DNA of 64,000 bases, taken from positions 23,315 to 87,314 of the forward strand of contig JAFURC010000046.1 in NCBI GenBank assembly GCA_017472015.1. The letters run 5' to 3'. Below are positions 1 through 64,000 of this stretch, piece after piece; within the stretch, counting starts at the first letter, position 1; each line of letters opens with the position of its first letter. The notes below the pieces were generated by a model, which searched no databases, was not told the DNA's origin, and was given only the letters and a program-made list of their open reading frames with translations. Made by a program: the position numbers and the translations under genes. This stretch comes from Bacilli bacterium. GTDB lineage: Bacteria; Bacillota_I; Bacilli_A; RF39; UBA660.

Positions 1-719
1 ACAAATAATTCAGTTACATCATAAACAGAATTGGTTTGCATAAATTCAATTTTATCATGAAGTTTTAACTCTCCATCAAAAACCCGAGTTAGAGTTAAAA
101 TTCCTCTATATGAATCATATAAACTATCAAATATTAAAGATTTTAAAGGCTTATCAACACTTCCTTTAGGACTTGGTACTCTTTCAATTAAAGCATCAAC
201 TAATTCTTTTATGCCCTCACCAGTTTTAGCACTAACCGATAAGATTTCATCATATTTAAAACCAAATGTTTCAACAAGTTCCTTTTTTACTTTACTAACA
301 TCAGCACTAGGTAAGTCAATTTTATTAATAACCGGAATAATTTCTAAATCATTTTCAAGAGCTAAATACATATTAGCAATTGTTTGAGCTTCTACTCCTT
401 GAGTTGCATCAACAACTAAAATGGCTCCATCACTGGCTGCTAAACTACGACTTACTTCATAAGAAAAATCAACATGTCCTGGAGTATCTATTAAATTTAA
501 CATATAATCTTCATTTTTGTATTTATAAGATAAACGAACTGTATTAAGTTTTATGGTAATACCACGTTCACGTTCTATATCCATACTATCTAAAAGTTGT
601 TCTTTCAACTCTCTTTCACTTATTGCATTACAAACTTCAAGTATCCTATCTGCAAGTGTTGATTTACCATGATCAATATGCGCAATAATTGAAAAATTTC
701 TAATATTTTCTTGTTTCAT
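1..719 (-). CDS. lepA: Elongation factor 4 (LepA), N-terminal ~239 codons; the gene continues beyond the window start
   Basis: Reverse strand from ATG at 719-717 reads [70 protein letters not shown], a LepA-type GTPase. It is missing from the ORF track only because it runs off the window. Confidence 0.9.
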
Positions 720-819
720 AATTTCACCACACAAAGTATTTTATCACATAATATTTAAAAATTGTTAAAAGAATATAAAAAACATTAAAGATATTACACC
801 GATTGTATCAAATTTATCT

Positions 820-848
820 TTGACATTTTACTATTTTCATGATATTGT
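820..848 (+). promoter_or_regulatory. Candidate sigma-A promoter pointing at the 3' end of the small ORF 982-1056 (possible antisense RNA promoter)
   Basis: ttgaca at 820-825, 17-nt spacer, extended -10 tg-a-tattgt at 840-848. No protein ORF follows, only two hairpins. Confidence 0.3.
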
Positions 849-888
849 TTGTATGTAAGCAAGGAAATTTGCATATAATAAAAAAAGA

Positions 889-915
889 AACACTCAATTT
901 GCAAGGTTGAGTGTT
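889..915 (-). terminator. Rho-independent terminator for the small minus-strand ORF
   Basis: 9-bp stem aacactcaa / ttgagtgtt. On the minus strand it is followed by a T-run (complement of the A-run at 881-886). Confidence 0.5.
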
Positions 916-930
916 GCCAAATAAATGTGC

Positions 931-977
931 ATCACCTAACTCATTGTTTGATTTGTTAGGTGATTCTTTTATTTAAT
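931..977 (+). terminator. Hairpin plus T-rich tail, plus-strand orientation
   Basis: 10-bp stem atcacctaac (931-940) / gttaggtgat (955-964) followed by tcttttatttaat. Confidence 0.4.
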
Positions 978-981
978 AAAA

Positions 982-1056
982 TTATTTATAAAGTAATCCT
1001 ATTAGCAAAAGGATAATTATAATCAAAAATAATACTAAAAAGTCTCTCTTTGACAT
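982..1056 (-). CDS. 24-aa hydrophobic peptide MSKRDFLVLFLIIIILLLIGLLYK (candidate type I toxin or small membrane peptide)
   Basis: Hand translation gives ATG at 1056-1054 and TAA at 984-982. A strong SD ggaggagg (complement of 1066-1073) lies 9 nt upstream. A charged N-terminus is followed by one TM-length hydrophobic run. Too short for the ORF track. Confidence 0.35.
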   Translation of the reverse strand: MSKRDFLVLFLIIIILLLIGLLYK

Positions 1057-1260
1057 ACTATCAATCCTCCTCCTTCCATAGAAAAGAGGCAATCACCCAA
1101 CTAATCAAATGTTTCTAGATTCATAGTATCACTAATGTAACAAGTCAAATAAATTAGTGATTTTTTTTTCATTTTTTAATGTTAATATTTCCGAAATTTA
1201 TATCCAAAATTTGATAGGTTTATCTTAAAATAAATTATAATCATTCAAAATCTTTCTTAT

Positions 1261-1289
1261 TTGCATTTTGTCTACAAATATGCTATAAT
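1261..1289 (+). promoter_or_regulatory. Candidate sigma-A promoter for the 1317 ORF
   Basis: ttgcat (1261-1266), 17-nt spacer, tataat (1284-1289), about 28 nt before the ATG at 1317. Confidence 0.45.
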
Positions 1290-1316
1290 AACACCCAAAA
1301 AAGTGGGGTTTTTCAT

Positions 1317-1658
1317 ATGAATTTAAATGACTTAATATTAGAAATTAGTTTAAAAATTAAAAGAAATTTAGAATATATTAAATTACATAGTGAACTTACA
1401 AATTTCTTCTTAATTCTATCTACTAATTTAAAAACTATTAAGGAAGAATTTGCAAATCAAGAAAATAAAAATAATTTTGAAACTAAAAAATATTATACTA
1501 AACTAATTAATTTCTATGAAACTGAAGTTTTAACTATTAAAAATTTATTAGAAAATAATAATTTATTTGATAATAGTAATCCTTCTGTAAATCAAGAATT
1601 AAATAATAAAATCAAAGAAATTGAAAACTGTATTAAAAGATTTGAAATAGAATATTAA
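1317..1658 (+). CDS. Hypothetical Asn/Lys/Ile/Glu-rich protein, N-terminal piece ending at an in-frame TAA
   Basis: ORF track gives 113 aa. The same reading frame stays open immediately after the TAA at 1656-1658. Confidence 0.5.
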   Translation: MNLNDLILEISLKIKRNLEYIKLHSELTNFFLILSTNLKTIKEEFANQENKNNFETKKYYTKLINFYETEVLTIKNLLENNNLFDNSNPSVNQELNNKIKEIENCIKRFEIEY

Positions 1659-3530
1659 GATAATAATTTACTTAATTATATTAAAAATAAATATCAAAAC
1701 ATTATTAATAATTATCAATATGAATTAAAAGAATATTTAAATTATAGAAAAAATAGTTTATTTAATTCTTTAAAAAGAGATTATCAACCTAATCTAAATT
1801 TATATACAGATATTAATTTTATTAAACAAAAATATTTAAATGAATTAACACTTGTTTTAGATGATTTTATTAAATATTTAAATTCTTTAACTGATAATAA
1901 AAAATTAATTCAAGAAAAAGAAACTAATATTTTAAATAATTTAACATTAATTAAAGAAAAATTAAATTTTAATTTACTAGATGATTTTCTAAAAAGAAAA
2001 GAAGAATATAATAATTCTCTTGATAATATTAATTTAGAAAATTTAAAAATTGGTGAGTATCAAAATAAATATATTAATTATTTAATTTCCCTAGAAAATG
2101 AAATTCAAATAACCCTTTTATATCTTAAAAACCAAGAAATAATTAAAGATTTAGAAACAAAAATTCAAAGTAATATTAAAGAAATTAATAACTATCTTAA
2201 TACTAATTTAGAAGAAGAATTTAGTTTAATTAAAACAAATTATCAAAATATAATTTCAAGTTATACTACTTATGATAAAAATTCCATCTTAGATCAACAA
2301 ACTTATTTAAATAAATTAAATGAATTTCAAAAAAATTATCAGATTGATAAACAAATAATTGATTATATAAATTATTTAACAAATACTAATCCCTTACTTA
2401 TAAGATATAAAGTATTAGAAGAAATAGAAACATTTTTAACTAATAATCCAAACAATGAATTAGAAAATATTTTAGATAGAACTTATTATTTATTCTTACT
2501 ATTAGAATTTGTATTTAATAATCATCAAAAACTTGAAAATTTAACTCATAAAGAAAAATTATTAATTGAAAAATATTTTTTAATAGATATGGAAAATTTT
2601 GATAAAAGTAAACAGGAATTTTATCTTGATTATCTAAAAAATGGTTTATCAACTAATATTATTTTAGAATTTGTAAAATTAATAATTAATGAAGAAGAAC
2701 TATTTCAAAGTGCCCATATTGAATATTTAAAATTAGAAGAAGATTTAAATAAAAAATTTAAAAACATTGATTATAAAATAGTTAGTGATAAAACTTTTCA
2801 AGATAATGTAGCTTGTATTCAAACAATTGATACTAAAGAAATATTTAAAGTAAATATAAATGGTAATACAGAAAAAATAGAGATTCCAGAAAATTATAAT
2901 TATGTTAGATCCATTAATTTTAAAAACAACATCCTGACCTTTGAATGTGTTATTTCAAATGAAGAATTTTATAAAACAATATACATGACTGATTATATAA
3001 TTATTCCAAGTGACTATCTTAGTCATTTTGAACCTTTAATTTCTAAAGATAAATTTCTAGTATATAAAAAAGATGATAAAACTTTTATAGTTTTAGATGC
3101 AAATGACCAAAATTATAAAAAAATAATTCCTCTTTATAAAATAAATCGTTTTTTAAAGTTAAAATTAAAAAAACTAAAGACTATCAATTCTTGTATAGAA
3201 AATATCGAATTTATAGATAATCTAGTTATATTTAATATCCGGTATTACATAAATGTTTCACTTAATTCTATAAATGTAAGTTATGATATTAACACTGATA
3301 AATTTAAAGTTTTAAAAGAAATTCCAAAAAGTTTCTCTTCTTTAAATAAGAAAGAAAAAGAAGAAAAAGTTGAAAATTATTCTCTACTCTTTGATGGATG
3401 TAATTATCAATTTATTAATTTAGAAAAAGAACTTGATTGTCCTTATATGAGTATTATCAATAAGACTCATGAGATTGTTGTAAATAATAATTTAAAAACT
3501 AAAAAAATCAATTATAAAAATCATAATTAA
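1659..3530 (+). CDS. Continuation of the same frame (623 codons). First canonical start is ATG 2589. Hypothetical low-complexity/coiled-coil-like protein, possibly a pseudogene fragment
   Basis: I translated 1659-2588 codon by codon. There are 310 sense codons with no stop and no ATG/GTG/TTG, in the same frame as both 1317-1658 and the track ORF 2589-3530. Confidence 0.5.
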   Translation, partial: DNNLLNYIKNKYQNIINNYQYELKEYLNYRKNSLFNSLKRDYQPNLNLYTDINFIKQKYLNELTLVLDDFIKYLNSLTDNKKLIQEKETNILNNLTLIKEKLNFNLLDDFLKRKEEYNNSLDNINLENLKIGEYQNKYINYLISLENEIQITLLYLKNQEIIKDLETKIQSNIKEINNYLNTNLEEEFSLIKTNYQNIISSYTTYDKNSILDQQTYLNKLNEFQKNYQIDKQIIDYINYLTNTNPLLIRYKVLEEIETFLTNNPNNELENILDRTYYLFLLLEFVFNNHQKLENLTHKEKLLIEKYFLIDMENFDKSKQEFYLDYLKNGLSTNIILEFVKLIINEEELFQSAHIEYLKLEEDLNKKFKNIDYKIVSDKTFQDNVACIQTIDTKEIFKVNINGNTEKIEIPENYNYVRSINFKNNILTFECVISNEEFYKTIYMTDYIIIPSDYLSHFEPLISKDKFLVYKKDDKTFIVLDANDQNYKKIIPLYKINRFLKLKLKKLKTINSCIENIEFIDNLVIFNIRYYINVSLNSINVSYDINTDKFKVLKEIPKSFSSLNKKEKEEKVENYSLLFDGCNYQFINLEKELDCPYMSIINKTHEIVVNNNLKTKKINYKNHN

Positions 3531-3565
3531 TCATAAGAAAAAGTAGAAAATTTACTCTAAATCTT

Positions 3566-5957
<2,392 letters not shown>

Positions 5958-6833
5958 TTAATTTATTTAAATTAGAAACGACAAACTCCTTATCTTCTTT
6001 ATATGTTACTCCTAACCATTTATCAGTTGATTCTAAAACTGTTACTTTTTTATCATTATTTTTAATTTCATCAAATACAACATCTGGTATTAAATATTCA
6101 CACTTTGATAAATCATTTTTATTTTCTTCAAAGAACTTTTTAATACCCATATCAAGAGCATCAAACATTTTAGGAGTAAAGCCAAAGAAATTCATAGATA
6201 CTAAGGCATTTTCATCTACTTCAAATGAATCTCTTCCATCAAGTGGAGTGGCCATTATTTTATCTTCAACTCTCTCAATACTTGATTCAATAATGTTAGT
6301 TAAATAATTATCAGTACTTTCACATACACCTCGTTTAACACTTCCATTTTCTGTCATTGTATTAATAACACGGAAAGCGACCATTGCATAATTATCTTGA
6401 TCACTACTATTGTCAAAGAATTCTTTAATTTTTAAATATGCATCTCTTCCATAGAAGTCATCAGAATTAATCATAACAAAATTTGAGTCGACTTTACTTT
6501 TAGCTGCTAATACTGCATGCCCTGTTCCCCAAGGTTTAACACGGTCCTCTGGAACAACAACTCCTTCTGGGACATCTAAAACATCTTGGAAAACATATTC
6601 AACTGGTATTTTATTTTCAATACGATTTCCTACAGTACTTCTAAATAATTCATAATTTTCTTCTTTAATTATAAAAACTACTTTAGTAAAACCAGCTTTA
6701 ATTGCATCATAAATTGAGTAATCAATTATAAACTCCCCATTTGGACCAATTGGTTCTACTTGTTTAAGTCCTCCAAAACGACTACCCATTCCAGCCGCTA
6801 ATATTACTAATGTTAAATCTTTTTTCATTTTTT

Positions 6834-8984
6834 TCACACCTTTCTTAAATTCTTATGATTATACATAAGTGTTTTAATACCATATGGTAATTTAAATGCT
6901 ATTTTTAAAAGTGTTCGTTTAGGATCTTTTTTATTAACTAAAACTTCTACAACTTTCCCTGCTCCAAAGTTTTCATGATAAACAAAATCTCCTACTTTAT
7001 AGGTAATATCACTTTTTTTATAAATATCACTTAAATCTACCTTAGGTACTTCTTTAATATTATTATAATCTATTTTTTTAGAAATTTCAAAAACTTTCTG
7101 AGTTTCTATACAATCTAATAAACTAGAATCAATTTCTGTTATAAATCTACTAACCCGATTTACTTGATCAGTTCCATATAAAACTCTAATTCTTGCATTT
7201 GTTAAAAATAACTTTTTCTTAGCTCTAGTAATACCAACATAACAAAGTCTTCTTTCTTCTTCAATTTCTTCTTCAGTTTCTAAACAGTTTATATGCGGGA
7301 ATAAATTTTCTTCCATTCCAACTAAGAAAACATAATCAAATTCAAGTCCTTTAACTGCATGAATGGTCATTAAACTAACATTTTCTTTTTCTTCTTTAAG
7401 TTCAGTATTATCACTTATTAAACTAATATTAAGTAAAAAATCTTCTAAAGAAATAACTCCATTTTCTTCTTGAAATACTTTAGCAACCGATTTAAATTCT
7501 TCTAAGTTTTCAAGTCTAACTTCACTTTCTAAAGTTTTTTCATTTAAGTATTCATTCTTAATTCCACTTTTATCTAAAACTAAATCAATAAAATCAACAA
7601 GAGGCATAGTATCTTTAACTTTTCTTAAATCTTCGATTAAATTTTTAAAAATTAATTCTTTCCCAGATTCAATCGAATCATATAAACTCGTATTATTATC
7701 ATTTGCTCTCATTATTAAATTAGTTAAAGTTTTATTACCTATTCCTCTTCTTGGTACATTTATTATTCTTTCTAAACTAACATCATCATTTGGATTATGA
7801 ATAAGTCTTAAATAAGCCAGTAAATTCTTAATTTCCATACGACTATAGAAATTAACTCCACCTATTATTTTATATGGAATATTACTCTTTAATAGACCAT
7901 CTTCAAAATTTCTTGACTGGGCATTAGTTCTATAAAGAATAACCATATCACTTAAAGATATACCACTACTCTTTAATTCTTTTATTTTATTAACTACAAA
8001 ACTAACTTCATCAAGTCCACTACTTGCTCTATAATAACTAACTTTATCACCATCTGATAAATTAGAAAACAAATTCTTTTCTTTTCTATTTTTATTATTT
8101 TTAATAACACTATTAGCAGCATTTAATATTGTCTTAGTACTTCTGTAGTTCTCTTCTAAATTAATTACTTTAGCATCTTTATAATCTTTTTCAAAATTTA
8201 AAATATTTTTGTAATTTGCTCCCCTGAAACCATAAATTGCTTGATCAACATCTCCAACACAACAAATATTTCGGTATTTACCAGAAAGCATCTTCGTTAA
8301 TTTATACTGAGCCTCATTTGTATCTTGATACTCATCGATTAAAATATATTTAAATTTTTCTTGATAACTATCTAATATATCTTTTCTTTCCTTAAACAAC
8401 TTAATTGGTAATACAAGTAAATCATCAAAATCTAAAGAATTATTTTTAATTAAAGTATCTTCATACTTTTCATATACCATTGAAACTATCTTATCAAACT
8501 CAATAAAAACTTTTCTTTTATATTCTGAAGGAGTTACTAAATCATTTTTTAACTTACTAATTTGACTACGAATTGCTCTCGGATTAAATTTATTAGGATC
8601 AAGATTTTTATCTTTTAAAATTTTCTTGATAATCGTTAAAGAATCATCACTATCAAAGATTACAAAGTTTTTATCATATCCTAAATATTCATAATTTTCT
8701 TTAATAATTCGAAGACCAAACGAATGAAATGTTGATATTTGCATACCCTTAGCAAAATAACCAATCAATTTATAAATTCGATCTTTCATTTCACCGGCCG
8801 CTTTATTAGTAAATGTAATCGCCAGAATCTCTAAAGGTTCCACACCTTCCCTAATTAAATTAGCAATTCTAGTTGTTAAGACTTTAGTTTTCCCAGATCC
8901 TGCACCAGCAAGAACTAATAAAGGTCCATTTATATGTTTAACTGCTTCTATTTGTCTATTGTTTAAATTTTCTAATATGTCCAT
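6834..8984 (-). CDS. pcrA: ATP-dependent DNA helicase PcrA (UvrD family)
   Basis: Walker A AGAGSGKT, motif II LIDEYQDTN, 716 aa. Sits upstream of ligA, as is usual in Firmicutes. Confidence 0.92.
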   Translation of the reverse strand: MDILENLNNRQIEAVKHINGPLLVLAGAGSGKTKVLTTRIANLIREGVEPLEILAITFTNKAAGEMKDRIYKLIGYFAKGMQISTFHSFGLRIIKENYEYLGYDKNFVIFDSDDSLTIIKKILKDKNLDPNKFNPRAIRSQISKLKNDLVTPSEYKRKVFIEFDKIVSMVYEKYEDTLIKNNSLDFDDLLVLPIKLFKERKDILDSYQEKFKYILIDEYQDTNEAQYKLTKMLSGKYRNICCVGDVDQAIYGFRGANYKNILNFEKDYKDAKVINLEENYRSTKTILNAANSVIKNNKNRKEKNLFSNLSDGDKVSYYRASSGLDEVSFVVNKIKELKSSGISLSDMVILYRTNAQSRNFEDGLLKSNIPYKIIGGVNFYSRMEIKNLLAYLRLIHNPNDDVSLERIINVPRRGIGNKTLTNLIMRANDNNTSLYDSIESGKELIFKNLIEDLRKVKDTMPLVDFIDLVLDKSGIKNEYLNEKTLESEVRLENLEEFKSVAKVFQEENGVISLEDFLLNISLISDNTELKEEKENVSLMTIHAVKGLEFDYVFLVGMEENLFPHINCLETEEEIEEERRLCYVGITRAKKKLFLTNARIRVLYGTDQVNRVSRFITEIDSSLLDCIETQKVFEISKKIDYNNIKEVPKVDLSDIYKKSDITYKVGDFVYHENFGAGKVVEVLVNKKDPKRTLLKIAFKLPYGIKTLMYNHKNLRKV

Positions 8985-9050
8985 AATAATACCTCAAAAT
9001 CATTGTATCAAATAAAAATTCTAAAGTCACGTATTAAAATCAATTTTCTA

Positions 9051-9077
9051 AAAAAATAATTAACTATTGCTAGTTAA
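9051..9077 (-). terminator. Rho-independent terminator after trmK
   Basis: 7-bp stem ttaacta (9060-9066) / tagttaa (9071-9077). On the minus strand it is followed by a T-run (complement of the A-run 9051-9056). Confidence 0.45.
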
Positions 9078-9159
9078 CTGTTTTAGTTTATCAACAACTA
9101 CATTTCTAATACGTTTTAATTATACCCTTCAAGTAGTTTTAAGAAAAAAAACAAAGGAA

Positions 9160-9816
9160 TTAATGTTTCTCTAAAAAACTTTTAATTCTTTTGTTTTCAA
9201 ATTTTAATTTTATTTTTTTAAGTAAATATTTCTTTGGAAGTTTCTTTAATATATTAGTATTCGTGTTTAATAACTTAGTATAATAATATATTACTTCTAA
9301 ATCTTTATTGCTTAAAGAGCCAAAGAAATAGTTTATTTTATTATTCTTACCAGGAATGGCTTTTATAATTAAATAAGTTATATTCTTTTCAGTTAATAGT
9401 TCTTCTTTGATTATTTGAAAATTATTTTTGTTTAGTATTTTTCTAACGATTGGAAAATCATTGTTAGGACATAAAATAATATTTTTAATATTTTTCAAGT
9501 TATTCTTATCACTCAAGATATCACTAATTAACACGCCACCCATTCCAGATATTACAATTGTATCTATATTACTTGGTATATTATTGATACCGTCATTTAA
9601 AATAACTTTTATTTTATCTTCTAAACCATGTTTTTTTATATTTTCTCTTGCAATACTTAAAGGTTTTTCATTGATATCTGATGCTAATATCCTAATATTT
9701 TTTCTGTTGTTATATAAATATATATCTAAAAGAGCATGGTCACATCCAACATCAATTAAATCCGAGTTATCTGGAACATATGAGGCAACACGCTCTAATC
9801 TTTTGCTAAGTTTCAT
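9160..9816 (-). CDS. trmK: tRNA (adenine22-N1)-methyltransferase TrmK-like
   Basis: [26 protein letters not shown]-methyltransferase N-terminus. Lies immediately downstream of rpoD, like Bacillus yqfN. Confidence 0.75.
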   Translation of the reverse strand: MKLSKRLERVASYVPDNSDLIDVGCDHALLDIYLYNNRKNIRILASDINEKPLSIARENIKKHGLEDKIKVILNDGINNIPSNIDTIVISGMGGVLISDILSDKNNLKNIKNIILCPNNDFPIVRKILNKNNFQIIKEELLTEKNITYLIIKAIPGKNNKINYFFGSLSNKDLEVIYYYTKLLNTNTNILKKLPKKYLLKKIKLKFENKRIKSFLEKH

Positions 9817-10922
9817 TAGTCTGTTAAGAAATCCTTTAATTTACGAGATCTACTTGGATGACGCAACTTTCTTAAGGCTTTGGCTTCAATTTGACGAATA
9901 CGTTCTCTTGTTACATTGAATATTTGTCCAACTTCTTCAAGAGTTCTGCATTGCCCGTCATCAAGTCCAAATCGAAGACGTAAAACTTTTTCTTCACGTT
10001 CAGTTAAAGTTAGGAGTACTCCTGATAATTCTTCTTTTAACATACCAATTTCTGTATACTCCTCAGGTGACATAGTTCTTTCATCTTTAATGAAGTCTCC
10101 AAGATGGGAATCATCTTCTTCGCCAATTGGAGTTTCAAGACTTACCGGATCTTGACTAATTTTATAAACTTCTCGAACTTTATCAAGAGAAATTCCAAGT
10201 TTTTTAGCAAGTTCTTCATCTGTTGGTTCACGGTTTAATTCTTGAGTTAATTGTCTTTGAATACGAGCTAGTTTATTAATTGTTTCAACCATGTGAACAG
10301 GAATTCTTATAGTTCTTGCTTGATCAGCGATAGCACGAGTTATTGCTTGACGAATCCACCAAGTAGCATAAGTTGAGAATTTATAACCTTTGTCTGGATC
10401 AAATTTATCAACGGCTTTCATTAGCCCAATGTTTCCCTCTTGAATTAAATCTAAAAATAACATTCCACGTCCAACATAACGTTTAGCAATACTAACAACT
10501 AAACGTAAATTAGATTCAGCAAGCATTGTTTTAGCATGTTCATCACCTTCAGTAGCTAGACGAGCATATTCAAATTCTTCATCACTTGTTAATAGGTTAA
10601 TACGTCCAATTTCTTTTAAATACATACGAACTGGATCGTTTATTTTTATATCTTTTGAAGCAGTTAAATCTTCAAGTATCTTATCAGGTGATTCTATTTC
10701 TAATTCTTCACCACTAGTTGTATCATCATCTTCAGATAATATATCAATTTTATTTTCAAGTAAAATATTATATAAATCATCTAAAGCATCAGCATCTACA
10801 TCAAGACCTTTTAATTCATTAGCAAGTTGTTCATATGTAACAAATCCTTTTTTCTTACCTAATTCAACTAAGGCTAATTTTCTTTCTTCAAAAGTTTTAA
10901 CTTCATTAATCATTACTTTCAC
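9816..10922 (-). CDS. rpoD: Primary RNA polymerase sigma factor (sigma-70/SigA)
   Basis: Region 2 [17 protein letters not shown], region 4.2 [20 protein letters not shown]. Sits in a dnaG-rpoD operon context. Confidence 0.95.
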
Positions 10923-12642
10923 TCCCTATTCTAAGTTTCATGATTTGATTACTTATTTTAGCTTGTTCATTTGGATCAATTTCATTTTTTATTAAATTCT
11001 CTAATCTTTTAATTTCCAGAGCCACATTATAATCCTTAATTACTTTTAAATAATCTAAAATAACTTTTTTATCTTCTGAATATTCAATATCAAGTTTTAA
11101 TATCTCACTAAACAAATCTTTAAGTTCTTTATTATCCTCTATATAAGTTAAAAAGTCTGCTATATTAATATAACCATATTTTTCATAAAAATACGTTATC
11201 TCTCTTATTAATATTCTATAAGAATCAAGTGGTATATGAATATGACTATTAGAAACAATTGTAATTACTTCGCGATTACTTACCATATAATAAACAATAG
11301 TTTGTAAAGTTTTTTCATATTTATCAAACTTTTTAACTTTAACTAAAGGCTCTTTAAAATTTGTTTTAGAAACACTTACTTTTTTAGACAACAACTCATT
11401 CAACTTTTTTTCCAAAGTATTATACCATACATTAGTTTCCTTAGCAAGATTTTTTAACATTATTTCGCGTTTTATTTCATCATTTTCTAAACTTATTTCA
11501 TTTAAGACTAAATTAATATAATTAGCTAAATCATTGCTACTGTTGAAATCAATTCCTTTTTTTAATACTTTAATCTTATAATCATTATAATTAATAGCAT
11601 TACTAATTAAAGAATAAAACTTATCACTACCATATTTTAATATATAATCATCAGGATCTAAGTTATCACTTAAAGGAATTACTTTTACATCTAAATTTGC
11701 ATCCATTAAAAGTTTCCCATTGTTTATTGTAGCCGATTCTCCGGCTTTATCACCATCTAAACATAAATAGACTTTATTACTTAACTTCTTAATGGATAAT
11801 ATTTGTTCATTAGTTAGTGAAGTTCCCATTAAAGCAATACAATTTTTAACCCCTATTGTGTAAGCCCTAATAACGGCCATAAATCCTTCCATAACAATAA
11901 CAAATTTATCCTGCCTAACACTTTCTTTAGCCCGATGATAATTAAATAAATTCTCACCCTTTTTAAATATTGGAGTTTCTTTACTATTTAAATATTTATT
12001 TATGTTTTCTCCATTAAATATTCTTCCGGAAAAACCATTTACTAAACCATTAAAATTAAATAACGGGAATATTATCCTATTAATATATGTATCATAATCA
12101 TCAGTAGCAAGTCCTAAATTATTTAAAGTATTAATATCATATCCTTTTTTTACTAATAAGTTAGTTAAAGTATCCCGATTCTTTAAAGAAAGACCTATTT
12201 GAAACTCTTTAATCGTGTCCATATCAAGATTTCTTGTTTTTAAATATTCTCTTGCTTTTTCTCCTTCTTTTGATAATAAATTATTTTGATAAAACTTATT
12301 TGCTATATCATAGATATCATAATAAACTTTATTTTTATCATCGACTCTTTTAAAATCTTCAAATATACTAACACCTATTTCATTTCCAACTAATCTAACG
12401 CTTTCTTTAAAACTAATATTTTCATATTTCATTAAAAAATTAAAAACATTTCCGGCTTCTCCACATACAAAACATTTATAAATTTGTTTTTCTCTTGAGA
12501 CACTTAAAGACGGGTTGGTATCACTATGAAAAGGACATAGTCCAAAATAATTTTTTCCTTTTTTAACAAGAGGAATATATTTTCCTATTAGATCAACTAT
12601 ATCTGTATTTTCTCGAATTTTTCTAATTAATTCATAATCCAT
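10906..12642 (-). CDS. dnaG: DNA primase
   Basis: CHC2 zinc finger [18 protein letters not shown], then Toprim ([17 protein letters not shown]). 578 aa. Confidence 0.93.
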
Positions 12643-12713
12643 AATATTCCTCCAATTTTTTTAAATTAATATAATATTTCCAAACAAAAGTATTTTAACA
12701 AATTTAAAAGATA

Positions 12714-12742
12714 TTTACAATATTAAAAAAAAATAGTATAAT
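12714..12742 (+). promoter_or_regulatory. Candidate sigma-A promoter for rnj
   Basis: tttaca (12714-12719), 17-nt spacer, tataat (12737-12742). SD aaggagga lies about 10 nt before ATG 12788. Confidence 0.5.
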
Positions 12743-12787
12743 GTTTGAGTTAGTTCTTATAACTTAAAGAAAGGAGGATTTTAGTAA

Positions 12788-14470
12788 ATGCAAAAAACGA
12801 AGCAAACTCGTTTTGTTATTTTAGGCGGACTTGGAGAAATCGGTAAAAACATGTATGCCCTTGAACATGATGATGAAATTATTATTATTGATGCAGGGAT
12901 TTCTTTTGCGGAACTTACGATGTTAGGTATTGATTATACTATTCCTGATTATACTTATTTAAAAGAAAATGAAAGTAAGATTAAAGCTTTATTTATAACT
13001 CATGGACATGAAGATCATATAGGAGCAATTCCTTTTTTACTTGGAACTATTGATATTAAAAATATCTATGCTCCAAATCAAGCATGTGAACTTATTAAAA
13101 TGAAATTACTTGATAAAAATATTCGTTTTGATAATTTATTTAGTTACAAATCAGATGATATTATTAAATTTAAATATTTTGAAGTTGATTTCTTTAGAAC
13201 AACCCACTCTGTTCCAGATTCTCATGGAATAAGAGTTAAAACTCCAAATGGTACAATTGTTACAACTGGGGACTTTAAATTTGATTTTACCCCAATTGGA
13301 CCAATTTCTGATTTACATAAAATGGCAAGAATTGGGGAAGAAGGAGTTGACTTATTATTAAGTGATTCAACTAATGCTTTAAATGAAGGCATATCAACAA
13401 GTGAATCAATGGTTGATGCTACTTTAAATGATATATTTGATACTGAAACTAATAGTAGAATTATCATTGCAACATTTGCATCGAATATATATAGATTAAA
13501 ACATATAGTTGAAACGTGTTATAAACATAAAAGAAAAATTTGTATCTTTGGTCGCAGTATGGAATCAAATATAGAAATTTCTATTAAAGGAGGATATATC
13601 AATCACAAAGAATTATTTATATCTCCTGAAGAAGCCAATACTTTAAAGCCAAAAGAACTTTGTATTTTATCAACTGGTAGTCAAGGAGAACCTCTAGCAG
13701 CCCTATCAAGAATTGCTGATCTTGAACATAAACATATTAAATTAAGACCAGATGATGTTGTTGTATTTTCATCTAGTCCAATTCCAGGAAACGCCCTTGG
13801 TATTTCAAGAATTATTAATAAATTATATTTACAAGGTGTTAAAGTTTATACAAATACAAATATCTCGAATATCCATACATCAGGTCATGCTAATAAAGAA
13901 GAATTAAAACTTATGATAAGACTTTTGATGCCTAAATATATGTTACCTTTTCATGGTGAGTATAGAATGTTAAAAAGTCATGGTGATCTTGCTAACATGT
14001 GTGGGGTTAAAAAAGAAAATATTTTCATTTTAGATAATGGTGATTCTCTAATTCTTGATAATCATAAAATAACCATCGGTGAAAAAATAAAAATGGATGA
14101 AGTCTACATTGATGGAAATAGTGCTTCAGAAGTTGCAACTCAAGTTTTAAGAGATAGAAAAATCATGGCCAGTGATGGAATACTTGTAATTGTATCTAAT
14201 ATTGATATGAAAAACAAGAAACTTCTAAGCAAGCCATCTATTGTAACAAGAGGATTTATCCAAGTAAATGAAAACGAAGAATTAATTAAAATGTTAGAGA
14301 TTAAATCAAGTTTATTAATTACAAATAAACTTAAAGAACAAACTAATTTTCAAGATATAAAAAGTTTTTTACAAACAAATATAAGTGCTTATATTATGGA
14401 ACTAACCGGTAGAAAACCTATTATCTTACCAATTATATTGGATATTAAAAGACCTAGTTCAAATGACTAA
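12788..14470 (+). CDS. rnj: Ribonuclease J
   Basis: Metallo-beta-lactamase HGHEDHIGAIPFL plus a beta-CASP layout. 560 aa. Confidence 0.92.
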   Translation: MQKTKQTRFVILGGLGEIGKNMYALEHDDEIIIIDAGISFAELTMLGIDYTIPDYTYLKENESKIKALFITHGHEDHIGAIPFLLGTIDIKNIYAPNQACELIKMKLLDKNIRFDNLFSYKSDDIIKFKYFEVDFFRTTHSVPDSHGIRVKTPNGTIVTTGDFKFDFTPIGPISDLHKMARIGEEGVDLLLSDSTNALNEGISTSESMVDATLNDIFDTETNSRIIIATFASNIYRLKHIVETCYKHKRKICIFGRSMESNIEISIKGGYINHKELFISPEEANTLKPKELCILSTGSQGEPLAALSRIADLEHKHIKLRPDDVVVFSSSPIPGNALGISRIINKLYLQGVKVYTNTNISNIHTSGHANKEELKLMIRLLMPKYMLPFHGEYRMLKSHGDLANMCGVKKENIFILDNGDSLILDNHKITIGEKIKMDEVYIDGNSASEVATQVLRDRKIMASDGILVIVSNIDMKNKKLLSKPSIVTRGFIQVNENEELIKMLEIKSSLLITNKLKEQTNFQDIKSFLQTNISAYIMELTGRKPIILPIILDIKRPSSND

Positions 14471-14487
14471 GTCTTTTTTGTTATTAT

Positions 14488-15093
14488 TTATTCATATACT
14501 GTTTCAGGATGATCAAATTTCTTTCTGGTTTTCATTCTAAAACATCTACTACATGCAACCGTATAAGTTACTTTCCCTTCTCCATCAATTGCAACACTCT
14601 CACCTTCTGTTGTAACTTTTCCATTTACAAGTCTTACATTAAACATGGCTTTTTTACCACAATCACAAATCGTTTTAATTTCCGTTAATTCATGAGCAAT
14701 ATCTAAAAGTCTTCTGGCACCCGGAAAACTATTTCCTTTAAAATCTGTTCTTAAACCATAACACATAACTGGAATATCCAAGTCTATTACAATATCCATT
14801 AATTGATTAACTTGTCTAGTTGTTAAAAATTGGGCTTCATCGACTAATATTAAGTCGACATGTCCATATTCATTGATTATAGAATCAAAAATGTTTTCAT
14901 TCTTTTCAATTAAATAATCAACTTTTCTAGTTGCTCCAATCCTTGATACTATTTTATCTGCACCCTTTGTATCAGTTTTCGGTTTCATGATAATTGGACG
15001 CATCCCTTTTTCTTCGTAATTATAAGCACATTGTAAAATTCTTGTTGTTTTACCTGAATTCATTGCTCCATAAAAAAAATATAACTTTGCCAC
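14488..15093 (-). CDS. tdk: Thymidine kinase
   Basis: (M)AKLYFFYGAMNSGKTT P-loop at the N-terminus, C-terminal Cys pairs (CDCGKK.., CSRC). The track ORF starts at TTG 15138. GTG at 15093, preceded by ggtga, matches the usual MAKLYF start. Confidence 0.88.
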   Translation of the reverse strand: MAKLYFFYGAMNSGKTTRILQCAYNYEEKGMRPIIMKPKTDTKGADKIVSRIGATRKVDYLIEKNENIFDSIINEYGHVDLILVDEAQFLTTRQVNQLMDIVIDLDIPVMCYGLRTDFKGNSFPGARRLLDIAHELTEIKTICDCGKKAMFNVRLVNGKVTTEGESVAIDGEGKVTYTVACSRCFRMKTRKKFDHPETVYE

Positions 15094-15144
15094 ATATATC
15101 ACCATACTAAGCATAGCAAACGTTATATTTTTAAACAATAATTT

Positions 15145-16419
15145 TTACATAATTTGACTTTTTTTAGGCATCATGAGAAGTGCTACCATCATACTAAATA
15201 TCCCAAAAAAGAAAACTCCTATTCCAATATACATTTCATATTCTTTGAAGAAATTATTTTCTTGATTTTTATCTTCATTATTTTGATTAGTAACATCTGA
15301 TTCTATTTCCTCTTTGATAACTTTAAAATTATAAATTAAAACTTCTTCTCCTTCTTTAATTTCTATTTGAACCAAACTATTATTACTTAAAGATTCATTA
15401 TTTAAAATATTTGAAGTTACCGTTTCTTTATTTAAAGTTATTTTAAAATCTAAAGTATCTAAATTAGTTTCTATTTCATAATCAAATACTTCTGGATTAA
15501 AATCAAATTCAACTCCTGTTATTTCTATATCTTTAACTAAATATTCTTTTTCAAGTCTTGTAATATTTAATTTATAAGTTTTTGTTGTACCATCTTCAGC
15601 AGTTACTAAAAGATTAACTTCGTTTAAACCAACATTTAAATTAACTACCCGATCATAATCAATTGTTGCTTTTTCATAATTTGTTAAAGCATTTATATTA
15701 ATTTTATCAACTGAATTATCACAATTTAAATTATATTCAGTTATATTTGGACTAAATTTAAAATTAATTTCATTTATTTTTAAACTTTTTAAAGTATTAT
15801 CAGGACTTTTATAATTTTCTTTTCTAATAGTTATGACATATGTTTTAATACTTTCATTTTCGGCTTTAACTTTCACTTCAATTTTCGTTATTTCACCACT
15901 TAAAGTTATTTTATTACTTCCAACTCTTTCTCCATATCCATTTAAAAATTCGGCTTTTTCATGATTTTTAACAGCGGTTAATTCAACACTTTTTAAACTA
16001 TTATCAACTAATACTTCATATTCCAAACTATCAGTTAAATTAACTTTTTTAGAAGCAACTGTTAAACTTCTTAAAGAATTATCATTGCTTCTTCCATCTT
16101 CCCTTGTTATATTCAAATTATATGTAATTGTTTTTTCATTATCCATACTTGTTAAAGTAAAACTTAATTTATTAAGTCCATAATTAAGTTTAACTTCTCC
16201 AGTATTACCTTTTCCTTTATATAAATTTTTGTCATAATCATAGGCTAAATTAAGACTTTCTTTAGTACTTTCATATTTCAAATCATAAGTAGTTTTTAAA
16301 GTTTCAAAATCTTTTAAACTAACTCCATCAATTAAAATATTTTTTAAATAAACTTCATCTGCTTTAGTATTTAAAAAAGTTAAGAAAAATAAAAACACAA
16401 ATAATAATATTTTTTTCAT
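15145..16419 (-). CDS. Surface protein with repeated cadherin-like beta-sandwich domains
   Basis: N-terminal signal peptide. Four repeats of the pattern N.L.SL.v...l.F.P....Y.L.v (e.g. LKSLKINEINFKFSPNITEYNLN). C-terminal TM anchor. Confidence 0.6.
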   Translation of the reverse strand: MKKILLFVFLFFLTFLNTKADEVYLKNILIDGVSLKDFETLKTTYDLKYESTKESLNLAYDYDKNLYKGKGNTGEVKLNYGLNKLSFTLTSMDNEKTITYNLNITREDGRSNDNSLRSLTVASKKVNLTDSLEYEVLVDNSLKSVELTAVKNHEKAEFLNGYGERVGSNKITLSGEITKIEVKVKAENESIKTYVITIRKENYKSPDNTLKSLKINEINFKFSPNITEYNLNCDNSVDKININALTNYEKATIDYDRVVNLNVGLNEVNLLVTAEDGTTKTYKLNITRLEKEYLVKDIEITGVEFDFNPEVFDYEIETNLDTLDFKITLNKETVTSNILNNESLSNNSLVQIEIKEGEEVLIYNFKVIKEEIESDVTNQNNEDKNQENNFFKEYEMYIGIGVFFFGIFSMMVALLMMPKKSQIM

Positions 16420-16470
16420 AAATCCCTCTATTCTTAACTAAATAATATCATAAAAATTAAAAAAAATCTA

Positions 16471-17757
16471 CTAAAATAGATCTTTTTCTTCCTTTGGTAA
16501 TACCATTACTAAACTTTGATTAGATAAATCTAATTCTTTTAAGAATTTATTTAATTTCTTAATATTTAATTCTTTAATTATATCAATTCGATTATCATAT
16601 ACTTTATCATATAATATTAAATCACTATAAATATTATCAACCGTTGCTTCAACATTATCAATCATTCGAATTTCACTAGCAATCCAAACTTTTTTAATAC
16701 GTTCCAACTCATCTTTTTTTATTTTAATATTTTTTAAATTATCTTTTACTTCATCTATAAACATATCTGCTTTATCACTTTCAGCAGTTATATCTAAAGT
16801 TAGAAAATTATCATAATTATTTTTTTCAACATAAAAACCCGTTGTTAAAGCTTCGTTTAGAACTTTTTCTTTAAAATCTGAAGTACTTCCAAATAAACTA
16901 GAAATAACTACTCCCATATACATATTAATTTCAATACTAGAGAAGTTCTTAAAATTATTTGTATTTATTTTCATACTATAACGAACTTTAGGTACCTTAA
17001 CATTCATATATAATTTAGTAAATTCTTCAGATACATCACTAGGTTCTTTATATTTTTTTCTTTTTATCTCATTGTTCTTTTTTATACTATTTAATTTCTC
17101 ATGATTTTTAATTAGTTTTTCAAGTTCTTCGGGATCAATATTACCACCTATTATTAAAAACATATTACTTGGATTATAAAATGTATTATAGGCATTATAC
17201 AGATCTTCCTTGGTTATATTTTCAATTGAAGAAATTGTACCAGCTATTTTTTCACGAACTGGTAATTCATAGAATAAGTTCTTTCGCATATTATCATCAA
17301 GTGCCCATTCAGGATCATCTTCATACATTAATATTTCTTCTTTAATAATTCCTTTTTCTTTTAAAACATTTTTATCTGTAAAATATGGTGAATAAACAAA
17401 ATCTAATAAATAATTTATGTTTTTATAAATATCATTGATTCCCCAGATATAATATCTAGTATTGTTAAATGTAGTTGAAGCATTTGTATTTACGCCACTT
17501 TTTGAAAAGAACTTAAAGGGATCTATTCCATCTTCTTGTTCAAACATCTTGTGTTCTAAAAAGTGAGCTGTTCCAAATGGAGTTTTTATATTTTGATTAT
17601 CAATATTAAATTCAATATCATTTGATCCATATTTAGTTCCTAAAACAGCATAATAGTTCTTTTTATCTTTAAAAGGTATTAAATAAACTCTTAAACCATT
17701 TTCTAAAGTAAATGAATACATATCTTGATCTAAGTTATTAAAATTAGTTTTTTCCAT
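16471..17757 (-). CDS. M16 family (insulinase-like) zinc peptidase, catalytic subunit
   Basis: HxxEH motif HFLEHKMF. 428 aa. Overlaps the partner gene. Confidence 0.8.
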   Translation of the reverse strand: MEKTNFNNLDQDMYSFTLENGLRVYLIPFKDKKNYYAVLGTKYGSNDIEFNIDNQNIKTPFGTAHFLEHKMFEQEDGIDPFKFFSKSGVNTNASTTFNNTRYYIWGINDIYKNINYLLDFVYSPYFTDKNVLKEKGIIKEEILMYEDDPEWALDDNMRKNLFYELPVREKIAGTISSIENITKEDLYNAYNTFYNPSNMFLIIGGNIDPEELEKLIKNHEKLNSIKKNNEIKRKKYKEPSDVSEEFTKLYMNVKVPKVRYSMKINTNNFKNFSSIEINMYMGVVISSLFGSTSDFKEKVLNEALTTGFYVEKNNYDNFLTLDITAESDKADMFIDEVKDNLKNIKIKKDELERIKKVWIASEIRMIDNVEATVDNIYSDLILYDKVYDNRIDIIKELNIKKLNKFLKELDLSNQSLVMVLPKEEKDLF

Positions 17758-19021
17758 TATTATCCCCCTTTAGTAAATAAACTGTATCAATTGATACTTT
17801 CTTACTAATATTTTTTATATCATCTAAACTAACTTCTAAAACCCTTTTTTTTCTTGTTTCATAATTATCTAAATCTAATAAATTAAGTGCTATATAATTT
17901 TCAACTATACTTTCTTCACTATCATATGTTTCTTCTAAAATACTTAAGTATTCAACTTTAACATTTTCCAGTTCTTCTTCTGTTACACTTCCTAAACTAA
18001 TATTTTTCATAATCTTTTTAATACTAGAAATCACTTTATCAAAATTTTGATAACTAATACCTGATTGAATTATTAGTATATTATCGGCTTTATTAACAGC
18101 TGAATTTATGTAATATGCAAGGGATTTCTTCTCTCTTATTTCTTGCATAAATTTAGAATTAAATCCTCCACCTAAAATCATATTATATAAGTTAATTACA
18201 TATTTTCTTTCAAATTCTGATAACTCCCCTATCTTACAACCTATTGCTAATTTAGATTGATTAAAATTAGAATTTTCAACAATAGTTTTACTTCGTTTAT
18301 TTATTTTTTTATGAGTTATATAAATATTTTCTTTTTCTTTTTTTAAAGTTTTAAAATCTAATTTTTCTTTAACTAATTTAATTACTTCATCTTCTTTGAA
18401 ATCTCCAATTACATATATATCTACATCACTTTTAGTTAGAAATTCTTTATAATACTTGTATAAATTTTCTTCAGTTATCATTTCTAAATCTTCTTTATAT
18501 CCATATCCATGATAACTATAGGAGTCACTTCCCATATTTTCTAACATTTTAATATTAGAGTACATTCTTGGATTTTCTTTAACAGTTTCAATTTCTGTTA
18601 AAATATCTTTTTTAATGATTTTAAATAGGTTACTATCAAACTTATTGTTTTTTTGATTAGGATTAAATATTATTTCATGCAATAAATCAATGCTTTCACT
18701 TAACATCCCGTCTTCTGTATACTTAGGATTTAAAAGAGACATATTAAATCTTGTAACTAAATAATTACCAATTCTTGTATTGTAACTTGAAATATAAAGA
18801 GAATAAAGTTCTTGAATTTTTAAAGCTAATTCTTTTCTTGTTTTGTATTTTTTAGTTGTTAAAACTAAGTAATCTGTTAAAAAATTTCTTTTTGTTATAT
18901 CTTCTTTTTTTATTTTGTCTTTTAATAAAATTTTAATATTAATTGATCTAAACTTTTTAGTTTGAATCAAATGCAGCTTTCCATATTTTAAATCAACACA
19001 TTTATAATTCATATCTACCAC
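17744..19021 (-). CDS. M16 family peptidase-like protein, probably the non-catalytic partner
   Basis: Same length and layout as the neighbour but without HxxEH. The pairing resembles Bacillus ymfF/ymfH. Confidence 0.7.
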   Translation of the reverse strand: MVDMNYKCVDLKYGKLHLIQTKKFRSINIKILLKDKIKKEDITKRNFLTDYLVLTTKKYKTRKELALKIQELYSLYISSYNTRIGNYLVTRFNMSLLNPKYTEDGMLSESIDLLHEIIFNPNQKNNKFDSNLFKIIKKDILTEIETVKENPRMYSNIKMLENMGSDSYSYHGYGYKEDLEMITEENLYKYYKEFLTKSDVDIYVIGDFKEDEVIKLVKEKLDFKTLKKEKENIYITHKKINKRSKTIVENSNFNQSKLAIGCKIGELSEFERKYVINLYNMILGGGFNSKFMQEIREKKSLAYYINSAVNKADNILIIQSGISYQNFDKVISSIKKIMKNISLGSVTEEELENVKVEYLSILEETYDSEESIVENYIALNLLDLDNYETRKKRVLEVSLDDIKNISKKVSIDTVYLLKGDNNGKN

Positions 19022-19090
19022 CCTTACTTATTATGTCATTTTTAAGAAAATATATTTATATTAGCCAGAAATTTAAAAAGTAATTGCTAA

Positions 19091-19288
19091 TCAATTACTT
19101 TTATCCTTACAATATCCTTCTCCTGCTTTTTCTCCTTTAACATACTCTTGATCAACAAGAGAACAAGAAGATTTTGTCATAGCATCTTTTAAATACCCAC
19201 CAAAAGCATTTACAATTCCAATTACAACTACTGAAATAAGTGCAATAATAAGAACATATTCAACAAGTGCTTGACCTTTTGAATTCAT
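19091..19288 (-). CDS. Flp/Fap-type (type IVb) pilin-like small protein
   Basis: MNSKGQALVEYVLIIALISVVVIG matches the Flp prepilin pattern G/xxxxEY followed by a hydrophobic helix. 65 aa. Confidence 0.55.
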   Translation of the reverse strand: MNSKGQALVEYVLIIALISVVVIGIVNAFGGYLKDAMTKSSCSLVDQEYVKGEKAGEGYCKDKSN

Positions 19289-19379
19289 AAAATCACCTTT
19301 TAACCCTTATATAATAGATAACAAATAACCTATAAATAAATTGTATCTTAGATATTAGAATTAGTCAAGATTTTTGAAG

Positions 19380-19577
19380 TTATTTCTTGACTTTTATCAA
19401 ACCTTCTGAAAGTTCTTCTAAAGATTTGCCAATATTTTTTTCAGATTTATATTTTCTAGTTGGTAATTGTAAAAAATTCGTATTATTGATTTGTCTGCTT
19501 CTTTTAGCAGCTATATGAACTAGTTCGTATTTTGAAGATACAATATTTAAAAGTTTATCTATTGATGGATAAATCAT
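19380..19577 (-). CDS. rpoZ: RNA polymerase omega subunit
   Basis: 65 aa. PSIDKLL..SKYELVHIAAKRSRQI resembles the RpoZ N-terminal helix. Confidence 0.75.
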   Translation of the reverse strand: MIYPSIDKLLNIVSSKYELVHIAAKRSRQINNTNFLQLPTRKYKSEKNIGKSLEELSEGLIKVKK

Positions 19578-19676
19578 TCTATCACTCTCCTATATTATAA
19601 GAATAATATTAAGAGAAAAAATATGCAAGTTAATTAAAAAAACTTTACAAATTGTTTACAAAAAAATATGTTAAGT

Positions 19677-20201
19677 TTAATTACTCTTAACATATCCGAT
19701 ATATGGTAAATTACGATATTTTTCATCATAATCAAGACCATATCCAATAACAAACAAATCATCGATTGTAAATCCTACATAGTCAGCATCAAACGAAACA
19801 ACCCGGCGAGCTTTCTTATCTAGTAAAACACAAGTTTTAACACTTTTTGGATTAAATTCTTTAATATATTCAGTTAAATATTTAAAAGTTCTTCCTGTAT
19901 CAACTATATCTTCAACTAAAATAATATTTTTCCCTTCAATATTTTCTTTCTTTAAAGGAATTTTTAAATTAATTTTCCCAGTTGAATTCTCTCCTTCATA
20001 ACTAGATACACGAACAAAATCAATTTTCGCATCTCCATCATATTTTTTCATTAAATCAACTGTAAAGAATATAGCTCCCTTTAAAACTGAACAAAAGATT
20101 ACTTCTTCATCTTTATAATCTCTTTTAATTTCTAAAGCCATTTCTTTAATTCTTTCTTGTAATTTTTCTTCGCTAAATAATATTTCTAAATTTTCTAACA
20201 T
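19677..20201 (-). CDS. hpt: Hypoxanthine phosphoribosyltransferase
   Basis: PRPP-binding motif ILVEDIVDTGRT. 174 aa. Confidence 0.9.
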   Translation of the reverse strand: MLENLEILFSEEKLQERIKEMALEIKRDYKDEEVIFCSVLKGAIFFTVDLMKKYDGDAKIDFVRVSSYEGENSTGKINLKIPLKKENIEGKNIILVEDIVDTGRTFKYLTEYIKEFNPKSVKTCVLLDKKARRVVSFDADYVGFTIDDLFVIGYGLDYDEKYRNLPYIGYVKSN

Positions 20202-20321
20202 ATAAACACTCCTAAAAAAATATAATCTAATTATAGCATTATTACTTATTAAAGTAAATTATTTTTTCTTTTTTTGACACATTAACCATAATTATAAATT
20301 AATTTATAGAAATTATTTATT

Positions 20322-20918
20322 TTATCTTTTAATTTTATTTAATAAGACACATTGTCTTAAAGAAATACTTCCTAATGAAAAATCTTTTTTAGTTTCTTCA
20401 AATAATCTTTCTATTTTAACCTTTCTATTATATAAAAATGGTTTATTTAAAATAATTTTAAAACTTTTATCTTTATATTTTTTACGACTAATATAATATG
20501 GATCAAATATATAAACCCATTTCTTTTTAATTTTAGTAATGATGACATAGTGTTCAACACTTTGATAACATCTTATTAAGATAACTCCATTGTTATCTAA
20601 ACATTTTTCCATTTTTTCAAGTCTAACTTCTTCTTTTTTTAATACTTGATAATATAAATTAAATTTCTTTGGATATTTATTTAGAACAAAAGTTAGTTTT
20701 TCAATTGCCTTTCTACTAGTTCCCCCTTTATAAGGATTTTTAAATTCATCACTTAAATCCATCGTATATAAATTAATCATTTTAATAATTTCTGGATTTA
20801 TTTCTTCAGTTGAAAATAAGTAATTAATAGCATTTAAAAAAGATGTAGTAGCACAATCAAATTCACTACTTTGATATTTTAAAGGTATTTTCATAGATAA
20901 CCACAATAATATTTTCAT
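20322..20918 (-). CDS. Hypothetical protein, possible papain-like (C39-like) cysteine peptidase
   Basis: YQSSEFDCATTSFLNAINY (Gln..Cys) and later EHYVIITKI..VYIFDP (His..Asp) fit a C39-type catalytic arrangement. The real start may be M9 (20894). Assigned by motif only. Confidence 0.4.
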   Translation of the reverse strand: MKILLWLSMKIPLKYQSSEFDCATTSFLNAINYLFSTEEINPEIIKMINLYTMDLSDEFKNPYKGGTSRKAIEKLTFVLNKYPKKFNLYYQVLKKEEVRLEKMEKCLDNNGVILIRCYQSVEHYVIITKIKKKWVYIFDPYYISRKKYKDKSFKIILNKPFLYNRKVKIERLFEETKKDFSLGSISLRQCVLLNKIKR

Positions 20919-20949
20919 TTTATTGTATTCTATTTAATTTCTTATGCTA

Positions 20950-20977
20950 AAAAAGATAGTCTAAGCTATCTAAAATT
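20950..20977 (-). terminator. Terminator hairpin after mazF; near-copy of the hairpin at 21691-21717
   Basis: aaaaagatagTctaAgctatctaaa: stem agatag/ctatct. On the minus strand it is followed by a T-run. Confidence 0.55.
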
Positions 20978-21019
20978 ACAATATAAATATAAACTATTAT
21001 TACATATTATTTTATAACC

Positions 21020-21361
21020 TTATTCTTCTATACAAGCATTTAATAATGTAATTATACTTAAAAAATCATTATCACTTAATTTTTCAACAAATTTCAAGTT
21101 TCTAATTTCATAGTCTATACTTCTTATATGTTCACATAAAACTGAACCTTTTATTTTTATAGTATCTTCTAAAGAATAATGTGTTGGAAATTCTTTATCA
21201 TTAGAGGTAATTGGACATACCATAACCATTTTGGTATTTTGATTAAAAACATTATTACTAACAACAACTGCCGGACTAAATCCAGTTTGTTCATGCCCCT
21301 TAATTGGATTAAAGTCTAAAAATACAATATCACCTTGTCTTGGAATATATTCTTCTACCAT
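21020..21361 (-). CDS. mazF: Type II toxin MazF/PemK (mRNA interferase)
   Basis: GDIVFLDFNPIKGHEQTGFSPAVVVSNNVFN..MVCPITS, the classic MazF pattern. Overlaps mazE by 7 nt. Confidence 0.88.
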   Translation of the reverse strand: MVEEYIPRQGDIVFLDFNPIKGHEQTGFSPAVVVSNNVFNQNTKMVMVCPITSNDKEFPTHYSLEDTIKIKGSVLCEHIRSIDYEIRNLKFVEKLSDNDFLSIITLLNACIEE

Positions 21362-21597
21362 AATTCCCTACCCCTATCTTCATCCCAAGAAAATTCTTTA
21401 GCCAAGTTACTTCCTTTATATTCCTGAAATTTTTCTTTTAAAGATATCTTTTTTTTCTTCGGAATACTGATAATTATCTTATCATTTTCTTGTTCGATAT
21501 TTAATATATCATTGGTTTTTAAATTTAAAGATTTTAAAATGCTACTAGGTATTCTAATTCCATCTGAGTTTCCCCATTTTTGCAGTCTTGCTTCCAT
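21355..21597 (-). CDS. mazE: Type II antitoxin MazE (AbrB/SpoVT fold)
   Basis: RLQKWGNSDGIRIPSSILKSLNL looped-hinge-helix motif. 80 aa. Confidence 0.85.
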   Translation of the reverse strand: MEARLQKWGNSDGIRIPSSILKSLNLKTNDILNIEQENDKIIISIPKKKKISLKEKFQEYKGSNLAKEFSWDEDRGRELW

Positions 21598-21690
21598 ATA
21601 ATCACCACCATCACCAAAAGTATATACAATGTTTATACTTTCATCAATTGTTTTCGCTTATTATTTTATCCTAAAAATTAAATTATATTT

Positions 21691-21717
21691 AAAAAGATAG
21701 CCTAGGCTATCTAAATT
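21691..21717 (-). terminator. Terminator hairpin after the CotD-like gene; near-copy of 20950-20977
   Basis: Perfect 18-nt palindrome agatagcctaggctatct overlapping the TAG stop (21707-21709), with a T-run on the minus strand. Confidence 0.6.
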
Positions 21718-22045
21718 GACAACATGAACCACATTGTTCTTGACTAACAACATTTTGTTCACAACATGAATATTCAGGTCTGTAGGTATGTCTAAATATA
21801 TGATGATTAACAACTCGTGTACGCATTGGACATACATGTGGTACTTCATGAACAAAGGTTCTATTTACAACACGTTCTTGCATTGGTTCATATAAAGGAC
21901 TGCTAATATTTCCTGGCATTTGACCCATATAATTCATACCTTGATTAAAATTATTTTGATCCATATCGATGTTGTTAGTCATATTATCAGCATAGAAATT
22001 ATTGTTTATATCGTTATCTCTATCATAACATCTTTCTTGAAACAT
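21707..22045 (-). CDS. CotD-like inner spore coat protein
   Basis: His/Cys-rich C-terminal half VHEVPHVCPMRTRVVNHHIFRHTYRPEYSCCEQ..CGSCCQ resembles the CotD family. Confidence 0.6.
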   Translation of the reverse strand: MFQERCYDRDNDINNNFYADNMTNNIDMDQNNFNQGMNYMGQMPGNISSPLYEPMQERVVNRTFVHEVPHVCPMRTRVVNHHIFRHTYRPEYSCCEQNVVSQEQCGSCCQFR

Positions 22046-22138
22046 AAAATATCCTCCTATCTACTTTATAGTATGAGGTGTATTTATCTTTGCTAAGTAT
22101 ATTTACCTAAAAATAAAATATAATTTATGGGAGGAATT

Positions 22139-23215
22139 ATGAAAATAGTTGTATATGCAATTAGTAAAAATGAAAGTAAGTTTGTTAATCGGTGGTATGA
22201 ATCTATGAAGGAAGCCGATGAAATAATTGTTTTAGATACTGGTTCAACTGATGATACTAAAGAAAAACTTGAAAAGTTAGGTGTTAAAGTTAGTCAAACA
22301 ATAATTGAGCCTTTTAGGTTTGATACAGCCAGAAACTTGGCCCTTGACTTAGTTCCTGATGATGCTACTTTATGTATTTCAACCGATTTAGATGAAGTAT
22401 TTGAAACAGGTTGGCGCGAATTACTTGAAAAAAATTATCATGGAGAAACCAGAATAAGTTATACTTACAATTGGCACATAGATGATAATGGTAATCCAGA
22501 TATTAGTTTCCATGCTGACAAAATTCACACTAAAAAAGATTATAAATGGACTCATCCAGTTCATGAAGTCTTAACGAATATTAATAATAATGAAACAAGA
22601 AAATTAATTCCGGAACTAGTTATTAACCATTATCCGGATAGTAATAAAAGTCGCAGTAATTATTTAAATTTACTTGAGTTATCTGTTTTAGAAGATCCAG
22701 AAGATGATCGGAATATGCATTATTTAGGACGTGAATATATGTATTACAATAGATATCAAGAAGCAATTGATACTTTAACTCGCCATTTAAGTTTAAAAAA
22801 AGCCACATGGAAAGATGAAAGATGTGCTTCAATGCGTTTTATTGCAAGATGTTATAAAAATTTAAAACGATTTGATGAAAGTATTATGTGGTATGAAAAA
22901 GCAATTCAAGAAGCCCCTTACTTAAGAGATCCATATGTAGAACTTGCAATGTTATATTATGAAAAAGAGGATTATGATAAAGTTTATCTTTACTTAAAAC
23001 AAGCCTTAAAAATAACTAATCATAAAAAAACTTATATAAATGAATTATTTTCTTGGAATGAAACTCCATATGATTTATTAAGTATTGCTTGTTATTATAA
23101 AGGATTATTACCTGAAAGCTTATATTATATAGATGAAGCCTTAAAATTGAATTCAAGTAATGAAAGAATAAATAAGAATAAAGAAATAATTGAAAGTATA
23201 TTAAAAGAGAAATAA
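22139..23215 (+). CDS. Glycosyltransferase-like protein with C-terminal TPR repeats
   Basis: IVVYAISKNESKFVNRWYESMKEADEIIVLDTGSTDDT (GT-A-like, DxD region) followed by TPR-like YYNRYQEAI../YEKAIQ.. repeats. ATG 22139 follows the SD gggagg; the track start is 22127. Confidence 0.6.
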   Translation: MKIVVYAISKNESKFVNRWYESMKEADEIIVLDTGSTDDTKEKLEKLGVKVSQTIIEPFRFDTARNLALDLVPDDATLCISTDLDEVFETGWRELLEKNYHGETRISYTYNWHIDDNGNPDISFHADKIHTKKDYKWTHPVHEVLTNINNNETRKLIPELVINHYPDSNKSRSNYLNLLELSVLEDPEDDRNMHYLGREYMYYNRYQEAIDTLTRHLSLKKATWKDERCASMRFIARCYKNLKRFDESIMWYEKAIQEAPYLRDPYVELAMLYYEKEDYDKVYLYLKQALKITNHKKTYINELFSWNETPYDLLSIACYYKGLLPESLYYIDEALKLNSSNERINKNKEIIESILKEK

Positions 23216-23238
23216 TTATAACTTTAATTACTTCTCTT

Positions 23239-25770
23239 TTATTTTAAATTACTTTTTAATTCATATAAAAAATTAATAGCTTCAATTGGAGTTAAATTTA
23301 AAATATCTAAGTCTTTAATTCTTTTTAAATTTTCATCTTCTTTAGGTTCAGAGAAATTAAAACTAGTTTGAACTATGGCTTCTTTTTTATTAGTTTTTGA
23401 TTTAGTTTCATAATTATTTAAAATTTGTTCAGCCTTTTGAATAACTGAATCTGGAAGTTTAGCAAGACTAGCAACATTGATACCATAACTTTTAGAAACT
23501 GCTCCATCTACTACTTTATGAAGGAATGTAATTGTCCCATTTTCTTCAAGAGCACTGACATGAACATTTTTAACTTTTTTTAGTTTTTTACATAAATCAG
23601 TTAATTCATGATAATGGGTTGAAAATAAGGTTTTGGCTCCAATTTCATTATGAATATATTCAAGGATTGCATAAGCAAGACTCATCCCATCATATGTTGC
23701 CGTACCTCGACCTAATTCATCAAATAATATTAAACTATTTTCGGTTGCATTTTGAAGAGCATAATTGGCTTCTTTCATTTCAACCATGAAAGTTGACTCA
23801 CCACTTACTAAATCATCACTAGCCCCAATTCGCGTGAATATCTTATCAAACATTGGAATCGAACAACTTTTACAAGGAACAAATGATCCAATTTGCGCCA
23901 TAATAACAATTATAGCAAGTTGTCTCATATAAGTTGATTTACCAGCCATATTAGGTCCGGTTATTAATAAACAATTACAATTTTTATCCATAATAATATC
24001 ATTAGGAACATAATCGATTTTATTAACTGCCTCAACTACTGGATGACGTCCTTCAAGTATTTTTATTTCATGACTTGTATTAAAAGTTGGTCTTACAAAC
24101 TGATACTTATCGGCAATAGTTGTTAAAGAAACAATAATATCAACATCACTTAAAATATCACTTATTTCTTGAATATCAGCAATATTTTTAATTACTTCTT
24201 CCCGAATTTCATTAAAAAGTTCATATTCTAAACCAATAATTTTCTCATCTGCTTGTAAAATAATTTGTTCTATTTCTTTTAAAGTCTCTGTTATATATCT
24301 TTCTCCGGTTGATAAAGTTTGTTTTCTAATATACCCAAATTCATCTTTAACAAGTGGAATACTTCCCTTGCTTACTTCAATATAATAACCAAATACTTTA
24401 TTATAACCAATTTTTAAATTTTTAATTCCTGTTCTTTCACGCTCTTCTTCTTCTTGCCTTAAAATAAAATCTCGACTATTATTTTTAATACTCCTTAAAT
24501 CATCTAACTCCTTGTTATAATTATCTTTAATTAAATTACCTTCTTTTAAAGTTAGGGGAGCATAAGGATTAATACTTTTATCTAACAACAAAACCAAATC
24601 ATCTAAAGTTTTTAAAGACTTATCATAATTAATTTTTTCAAGTTCTTCTTTAATATTTGGTAACATTTTTAAAGAATTTAAAAGTTGATACATATCCCTG
24701 GCATTTAAATTACCATAACTAATACGTCCAATTAAACGTTCAAGATCATATATATCATTTAAATACTCACTTAAATTTTCTTTTACCAAAAAATTTGTTA
24801 ATAAACTTTCAATATAGTTATGCCGTCTTTCAATTAAAGATAAATCTCTAAATGGAGATAATAAATTTTGTTTTAATAATCTACTTCCCATAGCTGTTTT
24901 TGTTTTATCAAGTAGCCACAACAGAGAATTATTTCTTGTATTATCTCTTATTGTTTCTGTTAATTCTAAATTTTTCTTTGTATGAAAATCAAATAACAAA
25001 TGCTCACTTTCTTGATTTAAAACTACTTTTTTTAAATATTTTAAACTACTTTTTTTAGTTTCTGTGACATAAGTTAATAAATGTTTAATTGAGGTTAATA
25101 AACGAATATCACTTACATCCGAATAGATATGCTTATAATCTTCATATTCATTTACTTTATCAGTTATTGTTACTAATATATTATAAAGAGTTTTTAAGTT
25201 GTATAAAATTTCTCGATCAATTGTATCATTGACAATGACTTCTTTGATGTTTTTATTTATAAGTTCTCTGTATAAACTATCGATATCATTTAATATCATG
25301 GAAGAGATTTCTCCTGTTGATATATCAGCAATAGTTAAAGCATAGGAATAGGAAAAATCATAAATACTTGCAATATAGTTATTATCATTAGCAAAAGTTA
25401 AATTATCCATTAAAGTTCCTTTGGTAATAACTTGAACAACATCACGTTCAACCATTCCTTTACTTTCTTTAGCATCAGTTAATTGTTCACAAATGGCAAC
25501 TTTATAACCACGTTCCACAAGTTTTGCAACATATCCTTGATACGAATGGGCTGGTACCCCACACATTGGAACCCGTTCTGTTAGTCCGGCATTTCTTCCG
25601 GTTAATGTTAAACTTAATTCGCGACTAGCAATTTCTGCATCTTCAAAAAACATTTCATAGAAATCACCTAAACGAAAAAAGATTAAAGTATCTTCATAAT
25701 CATCTTTTATCGACATATATTTAGCCATCATTGGGGCTAACTTAGTTCGATCTACTTCACTTCTTTTCAT
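23239..25770 (-). CDS. mutS: DNA mismatch repair protein MutS
   Basis: 843 aa. Walker A GPNMAGKST, STFMVEM, FSTHYHELT. Confidence 0.93.
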   Translation of the reverse strand: MKRSEVDRTKLAPMMAKYMSIKDDYEDTLIFFRLGDFYEMFFEDAEIASRELSLTLTGRNAGLTERVPMCGVPAHSYQGYVAKLVERGYKVAICEQLTDAKESKGMVERDVVQVITKGTLMDNLTFANDNNYIASIYDFSYSYALTIADISTGEISSMILNDIDSLYRELINKNIKEVIVNDTIDREILYNLKTLYNILVTITDKVNEYEDYKHIYSDVSDIRLLTSIKHLLTYVTETKKSSLKYLKKVVLNQESEHLLFDFHTKKNLELTETIRDNTRNNSLLWLLDKTKTAMGSRLLKQNLLSPFRDLSLIERRHNYIESLLTNFLVKENLSEYLNDIYDLERLIGRISYGNLNARDMYQLLNSLKMLPNIKEELEKINYDKSLKTLDDLVLLLDKSINPYAPLTLKEGNLIKDNYNKELDDLRSIKNNSRDFILRQEEEERERTGIKNLKIGYNKVFGYYIEVSKGSIPLVKDEFGYIRKQTLSTGERYITETLKEIEQIILQADEKIIGLEYELFNEIREEVIKNIADIQEISDILSDVDIIVSLTTIADKYQFVRPTFNTSHEIKILEGRHPVVEAVNKIDYVPNDIIMDKNCNCLLITGPNMAGKSTYMRQLAIIVIMAQIGSFVPCKSCSIPMFDKIFTRIGASDDLVSGESTFMVEMKEANYALQNATENSLILFDELGRGTATYDGMSLAYAILEYIHNEIGAKTLFSTHYHELTDLCKKLKKVKNVHVSALEENGTITFLHKVVDGAVSKSYGINVASLAKLPDSVIQKAEQILNNYETKSKTNKKEAIVQTSFNFSEPKEDENLKRIKDLDILNLTPIEAINFLYELKSNLK

Positions 25771-25836
25771 AATTCACCACAGATATTATAACAAGTTAAA
25801 ACAATTTTTTCAAAGATAAGTACTTATTTTGACATA

Positions 25837-28125
25837 TTATTTTTCATTTTCACGAAAAAGTTCTTCATAGATTTCTTGATAATTTGAAACATATTTAATC
25901 TTTAATTTATTTTTATATAAATATTCTAATTCCAATACTTCTTCCATATTGGCTTTTGGCATATAGATAAGTTCAATGTTGTTGTCAATTGCAGCAATTA
26001 TTTTTTCTTTAACTCCACCTATTTTTAAGATATTCCCAGTTAAAGTAATTTCTCCTGACATGGAAATAGTATTAGAAATTACTTGATTTTTCAAGTAAGA
26101 TAAAATAGATGTAGCAACTGTTATACCAGCACTTGGACCATCTTTTTTAACAGCATTTGAAGGGATATGAATTTGAAATGTTTGACTATTTATAAAATCT
26201 ATATCTAAATTATATTCTTGATAATTTCCTTTTAAATAACCGAAAGCAACATTAATTGACTCTTCCATCACATCTCCAACTAATCCGGTTATTTTTATAT
26301 TATTCTCACCTGGATATGATATAACTTCAATTTTTAAAGTATCCCCTCCATACGGAGTATAAGAAAGTCCAGTTACTACTCCTTTTAAATTTTCCGTATT
26401 GTTGTTTACTCGGTACTTTGGTATTCCAATTATATTTTCTAAATTTTTATTAGGATCAAGTTTTTTCTTACTTTCTAACTTATTACAAATATATTTTCTG
26501 TAAATCTTTCTAATTACTCTTTCAAGTTCACGAACTCCACTTTCTTTGGTATAAAAACGAATGATATTTGTTAAAGTTTTATTGGTTAAAGAAACTTCAC
26601 CACTTTCAAGTAGATATTCTTTTTCAAGTTGAGGAATCATATAATCTCTTGCAATTTTAATTTTTTCATATTCTGTATAACTTCCAAGTTCAATTATTTC
26701 CATCCGATCTCTTAGTTCTTTAGGGATTTGATCAATATAATTAGCCGTTAATATAAACATAACTTTGGATAGATCAAACTCTTCATCAATAAAGTGATCA
26801 ACAAATCGATTATTTTGACCCTTGTCAAGAACTTCAAGTAAAGCACTAGCTGGATCTCCTTTGATGTCTTTGGTCATTTTATCAACTTCATCAATAATGA
26901 AAACTGGATTATTAACTCCAATTTTTTGAATACTTGACATGATTTTTCCAGGAGCTGCTCCTACATAAGTTCTTCTATGTCCAATGATTTCCGCTTCATC
27001 ATTCACGCCCCCTACAGAAATTTTAACTGATTTTAAATTAAGAGCATCAGCTATACTTAAAGCAATACTCGTTTTTCCAACACCAGGAGGACCTACTAAA
27101 CAAAGGGTTGGGACATTTTTTTGATTCGTATAATGTTTTACCATTATGTATTCTAAAATTCTTGTTTTAGTTTCCTGTAAACCAAAATGATTATTTTCTA
27201 AAATTTCTTTAATTGAGTTTATATCAAAATTTTCTTCACTACTTTTGTTCCATGGTAAATTAAGTAAAATGTCAATATAATTTCTAATAATTCCCACTTC
27301 AGGTGAATTACTATTACAACTTTTAAATCGATTAAGTTCAATTTCTAAACGTTTTTTAATTCCTTTTGGAGCCGATAAATTATTAATTTTATTTTCTAAA
27401 ATCGTTATTTCATCTAACGCATTTTCATGAAGTTCTTCTTTAATAACACTTAATTTTTCTTTTAAATAAAATTCTCGTTGACTATCATCGATTTTTTTAT
27501 TTACTTTTAAATCAATTTCTTTTTCTATTCCAATTATGGATAATTCGTATTCCAAGTCATCAAGTAACATTTTTAACCTAGTAACTGATGAAACTTCTTT
27601 TAAATATTTAAGTTTTCTGTTATGGTTAAGTGGTAATAAACTAACTATTATATCCGTTAATTTATTAATATCACGAATATCTTTTGCGGAATCAAATAAA
27701 GTTGTTTCTGTTTCTTTAATATAAGTATCTAAACTTTTATATAAAGTTCTTGACATAGCAATTTCTTCAATTGGATCAATTTCTTCTTTATTTACAAGTG
27801 ATAAACTTGCTTCATATAAATTATCTTCTTCGATTATTTCATGAATAATTGCTCTTTTAAGTCCCTTTAAATTAATTCGCATATTCCCATTTGGCATATC
27901 AATTTTTAATTTAATTTTAGCAATTATTCCAACATTTATCGTTTTTAAATTTTCTAAATTATCATTTGACTTTTGATGAACAATAAAAACACAGTTATCA
28001 AAATAACTTTCAGCTAAAGATATAGTTTTTTTAATATTAGTATCCGAGAATTCTAATTTGGTTTCGCAGTATGGGAAGATTTCATGATTTTTAATAAATA
28101 GTACTGGTAAATTTGTTTTAATCAT
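25837..28125 (-). CDS. lon: ATP-dependent Lon protease
   Basis: 762 aa. AAA+ Walker A GPPGVGKTS, protease serine motif KDGPSAGIT. Confidence 0.93.
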   Translation of the reverse strand: MIKTNLPVLFIKNHEIFPYCETKLEFSDTNIKKTISLAESYFDNCVFIVHQKSNDNLENLKTINVGIIAKIKLKIDMPNGNMRINLKGLKRAIIHEIIEEDNLYEASLSLVNKEEIDPIEEIAMSRTLYKSLDTYIKETETTLFDSAKDIRDINKLTDIIVSLLPLNHNRKLKYLKEVSSVTRLKMLLDDLEYELSIIGIEKEIDLKVNKKIDDSQREFYLKEKLSVIKEELHENALDEITILENKINNLSAPKGIKKRLEIELNRFKSCNSNSPEVGIIRNYIDILLNLPWNKSSEENFDINSIKEILENNHFGLQETKTRILEYIMVKHYTNQKNVPTLCLVGPPGVGKTSIALSIADALNLKSVKISVGGVNDEAEIIGHRRTYVGAAPGKIMSSIQKIGVNNPVFIIDEVDKMTKDIKGDPASALLEVLDKGQNNRFVDHFIDEEFDLSKVMFILTANYIDQIPKELRDRMEIIELGSYTEYEKIKIARDYMIPQLEKEYLLESGEVSLTNKTLTNIIRFYTKESGVRELERVIRKIYRKYICNKLESKKKLDPNKNLENIIGIPKYRVNNNTENLKGVVTGLSYTPYGGDTLKIEVISYPGENNIKITGLVGDVMEESINVAFGYLKGNYQEYNLDIDFINSQTFQIHIPSNAVKKDGPSAGITVATSILSYLKNQVISNTISMSGEITLTGNILKIGGVKEKIIAAIDNNIELIYMPKANMEEVLELEYLYKNKLKIKYVSNYQEIYEELFRENEK

Positions 28126-28299
28126 GATAATACTCCTCCTCTTTTCAATGTTTTTTATTATAATCGTGAGATACTAAAAAAACAAGATTTTGACAGATAT
28201 ATTGACATAATAAAATTTTCAAGATAAGAAAAATTTCCAAATAATACCAAATTATAATTTTTAACTTACTTAAATATTTACAAAGTTAAAATATTTTAC

Positions 28300-28327
28300 T
28301 TTACATTAAAAAAATATTTGTTATAAT
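28300..28327 (+). promoter_or_regulatory. Candidate sigma-A promoter for the leader and ORF at 28465
   Basis: tttaca (28300-28305), 16-nt spacer, tataat (28322-28327). Confidence 0.4.
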
Positions 28328-28344
28328 ACAAATATATCAATTAA

Positions 28345-28449
28345 CTTGCCATGTGTTGATCGATTAAATTTAGTCGATAATTTATATTTTTAGGCAAGAA
28401 AAATATATCTATTCGGGGGTATGTCTTTAAAAAGATATACTCTTTTTTT
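28345..28449 (+). promoter_or_regulatory. Structured 5' leader with an intrinsic terminator (attenuator or riboswitch-like, class unknown)
   Basis: Outer stem cttgcc (28345-50) / ggcaag (28393-98) encloses an atcga/tcgat hairpin. A terminator follows: gtatgtct (28419-26) / agatatac (28433-40) plus tcttttttt. The upstream tatatct (28404-10) can instead pair with agatata, a possible antiterminator. Confidence 0.35.
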
Positions 28450-28464
28450 ACAGGGAGGAAAAAA

Positions 28465-28917
28465 ATGAACTATGGTTATCAAAATGAAGAAGATTTTGTT
28501 AATCTATTTAACAACAAATACTTATATGAATTAGATAATAATTCCCAAAAATTTTTAAAAGAATTATTTGAAGATGTAATAAATAATGAAGAAAAGATAA
28601 AATCTTGGAAAAATAAGGTCTCGCAAAAGACAGATATTTTTATCAAATATAAAAATCATATTAAAAATATCAGTTTAAAATGCGGACACAGTAATTCTAT
28701 GCATCACGAACAAATTCAAGATTTTAAAATTTATTTGGAAAAATTAAAAATTCCATATAATACTATTAATAAATATGTTAGTTATCATTATGGTTATATA
28801 CGAGATAATGAAGGAAATATAGACTTTTCTAAATCATTAAGTTCTGAAGAATATAAAAAACTTTATCAAGAAGAAATTGATGTTTTCAATAAAAGTATAA
28901 ACAAAAAAGAAATTTAG
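28465..28917 (+). CDS. Hypothetical protein (150 aa); faint resemblance to the N-terminal part of MspI/HinP1I-type restriction endonucleases
   Basis: The segment KTDIFIKYKNHIKNISLKCGHS recalls the D..(D/E)xK-like core of small type II REases (memory-based, weak). It is shorter than such enzymes and no methyltransferase is nearby. Confidence 0.35.
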   Translation: MNYGYQNEEDFVNLFNNKYLYELDNNSQKFLKELFEDVINNEEKIKSWKNKVSQKTDIFIKYKNHIKNISLKCGHSNSMHHEQIQDFKIYLEKLKIPYNTINKYVSYHYGYIRDNEGNIDFSKSLSSEEYKKLYQEEIDVFNKSINKKEI

Positions 28918-29034
28918 AACGAAATTCTAAAAATTCTAAGGATAGATATATAGTTACTTTAAGATGGAATTTTATAAAGGAAAGTATTTTAGATTTTAAA
29001 AATAATAAAAAGACCGGAGCTTAAGTTGAGACGA

Positions 29035-29062
29035 GAGAAGTTCGATTCCTCATACTACTCCA
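29035..29062 (+). other. Degenerate tRNA 3'-end-like fragment (T-loop, acceptor, CCA)
   Basis: gagaagTTCGATTcctcatactactCCA contains the conserved T-loop GTTCGATTCC and ends in CCA. The T-stem pairs poorly and no upstream tRNA body exists. Confidence 0.25.
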
Positions 29063-29063
29063 T

Positions 29064-29100
29064 AAAAAAACTAGTACTTTATGTACTAGTATATTTTTTT
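29064..29100. terminator. Bidirectional rho-independent terminator
   Basis: A7 run, 8-bp stem actagtac (29070-77) / gtactagt (29083-90), then T7 run. Serves the minus-strand tRNA pair and any plus-strand readthrough. Confidence 0.7.
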
Positions 29101-29101
29101 A

Positions 29102-29176
29102 TGGAGCAGATAGCGGGAATCGAACCCGCGTCCTAGCCTTGGCAAGGCCATATTCGAGCCACTAAACCATATCTGC
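29102..29176 (-). tRNA. tRNA-Gly (anticodon GCC)
   Basis: The reverse complement GCAGATATGGTTTAGTGGCTCGAATATGGCCTTGCCAAGGCTAGGACGCGGGTTCGATTCCCGCTATCTGCTCCA folds as a cloverleaf. The acceptor GCAGATA/TATCTGC pairs, the anticodon loop is TTGCCAA and CCA is encoded. Confidence 0.9.
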
Positions 29177-29179
29177 ATT

Positions 29180-29253
29180 TGGAGGGGCCAGTCGGATTTG
29201 AACCAACGATCAAGGAGTTGCAGTCCACTGCCTTACCACTTGGCTATGACCCC
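29180..29253 (-). tRNA. tRNA-Cys (anticodon GCA)
   Basis: Reverse complement GGGGTCATAGCCAAGTGGTAAGGCAGTGGACTGCAACTCCTTGATCGTTGGTTCAAATCCGACTGGCCCCTCCA. The acceptor GGGGTCA/TGGCCCC pairs, the anticodon loop is CTGCAAC and the T-arm is GTTGG-TTCAAAT-CCGAC. Confidence 0.87.
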
Positions 29254-29265
29254 GGGTACTCAATA

Positions 29266-29294
29266 AGTATAACAAATTAACTAAAGAAAATCAA
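29266..29294 (-). promoter_or_regulatory. Candidate sigma-A promoter of the tRNA-Cys/tRNA-Gly unit
   Basis: Minus strand TTGATT (29294-29289), 17-nt spacer, TATACT (29271-29266), about 12 nt before the tRNA-Cys 5' end. Confidence 0.5.
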
Positions 29295-29419
29295 CAATAT
29301 TCTCACTTTTTACACTTTTTTACAATTTATTATATGATTAAAACTAAAAATAAATGCCATTTTCTTTATATAAAAGACTATTAAAAATTAATTATTAATC
29401 CCTAATAGTCCTTTTATTA

Positions 29420-30097
29420 TTAAATCAACTCTTCAATATTTTTTATTCTTGATAAAATACTATTATATTTACCTCTTATAGAGCCAGTTTCTTTAGAATG
29501 CTTTAAAAATGAATTCAAAGTATTTTCTATTTCTTTTAAATATCTTTTTTCATCTATAAAATAATCTAATAAAGGATATAACTCAATACCATAATTATAA
29601 AAAATACCCGTTTTAATTTCATCTAGTACAAAATTTAGTATTCGAAAACTTATATTTAAATCATCTATTAAAGAATATCCTAAAATATCTTCAATTACTT
29701 CAATACAATCACTAGCAACTTCTCCCGTTGAACCGTTTGAATCATCAATATCTGTTTCTGGTATTGAATCTAAAATGGTTTCTACTATATCAAAAGCTGA
29801 TTCATAATTTCTATTATCCAATAAATTTCTACTTTCGCGAATAAATCCATACATAAGTCTAGTATATTCACTTGCCTCACGGTAATCTATATAACCATCG
29901 CGTCCAGAAGCTAACTGAATAGCTGAATATATTTTTCTATTATATTCTTCCTTAGTAATTTTTGGAAAATAATTAATAAATGTGCCCCGAAAATCATTCA
30001 TAATATTTTCATTATAAGTAAGTATATCTAGTAAATAATTTTTAATATCATTATTATCAATTTTATCTAATATTTTTTTTAATTCTTTATTTTTCAT
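29420..30097 (-). CDS. Hypothetical protein (225 aa, acidic, probably all-helical), last gene of the Wadjet operon
   Basis: Start overlaps the upstream gene by 11 nt. I can recall no matching domain. Confidence 0.6.
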   Translation of the reverse strand: MKNKELKKILDKIDNNDIKNYLLDILTYNENIMNDFRGTFINYFPKITKEEYNRKIYSAIQLASGRDGYIDYREASEYTRLMYGFIRESRNLLDNRNYESAFDIVETILDSIPETDIDDSNGSTGEVASDCIEVIEDILGYSLIDDLNISFRILNFVLDEIKTGIFYNYGIELYPLLDYFIDEKRYLKEIENTLNSFLKHSKETGSIRGKYNSILSRIKNIEELI

Positions 30098-30644
30098 CCT
30101 TACATCCCTTTAGAAATTCCATTAAACCTTGAAAATTATCAATTATAAATTCTTGCATTTCTCTTTTATACAAAACGATATCGTATTCTCCAAAATTTCC
30201 AATTCGATGTTCTGTATACATTCCCATACTTTTTCCGGTTTCGGTTGGTAAATTTCGCTTACTTCCATTTATTAAAACTTCTTCTAATAAACCTATACTA
30301 ATTAACCAATCGCAAACATCAGTTGCTTTTAAATTTTTAACATCATCACTTTTTAAGACATTAATTCTTTGAACAATCTTAGAAATTGATAAATCTTCAC
30401 CAGTATAAGCAAACTTACCTAATAATTCTAAATCTAAAGTAAAAGGAAGTTTTTTAGTTTTTCTTGATCTTCCATTCTTTAACAAAACATCTGAAAGAAC
30501 CCCGTTGACATAAAATAAACACCTAGATATTCGAATATTATTGATTAAATCACTATCAGGAACCTTCTCCCCTGTTAAAGGATTTATTCCATTAGCCATT
30601 TTCTCTATATAATCTTTAGCATGTTTTAATATTTCTAAATCCAT
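30087..30644 (-). CDS. Hypothetical protein (185 aa), translationally coupled to jetD
   Basis: The ATG lies 1 nt after the jetD stop, with the SD aaggag inside the jetD 3' end. N-terminal motif ANGINPLTGEKVPDSDLINNIRISRCLFYV; no family assigned. Confidence 0.6.
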   Translation of the reverse strand: MDLEILKHAKDYIEKMANGINPLTGEKVPDSDLINNIRISRCLFYVNGVLSDVLLKNGRSRKTKKLPFTLDLELLGKFAYTGEDLSISKIVQRINVLKSDDVKNLKATDVCDWLISIGLLEEVLINGSKRNLPTETGKSMGMYTEHRIGNFGEYDIVLYKREMQEFIIDNFQGLMEFLKGCKDEK

Positions 30645-30645
30645 T

Positions 30646-31878
30646 TTATGCTCCTTTTCTATCTTTTTTCATATCACTTAATATTTTTAAATAATTTGCT
30701 TCTTGATATGATGATACTTTATTATTCTTTAATAAATCTTTAATAATAATTAAATCTTTATCATCTATTAAATCTAATTTTTTTAAACGGGAATTACTAA
30801 TTTCTTTATCAGATATTCCGTTCATATAGTAATCCTCATTATAACCAATAAATTCTAAATCGGGATATCTTTTTTTAAAATTATTAGCAATTAATAGTCC
30901 TTCTGGATCAAAATCACCATTAAAATATATTTTGGTATTTTTGATTTTATCCAGCAATTTATACACAACAAAATTCGAATTACCTGATGTAATAATTACT
31001 GAATAATCAAGTTCTAAATCAATTACTTTACTAAGGAAAGATGGATTTTCTAAAATTAATAATTTATTATTTTTAGTTTTTATGTTATCCATTTTCCTTA
31101 AATTAGCCATATTAATGGTTAAAGGTGTGAAATTTTTTTGAAAACTATCTAACATTTCATTTCCATATAAATTATAAGTTAAAACAATGTTTGATACTTC
31201 ATCAATTAAAATATTAACTCTTTCAAATATTTCTTTTTTTCTAATTCGTTTATTTTCATATTTAAAATTATACAAATAACTAATAAATTGTAATAAAACA
31301 TTGCTATTATGAGTATCTAAATCAAAATAATGGGGATCACCTGTTATATTGGAAGAAAAGATTGCTAAAGATTCAAAATTATCATAATTAATTGGTAAAT
31401 TACTTAAAGATTTTAAAACATTTTCTAATAATTTATCATCATGAAAAATTAAATATTCTATTTTCTTTTTAGATTCTTTATTTTCTAATAAAGTTTCTAA
31501 TATTTTATAATTATCTTTTAAATAAGTTAGTTTATCTTGTAAATAATTATTTTTTTCAAGAGTTAATTCTTGTTTAGTTTTTATATCAGGATAAAAAAGC
31601 AATACTAATTCATCAACTTCAACTCCTTCAAAGATACTATCGTCAAGAGCTGCTTGAATATCTGGTATTTTTATTTTTACACTTGTATTTACTTTAATAT
31701 TTTTGGATAAGAATAAAGATAATTTTAAAGCTTCATCAAGAGTTTTTGGTTTAATATTAATTGTTCCTTTACAAGTTCCATATTGAATATATTTATTTTT
31801 TAACTTTAAAAGAAATTCTTTAAATTCTTCTTTGTTAAAATAGTTTTTTAACTTAGTCTTCATAGTCTCTTGGATCAT
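30646..31878 (-). CDS. jetD: Wadjet JetD (MksG-like Toprim nuclease subunit)
   Basis: 410 aa, fourth gene after the SMC-like ATPase. C-terminal Toprim-like KIYFNGDFDPEGLLIA. Size and order match TIGR02679-type JetD. Confidence 0.82.
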   Translation of the reverse strand: MIQETMKTKLKNYFNKEEFKEFLLKLKNKYIQYGTCKGTINIKPKTLDEALKLSLFLSKNIKVNTSVKIKIPDIQAALDDSIFEGVEVDELVLLFYPDIKTKQELTLEKNNYLQDKLTYLKDNYKILETLLENKESKKKIEYLIFHDDKLLENVLKSLSNLPINYDNFESLAIFSSNITGDPHYFDLDTHNSNVLLQFISYLYNFKYENKRIRKKEIFERVNILIDEVSNIVLTYNLYGNEMLDSFQKNFTPLTINMANLRKMDNIKTKNNKLLILENPSFLSKVIDLELDYSVIITSGNSNFVVYKLLDKIKNTKIYFNGDFDPEGLLIANNFKKRYPDLEFIGYNEDYYMNGISDKEISNSRLKKLDLIDDKDLIIIKDLLKNNKVSSYQEANYLKILSDMKKDRKGA

Positions 31879-34800
31879 CTACTTTGCTCCTTTTAATTCC
31901 ATCCCATTTATATTTTAAAATAGATACTACTTTAGAACCAATTGGATGATGTAGTTCACTGATGGCTAGGTGTTTAACAGTATCATAATCTCCCCATAGT
32001 TGTTGACTAGTTAAAACATAATCAAGATCTAATTTACTTAAAATTCTAAATGCATCTTTTATGTTTTCATCATCAACACCAGCAAAGGCTTCATCTAAAG
32101 CAATAACATGAGGAGCCGTTTTATAAGCACTATTTAGTTTTGCATAAATACTTGAAAATAAAGGAATATACATAGCAATGGCTTTTTCTCCCCCACTCAT
32201 TTTATTGAATTCCCGATCGGTTAATTCTTTAGGAGGATTATTTCCTCTTTTAAAATACAATTTAAATTCAAACCACTTGCGATAATCCAAAACATCTTTC
32301 ATAATTTCTAAATAATTTCTTTCATTTTCTTCTAAAACTTCTTCTTTTCCCTTAATTTTACTTTTAAAATGATTAGTTATTTTAGTTAAATGTTCAGGTT
32401 TTAAATTACTAGCATCTTTTTTAAAGATATTAACAATTTCTCTTGTATCAAGTTCATCTTCATTTAAAGCGGTTATTCCATCCCATTTTAAAGAAAAACT
32501 AAGTCCACTTGAGGTGTTCATTGATTCCATATAATCTTTAACAACTTTAATCCATTCTTCACTTTGATAAATTTTATTTCTAATAGATGATCCAATATTA
32601 TTAATTAACAAATCTTCAAATAAACGTCGATTTTCTTCACTTATTAAATTTTCATAACTAGAAATAGAGTTATCAATAGCCTTCGATAAATCAAGTAAAT
32701 TAACATTTTTTCCTAAATAATTAAATACTAAATCTCGTCTTTTAGCATCACTTATCAATTCTTTTATTTCAACAATTTCTCGATTTAAATAATCTTTATA
32801 ATCACTATCATCATCATGTAAAGTAATATTTTTAGGAGCATAATTAATTAGTACTTGAGCATGTTTATTTAAAGCATCATTAAATTTTTCATAACTTTCA
32901 CGCATCGTATTATTAGATTTAATTTCTTTTAAGAAGTTAGTTATTTCATTTTCTTTTAAATCATCACTTAAAACATAATGAAGATTATATTCATCTTTAA
33001 ATATTTTATAAGTTAATTCTTTATAAATATCTTTTAATTCTAAATTATTCTTTAATTCTAAAATATTATTTTCTAAATATTCAACATTTGTTTTATTTCT
33101 CGTGATTAAATCTCTTTTATTTGGTATTTCATCCTTTAAAACTAATAATCTTTCACTTATCTTTTTATATTCAAGTCCAATATCTTTATATTTATCACTA
33201 TTAATAATATCATCAAGATTTTGTTGTTTATTTTTATAAGTTTCTAAAGAATAATCAATATCTTGAAGTTTTAATTTAATATTATCTAAATCACTATATA
33301 AATTACTAATATTTAATTTATAATAATTAACTAATTCAATAGTATTTTTATAAGACGATATAATATTTAAAATTTCTCCTACTAATTCTTTAGATTTATT
33401 TAAATTATCAATTACTTCTAAAATATCTTGGTAATCAAGAGATCCTAAATAATCTTGTTTTGATTCTTCTAGTTTAACTTCTAAATCTTTTAATTCATGA
33501 TTTAAATTTTGAATAATTATAATTTGATCATTTAAACTATTATTTAAATTATCAATATCAAAATTAATTTTATCTAATTCTTTAAATAAATTTAGAATAT
33601 TCCCTTGATAATTAAATGAATTATATTCAATATCCAAATTTTCAATATCTTTATTAAGATTTATATTTAACTGTTCTAAATTTTTAATTTCTTCTAAATA
33701 CTTATTTATACTAATTTCAATTTTTTCTTTTTCCTGATTAAGATATTCAAGTCTTGTACTCTCTCCTATATATCTTAATTCATGATTTGAATTAGTATTA
33801 CCAACAATAAGCGCAAATTCATATTTACCATTATCAAGTATTTTAATATTTGAATCACTTTCAAGGGAGATACTTTCTAATATTTTTTCTACTTTATCTT
33901 TATATTTAGTATCAGTTGGTTTTAAATATTTTAATAAATTATTTTTAACTTTGCAACTAGGTTTCAAACATCTTGTTTTAACAAGACTTTCTAAATCATC
34001 TTTTAAAGTAATAAATGAAGTTAAAATACCACTTTCAAATAAGAAAGATTCAATTTGTTTTCTTTTCTCTTTATTAGTATCTTCCTTAAATTCAATTAAT
34101 TCATAAAAGTAAGCATAATCAATATTTTCTTCTTTAAAGTAATTAATTGTATCCATATCATCTAAATGTTTTAAAAGTTTATTATCAATTTCTAATAGTT
34201 CTAATTTTAAATTCTTAATTTTTTCTTCATACTCTGAAATTTTAATTTTATTACTTGATATTCTTGATTTTATTTTATCTTTAAAGTTATAAACAACATT
34301 CATTAAAAATTCTTTTATTTTAACAAACATATCTCTTTCTAAATTATCAATTATTAAATAAAGGTTATCTAATTCATCTTGTTCAAGTTTTAATACTTTA
34401 TTTTCTAAAGAAGTTTTAGCAATTACATTTTTTAAATTATCACTTTCTTCGATTAAATGATTAGATATTTCAACATGTTTTTCTTTTAAGTCTTTTAATT
34501 TATCTTCATCTTCTGCATATTTATTTTTTAAATTTTCAATTTCTTTTTCTTTTAATAATTTTTGATAACTAAGATCTTTTAAATAAGTTAAAAGACTAAT
34601 TTGATTCTTTAAAGAACTTATAAAAGTTGGCATTTCTCTAAATTCAAACTTTTCTTCTTGAAGTTTTTCTAAATAATAATTATTATCTTTAAAACAAGAA
34701 AGTTGAATATCTTTTAAATAAGTAAGTAGTTCAGAAAAACTTTTCTCAATCTCAAATAAAGTATCTTCCTTATCTTTTAATTCTTTTTGATTTTTAAATA

Positions 34801-35887
34801 AATCACTTTCTTTTTTATCAAGTTCATAACTTTCTTTAGTTTTATCACTTTCTAATTTTTTTAACATATTAATAACATCATCTAATTCTTTAGTAATACT
34901 TTTTAAATCTGTTTGGTCCAAATTAGATTTTTTATGTTCTAAATCTTCTAATTCTAAATTTAAATCTTTTAAATTTAGAGTTTCTCTTCCGATTTCTTCA
35001 TTTAATTCTTTTAATTTTTCTTCTTTTTCTTTCAATTCTTTTATAATATCAGTTTGTTCTTTTTTATATTTTAAATAATTTTCGCCTTTTTGATATAAAA
35101 CTGCTTTATTATAGTCTAAAAAAGAATTTTTTAAAGAATTACAAGCCTTTTGTTCAATTTCTAAATCACTTAATTTTTCTTTATATTTATTCATGCCTTC
35201 AATTGAATCAGCCATAGTTCGCAAATCTTCTTCACTTAAAGGTTCTAAAACGGTTGATAAGATTTTGGTTAATTGGCTAGGTTTAGTGGAATTAGATAAT
35301 TTAGGAGATCTAACTTGAATTAATAAGTTAATAAATTCTGAATAAAGATCTATTGTTGGAAACCCAAATAATAATCTATTAACCATAGCTTTATAGTCTT
35401 TTGTAGTTTCAACAAACTCTCCACCAGAAGATATTCTTGCTTGAAGTTCTTTTTTAGTTAAAGGAATTCTTAAATTACTTTCTTTAAATAACAAGAAATC
35501 TTGTCCGATACGCCTGTTATCAGTTATAGCAAAACCCCAGAATTCACAATTTCGATTTCTAATTGCTCGAAGTCCCATACCAATGGTTAGGTATTTATTT
35601 TCTTCTTTATTATAAAACTCCATGTATAAATAACCCGTGTTTTCATTCCCTTGAAAGTCCTCAGGTAGTAAATAATCTTCAATTTTCCTATCACGAGATC
35701 CAAAAGGATCAAGTCTTTCCGGAGACTTATTACCATCAAATATTAAAGGAAAAAATGACTGCATAGTAACGGTTTTTCCCGATCCATTAGTTCCTCTTAA
35801 TAAAAGTTTCCCATCATAAAAATAAAAATCTTCTTCATCATATAACCAAAAATTAACAAATCCTATTCTATTTACTTGATACTTCAT
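31853..35887 (-). CDS. jetC: Wadjet JetC (MksB-like SMC-family ATPase)
   Basis: 1344 aa. N-terminal Walker A LRGTNGSGKT, about 800 aa of coiled coil, C-terminal signature MSGGEK and Walker B VIALDEAFAGVD. Confidence 0.9.
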   Translation of the reverse strand: MKYQVNRIGFVNFWLYDEEDFYFYDGKLLLRGTNGSGKTVTMQSFFPLIFDGNKSPERLDPFGSRDRKIEDYLLPEDFQGNENTGYLYMEFYNKEENKYLTIGMGLRAIRNRNCEFWGFAITDNRRIGQDFLLFKESNLRIPLTKKELQARISSGGEFVETTKDYKAMVNRLLFGFPTIDLYSEFINLLIQVRSPKLSNSTKPSQLTKILSTVLEPLSEEDLRTMADSIEGMNKYKEKLSDLEIEQKACNSLKNSFLDYNKAVLYQKGENYLKYKKEQTDIIKELKEKEEKLKELNEEIGRETLNLKDLNLELEDLEHKKSNLDQTDLKSITKELDDVINMLKKLESDKTKESYELDKKESDLFKNQKELKDKEDTLFEIEKSFSELLTYLKDIQLSCFKDNNYYLEKLQEEKFEFREMPTFISSLKNQISLLTYLKDLSYQKLLKEKEIENLKNKYAEDEDKLKDLKEKHVEISNHLIEESDNLKNVIAKTSLENKVLKLEQDELDNLYLIIDNLERDMFVKIKEFLMNVVYNFKDKIKSRISSNKIKISEYEEKIKNLKLELLEIDNKLLKHLDDMDTINYFKEENIDYAYFYELIEFKEDTNKEKRKQIESFLFESGILTSFITLKDDLESLVKTRCLKPSCKVKNNLLKYLKPTDTKYKDKVEKILESISLESDSNIKILDNGKYEFALIVGNTNSNHELRYIGESTRLEYLNQEKEKIEISINKYLEEIKNLEQLNINLNKDIENLDIEYNSFNYQGNILNLFKELDKINFDIDNLNNSLNDQIIIIQNLNHELKDLEVKLEESKQDYLGSLDYQDILEVIDNLNKSKELVGEILNIISSYKNTIELVNYYKLNISNLYSDLDNIKLKLQDIDYSLETYKNKQQNLDDIINSDKYKDIGLEYKKISERLLVLKDEIPNKRDLITRNKTNVEYLENNILELKNNLELKDIYKELTYKIFKDEYNLHYVLSDDLKENEITNFLKEIKSNNTMRESYEKFNDALNKHAQVLINYAPKNITLHDDDSDYKDYLNREIVEIKELISDAKRRDLVFNYLGKNVNLLDLSKAIDNSISSYENLISEENRRLFEDLLINNIGSSIRNKIYQSEEWIKVVKDYMESMNTSSGLSFSLKWDGITALNEDELDTREIVNIFKKDASNLKPEHLTKITNHFKSKIKGKEEVLEENERNYLEIMKDVLDYRKWFEFKLYFKRGNNPPKELTDREFNKMSGGEKAIAMYIPLFSSIYAKLNSAYKTAPHVIALDEAFAGVDDENIKDAFRILSKLDLDYVLTSQQLWGDYDTVKHLAISELHHPIGSKVVSILKYKWDGIKRSKVDDPRDYED

Positions 35888-37032
35888 AAATCCTCCCCAA
35901 TACTTAATTGTTCATACATAGAATCTTCTTTTTCTTCTTCTTTTTCATAATTACCACTTATTAAATAAACAATATCGGATACTTGATAATTATCCCCCGT
36001 AATTTTCAATAAACCAAAACTTTCCATACAAGAAGTGACTTCTAAAAAGAACTTATCTTCTTTCATTTCCCGAAATTCTTTATTAAAATACTTAGAATTT
36101 TCTTGTTGAACTTTCCTAACTAGTTTTTTAAATTCTAATTTATCTAAATCTAATCTATCAAGTTCATTTACTATATAATCACTTACCAATAAAACTATAT
36201 CATGACTCATTTTTCTAGTATTTGGAAAATTTATTCTATTTGGTTTTTCAACAGTTGTAAGGATTGCCAAATTATTAAAAATTAATAAATCTCCATCTAA
36301 AAGTTCTTTTATATCACTAGTAATTCTTCCTCGGTAATTTAGAAAATAATTATAAATTTCTGCGTCAAATAAAGAATAATTAAAAATTGGATAAAATAAT
36401 AAAGTTCTATAAGTATAATATCTTTTTTTATTTAATAATTCCTCAGTATCTAAAGTATTTAAAAAATCACTTGCCTCTTTATAAGAAAAAATATCTTCTT
36501 TAAATTGTCTAACTAAATAATGGGATATTCCTGTATTTTCATACAAGACTTCATTCTCAACTGATTCTTTAAATAATAAATCATTTCCATCTATTTGCTT
36601 AATAACTCCTAATTTAACTAAATATTTTAAAACTTTAACTAAACTTTTTCTGGTTGTATAATCTTTAAAATCAATTACTACTTTTTTAACTTCAATAGTT
36701 GCTATTAAATTCAAAATAAAAGTTGTTAGATTTGATAAAATAAATTGTTCATCACGTGCTTTATCTTCTAAAAACATAATTATTAAAATAAAGAATATAT
36801 AATCTTTTTGATCATTAAAATCCGATATACTAAAAGTATTATCAATTATCGATGGTATTTTTTCTAATTTAATTAAAGAAGAATTAACAATCACATCACA
36901 ACCTAATTTACTAGTTGCAAATTCCCGAATTTTTTTAATCTTTGATTTTATTTTATAATATGCCTCTTTATTATTTTCTTTAGTTATTAAAAAGTTATTT
37001 AACAACAGTTCTAATTCCTCTTTAAATTCCAT
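35884..37032 (-). CDS. jetB: Wadjet JetB (MksE-like)
   Basis: 382 aa. Sits between the JetA-like and JetC genes with 4-nt and 11-nt overlaps; size fits JetB (TIGR02678-type). Confidence 0.78.
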   Translation of the reverse strand: MEFKEELELLLNNFLITKENNKEAYYKIKSKIKKIREFATSKLGCDVIVNSSLIKLEKIPSIIDNTFSISDFNDQKDYIFFILIIMFLEDKARDEQFILSNLTTFILNLIATIEVKKVVIDFKDYTTRKSLVKVLKYLVKLGVIKQIDGNDLLFKESVENEVLYENTGISHYLVRQFKEDIFSYKEASDFLNTLDTEELLNKKRYYTYRTLLFYPIFNYSLFDAEIYNYFLNYRGRITSDIKELLDGDLLIFNNLAILTTVEKPNRINFPNTRKMSHDIVLLVSDYIVNELDRLDLDKLEFKKLVRKVQQENSKYFNKEFREMKEDKFFLEVTSCMESFGLLKITGDNYQVSDIVYLISGNYEKEEEKEDSMYEQLSIGEDL

Positions 37033-38491
37033 TTTTATCCCCCATAAATGTAATTTTAAAATTCTTCATAGTTAATATACCATCAAGAGATACTAAGTGA
37101 ATATCATCGTCATCAATACTTTCGACTTTATAAGATACCCCGTATTCATTATTTTTAACTATATCTTTGTTAATACCTTTAGTTATTAAAGATAAGATAA
37201 ATCTTCTTTCAAATTTTTCGATATTATTTAAATCTCGAATAACAATTTCACCTTTTTTAATATATTCTTTTAATAATTTCTCTTCTCGTTCTTTTTCTTC
37301 TAAAATTTTCTTTAATTGTTCTTCTTTTTCAAAATATTTATAATCAACTTGATTCTTAACTGATTTTTCTCTTACTAAACGACTATGACTTTTTAAAGTA
37401 ATAAAAGTTGAAATAACATCTTTAGGACTGGTATTTATAGAATCAGTTGTCTTTTCAACACTAGAAATATGTTTTACTTTTTCAATTCCAAATGTAGCAG
37501 TTGCTAACTTTGCACAATCTTCTAAAGAATCGCTTTGAAAAAATAAATTTAAAATATGTTTATATTCTTCCATTCTATTAATACTAGTATTAGTTTCAAT
37601 TATGGAAATAACATACTTAGTTATTTTATTAATAATATTATTAACCGCTTTTTTTAATCTTTCAGATTCACTTTCCGTGAAGTTATCACATAAAAACCAT
37701 TTAACAATACTTTGCCATTTTCCCCTTAATACTTCTTCTAAATATAAAAAATCAAAATCAGGTTCTATTATAGGTTGATTTTTCTTATGTTCCATAACCT
37801 TAGCAATCATTTTATCTTCAAAATCACTTGGTAAATTATTTAATATATTTTGAATTTTAATTTCATTTATTTGAAAACCTGTAATAAAATTTTTTAAATA
37901 CTCAATTACTTTATCTTTATAAATCAAAAAACTTTCACTTTTCATTAATTCTTCACTTTTAGCTTCATGAAACATCTTTAAAAAGTCTTTATAATTATTA
38001 TTTAACTTCGTAAAAGTTTCATTCAACTCTTCAAAATGGGCACTTATATCTTCTTTGTTTTCTAAATTATTAAACTCACTAAGAAGAACTCTTAATTTAT
38101 CAAATAACTTAGGTTCTAAAGATGATGTTTCAACTTTTAAAGTCTCAAGATGCATCACCATTCTCTCAATTTCAATTGCATATTCTGTTAATTGATAACG
38201 AAATTTTCTATTTTTAAATTCTTCAACCGTTTTAACATTAGTCGTATCTTGGATATTGGTTAAATTCCCCCATTCAACAAGTCTTAATAAATCTTGTTCA
38301 CAAAGATCAATTGTATAAGAATCAAAATTATCTTTTAAATTACTATAAACATCTTCTTTATATAACCAATATTCAAGTTTTTCATACTGTTTAAAAAAAT
38401 ACCTAATAATCGGACGATAACGCTCTGTGTTTTCAACACTTAAATACTTTACTTCATCTATTCTTTTTGTTAAATCACTATTTACTACCAT
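37022..38491 (-). CDS. jetA: Wadjet JetA (MksF-like kleisin)
   Basis: About 489 aa, first gene of the operon. N-terminus YLSVENTERYRPIIRYFF fits the JetA/DUF2397-type start. The track begins at TTG 38503; ATG 38491 is preceded by the SD ggtga. Confidence 0.78.
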   Translation of the reverse strand: MVVNSDLTKRIDEVKYLSVENTERYRPIIRYFFKQYEKLEYWLYKEDVYSNLKDNFDSYTIDLCEQDLLRLVEWGNLTNIQDTTNVKTVEEFKNRKFRYQLTEYAIEIERMVMHLETLKVETSSLEPKLFDKLRVLLSEFNNLENKEDISAHFEELNETFTKLNNNYKDFLKMFHEAKSEELMKSESFLIYKDKVIEYLKNFITGFQINEIKIQNILNNLPSDFEDKMIAKVMEHKKNQPIIEPDFDFLYLEEVLRGKWQSIVKWFLCDNFTESESERLKKAVNNIINKITKYVISIIETNTSINRMEEYKHILNLFFQSDSLEDCAKLATATFGIEKVKHISSVEKTTDSINTSPKDVISTFITLKSHSRLVREKSVKNQVDYKYFEKEEQLKKILEEKEREEKLLKEYIKKGEIVIRDLNNIEKFERRFILSLITKGINKDIVKNNEYGVSYKVESIDDDDIHLVSLDGILTMKNFKITFMGDKNGI

Positions 38492-38511
38492 ATACTTCAC
38501 CAATCAGCAGT

Positions 38512-38540
38512 ATTTTAACAAAAGATTAACAAATTGTCTA
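38512..38540 (-). promoter_or_regulatory. Candidate promoter of the jetA operon
   Basis: Minus strand TAGACA (38540-38535), 17-nt spacer, TAAAAT (38517-38512). Implies a very short leader. Confidence 0.35.
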
Positions 38541-38628
38541 CTTTTTTAACCAAATTTTGGTAATAAAATTTAAATATATTATTACTTTGCTGATTATGCA
38601 TTTCCGGTATATTTTTTTTATTAATATG

Positions 38629-38657
38629 TAGACTATGTGTTAACTTTTCGTTATAAT
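38629..38657 (+). promoter_or_regulatory. Candidate promoter of the DUF3800 gene (divergent from jetA)
   Basis: tagact (38629-34), 17-nt spacer, tataat (38652-57). SD aagga before ATG 38682. Confidence 0.35.
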
Positions 38658-38681
38658 ATATAAAGAAAAGGATGTGAAGTC

Positions 38682-39392
38682 ATGATAGAATATAATTGTT
38701 ATATAGATGAATCTGGTGATGAAGGAATAAGAAAGGGATCAAAATACTTTATATTAACAGCAATCATTTTAAAAAAAGAAGATGATTTAAAAATATCCAA
38801 TGCAGTTGATAGAATTAAAGAAAATTTAGAAATGGATAAAAAAGCACAATTACACTGGAAATTACTCAAAGGTCTTCCTAACAAAAACATGATTATGAAT
38901 ATAATTAACACTTTAGATATAAAAATAATAAATGTCATCGTGGATACTAAAAGCATCCAGTTTATTCCATCTAATAATATTTATAATTATTTTAGTGGTT
39001 ATTTATACGAACGAATATGTCGGTATATGTCTGAAGTAAATGGAATTGTAAATATAAATATTAGTTCACGAGGTAATTTATCTAAAGAAAAATTGAATAC
39101 ATATCTAAATAACAACAATCATAAAAAATTTAATATAAATTCAGATGCAATAAAAAATATCAAAATAATTCCAAACGAAAGAAAAAAATTACTCCAATTA
39201 GCCGATTGCTGTTGTAGTGCTTTATTTCAAGCGCTAAAATATAACGATAAAACCCATTTTGAATATATCAAAAAAATTAAAAGCAAAATATATGTAGTAA
39301 ACAACAATATTTTAAGTTATGGTTTAAAAATAGTTCCTAGTAATAGTAATACAAAGGAACTAATTGAATTAATAAATTATTTAAACAATTAA
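38682..39392 (+). CDS. DUF3800 domain protein
   Basis: N-terminal CYIDESGDEG and C-terminal LLQLADCCCSALFQA match the conserved ends of DUF3800 as I recall them. 236 aa. Confidence 0.72.
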   Translation: MIEYNCYIDESGDEGIRKGSKYFILTAIILKKEDDLKISNAVDRIKENLEMDKKAQLHWKLLKGLPNKNMIMNIINTLDIKIINVIVDTKSIQFIPSNNIYNYFSGYLYERICRYMSEVNGIVNINISSRGNLSKEKLNTYLNNNNHKKFNINSDAIKNIKIIPNERKKLLQLADCCCSALFQALKYNDKTHFEYIKKIKSKIYVVNNNILSYGLKIVPSNSNTKELIELINYLNN

Positions 39393-39395
39393 AAA

Positions 39396-39490
39396 AGTGA
39401 GCTTTCCCCTGCCTGAAGGAACCCACAAGGCAAGCTTGCTGGTACATATTAAATGCACCCTTCAGCAATTCAGCGAACTACTCACTCACT
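39396..39490 (+). ncRNA. GC-rich structured element immediately 3' of the DUF3800 gene (candidate DUF3800-associated RNA motif; strand uncertain)
   Basis: About 50% GC in a roughly 22% GC background. Nested inverted repeats: agtgag (39396-401) / ctcact (39481-86), ctgaagg (39413-19) / ccttcag (39459-65), and the central palindrome gcaagcttgc (39430-39). Confidence 0.3.
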
Positions 39491-39670
39491 GACTAAATAT
39501 TAGCATAAAAACTAACAATTGTCAAATATATTATATGTAAAACAGTCAAAAATATTCCATACTATATAAATACCATATCAATCTTTATGCAAATAATTAA
39601 TTTAAAATAGGTATCCTTTATATTTACTTAGAAAACATTAAAATATAATACATTGAAAGGAGATTATTGT

Positions 39671-39799
39671 ATGTTTGGATATGGTTGTGGTTGTGGCGGT
39701 GGAGATTGGTTCTTTATCTTAATAGTAATATTTATAATACTCTTCTTATTTTGTGGTAGTGAAAACAATATCTTTAATAATCAATCAAAATGTTGTTAA
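39671..39799 (+). CDS. YjcZ-like small sporulation protein (42 aa)
   Basis: MFGYGCGCGGGDWFFILIVIFIILFLFCGSENNIFNNQSKCC. A Gly/Cys-rich head plus a hydrophobic helix resembles YjcZ-family peptides. SD aaaggag lies upstream. Too short for the ORF track. Confidence 0.45.
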   Translation: MFGYGCGCGGGDWFFILIVIFIILFLFCGSENNIFNNQSKCC

Positions 39800-39814
39800 A
39801 ATAAGTATTAATTC

Positions 39815-39845
39815 AAAAAAATATAACCTGCGTTATATTTTTTTA
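39815..39845. terminator. Bidirectional terminator between the YjcZ-like gene and the antitoxin gene
   Basis: A6 run, stem atataac (39821-27) / gttatat (39832-38), then T-run. Confidence 0.5.
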
Positions 39846-39879
39846 CTATAATACTCTTTTTAACTTATTTTTATCTTCT

Positions 39880-39916
39880 TAGTTGAAATATTTACTTTTT
39901 CACAAAGAATTTCTTT
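39880..39916. repeat. Direct repeat copy A flanking the toxin-antitoxin cassette
   Basis: tagttgaaatatttacttt (19/19 identical to 40817-40835), then a diverged 8-9 nt, then gaatttctt (9/9 identical). Confidence 0.6.
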
Positions 39917-39949
39917 ATAAGTATCAAAACCATTTTACTACTAGCCATA

Positions 39950-40412
39950 TTATTCACAAAAAGTTAAATATATATATTTATCTAAAACCCTATTATTAAA
40001 TGCTTCATAAGGAAGTAAATTACCTCTAGCATTTCTCCATGGACTTTTTAAATGAGTAAATTCTTCTAAAGTGTCAGCATCATATTTAGAATAAATATCC
40101 ATAGTTTTTTTCAAGAACATAAATAACTTTATCACTTAAAAGACTATAATCATTTTCTTCAAGTGAAATAAGACTAATTCCATAATTTTTAAATATTTGA
40201 TAAACATAAGGATCAACTGGACCATGAGCCCATGCTTCAAAATGATTTAGAAATAAAACATCATTTATTTTTGAATCACTTTTATTATATTCAGCTAAAT
40301 AAATCCCATAACTAAAATATAACATCTTTTGTAATTTTTTATGTGTCATAGCCTGATGATACAAAAACCAATTAACAATAAGCTTAATATCACTAACAGC
40401 AACATTTTTCAT
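39950..40412 (-). pseudogene. Panacea (DUF4065/SocA-like) antitoxin-domain gene split by a +1 frameshift in an A7 run
   Basis: Track ORFs 40086-40412 and 39950-40135 are consecutive halves. The first reads ..HKKLQKMLYFSYGIYL..FEAWAHGPVDPYVY.. and ends ..VLEKNYGYLF*. Removing one A from gaaaaaaac (complement of the T7 at 40105-40111) gives ..VLEKTMDIYSKYDADTLEEFTHLKSPW.., a typical DUF4065 C-terminus. Confidence 0.6.
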
Positions 40413-40433
40413 ACACTACCTCTTAAAAATAAA

Positions 40434-40808
40434 TTATACATTCTGTTGTTGTTCTTCTAAATACTTCTCGTATGATTCCATAAACCTCATATAATCATCT
40501 ACATCAACATTTCCTATTTTAAATAAAATATTTGCTTTTTTAAAAACATATAATTTATCACATTTTATTATACTATCTTTACTTAAAGAATTTTTTGAAT
40601 TATGTTTTATTACCTCATTATATTTAAATTTAGATTTCTCTATATGTGATGATACAATTAACCCAAAATATTCAATTGGAATAACTCTTTCATCATCACC
40701 TACAACAACAAATAAATGATTAACTCCCTTCTCTTCATTATCATATTCAAATTCATTAACAAAAACAATATCACCAATATCATACTTTCCTTGTCTTTTT
40801 TTCATCAT
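40434..40808 (-). CDS. MazF/PemK-fold toxin-like protein
   Basis: IGDIVFVNEF..GVNHLFVVVGDD..GLIVSSHIEK..LSKDSIIKCDKLYVFKKANILFKIGNV follows the MazF/PemK layout. SD gggagg lies upstream. 124 aa. Confidence 0.6.
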   Translation of the reverse strand: MMKKRQGKYDIGDIVFVNEFEYDNEEKGVNHLFVVVGDDERVIPIEYFGLIVSSHIEKSKFKYNEVIKHNSKNSLSKDSIIKCDKLYVFKKANILFKIGNVDVDDYMRFMESYEKYLEEQQQNV

Positions 40809-40815
40809 TACCTCC

Positions 40816-40983
40816 CTAGTTGAAATATTTACTTTCTCCTTTATGAATTTCTTCTTTTGCAGGAATATCTTTGAATGCTTCGCTAACTGGTTTTATTAAG
40901 TTCTTTTTCTTATCAATATCAATTATTGTTTTTGATTTCTTTTTAATTTCTAAACTTTTAAAATCTAACTTCACTTTCTTCAT
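40816..40983 (-). CDS. Possible small Lys-rich ORF (55 aa)
   Basis: Hand translation MKKVKLDFKSLEIKKKSKTIIDIDKKKNLIKPVSEAFKDIPAKEEIHKGESKYFN*. No clear SD. Its 3' end is the sequence duplicated at 39880. Confidence 0.2.
   Translation of the reverse strand: MKKVKLDFKSLEIKKKSKTIIDIDKKKNLIKPVSEAFKDIPAKEEIHKGESKYFN
40817..40853. repeat. Direct repeat copy B flanking the toxin-antitoxin cassette
   Basis: See 39880-39916. The two copies lie 937 bp apart and bracket 39950-40808. Confidence 0.6.
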
Positions 40984-41061
40984 TTATATCCCTCCATTAT
41001 TTTATTACTACCAACATGGCTCATTATAATACAATAATTATTTTAAAATATCAATATATTT

Positions 41062-42069
41062 TTAAATTAAATTTAAACATTTAATTATTCTATTAATTAT
41101 AACTTTTTTTAAATTATAACATTTAGTATATTCTAAATAACTTAAATAACTATTCATACTAAAATAAAATTTTAATAAATCATCATTTATATTAAAATTA
41201 TTAATTATTTTAAATATCTTTTTTATATTTCTTTTTCTAGGAATTAATTTATCAGAATAAACTATATAACCACAAAAATCTATTCCATGATTATATTTAA
41301 AATATCTTGTTTTTTTATTTAAATTTAATTTTAAATTATTATTTAAAATTTTTCTTATTTCATCTAAAACTAACTTACATTCTTCTTTAGAATCAAGTAA
41401 AAAAATAAAATCGTCCATATATCTAATATAATACTTTACCCCTAAATTGTCTTTAATAAACCAATCTAGTTCATTAAGATAAATATTTGCAAAGTATTGA
41501 CTAGTATAATTTCCGATAGGTAAACCATTATTTATATTATCAAATAAGATTTTTTTAGTTAATTCAAGCAAATATTTATCTTTAATATCTCTTTTTAAAA
41601 TATTAAATAAAATATTTTTATCTATATTAAAAAAATATTTTTCTATATCACATTTTAAAACATAAAAATCTTTATTACTATTTTCTTTTAAATATAATTG
41701 TAATTTATTTACACATTTATGAGTACCTCTTCCTTTTATACAAGCATATGAATCTTTTATAAATCTTTTAACATAAAATGTTTTAATAAACTCTTCTATA
41801 TACCACTGATGAATTATTCTATCTTTAAAAGGAAGTGACATTATTAATCTTTCTTTTGGTTCATGAATTATAAACTCTTTATATTTACCGGGTTTATAAG
41901 TTAAATATCTAAGAGCATTATATATTTTAATTAAATTAGTTTCTAAATTAAGTTCAAAATCTATAACTTCTTTTTTATTTCTTTTATTTTTTCTAGCTCT
42001 TAAATAGGCATTATATAATTTATCTATATCTAATTTATCAAAGTAACATCTCTTTAATGTTTTAGACAT
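41062..42069 (-). CDS. DGR reverse transcriptase
   Basis: 335 aa. LPIGNYTSQYFANIYL (the [I/L]GxxxSQ motif characteristic of DGR RTs) and YIRYMDDFIF (YxDD). Adjacent to Avd and the TR. Confidence 0.9.
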   Translation of the reverse strand: MSKTLKRCYFDKLDIDKLYNAYLRARKNKRNKKEVIDFELNLETNLIKIYNALRYLTYKPGKYKEFIIHEPKERLIMSLPFKDRIIHQWYIEEFIKTFYVKRFIKDSYACIKGRGTHKCVNKLQLYLKENSNKDFYVLKCDIEKYFFNIDKNILFNILKRDIKDKYLLELTKKILFDNINNGLPIGNYTSQYFANIYLNELDWFIKDNLGVKYYIRYMDDFIFLLDSKEECKLVLDEIRKILNNNLKLNLNKKTRYFKYNHGIDFCGYIVYSDKLIPRKRNIKKIFKIINNFNINDDLLKFYFSMNSYLSYLEYTKCYNLKKVIINRIIKCLNLI

Positions 42070-42401
42070 AATTTAATATATTCTCCTATTATATTATTAA
42101 TATTATTTAATTTATTACTCCATACATAATAATTTCTTTTATTAATATATTTATTTTTATAAGAAAGTCTTATTAAAAAACATAACATTTTAATATTTAC
42201 ATCTAATAAATTAAGATTATTAATTTTAGATTCATTATTATAACTTTTAAATATTAAAATAATTAATTTCATACCTTCATAAGTATTATTTTTAATATCT
42301 AAAACTAAAGATGTTTTTTCATCTTGTGGATATTTTTTTAATATATTATGAGTATAATATATTAAATCATCATATAAATTATATAATTTATATTTATCCA
42401 T
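42054..42401 (-). CDS. avd: DGR accessory variability determinant (Avd, four-helix-bundle protein)
   Basis: About 115 aa from ATG 42401 (MDKYKLYNLYDDLIYYTHNILKKYPQDEK..). Overlaps the RT start by 16 nt. Size, position and helical pattern fit Avd. The track start at 42470 adds an implausible hydrophobic extension. Confidence 0.72.
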   Translation of the reverse strand: MDKYKLYNLYDDLIYYTHNILKKYPQDEKTSLVLDIKNNTYEGMKLIILIFKSYNNESKINNLNLLDVNIKMLCFLIRLSYKNKYINKRNYYVWSNKLNNINNIIGEYIKLCLKH

Positions 42402-42590
42402 AAAAAAACATAAATACAATAATATATTTATGAGAACTTGTTCCATTTTCAAAAATACTTGGGTACTCACAGAACTTTCTTTTAGTTATTTTTTCCATCA
42501 AGGAAGGTGTAAAGCTGTACAGAAAAAATTCGATTTTTAATATTTCATCATGGTCCTATATAGGCATCACTAGAAATAACGTTTATTTGT

Positions 42591-42734
42591 ACTCACGCGA
42601 GACCAGCAACGCCGGGCGGCCGCTGTTGTTGTTGTTCGCATCACCATTGTTGTTGTTCGAGTTCGTGATACCCCAATTGTCAGAATTGTTACTATTGCCG
42701 CCCCGTTTGAACCACGGATTGCTGGAATTCGGCA
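42591..42734 (-). repeat. DGR template repeat (TR)
   Basis: 144 bp, 116/144 identical to 43134-43277 without gaps. The coding-strand sequence is rich in AAC/AAT codons (AAC AAC AAC AAT ... AAC AAC AAC AAC AGC). Confidence 0.88.
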
Positions 42735-43035
42735 AAGTGACTATAAAACAACAGCCAAACGCTAACGCTTTTTACCTATCTTAATTAATATAAAATTATA
42801 TAGTTATTAATAAACCTCAAATATTATTTAATTAAGACAAAAACATAGTATCATAAATATATATATATTGTAAATCCTTTCTAAAATATTTTTAAGTTTA
42901 AAAATAAACTTTATAGAATTAATTAAAGTGATAACTAATTCTATAAAATTTCCAAGTCTTAGTCTCAAACGACTAAGACTTGGTATTAGTTTTATGATGA
43001 TAATACCATTTACGATATAATAAATTTTTATTGAG

Positions 43036-43072
43036 TCGACTCCAGTCCCATTGCAGAGGGGGACTGGGTCGA
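43036..43072 (-). other. GC-rich hairpin/cruciform downstream of the VR
   Basis: 13-bp stem tcgac(t)ccagtccc / gggactgggtcga with one bulge and a 10-nt loop. Lies 42 nt past the target stop codon. No T-run follows on the minus strand. Confidence 0.5.
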
Positions 43073-43113
43073 TTACAGGTACCAACTTACGATCTTATCT
43101 TACTTTCTTGGCT

Positions 43114-45864
43114 TTATTCACTTAACCAAGGAAACTCACGCGAGACCACCACAGCCGGGCGGCCACTGTCGCGGTTGAACGCAGCACCATTACGGCTGCT
43201 CGAGTTCGTGATACCCCAAGAGTCAGAATTATCCGCATCGCCGCCCCGAACGAACCACGGAGTGCTGGAAGTCGGCATATAACGATAAACTTCCCCCCAA
43301 CCGCCAGTTGAAGAACCAAATGTTGTTGTTGCTTCTCTTGTTGCATCACCTAATTTTCCTCTTGATTGACTATTTATACTATAATCACTTGAACTATAAG
43401 AATATTTATCATAGTATTTATCATTTGGAATATTTCCAGTAGTTGATGTTGACCAGGTACCGGCAGATGATGGATAAAAGTTACCAGAACTACCAACCAT
43501 ATTTCCCATCACTCTTTCATAAGCCCCACCATTCATATCATATACACCATATATATTTCCAGTTGTTGAAGCGCCAGCCCCTCGGTAACCTCTTCCTTCG
43601 GTTGCTATTGTCATATCGTTGTATAAGAAAGTACTACTTGTACTAGTTGTTCCGGTTCCATTATATGTTCCACTAGAGTAACCTGTTTTATAAATATAAT
43701 TAGATGATGATGTATAGTAATTATTTTTATAAACTCTTCGATAGTCTCCTGTGTATAAAGGATTAGACCATTTACCATACTGTGAATAAGATAAATAAGT
43801 AACTGCTCCCCATTCCATGTTTTTTAACATGTGTGTATCAATATTATTGCTATCATTTTGAATTTCACCCGATAGATAAGAATTACTATCTAAATGAGAT
43901 GTAGCATTTTCACTTTGAGTGAATCCATGAATATTATTATATGTTTCCATACCTCTTATATTGGCAAATATATTTGAGACAGATATATATCTTAAACTTT
44001 GTTCATTTGGTTTTATTAAAATATTTAAACCTGTTTTATTACAATTAGTTGTACTTTGACTTGATAAACATGTTGCATCGTCTGTTGATATTTCAAATTT
44101 AGCCATCCAGAAACCGGTTAATTCTTCATCTCCAAAAGTGAAAGCAGGATGGGTGTAAGTACTTTTTCCATTTATAATTGACCCATATGTAGAGTCTGTA
44201 CAAGTTTCGCTTGATGAAGAATCAGATGCGGTTTGAATATTATCAACACAGGTAACTGTACCAGTTTTATCGATTCCATGTTCAAATTCTATTTCAATTA
44301 ATTGTTCTTGACTACCTTCGTTATTTCCACTCCATATTGTATATTTATATCTTGGAATCCATACCCACATGGTAGTTATATCTTCCATTTTAACTTCTTG
44401 ACCTAATTGGCCACCTAAACTACCTACTACACTTCCTTGGTGAATATCAACACTTGTTACGATTCCATTTACATAACTTTTTATTTCATATAATTTAACG
44501 CATGATGTTTTAGTATCTGAGTTACAAGTAAAATATCCAATATTACTTGATGTATAAGCTGTTAAAACTGCATCATCTGATAAAGTAAATATACCTGTTG
44601 TTTCATCATAAGTATATGAAGTGGATGCTAATTGTTTTTTCTCAGAAGTTACAGTAGTAACATCTGCAGTAGTTGAAGTCCATGGATAAGTTGATGCTTC
44701 TGTATGAGTTAACTCACTTGATAAAGTTGATGTTATATTTATATTAGAAATTGTTGCTATATCATTACCACTCGCAGAACTACCATCTTTAACATAAGAT
44801 GCTGTCAAAGTATAGGTAGTATTTGCATTTAAAGAAAATTCCTTACTTCCTGTTATAGAACCACTCTCCGCACTAACTAATGTTGTGTCTGTTGAACCAT
44901 TATTAATTTTAATCGTTAGTTTATCCCAGCCAGATTCACTACTAACAGTATAATCGAAAGTTAAAGTTCCTGCACTTGAAGTTGTAAAATTAAATGTTGC
45001 TGTTGAAGTTGAACTATTTACCCCCTTATTACCACTAGTATAAGTTGTAATAGTCTTAGTCTCAGTTATTTCTTCATTAGTCTCTATCGTAACTGGAATA
45101 TCTTCTTTAACTGTTTCAGGGCCTGAAAAACCTTTATATTCATCCATTACATCTTTATTAACTGTTACAGCATTTGCCCACATAAAGTCTTCATAATCAA
45201 ACCATTTATATGTTTCATTTAAATTCTTTCTATCAGCAACTCTCCATACTCCTTCTGTATCACTTACTTTGTCATAGTAAATTGGAATCATATTATCAGT
45301 TAACTCAGGAAAATTTGCTCCACTTTGATCTAAATTTGATATTTGCATTCCTTCAACAAGAACTACTTTAGAAAAACTTAAATTATTTGGATTAACATTA
45401 TAATCAATCCACATAACAAGTTCATAAGTGAATGTTTCCCCTACTTCAATATTTCCTTCATCTATTAAACCTTCATTATCTAAGTTTTTAATATCTAAAG
45501 TTGTTGTTTCATTTGTTAAATCACTAGTTCTTTTAAGTTGATATCTAACATCAGTATTTTTCATAGTACTAATTATACCTTCTTTATCAACTAAACTAAC
45601 TTTATAACTTGCTATCATTGTTCCAGTATTTTTTACTTGAAAAGTAGTTTTATTATTAGTTAATCCTTCACTATCTAACATTGGATAAGTATTAGGTATT
45701 TCAATACTTGTCATATCTGTTAGTAAAATAACCCCAAAATTAGATAAAGTTAGCCCCGTATTATTGTTACTAACTTTCTCTGCTTTTAAATAGGAGTAAC
45801 TGGTTCCTACTACTCCTAATATAACTATTAAAGATATCATTAAAACAAAAACTTTTTTCTTCAT
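43114..45864 (-). CDS. DGR target protein: secreted 916-aa protein with a C-terminal FGE/C-type-lectin-like variable domain
   Basis: N-terminus MKKKVFVLMISLIVILGVVGTSYSYLKA (TasA/SipW-type signal-like). Thr/Ser-rich middle. GFWMAKFEIS and GVYDMNGGAYERV resemble FGE-sulfatase/CLec folds. The VR covers the last ~55 codons. Confidence 0.85.
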   Translation of the reverse strand: MKKKVFVLMISLIVILGVVGTSYSYLKAEKVSNNNTGLTLSNFGVILLTDMTSIEIPNTYPMLDSEGLTNNKTTFQVKNTGTMIASYKVSLVDKEGIISTMKNTDVRYQLKRTSDLTNETTTLDIKNLDNEGLIDEGNIEVGETFTYELVMWIDYNVNPNNLSFSKVVLVEGMQISNLDQSGANFPELTDNMIPIYYDKVSDTEGVWRVADRKNLNETYKWFDYEDFMWANAVTVNKDVMDEYKGFSGPETVKEDIPVTIETNEEITETKTITTYTSGNKGVNSSTSTATFNFTTSSAGTLTFDYTVSSESGWDKLTIKINNGSTDTTLVSAESGSITGSKEFSLNANTTYTLTASYVKDGSSASGNDIATISNINITSTLSSELTHTEASTYPWTSTTADVTTVTSEKKQLASTSYTYDETTGIFTLSDDAVLTAYTSSNIGYFTCNSDTKTSCVKLYEIKSYVNGIVTSVDIHQGSVVGSLGGQLGQEVKMEDITTMWVWIPRYKYTIWSGNNEGSQEQLIEIEFEHGIDKTGTVTCVDNIQTASDSSSSETCTDSTYGSIINGKSTYTHPAFTFGDEELTGFWMAKFEISTDDATCLSSQSTTNCNKTGLNILIKPNEQSLRYISVSNIFANIRGMETYNNIHGFTQSENATSHLDSNSYLSGEIQNDSNNIDTHMLKNMEWGAVTYLSYSQYGKWSNPLYTGDYRRVYKNNYYTSSSNYIYKTGYSSGTYNGTGTTSTSSTFLYNDMTIATEGRGYRGAGASTTGNIYGVYDMNGGAYERVMGNMVGSSGNFYPSSAGTWSTSTTGNIPNDKYYDKYSYSSSDYSINSQSRGKLGDATREATTTFGSSTGGWGEVYRYMPTSSTPWFVRGGDADNSDSWGITNSSSRNGAAFNRDSGRPAVVVSREFPWLSE
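43134..43277 (-). repeat. DGR variable repeat (VR) inside the 3' end of the target gene
   Basis: Encodes ..PTSSTPWFVRGGDADNSDSWGITNSSSRNGAAFNRDSGRPAVVVSRE... It differs from the TR at 28 positions, 20 of them at TR coding-strand adenines. Confidence 0.88.
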
Positions 45865-45951
45865 TTATTCTCACCTATCATGAAATAATTATACCATAGA
45901 TAAAAAAAAATACAATAATAAATAAAATTTTTTATTGCATTTTATAATTAA

Positions 45952-46785
45952 TTATTTTCTCATTTGTAAACTATTAGCAAGATAAACATTTTCCATTAAA
46001 CTTATAACTGTCATTGGACCTACTCCACCAGGAACTGGTGTCATTAAATTTGAGATATCAATACATTCACTATTTATATCTCCATAAAGTTTATTTTCAT
46101 ACCTATTAATTCCAACATCAATTAAAATACTATTTTCTTTAATCATATCACGAGTTATTAAATCTTTTTTACCAACAGCGCTTATTAAAATATCTGCTTC
46201 TTTTGTATAATGACTTAAGTCTTTAGTCTTCGAATGACACAAAGTAACAGTTGCATTTTTATTTAACAAAAGATGAAATAAAGGAAGTCCTACTAATTCA
46301 CTTCGTCCAACTATCACTACATTTTTACCTATAAAGTCAACATTATAATAATCAAATAAAGTCATGATTCCTTTCGGAGTACAAGGTAATAAACTTTCTT
46401 CTTTTTTTATTAATTTAATTAAATTATTATTAGTTAACCCATCTACATCTTTTAAAGGATTAATACTATTTAAAATCCTATCTTTATTTAAATTAACAGG
46501 AAGTGGTAATTGAACAATTATTCCTGTTATTTTTTTATCTTTATTTAATTTATCTATTTCATTAATCAAATCATCTTCTAAAATATTATCAAAGTGTAAA
46601 TTTAAAAAATTATACCCTATTTCAAGAGCCATCTTTTCTTTTTGGTGAACATAAACTTTACTTGCTTCATTAGAACCAACACTAATAACTACTAAAGCTA
46701 ATTTACTTTTTAATTCATTTACCTTTTTAATTAATTCTTCCTTTCTTTCTAAACTTATTTTCTTTCCATCAATTATTTTATTCAT
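45952..46785 (-). CDS. folD: Bifunctional methylenetetrahydrofolate dehydrogenase/cyclohydrolase
   Basis: 277 aa. VGRSELVGLPL and TPVPGGVGPMT motifs. Confidence 0.92.
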   Translation of the reverse strand: MNKIIDGKKISLERKEELIKKVNELKSKLALVVISVGSNEASKVYVHQKEKMALEIGYNFLNLHFDNILEDDLINEIDKLNKDKKITGIIVQLPLPVNLNKDRILNSINPLKDVDGLTNNNLIKLIKKEESLLPCTPKGIMTLFDYYNVDFIGKNVVIVGRSELVGLPLFHLLLNKNATVTLCHSKTKDLSHYTKEADILISAVGKKDLITRDMIKENSILIDVGINRYENKLYGDINSECIDISNLMTPVPGGVGPMTVISLMENVYLANSLQMRK

Positions 46786-47419
46786 ATTCTCTTAATTCCT
46801 TTCTTAACACTTTATAATTTGGAACAACTTTACTAACTAAAGACCAAAATTCTTTTTGATGATTTGGAAATACTAAATGTGATAACTCATGAACTATTAC
46901 ATAATCTAAATATTTAAGATCTTTCTTTATTAGGTCTAAATTTAAAGTAATTCTTTTTGTTTTAATATTACATACTCCCCATCTAGTTTTCATCTTTCTA
47001 ATTGTTAAACTAGGATATGGAATTTTAATTGGAAAAATATTATAAATTTTATCTAATTCTTCTTTAAATATTTCTTTAGATCTTTCTATTAACCACTTAT
47101 CAAGATTATAATTTCTACTAACAAAAACTTTATCACTTCCTAATACCAAATCATCACTATTTAAATAAACTATATCATACTCTTTACCTAAATAATAAAA
47201 TTTTTTTTCGTATTCTTGTTGTTTTACTTTTTTTTGATACATTTTTTTTATACTATCTAAATTATCTTCAATTGATTTTTCAAGAACTTTATCTTTAGTA
47301 TAATAATTGGTTGTAATATAAATTTTTAAATCTTCTTTTACTCTTATATAAGTATTTTTATTACTTCTTTTTTTTATTATACAAACTTCTACTTCCTTGT
47401 TATCTATTATTATTTTCAT
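46778..47419 (-). CDS. YgjP-like metal-dependent hydrolase (DUF45/M48-like)
   Basis: RWGVCN.. and HEXXH motif VHELSHL near the C-terminus. 213 aa. Confidence 0.72.
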   Translation of the reverse strand: MKIIIDNKEVEVCIIKKRSNKNTYIRVKEDLKIYITTNYYTKDKVLEKSIEDNLDSIKKMYQKKVKQQEYEKKFYYLGKEYDIVYLNSDDLVLGSDKVFVSRNYNLDKWLIERSKEIFKEELDKIYNIFPIKIPYPSLTIRKMKTRWGVCNIKTKRITLNLDLIKKDLKYLDYVIVHELSHLVFPNHQKEFWSLVSKVVPNYKVLRKELREYE

Positions 47420-47463
47420 ATACCACCTAGTTAATTATAACAAAAAAAAGTAGGATTACCTAC

Positions 47464-48678
47464 TTATTTTGCACATTTTTCTTTATATCTATATTGAATT
47501 TTATCACTACCAATTACTTTTTGATATCCATTTGGCATTTCATTTTCTAAAATATAATCCGTATAACTTGGTTCGCCTTGAATTATATCTCTTGATTTAT
47601 AATAAGTTGTTGTAACTGTTGTTGTAATAGTATCTTGATAACTATAATAAGTTGTTGTTTTATATTTTTTAACATCACTACATACTTTCTTTTTATAACT
47701 ACAAGTATACGATCCTATTCCATTTATTTTACAACTATCAGCTTGATTATCCCAATATGTTAATGTTTTACTTACAGTTTTATCACTACAAACAGTATCA
47801 TAATAAGATGTTTTAACACTTCTTGTAAAAATTTCTCTTCCTTCTTTCGATTCTGGTTTTTTAGTTGATTCACTACTAATTTCTGTTTTAGTTGAAACTG
47901 TTTCTTCTTTTTCAACTGTTTCAACATCTAATGTATCAGTTTCTTTGATTTCAACCGGTGTTAATTCTGACCATTCACCATAAGTAATATTTGGTTTATA
48001 ACCAATAACTAAAGTTCTAGTTTCTACTTCTAAAGAATCATCTTGAATATATTCATCTGTCCAGTTACCAAATACTCCACATACTTTTGTATCATTATTA
48101 GTATTACTATCTTCACTATTATTATTTTCTTGATCTATTACTTCTTCTTCATCATTTGGTACATAAGTTTCTCCATTACAAGTTAAACAATTACCATCTA
48201 AATCATAATAGTAAACAACTGAATTTTCCATACTAGAACAAAGTAGATGGATTTTTAACATATAATCATTTTTATTTCTAGTCATACTAATATATGATGT
48301 ATTGTAACCACATTTAGTTGAGTCATAATCTTTAATTTCAGTAATTAATCCTTTATTAATTAATTCTTGAATGTTAAGAGATACTTCTTCATTAATTTCT
48401 TTTGGTTTATTATCGTTTTCAAAATAATAATCCTCAGCAACACTTCTTAAAATTGCTATATTATTATTAAAAACTAATAAACTTTCATTTGGATCTAATT
48501 GATTATTATGATCACGATTTTTAATTTTAAATACTATAAAAATTATTAAAGCTATACAAATAATAATAAGTATGATTTTTAAAATTAATCCCCATATACT
48601 TTTTTTATTAGGATTATTATATTGTTCTGCTTCTTCTATATATTCATTATAATCAAATTCATTTTCTTCTGTATACAT
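47464..48678 (-). CDS. Membrane-anchored hypothetical protein
   Basis: Acidic N-terminus, a single TM (IWGLILKIILIIICIALIIFIVF), and a Cys/Thr-rich extracellular part. No family recognised. Confidence 0.5.
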   Translation of the reverse strand: MYTEENEFDYNEYIEEAEQYNNPNKKSIWGLILKIILIIICIALIIFIVFKIKNRDHNNQLDPNESLLVFNNNIAILRSVAEDYYFENDNKPKEINEEVSLNIQELINKGLITEIKDYDSTKCGYNTSYISMTRNKNDYMLKIHLLCSSMENSVVYYYDLDGNCLTCNGETYVPNDEEEVIDQENNNSEDSNTNNDTKVCGVFGNWTDEYIQDDSLEVETRTLVIGYKPNITYGEWSELTPVEIKETDTLDVETVEKEETVSTKTEISSESTKKPESKEGREIFTRSVKTSYYDTVCSDKTVSKTLTYWDNQADSCKINGIGSYTCSYKKKVCSDVKKYKTTTYYSYQDTITTTVTTTYYKSRDIIQGEPSYTDYILENEMPNGYQKVIGSDKIQYRYKEKCAK

Positions 48679-48757
48679 GGTACTTCCCCCTTTAATTGTT
48701 TCATATTATACTACATTTTTTTTTAATTGTCAAATGAAAACGCCTATTTTAGGCGTG

Positions 48758-49201
48758 TTATCTTGAAATATTTGAACTTTCTAATATTTTATCTTGTAAA
48801 CTAAACATGATTTCTTCATCTTTTTTTTTCATATGATCATATCCTAGTAAATGAAGTAAGCCATGAACTGCTAAAAAACATATTTCCCGAAGCTCTGAAT
48901 GACCATATTCTTTGGCTTGCTCAAAAACTTTATCAATTGATATATAAATATCTCCTAAAACTCTATCAACAGGATTAAAAGTTTTATCATCTTCAAGAGC
49001 AAATGTTATTACATCAGTTTCTCTGTCAATTCCTCTAAAGTTTTTATTTAGTTCATGAATATAATCATTATTAACTACAATGACATTAAATTCACATTTA
49101 TCTATTTCTAGGATCTCTAATCCTTTTTTTAAAACTTTATCTATAGTTTTAAAATATTCATCTAAATTAATATTTGTTTCATTAAATAAACCTATTTCCA
49201 T
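48758..49201 (-). CDS. ybeY: rRNA maturation endoribonuclease YbeY
   Basis: HGLLHLLGYDH zinc-binding motif. 147 aa. Confidence 0.9.
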   Translation of the reverse strand: MEIGLFNETNINLDEYFKTIDKVLKKGLEILEIDKCEFNVIVVNNDYIHELNKNFRGIDRETDVITFALEDDKTFNPVDRVLGDIYISIDKVFEQAKEYGHSELREICFLAVHGLLHLLGYDHMKKKDEEIMFSLQDKILESSNISR

Positions 49202-49215
49202 ATAAACCTCACATA

Positions 49216-49824
49216 TTAAATCATTATATATAAAAGCATAGTAATTCCTAATATTATTCCAAACACAAGTAAAGTACTAATAGTTCTTCTTGACATTTTA
49301 TCTGTTATTAAATCCAGCAATCTATAAACAAAGAAACCTACCATACCACCTATTAAATTTAATAAAATATCATCAACATCAAAACATCTTCCAATTAATA
49401 ACTGCACACATTCAATTGCTAATGATACTATAAAAATAAGTAAAAATGCAAGTCTTTTTTTATCAAGTCTTAAGTAATATGAAGCAAAAAATCCATAAGG
49501 CATAAAAAGTAAAATATTTCCAACAACATTTTTATAAAATAAATTCGAACCAACCCTGTACCTTGTTACTTCTTTAAAAGGAATAAAGTTATTACCATAA
49601 GAAATAACATCTTGATGAGTTACTACTTGGAAAAACATCAGTAAATAAATTACAAACATTAAAGCTAGTAACTCTTCATATAAAATAAATTTTGTTTTAT
49701 TTTTAATTAAATAAGTTATTCTTAAAGATACAATTGCAATTACTGTTATTAATACAATTGGCCAAGTATTACTCATAACTAGTACTAAATTATTTGCTAA
49801 ATTAAACATATTATTCTCCTTCAT
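49216..49824 (-). CDS. VanZ family membrane protein
   Basis: NILLFMPYGFF and DVDDILLNLIGGMVGF motifs, multiple TMs. Confidence 0.68.
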   Translation of the reverse strand: MKENNMFNLANNLVLVMSNTWPIVLITVIAIVSLRITYLIKNKTKFILYEELLALMFVIYLLMFFQVVTHQDVISYGNNFIPFKEVTRYRVGSNLFYKNVVGNILLFMPYGFFASYYLRLDKKRLAFLLIFIVSLAIECVQLLIGRCFDVDDILLNLIGGMVGFFVYRLLDLITDKMSRRTISTLLVFGIILGITMLLYIMI

Positions 49825-50950
49825 TTATAATTTCTGTTGCTGTTATATTTTCATACACCTTGAAAAATACATCTATATCTATTGTACTATTATTTACAAT
49901 AATTTTCAATTTTTTTTGGGATAAAATTTTTGAATCACTTGGTAATGTTTTTAAAATCTTTTCTCTTGCTTCAAGAATTGCTAAATTAACGGCTTCTTCT
50001 GTTGTATACAAATCATCTATTAAAACTACTTCTCTTACACTTTCTAAACTAATTTTAACCGGTAAAAACTTATGATATAAAAGTTTAGATTCCACTATTT
50101 CTTCTTCTTGATACTTTTTATTATCAAATAAATTAAATTTCTTGTTAAATAAAGTTAAACTAAGTCTTTTTTTCTTATTACCTGTATAAGTTTTTTCATA
50201 ATAAGCAATGGGATATGATACATGAACATTATACCAAGTTTCCCCATAAATAGTAGCGTCTGCATGAACCAAGTCAACTACACTATCTTTATGAGTAATC
50301 GAACCAGTTACAATAACTTCACCTTTTTTAACATAATCATTTAATTTCTTAACAATACTTCCCCTTTTAGCATCTATTTTTAAAATAATCGCATTTTTCT
50401 TGGCAACAATATTTCTTGGAGTATTATCATCATCTATTTCATTTATAATTCTTTTTTCAACATTAACAATATATTTACAACCAATTCTAGTTATTTCCAT
50501 CCATTCTAACTTATTAGAATTATTATTTATAATATTTTTTTTAATTAATTCTTTATCTTTAAAACTTTTAACAAATTTATATAAACTAATTCCATTACTA
50601 TCTAGTTCTTTTTTTACTAAATTAAATATATCTTGATCCATAGTTTTAATTTCTATTTTAAAAATTATATTACCTAAAAAAAATATATAAACTAAAGAAA
50701 TAATAAACATAATAAAAAAAAGATAATATTTTTTAAATATATTTTGATATTTAATTAATCCTTTATAACCTACTAATTCAAATTTATAAATACTCTTAAA
50801 CTTTAATAATTTTTCATAATTATTTAAATCTACATATAATAAATAATAATCTTTATTCTTTTTAATATAAGTAATATAAATATGATATTTTAATAATCTT
50901 TTAAAATACTTTTCTTGTATTTTAACTATATAAATATTTTCCATATTCAC
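49811..50950 (-). CDS. yqfD: Sporulation protein YqfD
   Basis: 379 aa with a central TM. Lies immediately downstream of a YqfC-like gene, as in Bacillus and Clostridium. Confidence 0.75.
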   Translation of the reverse strand: MNMENIYIVKIQEKYFKRLLKYHIYITYIKKNKDYYLLYVDLNNYEKLLKFKSIYKFELVGYKGLIKYQNIFKKYYLFFIMFIISLVYIFFLGNIIFKIEIKTMDQDIFNLVKKELDSNGISLYKFVKSFKDKELIKKNIINNNSNKLEWMEITRIGCKYIVNVEKRIINEIDDDNTPRNIVAKKNAIILKIDAKRGSIVKKLNDYVKKGEVIVTGSITHKDSVVDLVHADATIYGETWYNVHVSYPIAYYEKTYTGNKKKRLSLTLFNKKFNLFDNKKYQEEEIVESKLLYHKFLPVKISLESVREVVLIDDLYTTEEAVNLAILEAREKILKTLPSDSKILSQKKLKIIVNNSTIDIDVFFKVYENITATEIINEGE

Positions 50951-51181
50951 CTACAATTCAATTGTTTTAATACTACCATTTATTAATACTTCAAAGTCAA
51001 GTACTTTAAGTAAAGTCAAATCATATCCTTTTATAATAATTTGTTTTTTATCTTTTAATAAGATTATTTTCTCCGAAGTTAATAAAACAATATCATCATA
51101 ATTAACTATATTTAATTTATTATCCGAGTAATTCATTTTTAATTTACTTGAATTTAAATATTCTTTTATTCTATTCATCAT
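50951..51181 (-). CDS. yqfC: Sporulation protein YqfC
   Basis: 76 aa. The pattern ..IIIKGYDLTLLKVLDFEVLINGSIKTIEL matches the YqfC C-terminus. Confidence 0.7.
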   Translation of the reverse strand: MMNRIKEYLNSSKLKMNYSDNKLNIVNYDDIVLLTSEKIILLKDKKQIIIKGYDLTLLKVLDFEVLINGSIKTIEL

Positions 51182-51255
51182 TATATTTTATTAAATAAGT
51201 GTAAAATTAGAACAGAAGGAGTTTTTTTATGTTAAAATTAATTTAGGTGAGTTAT

Positions 51256-51945
51256 ATGGAAAAAGATTTTTTAGAATTAATTAGAGCATATAATATAATT
51301 AATTTTATAAATAGTGAATATTTTGAAGAATTAATGAATTTTGATAAAATTGATTGTTATTTTGATTGTGATGGAGTTTTATTTGATACCATTAAAGTTA
51401 GTTTTAATGAAATGAGTCTTGATTATAAAAATATACCAACTGATCCTAATATTCAGGCTTGGATCTCTGAATATTATAAAAAAGTTGATTGGACAGATTT
51501 ATTAAACCGTGGTGGAGAAATAAATGAAGCCTGTAAAAAACTTATTTTTTTAAAGAATTTAAATATTTTTAAGAATATGGCTGTTGCTACTCATAGGCAT
51601 AGTTATTTAAATGAAGGTGTTAGTAAAAAACAAGTATTCAATGAACGAGCTAAAGGAATTACAGTTTTTGATATACCTCATAAAATACCTAAAGAAGTTG
51701 CACTAAACTCAATTGGTAATATATTAGTAGATGATTCTAAAAGTAAAATAACTTCTTGGGTGAATTCTGGTGGTATTGGAGTTTTATTTAAGGACTCTGT
51801 AAATGAATTAATACTACCAACTTTAGAGACTCCTTATTTTATAACAAGTGAAATTTTAGATGTTATTAAAGTTACTTTCATATTAAAATATTTCGAAAAA
51901 ATAAGTGATTTAAATAAAGAAAAAAGTTTAACAAAAAACAGATAG
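51256..51945 (+). CDS. HAD-superfamily hydrolase-like protein (possible nucleotidase)
   Basis: DCDGVLFDT (HAD motif I, DxDG). ATG 51256 follows the SD aggtga; the track start is GTG 51247. Confidence 0.45.
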   Translation: MEKDFLELIRAYNIINFINSEYFEELMNFDKIDCYFDCDGVLFDTIKVSFNEMSLDYKNIPTDPNIQAWISEYYKKVDWTDLLNRGGEINEACKKLIFLKNLNIFKNMAVATHRHSYLNEGVSKKQVFNERAKGITVFDIPHKIPKEVALNSIGNILVDDSKSKITSWVNSGGIGVLFKDSVNELILPTLETPYFITSEILDVIKVTFILKYFEKISDLNKEKSLTKNR

Positions 51946-52102
51946 AAAAACTTATTTAAAAGAACTATGGAAAAAAAGAAGAATTTAGAAGATGTTGCTA
52001 TACAAACCACCTATTTATGTAGTAAACAAATAGTAGAAAGTAAGGTATTAAAAAAGCAAGTTTTTTTGAGCTTACTTTTTTATTTTATTAAATTATAAAA
52101 AT

Positions 52103-53755
52103 TTAATTTATTATTTGCTTAAATTTTTCTAAAGTTGTTGTATCATATATTACATATCTTGGGACTTTATATTTATTAATTCCTTTTTTAACTTTTTTGT
52201 TTCCACCAGTTAAAGCTAATGTGAAACCAGCTTCTTTTAAAGCACTTATGGCATGATCATTATATTCATAAAAAGGATAACAGAAATATGTTGTATTATT
52301 TAAACTTTCCCGACTTTTAAGTAGATCTTTAACAATTTTTTCTTTGCTATAACAAAGTAATGGCGATCTTCCATCACGACAATTACTTACATCATGTAAA
52401 TCCCAAGTATGAGAATGGATTTCTAAGTTTTTGGATTGGTAATCACTTGGTGATGCCAAAGAACCTATTAAAAACAAAGTTCCCATTAAATTATATTTTT
52501 CAAGAATTGGAATAGCTCTTCCAACAAACCAACCATCATCAATTGTAATGCTAACTGATTTTTTAGGTAAATTAATTTTTGAATCAATAAACATTTCCAA
52601 CTCTTTCATGGTAATTGTATAAAAATCATTATCTTTTAAATATTTCATCTGTATATCAAATTGACTTTCATCATGACAAATACTACTCGGTGTACAAAGA
52701 GAACTTTCACTTTCATCTATTACAAAATGATAATTTAAAACCGAAAGACTTGAAGCCGTTTTTAAACTTGAATTTAAACTTTCTTTAACAGTTGCTTCAC
52801 TTTTTAAAACATAAACTAATCTATTATCCAATAAAACATAATATCTATCAGTTTCTTTAATTATAATCGGTAGACTTGTTTCTTCATTTAATACATAATA
52901 AGAATCATTTGATATATATAATTTAGTATCTTTATTCGTAATAACACTTAAATTAAATGGCAAATAATTTTTATATCTTTGATCTTCTTTAGTTAAATTA
53001 TTAATTTTCTTAATTGAATCATATTTTATATATAAATCATAGTTCTTAAGTTTAAAATACTCACTTTCAGGATTCATAAAAATATCAAGTTCTAATTCCA
53101 CATCTTTACTAACTAAACCAACTATTTCTAAATCTTTGTTATATAAATCTGTATTTTCTTTTGTTAAAACAAATTGATTATAACTATTTTTAATAGTTTC
53201 TAAATGATTTTCATACTTTTCTTTTTCTTCTATTAATTGATTTTCGATTTCAAGATTATCTAAATATTTAGAATAAGCAAAATAACCACTTATTAAAAGT
53301 ATTATTAAAATAATTATTCCGATTATCATTAATATATTTTTAGATTTCTTTTGTTCATGAATTTCTAATTCTTTTTTTAATTTCAAATTAGAATTTTCGA
53401 AAATTTTAGTTTCTTTCTTTTTAATTTCTTGAACTTCAGTTTTCAGAGTTGTTTGAACTTTCTTTTTCTTAATTGGATAATATTCTTGACATTTATTATC
53501 TTGATTTTTCTTATTATCAGTTATCTTTTTATTTTTCAAAACATTGGTTTGATCAGATAAATTATTGCTAGTTTTTAAATTATATTTACTTTTAGAATTA
53601 GCATTTATTTTTGAATTTTTATTTATATTTTTAGAACTATTTTTACTTATATTTGCTTGATTATTTATTCTATTCTTAGTTGATTTCCTTTGATTGGTAT
53701 ATTTTTTGGTATTTTTTAAATTCTTATTTTCAGATTTCTTTTTATTTTCTTGCAT
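52103..53755 (-). CDS. Polysaccharide deacetylase (NodB-type) with a Lys/Asn-rich N-terminus and TM anchor
   Basis: C-terminal SITIDDGW and HSHTWDLH motifs. One TM near residue 150. Confidence 0.72.
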   Translation of the reverse strand: MQENKKKSENKNLKNTKKYTNQRKSTKNRINNQANISKNSSKNINKNSKINANSKSKYNLKTSNNLSDQTNVLKNKKITDNKKNQDNKCQEYYPIKKKKVQTTLKTEVQEIKKKETKIFENSNLKLKKELEIHEQKKSKNILMIIGIIILIILLISGYFAYSKYLDNLEIENQLIEEKEKYENHLETIKNSYNQFVLTKENTDLYNKDLEIVGLVSKDVELELDIFMNPESEYFKLKNYDLYIKYDSIKKINNLTKEDQRYKNYLPFNLSVITNKDTKLYISNDSYYVLNEETSLPIIIKETDRYYVLLDNRLVYVLKSEATVKESLNSSLKTASSLSVLNYHFVIDESESSLCTPSSICHDESQFDIQMKYLKDNDFYTITMKELEMFIDSKINLPKKSVSITIDDGWFVGRAIPILEKYNLMGTLFLIGSLASPSDYQSKNLEIHSHTWDLHDVSNCRDGRSPLLCYSKEKIVKDLLKSRESLNNTTYFCYPFYEYNDHAISALKEAGFTLALTGGNKKVKKGINKYKVPRYVIYDTTTLEKFKQIIN

Positions 53756-53763
53756 ATTACTAC

Positions 53764-55563
53764 CTAAAAATTATTTTTATTAAAGTATTTATCTTCAAGT
53801 AAGGAATCCTTCCATTTATTTTTCATATAATTTGTTTCATGCTCAAATCTTTCTTGTTTTTCTTTGGTTACTTCATATCCACGGGAACGTGATTCATAGT
53901 GAAACATTTCTATATTAGATAGACAGACATTGTAATAACCTTTTTTCAAAACTTGCAAACAAAGATCGACATCATTTAAAGCTACTTTTAAATTTTCATC
54001 AAAACCATTAGTTTCTTGGAATTTACTTTTTTTAATTAACATACAAGCAGCAGTTACGGCTGTATAATTATAAGGCATAGCAAGTCGACCAAATAAACCA
54101 ACATCATTCCTGTCGTATGGAACAAAAATATGTCCAGCTACTCCACCATATCCAAGAACAACTCCAGCATGTTGTACTTTAGAATCTTTATACAAAAGTT
54201 TTATTCCAACACATCCTACATGATCTTGGGAAGCATATCCTAACATTTCATCTAACCAATCTTCTTGAATTACTTCAATGTCGTTATTTAAAAATAAAAT
54301 ATATTCTCCAGTTGCAACTTTAACGGCTTCATTATTTAAATAAGAATAATTAAATTCTTTTTCAATTCTTAACACTTTAAAGTTTTGATATTTTTCTTGA
54401 TAAGTTTTTAATAATTCTTTAGTTTCTTCTTCCCTGCTATTATTGTCAACAAGAATTATTTCAAAATTTTGATAATTAGTTTTTTGGTATAAAGAATCTA
54501 AACAAACTTTTGTAATTTTTGCTTTATCTTTTATAGGAATTATAATAGAGACTAAAGGATTATTATGTTCGTATTTAACTAAATAAGTAGAAATATTTGG
54601 ATTATCTAAAACCTTTGCTTTAATATTTCTTCTTTTAAAAGTATCTTCAAGAGCTTTTTTACCAGCTAAATAGGCATATGATTTATTACCTAAATATCCG
54701 GCAGTTGAAGTTTTTGTTTGTCTCCAATGATATAAAATTCTTGGAATATGATGAATATTTTTAGTAATATCTTCAACTCTTAAAAATAAATCATAGTCTT
54801 GACTTCCATCAAATTCTGAGCGAAAGCCTCCTAATGAGTCAACGATACTTTTACGAATACAAGTTAAATGACAAATATAATTTACTCCTTTAAAAGTATC
54901 CGGGGAATAATCAGGCTTAAAATGGGGTTCCATACGCCGACCATTATAGTCTAATTTATCTTCATCTGAGTATAACATATCAATTTCTCTATCTTTATTT
55001 AAAGCCTCAACAAAATAATATAAAGCATCATGATCAATTGTATCATCATTATCAACTAAAGCAATAAATTCTCCTTTAGCAAGTTTGAGTGCATCATTTG
55101 ATGATTTAGATATCATCCCATTTTCTTTTCGATAAGTAATTTTTATTTTTTTATTTTTTTCATATTCTTTTAATGTCTTTAAAGTTTCTTCACTCGTAGA
55201 ATTATCATCACAGATACAAATTTCAAAATTTTTATAACTTTGATTAAGTAATGAATTTAAACACTCTTCAAGTAAATCTTTTGGAGCATTATAAACAGGA
55301 ACAATAAAAGATATTAAGGGATTGTATTTAAATTTTTTATATTTTATCTCTTCCTTATTTTCTTCAATCCATTTTAAATAGGCTTTTTGATTAGTATATA
55401 AATTAGCTGCTGAATTCCCTCTTTTTAAAACGATAAAGAATGATTTAATATATTTTTTCATAGCACTTGGAGGAATTAAAAAATGATGTCTATGCCAAGC
55501 AAAATAAAGAGATTTTTTAACTAATCTAATAAATTTTTCAATTTTTGATATTATTTTTTTCAT
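53764..55563 (-). CDS. Glycosyltransferase with two family-2 (GT-A) domains
   Basis: SFIVPVYNAP..ICDDNS..VDNDD, then a second SIIIPIKDK..VDNNS..NNDIE module. 599 aa. Confidence 0.82.
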   Translation of the reverse strand: MKKIISKIEKFIRLVKKSLYFAWHRHHFLIPPSAMKKYIKSFFIVLKRGNSAANLYTNQKAYLKWIEENKEEIKYKKFKYNPLISFIVPVYNAPKDLLEECLNSLLNQSYKNFEICICDDNSTSEETLKTLKEYEKNKKIKITYRKENGMISKSSNDALKLAKGEFIALVDNDDTIDHDALYYFVEALNKDREIDMLYSDEDKLDYNGRRMEPHFKPDYSPDTFKGVNYICHLTCIRKSIVDSLGGFRSEFDGSQDYDLFLRVEDITKNIHHIPRILYHWRQTKTSTAGYLGNKSYAYLAGKKALEDTFKRRNIKAKVLDNPNISTYLVKYEHNNPLVSIIIPIKDKAKITKVCLDSLYQKTNYQNFEIILVDNNSREEETKELLKTYQEKYQNFKVLRIEKEFNYSYLNNEAVKVATGEYILFLNNDIEVIQEDWLDEMLGYASQDHVGCVGIKLLYKDSKVQHAGVVLGYGGVAGHIFVPYDRNDVGLFGRLAMPYNYTAVTAACMLIKKSKFQETNGFDENLKVALNDVDLCLQVLKKGYYNVCLSNIEMFHYESRSRGYEVTKEKQERFEHETNYMKNKWKDSLLEDKYFNKNNF

Positions 55564-55574
55564 AAATCCTCACT

Positions 55575-56717
55575 TTACTTAAATATTTTTTTATATTTTT
55601 TAACAATTATATCCCAAGTAAAATTATTTTGAATTATTTTTTTAGCACTTTTTCCTAATTTTTCTTTTTGACTATCTAAATATTCTTTATTATCTAATAA
55701 TTCTTTTAAACTATTTTCTTCTTTAAAATATAAGCAACTTGATAAACCGATATCACGATTAAAATTAACATCATATAAAATATTTAAATCAGTTAAACTT
55801 AAAGCTTCAAGAAGTGACGGATTAGTTCCTCCAACTGAATGACCATGGATATATAAATAAGCACATTTTCTAATAACTGCTAGTTTTTTGTTATCATACA
55901 CTCCGTCTATAAATCTTATTCTAAAGTTATTCAAGCAATTAGTTTCTTTTACTAATTTTTCATAATAATTACCATTTGAAATATTGGAAATAATTACTAA
56001 TTCTTTATTTATATTACTTTTTAAAAACTCCTTAATTACAAATTCATAGTTATTTTCAGGAACACATCTTCCAACCATTAATAAGTAATTGTTATCACTT
56101 AAATTATATTCTTTTAAAGTTTCATTTTTAAATTCATCTGTAAATTTTATAGAATTAGCTCCATATGCAATATAAGTTGTTTTATTTTTTAAATTAGGAT
56201 AAGTAGTATCAACATATTCTTTAATACCTATGGCATCACATATAATTTTATCTGAATTTTTTAACATTGATTTTTCACTAAAAAGAAAGAATTTTTTAAC
56301 AAAATAATTCCATTTACCTCTTTTATGTTCAAGTCCATCTGGATTAACAAGGGTTATAATATTATATTTTTTTAAAGTATTTTTAGTTATTCCTAAAAAG
56401 TTAGCCAATTTTAAACCTAAAATATAAAAATAACTTTTTGGTAAATCATTCTTTTTAACATAATTTAAATAAAAGAAAAAAGATTTTACAGAAAACAAAA
56501 ACATTGCTGGACTTCCTTTAATACTAACATATATTGGATTAACTATAATATTATCATTTATTTTTATTTCTTTTTCTTCTTTTTTAGTTGTTATTGTTGC
56601 TATATGAAAAATAGTCTCTTTATCATTATAATTATCAACTAAATTTGAAACAAAGGTTTCCCAGCCACCGTAATTAAAGTGATATCCACGACTACCTATT
56701 ATGAAAACATTTTTCAT
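55575..56717 (-). CDS. DUF1972-type GT4 glycosyltransferase (RgpA/WchF-like, probable rhamnosyltransferase)
   Basis: IIGSRGYHFNYGGWETFVSNL at the N-terminus and GGTNPSLLEAL near the C-terminus. Confidence 0.7.
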   Translation of the reverse strand: MKNVFIIGSRGYHFNYGGWETFVSNLVDNYNDKETIFHIATITTKKEEKEIKINDNIIVNPIYVSIKGSPAMFLFSVKSFFFYLNYVKKNDLPKSYFYILGLKLANFLGITKNTLKKYNIITLVNPDGLEHKRGKWNYFVKKFFLFSEKSMLKNSDKIICDAIGIKEYVDTTYPNLKNKTTYIAYGANSIKFTDEFKNETLKEYNLSDNNYLLMVGRCVPENNYEFVIKEFLKSNINKELVIISNISNGNYYEKLVKETNCLNNFRIRFIDGVYDNKKLAVIRKCAYLYIHGHSVGGTNPSLLEALSLTDLNILYDVNFNRDIGLSSCLYFKEENSLKELLDNKEYLDSQKEKLGKSAKKIIQNNFTWDIIVKKYKKIFK

Positions 56718-56798
56718 TTTACACCTATCTTCCTGATTATAACAAATCTGATTTTTTGTTCTTATAGTTACTAAAAATATAAATAAACTTTTTATTTT

Positions 56799-58808
56799 TT
56801 ATCTTTCATTAGTAAACTTATATAATTTAGCAACTACTTTTTTTATTATAATTCTAATTTTTAAAGGAACCATTCGACAAATTTTATAAGTTATCCCTTT
56901 AGCATTATTACCTTCCACTACACGAAATTTCGAATCTAACACTTTATTATATAATTCTTTTTCCTCTTTAGTTAAATTTATTTCACGTTTTTCAATAGCT
57001 TTTTTAAAATAATTAATATATTCCCTAACGGTATTATCAATATCAAATTTTTTAGGTTCTAAATCTAAATTATTTTTTATTTCTTGGTATAGTTCAGGCA
57101 AATTAATTAATTTCTCTAAAATTTTTACATACTCTTCAGATTTATTAATTTTATCAATTATAAAACCATTTATATTGTTTTTTATATAATCATTTATTCC
57201 ACCTGAATCACTAACAATAGGGATAGCACCTGATGCCATAGCTTCAAGAGGCATTAAACCAAATCCTTCACTTAAAGAAGTATCAATATAAACATCTGTT
57301 TGATGTAAAATTTTAATTACACTCTCACGCGAAGTGTTTCCATAAATATAATTGATCTCATTATTACTGTTATTAAATGGAAAAGTTTGATATTCATTAT
57401 TATATAAAACATTTATTTTTAAACCTGAAAAAGTATTAGTAATTCTTTTTAAGATATCCAGTGCAATAAAATCTCCTTTTAAAGGATTACCACGCAAACA
57501 AATAGTAATATTGTTTATCTTTTTGCTAGAATTTTTAAAATTTAATAAATCGGTATTTATACCATTTAAAACAATTTTTGATTCCACATTAAAATTTTCC
57601 TTATAAAGATCTTGCAAATAACTTGAAATAGTTAAAATTTGATCTGGTAATTTATAACTTAATTCTGCAATTCCATAATTAGTACCATTTTCAAACAAAG
57701 GTTCATATCCTTGAGCAAAATAAATATGGGGAATTTTTAAATCATCAGCTAAATGTTTTGCGTAGTAAACTGAAGTATATAAAGTTGAAACAATTTTTTT
57801 TACATTATACTTTTTTATATTTAAAACTTGAATTGGCTTAAATAACATTATCTCATCATAAGTATCCATTATATTATAAGTAATATTAGAATTCATATTA
57901 TTAATAGCCATATAATTTACTATATCAACCGGAATGTGAACTCCACCAGCATTTGGTACAATTCCAATTAAATAAATTAAAAATTCAAAAGTTATTTTTT
58001 TGTCATCTTCATTGATATTTTTTAAGATATAGTCAATGGGATCATTTTTTTGATATTCTTCCATTAATTTATAATAATCATTTCCCCAACGTTCAAAGAA
58101 AATTTTACGATTTTTTTCTAATTTTTCTTTTTTCTCTTTTGAAACCCCAAATGAAACTTCAGATTTATGGAAAACATAAGTATCAATGGCAACTTTGGCT
58201 TTAAAACCTTTTTCCATCGCCTTAAATTGATAATCTGTTTCTTCACCATAACCAGTTCCATAAATTTCGTCTAAATAGCCCACTTCATCTAAACATTTTT
58301 TAGTTATTAATAAACAATTTCCAACAACTGTACAAGCATCAAAAGATTTTCCTGAAAATTTACGCTCTAACAAAGAATTCATTTGTTGATATGTAAAACC
58401 ATCAAATAATTCTAAAGTTAAATTAGCAGCATTGCTAGAAATCGGACAAATTAAGCCAATATCTTTATCTCTTTCAATATGATTTATTAATTTTTCAATT
58501 GTATTTTTACTAATTATACAATCAGTATTTAAAAGAAGAGCATAATCCGCTTCAACTTTTGCTAATCCGGAATTAACCGTTTTTATAAACCCTAAATTTT
58601 CTTTATTATTAATTAATTTAATTTTTTCGTATTTTTTACACAAATTATTTAAACAATTATAAGTCAATTCATCAGATTTATCATTTATTAAATAAACATT
58701 ATTAATCAAACTATCATCTGTGTTTTTGAATAAAGCATAAATACATAACTTAACCCATGAAGGGGCATTATAAACCGGTATTATTACATCGCATTTTTTC
58801 TTTGTCAT
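56799..58808 (-). CDS. Bifunctional glycosyltransferase (N-terminal GT2 plus C-terminal GT4)
   Basis: DVIIPVYNAP..INDKSD (GT2) and SEGFGLMPLEAMASGAIPI (GT4 E-x7-E region). 669 aa. Confidence 0.8.
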   Translation of the reverse strand: MTKKKCDVIIPVYNAPSWVKLCIYALFKNTDDSLINNVYLINDKSDELTYNCLNNLCKKYEKIKLINNKENLGFIKTVNSGLAKVEADYALLLNTDCIISKNTIEKLINHIERDKDIGLICPISSNAANLTLELFDGFTYQQMNSLLERKFSGKSFDACTVVGNCLLITKKCLDEVGYLDEIYGTGYGEETDYQFKAMEKGFKAKVAIDTYVFHKSEVSFGVSKEKKEKLEKNRKIFFERWGNDYYKLMEEYQKNDPIDYILKNINEDDKKITFEFLIYLIGIVPNAGGVHIPVDIVNYMAINNMNSNITYNIMDTYDEIMLFKPIQVLNIKKYNVKKIVSTLYTSVYYAKHLADDLKIPHIYFAQGYEPLFENGTNYGIAELSYKLPDQILTISSYLQDLYKENFNVESKIVLNGINTDLLNFKNSSKKINNITICLRGNPLKGDFIALDILKRITNTFSGLKINVLYNNEYQTFPFNNSNNEINYIYGNTSRESVIKILHQTDVYIDTSLSEGFGLMPLEAMASGAIPIVSDSGGINDYIKNNINGFIIDKINKSEEYVKILEKLINLPELYQEIKNNLDLEPKKFDIDNTVREYINYFKKAIEKREINLTKEEKELYNKVLDSKFRVVEGNNAKGITYKICRMVPLKIRIIIKKVVAKLYKFTNER

Positions 58809-59575
58809 TATAGTTCCTCCGCAAATCGTTTTTCACATTTTTTAAATATTAAATAGCCACTTACTAAAAAGATAACAGCAACTAGTAATAAAGTTAAGAT
58901 ACCAGATACATCTGGAATTCTTTGATAATAAAGTATTTCTCGGTAATAATTAATAATATGAAGAAGTGGGTTTAAATTAAAAATTGGCGCCAATCTATCA
59001 GGTATCATATCAGCTGAATATGCAATTGGACACATATAGAATAAAAGCATAGTTAAAAGATTAATAATATATTCAATATCTCTTACATAAACTGTTATAC
59101 TTGATGCGATAAATGCAATTCCTAGTTGAAAAATATATTGAATTAAAAGTATAACTGGTAACATGAAAATTGATGAAGCAATTCCAATACCACTTAGTAA
59201 AAGGGCAACTAATACAATTATAAAAGTTATCAAAAAGCTAATTAAATTACTAGTTACTACAGAAATTGGTAATATTATTCTTGGAAAATAAACCTTTTTA
59301 ATAATTCCTCCATTAGCAACAATTGAAGCGGCACTTTGAAGAAGGGTCATATTAAAGAAATTCCAAGGAATTAAAGCAACTATTAAAAACATTGTATAAT
59401 TTTCAACATCAACTCTTAAAATAAAGGGAAATACTAAAGCATAAATTAATAATTGACATAAAGGGTTTAAAAATGACCATAAAACTCCTAAAAAAGATTT
59501 TTTATATTTACCACGAAATTCTTTTTTTACAGAAGTTTTTAAAAATTCTCGATATTTATATAATTCTTTAAACAT
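58808..59575 (-). CDS. ABC-2 type polysaccharide/teichoic-acid exporter permease (Wzm/TagG/RgpC-like)
   Basis: 255 aa, about six TMs. Lies directly downstream of its ATPase partner (59583-60329). Confidence 0.85.
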   Translation of the reverse strand: MFKELYKYREFLKTSVKKEFRGKYKKSFLGVLWSFLNPLCQLLIYALVFPFILRVDVENYTMFLIVALIPWNFFNMTLLQSAASIVANGGIIKKVYFPRIILPISVVTSNLISFLITFIIVLVALLLSGIGIASSIFMLPVILLIQYIFQLGIAFIASSITVYVRDIEYIINLLTMLLFYMCPIAYSADMIPDRLAPIFNLNPLLHIINYYREILYYQRIPDVSGILTLLLVAVIFLVSGYLIFKKCEKRFAEEL

Positions 59576-59582
59576 AATTCAC

Positions 59583-60329
59583 CTACTCTTCACCATTTAA
59601 TTTTTTAGTATACGCTTCTAGGACTTTTTCGGTTCCTCCATCCATTTGAATCTTTCCATCTAAAAGCCAAATGGCTCTATCACATAACATTTTTACAGCT
59701 TCAGCTGAATGAGAAACAAACACCATTGTTTTCCCTTTTTTCTTTAATTCTAACATTTTATCAATACATTTTTCTTGAAATTTTTGATCTCCAACTGCCA
59801 ATATTTCATCAATTAATAAGATATCAGCATCAACATTTATAGCAACTGAAAATGCAAGTCGCATATACATTCCTGATGAATATGTCCGAATTGGCGTATC
59901 AATAAATTCTTCAAGTTCTGAAAATTTAATTATATCATCTAATCTTTCATCAATTTCACTTTTAGATAAACCAAATATTGATGCATTAAAGTAAATGTTT
60001 TCACGACCCGAAAAGTCTGGATGAAACCCAGCTCCAAGTTCAAGTAAAGAACTAACTTTTCCGCAAGTTGTAATTTTCCCTTTCGATGGATAAATTATCT
60101 TTGTAATTAGTTTTAAAAGGGTTGATTTACCGCTACCATTTATACCTATTAAAGCAACTGTTTCACCTTTATTTATTTTAAAATCAATATTTTTTAAAAC
60201 CGTTCTAACTTCTTTTTTCCCATTTACAAGTCTAATTATTCTTTCTTTTAAAGTATTAGCTTTGTCAGCATAGATATGAAAATCTTTTGATACATTCATA
60301 ACTTTAATTGCTACATTATCACTTCTCAT
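59583..60329 (-). CDS. ABC exporter ATP-binding protein (Wzt/TagH/RgpD-like)
   Basis: Walker A GINGSGKST, signature YSSGMYMRL, Walker B ILLIDE. Confidence 0.9.
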   Translation of the reverse strand: MRSDNVAIKVMNVSKDFHIYADKANTLKERIIRLVNGKKEVRTVLKNIDFKINKGETVALIGINGSGKSTLLKLITKIIYPSKGKITTCGKVSSLLELGAGFHPDFSGRENIYFNASIFGLSKSEIDERLDDIIKFSELEEFIDTPIRTYSSGMYMRLAFSVAINVDADILLIDEILAVGDQKFQEKCIDKMLELKKKGKTMVFVSHSAEAVKMLCDRAIWLLDGKIQMDGGTEKVLEAYTKKLNGEE

Positions 60330-61534
60330 TTTCCACTCCTTAATTTATTTTTAAATTTATAAATTATTTCTTTAGATTTTCTAATTGGTTTAGTTATTTT
60401 CCAACTAGTTGATCCTAAAACATTATTATATTTATTTTTATATTCTATATATGGTACTAAGAAATCTATTTCTTTTTTTAAGTTATCATTTTCTAAGTTT
60501 AATTCCTGAATTTTGGAATATAGATTATTTATTTCCCGAATAAATAGAATAGATCGTCTATTCAATATTTTATCATATTTCAAGAGTTCTTGCTCATTTA
60601 TTTTATTAGTTTCTATTATTTTTAAAATTTCTTGCATGTTATTTGAAAAATTAAAGTTAGTTCTTGCATATTCTTTTAAATATTTTAAATCTTTTAAAGA
60701 ATTAATATAGTTCTCTTTTAAATCATTTAATATTTCTTGTGCTGTAAGTTTTTTACCAAATCCTCGTCCTGAAAAATTATAATTGAAGGCTTTTTCAATG
60801 TTTTCTTTAGTAATATAACCATATCCTCCAAATAGATCATATACATAACTTGGTTTACCCATAGCAAGTGATGAGTAAATTGTTTTCCCAATGGAAATTA
60901 TAATATCATATGATGCAAGAATATTCATATCTATTAATTTTTCGACAAATTGAAGACCAAATATATCAACTTCTATTCCTTCTTTTTTTCCTAATCCTTT
61001 TAATTCTTGAAGTTCTAAAGGTACATGATTAGATACAATGCAAATTCTTTTAATCTCTGAAGATGGTTTTTCTTGATAATCAAAATATTCCTTGGTGGCA
61101 TAATTTGGAAAAAGAAAAATATTTTCTTCATCTACACCTTCTTCAATTAATTTATTTTTTACTTCATTAGTGATTGCCCCAATTAAACTTAAAGAATTGT
61201 GATAAATTGGAATACTTTCGTAAGGATCAAATGCTGATAAAGAAATATAAAAGATATAATTACTTTTAATTTTTAAAGCAAATAGAATATAATCAAGTAA
61301 AGGATAATGATGAGCCCAAATTAAATCATAAGATTTACTTAGTAAATTAATTTCATTTGGAGTTATCACTTTTATATCTTTATTAATTAAATTAATTAAA
61401 GGGTTTCCTTTTTTTAATGTAAAAATATCAACTAAATATCCTTTTTCTAAAAAATATTTAGCAATTTCTAAAGTATCTAATTCTGATCCTGAATAATTTA
61501 CCATATTGAAGTTTGTTAATAATATTTTTTTCAT
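60326..61534 (-). CDS. Hypothetical glycosyltransferase-like protein with a C-terminal coiled coil
   Basis: Rossmann-like N-terminus KILLTNFNMVNYSGSELDTLEIAKYF. ATG 61534 is preceded by the SD gagga; the track start 61603 adds 23 aa. Family not assigned. Confidence 0.5.
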   Translation of the reverse strand: MKKILLTNFNMVNYSGSELDTLEIAKYFLEKGYLVDIFTLKKGNPLINLINKDIKVITPNEINLLSKSYDLIWAHHYPLLDYILFALKIKSNYIFYISLSAFDPYESIPIYHNSLSLIGAITNEVKNKLIEEGVDEENIFLFPNYATKEYFDYQEKPSSEIKRICIVSNHVPLELQELKGLGKKEGIEVDIFGLQFVEKLIDMNILASYDIIISIGKTIYSSLAMGKPSYVYDLFGGYGYITKENIEKAFNYNFSGRGFGKKLTAQEILNDLKENYINSLKDLKYLKEYARTNFNFSNNMQEILKIIETNKINEQELLKYDKILNRRSILFIREINNLYSKIQELNLENDNLKKEIDFLVPYIEYKNKYNNVLGSTSWKITKPIRKSKEIIYKFKNKLRSGK

Positions 61535-61830
61535 AAATTCCTCATAGTCTACTACTTTAATTATTATTTTCAAATTTAAATTTTTAATTAAAAATTTGTA
61601 CAACTACTTCTAATTTTTAAAAATACTACAAACTACTTTTAGTAATGGTTTATATTTTCTTATAGACCATGTCAATTATACCATTTTGTTTAGATAATAG
61701 TCAATTGATTGCAAGCGTTAAAAATAAATTATTAATTTAAATAGTAAATTGTTATTTACTCTCTAGTCGAACTTACTTTTAGAATTAATGTATTAAAAAA
61801 TCTACACTGATAAATGCAGATTTATTTTAA

Positions 61831-62838
61831 TTATTTGTCTTGATAGGCGTTTTTATAATTACCAGATTTTATATCTTCAATCCAAGTTTCATTATTTAAA
61901 TACCAATCAACAGTTTCTTTAATTCCATCAGAGAAATTATAAGTTCTTTCCCAACCAAGTTCTTTTTCTACTTTACTTGAATCAATTGCGTAACGAAGAT
62001 CGTGTCCTGGTCTATCAGTTACATAAGTTATTAAACTTTCGGGTTTATTCATTTGTTTTAAAATTGTTTTTACAACTTCTAAATTGGTTCTTTCAGAGTG
62101 TCCTCCTAAATTGTAAACTTCTCCAACACGTCCATTACGAACTATTAAATCAACTCCTATATTGTGATCAATTACATGAATCCAATCACGAACATTCTCT
62201 CCTTTCCCATAAACAGGAATTGGTTCATCATGAAGAGCTTTACTAATTACAACTGGAATTAGTTTTTCAGGAAATTGATATGGTCCGTAGTTGTTAGAAC
62301 ATCTTGAAATGGTAACTGGTAATCCATAAGTTCTATGATATGCAAGAACCAAGAGGTCAGCTCCTGCTTTACTAGATGAATAAGGACTGGATGTATGAAT
62401 CGGAGTATCTTCTCTAAATAACAAATCGGGTCTATCAAGTGGTAAGTCACCATATACTTCATCAGTTGATACTTGATGATATCTTTTAACATTATATTTT
62501 CTTGATGCATCCATTAAAACTTGAGTTCCTAAAATGTTAGTTGTTAAGAATATTCCCGGATTTTTAATTGAATTATCAACGTGACTTTCGGCTGCAAAGT
62601 TAATTACAATATCAAAATTTTCTTCCTCGAATAACTTATCAATGAATTCTCGATTAGTTATATCTCCATGAACAAATTTAAAATTTTGCTTTCCTTCTAA
62701 ATCTTTAATGTTATTGTAGTTTCCGGCATACGTTAATGCATCCAAGCAAACAAAATAATCATCAGGATATTTCTCTACAACATAATGTAAATAGTTACTT
62801 CCAATAAATCCTGCTCCTCCAGTTATTAAAAAACGCAT
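61831..62838 (-). CDS. rfbB: dTDP-glucose 4,6-dehydratase
   Basis: GGAGFIGSN, catalytic YSSSK, 335 aa. Confidence 0.93.
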   Translation of the reverse strand: MRFLITGGAGFIGSNYLHYVVEKYPDDYFVCLDALTYAGNYNNIKDLEGKQNFKFVHGDITNREFIDKLFEEENFDIVINFAAESHVDNSIKNPGIFLTTNILGTQVLMDASRKYNVKRYHQVSTDEVYGDLPLDRPDLLFREDTPIHTSSPYSSSKAGADLLVLAYHRTYGLPVTISRCSNNYGPYQFPEKLIPVVISKALHDEPIPVYGKGENVRDWIHVIDHNIGVDLIVRNGRVGEVYNLGGHSERTNLEVVKTILKQMNKPESLITYVTDRPGHDLRYAIDSSKVEKELGWERTYNFSDGIKETVDWYLNNETWIEDIKSGNYKNAYQDK

Positions 62839-62839
62839 T

Positions 62840-63712
62840 TTAACACTCTCCTTTTTCTTTTAATTCTTGAATATATCTTTTAGTCGCATCTTGCCAAGTT
62901 GGTAACATACTAAAACCACTATTAATTAATTTTTCTTTACAAAGTTTTGAATTTCTTGGTCTGTATGCTTGTTTTGTTTTGGTTAATTCTAAATATTCTT
63001 CGGTTGTTACATGATTAATTTTAATGTCTTTATTAGTTTCTTTAAATATAAATTCGGCAAATTCAGCCCAACTACAATATCCATCATTATTAACATGATA
63101 AATTCCATATTTATCTGTTTTTAGCATTTCTATTAATAAATTAGCTAAATCCACTGTATAAGTTGGACTTCCAATTTGATCCGAAACAACACTTAATTCT
63201 TTCTTAGTTTCAGAAAGTTTAATCATTGTTTTAATAAAATTATGTCCATTTATTCCAAATACCCAGGAGATTCTAATTATAAAACTTTTTTCATATTTTA
63301 AAACTTCTTTTTCACCTAAATACTTAGTTTCTCCATACACGCTTTTTGGATTTGGAGTATCAGTTTCTTTATATAAGCCATTTTTTTCTCCATCAAAAAC
63401 ATAATCAGTTGAAAAATAAAATAACTTGGCATTTATTTTTTTACATGCTTCTGTAATACTTTTAGTTCCTAAAACATTTACTTTATAAACTAATTCTTCA
63501 CATTCTTCTGCTTTATCTACTTGTGTATAAGCAGCACAATGAAAAACAATATCTGGCTTTTTTTCTGTAATAAATTTGATAGTTTTTTCACTATCTGTGA
63601 TATCTAAATCATCTTTATCAATGGCAATTATATCTTCATCACCATTTTTAAGAAGACATTTGGCTATTTCATAACCAAGTTGTCCTTTATAACCTGTAAT
63701 TAAAAATCTCAT
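62840..63712 (-). CDS. rfbD: dTDP-4-dehydrorhamnose reductase
   Basis: 290 aa. ITGYKGQLG, CAAYTQVDKAE and YGETKYLGE match the RmlD pattern. Confidence 0.9.
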   Translation of the reverse strand: MRFLITGYKGQLGYEIAKCLLKNGDEDIIAIDKDDLDITDSEKTIKFITEKKPDIVFHCAAYTQVDKAEECEELVYKVNVLGTKSITEACKKINAKLFYFSTDYVFDGEKNGLYKETDTPNPKSVYGETKYLGEKEVLKYEKSFIIRISWVFGINGHNFIKTMIKLSETKKELSVVSDQIGSPTYTVDLANLLIEMLKTDKYGIYHVNNDGYCSWAEFAEFIFKETNKDIKINHVTTEEYLELTKTKQAYRPRNSKLCKEKLINSGFSMLPTWQDATKRYIQELKEKGEC

Positions 63713-63720
63713 CTTATCTC

Positions 63721-64000
63721 CTAAAAATTAATATCTGTTTCATTTAGTTTTTTTCTATTTAAATCTTTTTCTGATAAAATAGGTGTATCTATTCCATATT
63801 CTTTAAATATTAAATCCCAATCAATACCTAGCTCTGGATCATTCCAAAGAATTCCTCCTTCAAGTTCAGGAGCATAATCATTGTCAATTAAATACTGAAA
63901 AATTGTGTCATCTTCTAAACTAACAAATCCATGAGCAAATCCACGAGGTACATATAGTTGACGATTATTATAAGGAGTTAATAAAACTTGAAACGATTTT
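63721..64000 (-). CDS. rfbC: dTDP-4-dehydrorhamnose 3,5-epimerase, C-terminal part (gene start beyond window end)
   Basis: The reverse complement reads ..NNRQLYVPRGFAHGFVSLEDDTIFQYLIDNDYAPELEGGILWNDPELGIDW..*, with TAG at 63723-63721. Confidence 0.88.
   Translation of the reverse strand, partial: KSFQVLLTPYNNRQLYVPRGFAHGFVSLEDDTIFQYLIDNDYAPELEGGILWNDPELGIDWDLIFKEYGIDTPILSEKDLNRKKLNETDINF

Follow-up and report, generated by a model that had tools for sequence, protein, structure and literature searches.

The type II Wadjet operon in the window (the whole stretch of 64,000 nucleotides that was analysed) is followed by two further genes, p185 and p225, which encode proteins of 185 and 225 amino acids, respectively. 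We consider it on balance probable that the 3' end of the operon acquired two unrelated, individually maintained cargo genes within a single lineage of low-GC gut Bacillota, the first specifying a free-standing winged-helix-like DNA-binding protein and the second a scaffold without a SWIM zinc finger. As judged from their genomic distribution, p185 and p225 represent an addition specific to one lineage rather than a general component of Wadjet.

The Wadjet system itself is complete, as all four jetABCD genes are recognized by PADLOC, Pfam and NCBIfam models (Table 1). Behind them, p185 and p225 are co-oriented with jetABCD, translationally coupled, and served by one common terminator, so that the six genes form a single unit. 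The TAA stop codon of jetD (30648-30646) is separated by one base from the ATG of p185 (30644-30642), whose Shine-Dalgarno sequence lies within jetD and 6 nt ahead of this ATG, while p185 and p225 have 11 nt in common (30087-30097); these are the junctions that the first-pass annotation had described. The terminator hairpin starts 5 nt past the p225 stop codon and ends in a U-run, and RNA folding of 200 shuffled sequences yielded none of equal stability. The genes for tRNA-Cys and tRNA-Gly are located beyond it, outside of the operon, and constitute its downstream boundary. With junctions of +1 and −11 nt and a single terminator, the sequence thus bears out the earlier proposal of a six-gene unit that ends before the tRNA genes. 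Since p185 and p225 reside on the same strand as jetABCD, are coupled to it and share its only terminator, the jetA promoter most likely drives their expression. It had also been argued that there is no room for a separate promoter. This is correct for the intergenic space but does not extend to the coding sequence, where, at a GC content of 24%, promoter-like hexamers occur at the frequency of shuffled sequences (80 versus 79.9 expected), so that, on sequence alone, internal promoters may be present.

Table 1. Features of the six-gene Wadjet operon and its downstream boundary (positions in the window).
Feature	Coordinates	Strand	Evidence or remark
jetA, type II Wadjet kleisin, DUF2397, first operon gene	37022..38503	-	PADLOC JetA2 4e-152; Pfam DUF2397 1.4e-103
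jetB, KITE subunit, DUF2398	35884..37032	-	PADLOC JetB2 7.2e-93; Pfam DUF2398 3.7e-69
jetC, SMC ATPase	31853..35887	-	PADLOC JetC2 E=0 (1139.7 bits); TIGR02680 8e-192; Pfam SbcC_Walker_B
jetD, Toprim nuclease subunit	30646..31878	-	PADLOC JetD2 4.3e-82; Pfam DUF3323 1.3e-23, DUF2399 3.4e-13, JetD_C 5e-5
Shine-Dalgarno AGGAG for p185, within jetD coding sequence	30651..30655	-	6 nt ahead of ATG; sequence reading
p185, 185-aa ORF, uncharacterised two-domain protein	30087..30644	-	fifth gene of six
p225, 225-aa ORF, acidic all-helical repeat protein	29420..30097	-	last gene of six
Intrinsic-terminator-like hairpin, 20-bp stem then UUUUAUAU	29372..29414	-	-17.5 kcal/mol, z -5.69
tRNA-Cys	29180-29253	-	ARAGORN; Rfam tRNA about 60.6 bits
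tRNA-Gly	29102-29176	-	ARAGORN; Rfam tRNA about 60.6 bits

The GC3 values of the six operon genes and of the housekeeping neighbours mutS, lon and folD are uniform (0.10-0.16), and hence there is no compositional sign of recent import; a recent horizontal insertion of p185 and p225 was considered and rejected for lack of such a signal. The island in the window also holds a DUF3800 gene, a MazF/SocA pair, and a DGR.

A word-indexed search recovered 261 homologue clusters for p185 and seven for p225, and the start codons of both genes agree with those of their homologues. Comparison of the window with the orthologues at one other locus, L088, gave dN/dS values of 0.24 for p185 and 0.45 for p225. 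These data argue that p185 and p225 are real genes, each of which is under purifying selection.

The p185 protein of the window matches no family in Pfam, PADLOC, NCBIfam or PHROGs. Its AF2 model (pLDDT 89) predicts a conserved N-terminal helical hairpin (residues 3-55) consisting of two long helices (3-17 and 37-55) connected by the invariant loop ANGINPLTGE...NN.RISRCLFY, and beyond it a basic linker, a winged-helix-like domain (about residues 67-160) with two β-hairpins, and two C-terminal helices. The N-terminal motif, already singled out as distinctive in the first-pass annotation, is the best-conserved stretch of the entire family, in which A9, Y12, A17, G19, P22, N35, R41, C42, L43, F44 and L50 are invariant. 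The winged-helix-like domain displays an H-H-H-wing topology and a 'PTExG' turn. A search against PDB sequence profiles retrieved the SSV1 protein F-93 alone, and weakly (E 0.021), and the N-terminal hairpin by itself had no sequence match in the PDB (E above 0.6). When the model was compared with the PDB by Foldseek, weak matches to Sso10a, F-93, PadR and MarR proteins were obtained (E 0.06-0.3), with nothing at E 0.001 or better. Pfam searches with 45 family members yielded F-93_WHD in three of them (best 1.7e-4), DUF4364 in three, and DUF6262 in six. In the BFVD, the best Foldseek matches were phage proteins of the 'repressor domain' and antirepressor/KilAC kinds (E 1.5e-3 to 1.4e-2), with probabilities of about 1.0 over 143-183 columns and TM-scores of only about 0.35-0.36. 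From the weak fold and sequence matches (E 0.02-0.3), we infer that p185 is a predicted DNA-binding protein. One p185 subfamily possesses an additional C-terminal HTH-like extension.

Several groups of known proteins invite comparison with p185. Its central domain (about residues 67-160) resembles, through weak matches, the small winged-helix proteins SSV1 F-93, Sso10a, PadR/MarR and DUF4364, but p185 adds to this domain its unique conserved N-terminal hairpin and a second β-hairpin, and no curated threshold is reached. Phage antirepressors of the KilAC/ANT type provide its best structural counterparts in the BFVD, albeit with weak TM-scores; however, p185 matches neither Pfam ANT, Bro-N or KilA-N nor any PHROG, and its family is almost absent from phages. 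With the BrxR/CapW wHTH regulators, p185 shares the property of being a small predicted DNA-binding protein in a defence operon. It differs from them in that no WYL/WCX domain is found in p185 (Pfam; WYL up to E 1), and in that p185 is the 3'-end gene and does not precede the operon, is usually monocistronic, and is at some loci found beside housekeeping genes. Rok-type silencers consist of an oligomerisation domain, a linker, and a winged helix, a layout that p185 resembles as an analogy only; Rok is not among the PDB sequence or fold matches of p185. The possibility that p185 is a KITE- or kleisin-like winged-helix paralogue was dismissed, as hhalign gave probabilities of 0.5% with JetB and 0.2% with JetA.

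Among 185,579 GTDB species-representative genomes, the p185 family has 302 confirmed matches, mostly in uncultured gut Bacilli ('Tenericutes'/RF39-like, Onthousia) and Clostridia (Ruminococcus, Oscillospiraceae). Viral members are few (two phage records and three IMG/VR contigs), and none of 72,556 plasmids contains a match. With no plasmid matches and only about five viral contigs, p185 was rejected as a candidate plasmid or phage anti-defence gene, and no evidence emerged for the earlier suggestion that p185 and p225 are an anti-anti-defence pair. For the genomic context of p185, the best 80 of the 302 genome matches were inspected. The survey comprised 98 p185 loci with flanks of up to 10 kb per side, many of the contexts being short contigs; ORFs were called with a simple caller, and annotation was limited to the immediate neighbours of p185. 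Using type II Jet proteins as tblastn queries, which could miss type I and type III systems, no detectable jetA-D gene was found at any of the 98 loci, and a short jetD tail is present in L088 only. L088 is likewise the sole exception among the 98 loci to the absence of a p225 homologue, and a SWIM-family protein is missing from all 87 p185 loci that were searched for one.

The p185 family is scattered and mostly monocistronic: of the 68 distinct contexts, 39 have p185 by itself, flanked on neither side by a same-strand gene within 60 nt. The surroundings are unrelated even for the closest homologues (62-66% identity), which lie downstream of a metallophosphatase gene (L094) or of a DUF4143/AAA_14 ATPase gene (L095/96), beside the genes for adenosine deaminase and LOG (L097), or by themselves (L105-107). 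In one RF39-like clade, p185 occupies a syntenic chromosomal position. Where p185 has operonic neighbours, these include a PLD-ResIII-DUF3427 (DpdF-like) helicase, AAA_14-DUF4143 (PDC-S01) and AAA-ATPase plus PDDEXK_9 proteins, NTP_transf_5, UvrD-type helicases, AAA_11/12 plus DUF2726, and Fic-HTH proteins, as well as the housekeeping functions GH2, GH3, MFS transporters, Lgt, PheA, and a NUDIX protein. Some of the p185 loci are obvious defence islands that carry Cmr, GmrSD and TIR genes, or MmeI and AlbA_2 genes. In this neighbourhood survey, which had been proposed earlier, most contexts are stand-alone and the remaining neighbours vary, and the jetD-p185-p225 order of the window recurs only in L088.

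Certain nucleic-acid enzymes are encoded directly before p185 relatives more than once. This applies to the DpdF-like PLD helicase (L038, L061 and, judged by size and position only, probably L098), the DUF4143 ATPase (L045, L051, L095/96), and the AAA plus PDDEXK_9 proteins (L079, L085). One might envision the p185 family as an unrecognised DNA-binding plug-in at the 3' end of many genes for DNA-targeting NTPases and nucleases (Wadjet JetD, DpdF-like PLD helicases, DUF4143 ATPases, AAA plus PDDEXK_9 proteins, and UvrD-like helicases), which in this lineage would act together with a SWIM-less scaffold to alter which DNA targets are selected or spared by type II Wadjet, thereby creating a six-component Wadjet variant. 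We regard this far-reaching interpretation as quite unlikely.

The first-pass annotation had left both proteins without a family; this assessment still stands for p185 but was overturned for p225, which was placed through its profile, whereas the structure and profile checks of p185 returned only the weak winged-helix matches from Foldseek, PDB profiles and Pfam. Taken by itself, the p225 protein of the window has no usable match in Pfam, PADLOC, NCBIfam or PHROGs, and none in PDB sequence profiles. In line with its earlier description as acidic and all-helical, it has a pI of 4.66, and its AF2 model (pLDDT 90.7) predicts 11 helices arranged in a compact α-solenoid, for which Foldseek found no PDB match at E 0.001 or better and only generic designed, HEAT and ARM repeats. 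A profile built from the seven p225 homologues, however, recovered 1417 relatives in an exhaustive profile search, mostly 540-575 amino acids in length and with E values down to 1e-147. All 99 full-length relatives examined contain the SWIM motif CxC..CxH inside their first 140 amino acids, and Pfam SWIM (PF04434) was detected in each of nine full-length representatives tested, one of which also has weak similarity to DUF6880. The p225 protein aligns to positions 99-308 of the 554-position profile of this SWIM family (E 2e-51) and shares with its relatives the invariant motifs DIDDSNGSTGE and NYGIELY; it lacks the CxCxnCxH zinc finger and the C-terminal half (HMM 309-554). These alignments identify p225 as the stand-alone middle helical module of a SWIM zinc-finger family of about 550 amino acids.

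The SWIM-less short form is, by the same profile comparison, a reproducible architecture. Short forms of 220-241 amino acids make up at least eight clusters that start at HMM positions 98-101 and end at positions 304-338. One of them, a close relative of p225 (L091/92), follows a gene for an SNF2_assoc-SNF2 helicase in an organism that reads TGA as Trp, another follows HATPase_c_4 fragments and lies near a longer paralogue (L089), and a third follows an unrelated gene (L104). An SNF2 helicase gene is reportedly the classic SWIM neighbourhood, as described by Makarova, Aravind and Koonin in 2002; our literature search on SWIM and SNF2 proteins in defence and on YwqB returned nothing relevant. 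Hence, p225 resembles the SWIM proteins in its sequence, its invariant motifs and the SNF2 context of a close relative, but differs from them as a stand-alone acidic protein of 225 amino acids that has neither the finger nor the C-terminal half and has no SNF2 gene nearby in the window. Relatives are absent from viral contigs when these are searched with the p225 alignment, and the same search of metagenomes revealed three loci, all without Wadjet.

The full-length SWIM-family genes are often broken: the copy in L090 is in four pieces, that in L101 in two, and a second copy in L089 is interrupted, while read-through translation of L093 yields one frame, with a single in-frame stop, that unites the SWIM finger with the p225-like region and a C-terminal extension. 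This frequent splitting would be compatible with the notion that p225 is the remnant, without function, of a full-length SWIM gene that broke apart, that p185 is carried along as an inert passenger, and that the close spacing of the genes is incidental. We hold this to be very unlikely, given the recurrence of the short form with nearly the same boundaries, the intact ORFs with dN/dS values below 1, the confidently predicted compact fold of p225, and the terminator that follows p225 in the window. Moreover, neither N- nor C-terminal fragments of a SWIM protein were found beside p225 in the window or in L088, and the sequence upstream of p225 is occupied by the intact p185 gene.

The gene arrangement of the window recurs in L088. 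This 1346-bp contig comprises the tail of an upstream ORF, a p185 orthologue and a p225 orthologue, in the same order as in the window; the ATG of its p185 gene overlaps the stop codon of the upstream ORF, and its p225 gene begins 7 nt later. Both orthologues have 64% amino-acid identity to the proteins of the window. The upstream tail, NYTKILLDM, is identical in seven of nine positions to the JetD tail of the window, NYLKILSDM, and among the 127,948 six-frame positions of the window, the JetD tail is the sole match of at least six out of nine. As this tail match is unique, the upstream ORF of L088 is very probably jetD. A jetD-p185-p225 order that is kept at 64% identity would fit a selected functional link; the trio appears to have persisted through substantial divergence in one lineage, and this is the best argument for such a link.

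A lineage-specific accessory pair that modulates this type II Wadjet, for example with p185 binding DNA and p225 bridging to JetABCD in order to tune target choice or to restrain self-cleavage, would be consistent with the persistence of the three-gene order and its tight junctions in L088 despite a protein divergence of about 36%. The coupling to jetD, the lack of a terminator ahead of p225, and the position of p185 relatives directly after other DNA-targeting NTPases or nucleases, which fits a plug-in DNA-binding adaptor, point in the same direction, as does L090, in which another type II Wadjet is preceded, at a distance of about 5 kb, by the disrupted full-length SWIM-family gene. Nevertheless, we deem such a modulatory role unlikely, albeit not negligibly so. 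Wadjet accompanies only one of the 98 p185 loci (plus the window) and two to three of about ten p225-family loci, most p185 genes are monocistronic, and hhalign detects no similarity of the p185 family to JetA or JetB (probability below 1%). Wadjet was reportedly introduced as a four-gene system by Doron et al. in 2018. The type II Wadjet is also presented as a four-gene system in a structure preprint (10.1101/2025.03.10.642339), and no accessory gene for Wadjet was reported in the publications retrieved by our literature search. A JetD-seeded survey of metagenome and viral collections produced no relatives. Among the ten p225-family loci, L088 and L090 are the only ones near Wadjet. The view that p185 and p225 are general Wadjet accessories consequently had to be abandoned, since 97 of the 98 p185 loci contain neither jet genes nor a p225 homologue and the other p225 short forms follow the SNF2 helicase or unrelated genes. 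When compared with type II Wadjet (JetABCD / MksBEFG / EptABCD), p185 and p225 have its strand, translational coupling and terminator in common, but they are not Jet homologues and accompany Wadjet only in this lineage.

The first-pass annotation had also raised the possibility of an independent two-gene defence system that borrows the transcription of the operon. One could cite for it the 11-nt overlap of p185 and p225, their adjacency in L088 as well, and the DUF3800, MazF/SocA and DGR content of the surrounding island; nevertheless, the two families occur together in only one of the 98 p185 loci and one of the ten p225-family loci (L088 in both cases). Because this co-occurrence is confined to a single lineage, the proposal fails, and it is in our view very improbable indeed: neither protein has an enzymatic or effector domain, and neither of them matches any of the 5027 PADLOC models, those for the Jet subunits included.

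Under the preferred interpretation of two captured cargo genes, p185 would be an autonomous DNA-binding protein that touches DNA with its predicted winged-helix-like domain, and its invariant N-terminal hairpin might serve for self-association or for the docking of a partner, a layout that is analogous to that of small two-domain regulators or nucleoid-associated proteins. The p225 protein would function as a protein-protein scaffold. In the full-length relatives, a p225-like module is tethered to the SWIM zinc finger, and the corresponding gene often has SNF2-type or other nucleic-acid enzymes encoded nearby; the short form may have retained the partner-binding surface while losing the zinc finger. 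Canonical loop extrusion and cleavage by JetABCD would require neither p185 nor p225.

That a gene is tightly coupled in translation to a defence operon is, on its own, no evidence for membership in the defence system. Should p185 and p225 indeed modulate Wadjet, this SMC-based system against plasmids would gain its first described accessory factors, and they could bear on the question of how Wadjet avoids the cutting of the chromosome. The likelier and more modest result is an unannotated winged-helix-like family that is present in about 300 species and is characterized by a distinctive invariant N-terminal motif, along with a defined SWIM-less short form that recurs within the SWIM-protein family. 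What this analysis contributes above all is that the p185 family is now defined and that p225 has been assigned to the SWIM family.

Full-length genes of the SWIM family, the zinc-finger proteins of about 550 amino acids whose middle helical module p225 (the 225-aa ORF behind jetD) matches, are repeatedly broken in the metagenome contigs, either into two to four pieces or by an in-frame stop codon, and the positions of the breaks are alike across contigs (see the table). Some of these interruptions could stem from an alternative genetic code, since the comparison loci L091 and L092 read TGA as tryptophan; the remaining ones could reflect gene decay or assembly errors.

One of the comparison loci, L090, carries a second type II Wadjet system, whose JetA, JetB and JetC proteins are 43%, 37% and 45% identical to those of the window, respectively. 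Upstream of it, and all on the same strand, lie the broken SWIM-family gene of this contig, a PRiA4_ORF3 gene and a DUF6088-AbiEii pair. L088, the 1346-bp contig that repeats the jetD-p185-p225 gene order, opens with the mosaic end of the Nextera transposase (TGTGTATAAGAGACAG; nucleotides 1-16), which marks the left end of this contig as adapter that escaped trimming and as non-biological.

Feature coordinates in the window and in the comparison loci
Feature	Sequence	Position	Strand	Context
150-aa ORF	window	28465-28917	plus	between lon and tRNA genes
Bidirectional terminator-like hairpin	window	29070-29090		after 150-aa ORF
DUF3800 gene	window	38682-39392	plus	
DUF3800-VII RNA motif	window	39391-39486	minus	Rfam
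SocA/Panacea-domain antitoxin-like gene	window	40086-40412	minus	after MazF/PemK-like gene
MazF/PemK-like toxin gene	window	40434-40808	minus	
Diversity-generating retroelement (DGR)	window	41062-45864	minus	
DGR reverse transcriptase	window	41062-42069	minus	
DGR bAvd	window	42054-42470	minus	
DGR template repeat	window	42591-42734	minus	
DGR variable repeat	window	43134-43277	minus	3' end of 916-aa gene
Broken SWIM-family gene (full-length)	L089	11433-12849		
Broken SWIM-family gene (full-length)	L090	1-1522		
Second type II Wadjet	L090	6652-10746		
Broken SWIM-family gene (full-length)	L093	1321-2961		
Broken SWIM-family gene (full-length)	L101	5469-7132		

Within the window, a Pfam search with the 150-aa ORF gave no match. 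Farther away, an Rfam match to n00280 ("C. difficile sRNA included into helicase gene"; 7193-7289, minus strand) is marginal, its 66.4 bits lying just above the gathering cutoff of 65.2, and is enclosed by a 716-aa ORF (6834-8984).

On the other side of the Wadjet operon, jetA and the DUF3800 gene are divergently oriented, and the 3' end of the latter is adjoined by a DUF3800-VII RNA motif that scores 66.8 bits, above the Rfam gathering cutoff of 36.2. When the template and variable repeats of the DGR were compared over 144 nt, they were 81% identical, with 20 of the 28 mismatches falling at template adenines; the 916-aa protein whose gene carries the variable repeat found no match in a Pfam search. 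The MazF/PemK-like and SocA/Panacea genes form a toxin-antitoxin-like pair (40086-40808) that is flanked by the DUF3800 gene and the DGR. The Wadjet operon is therefore part of a small defence/mobile-element island, the limits of which are the tRNA genes and folD.
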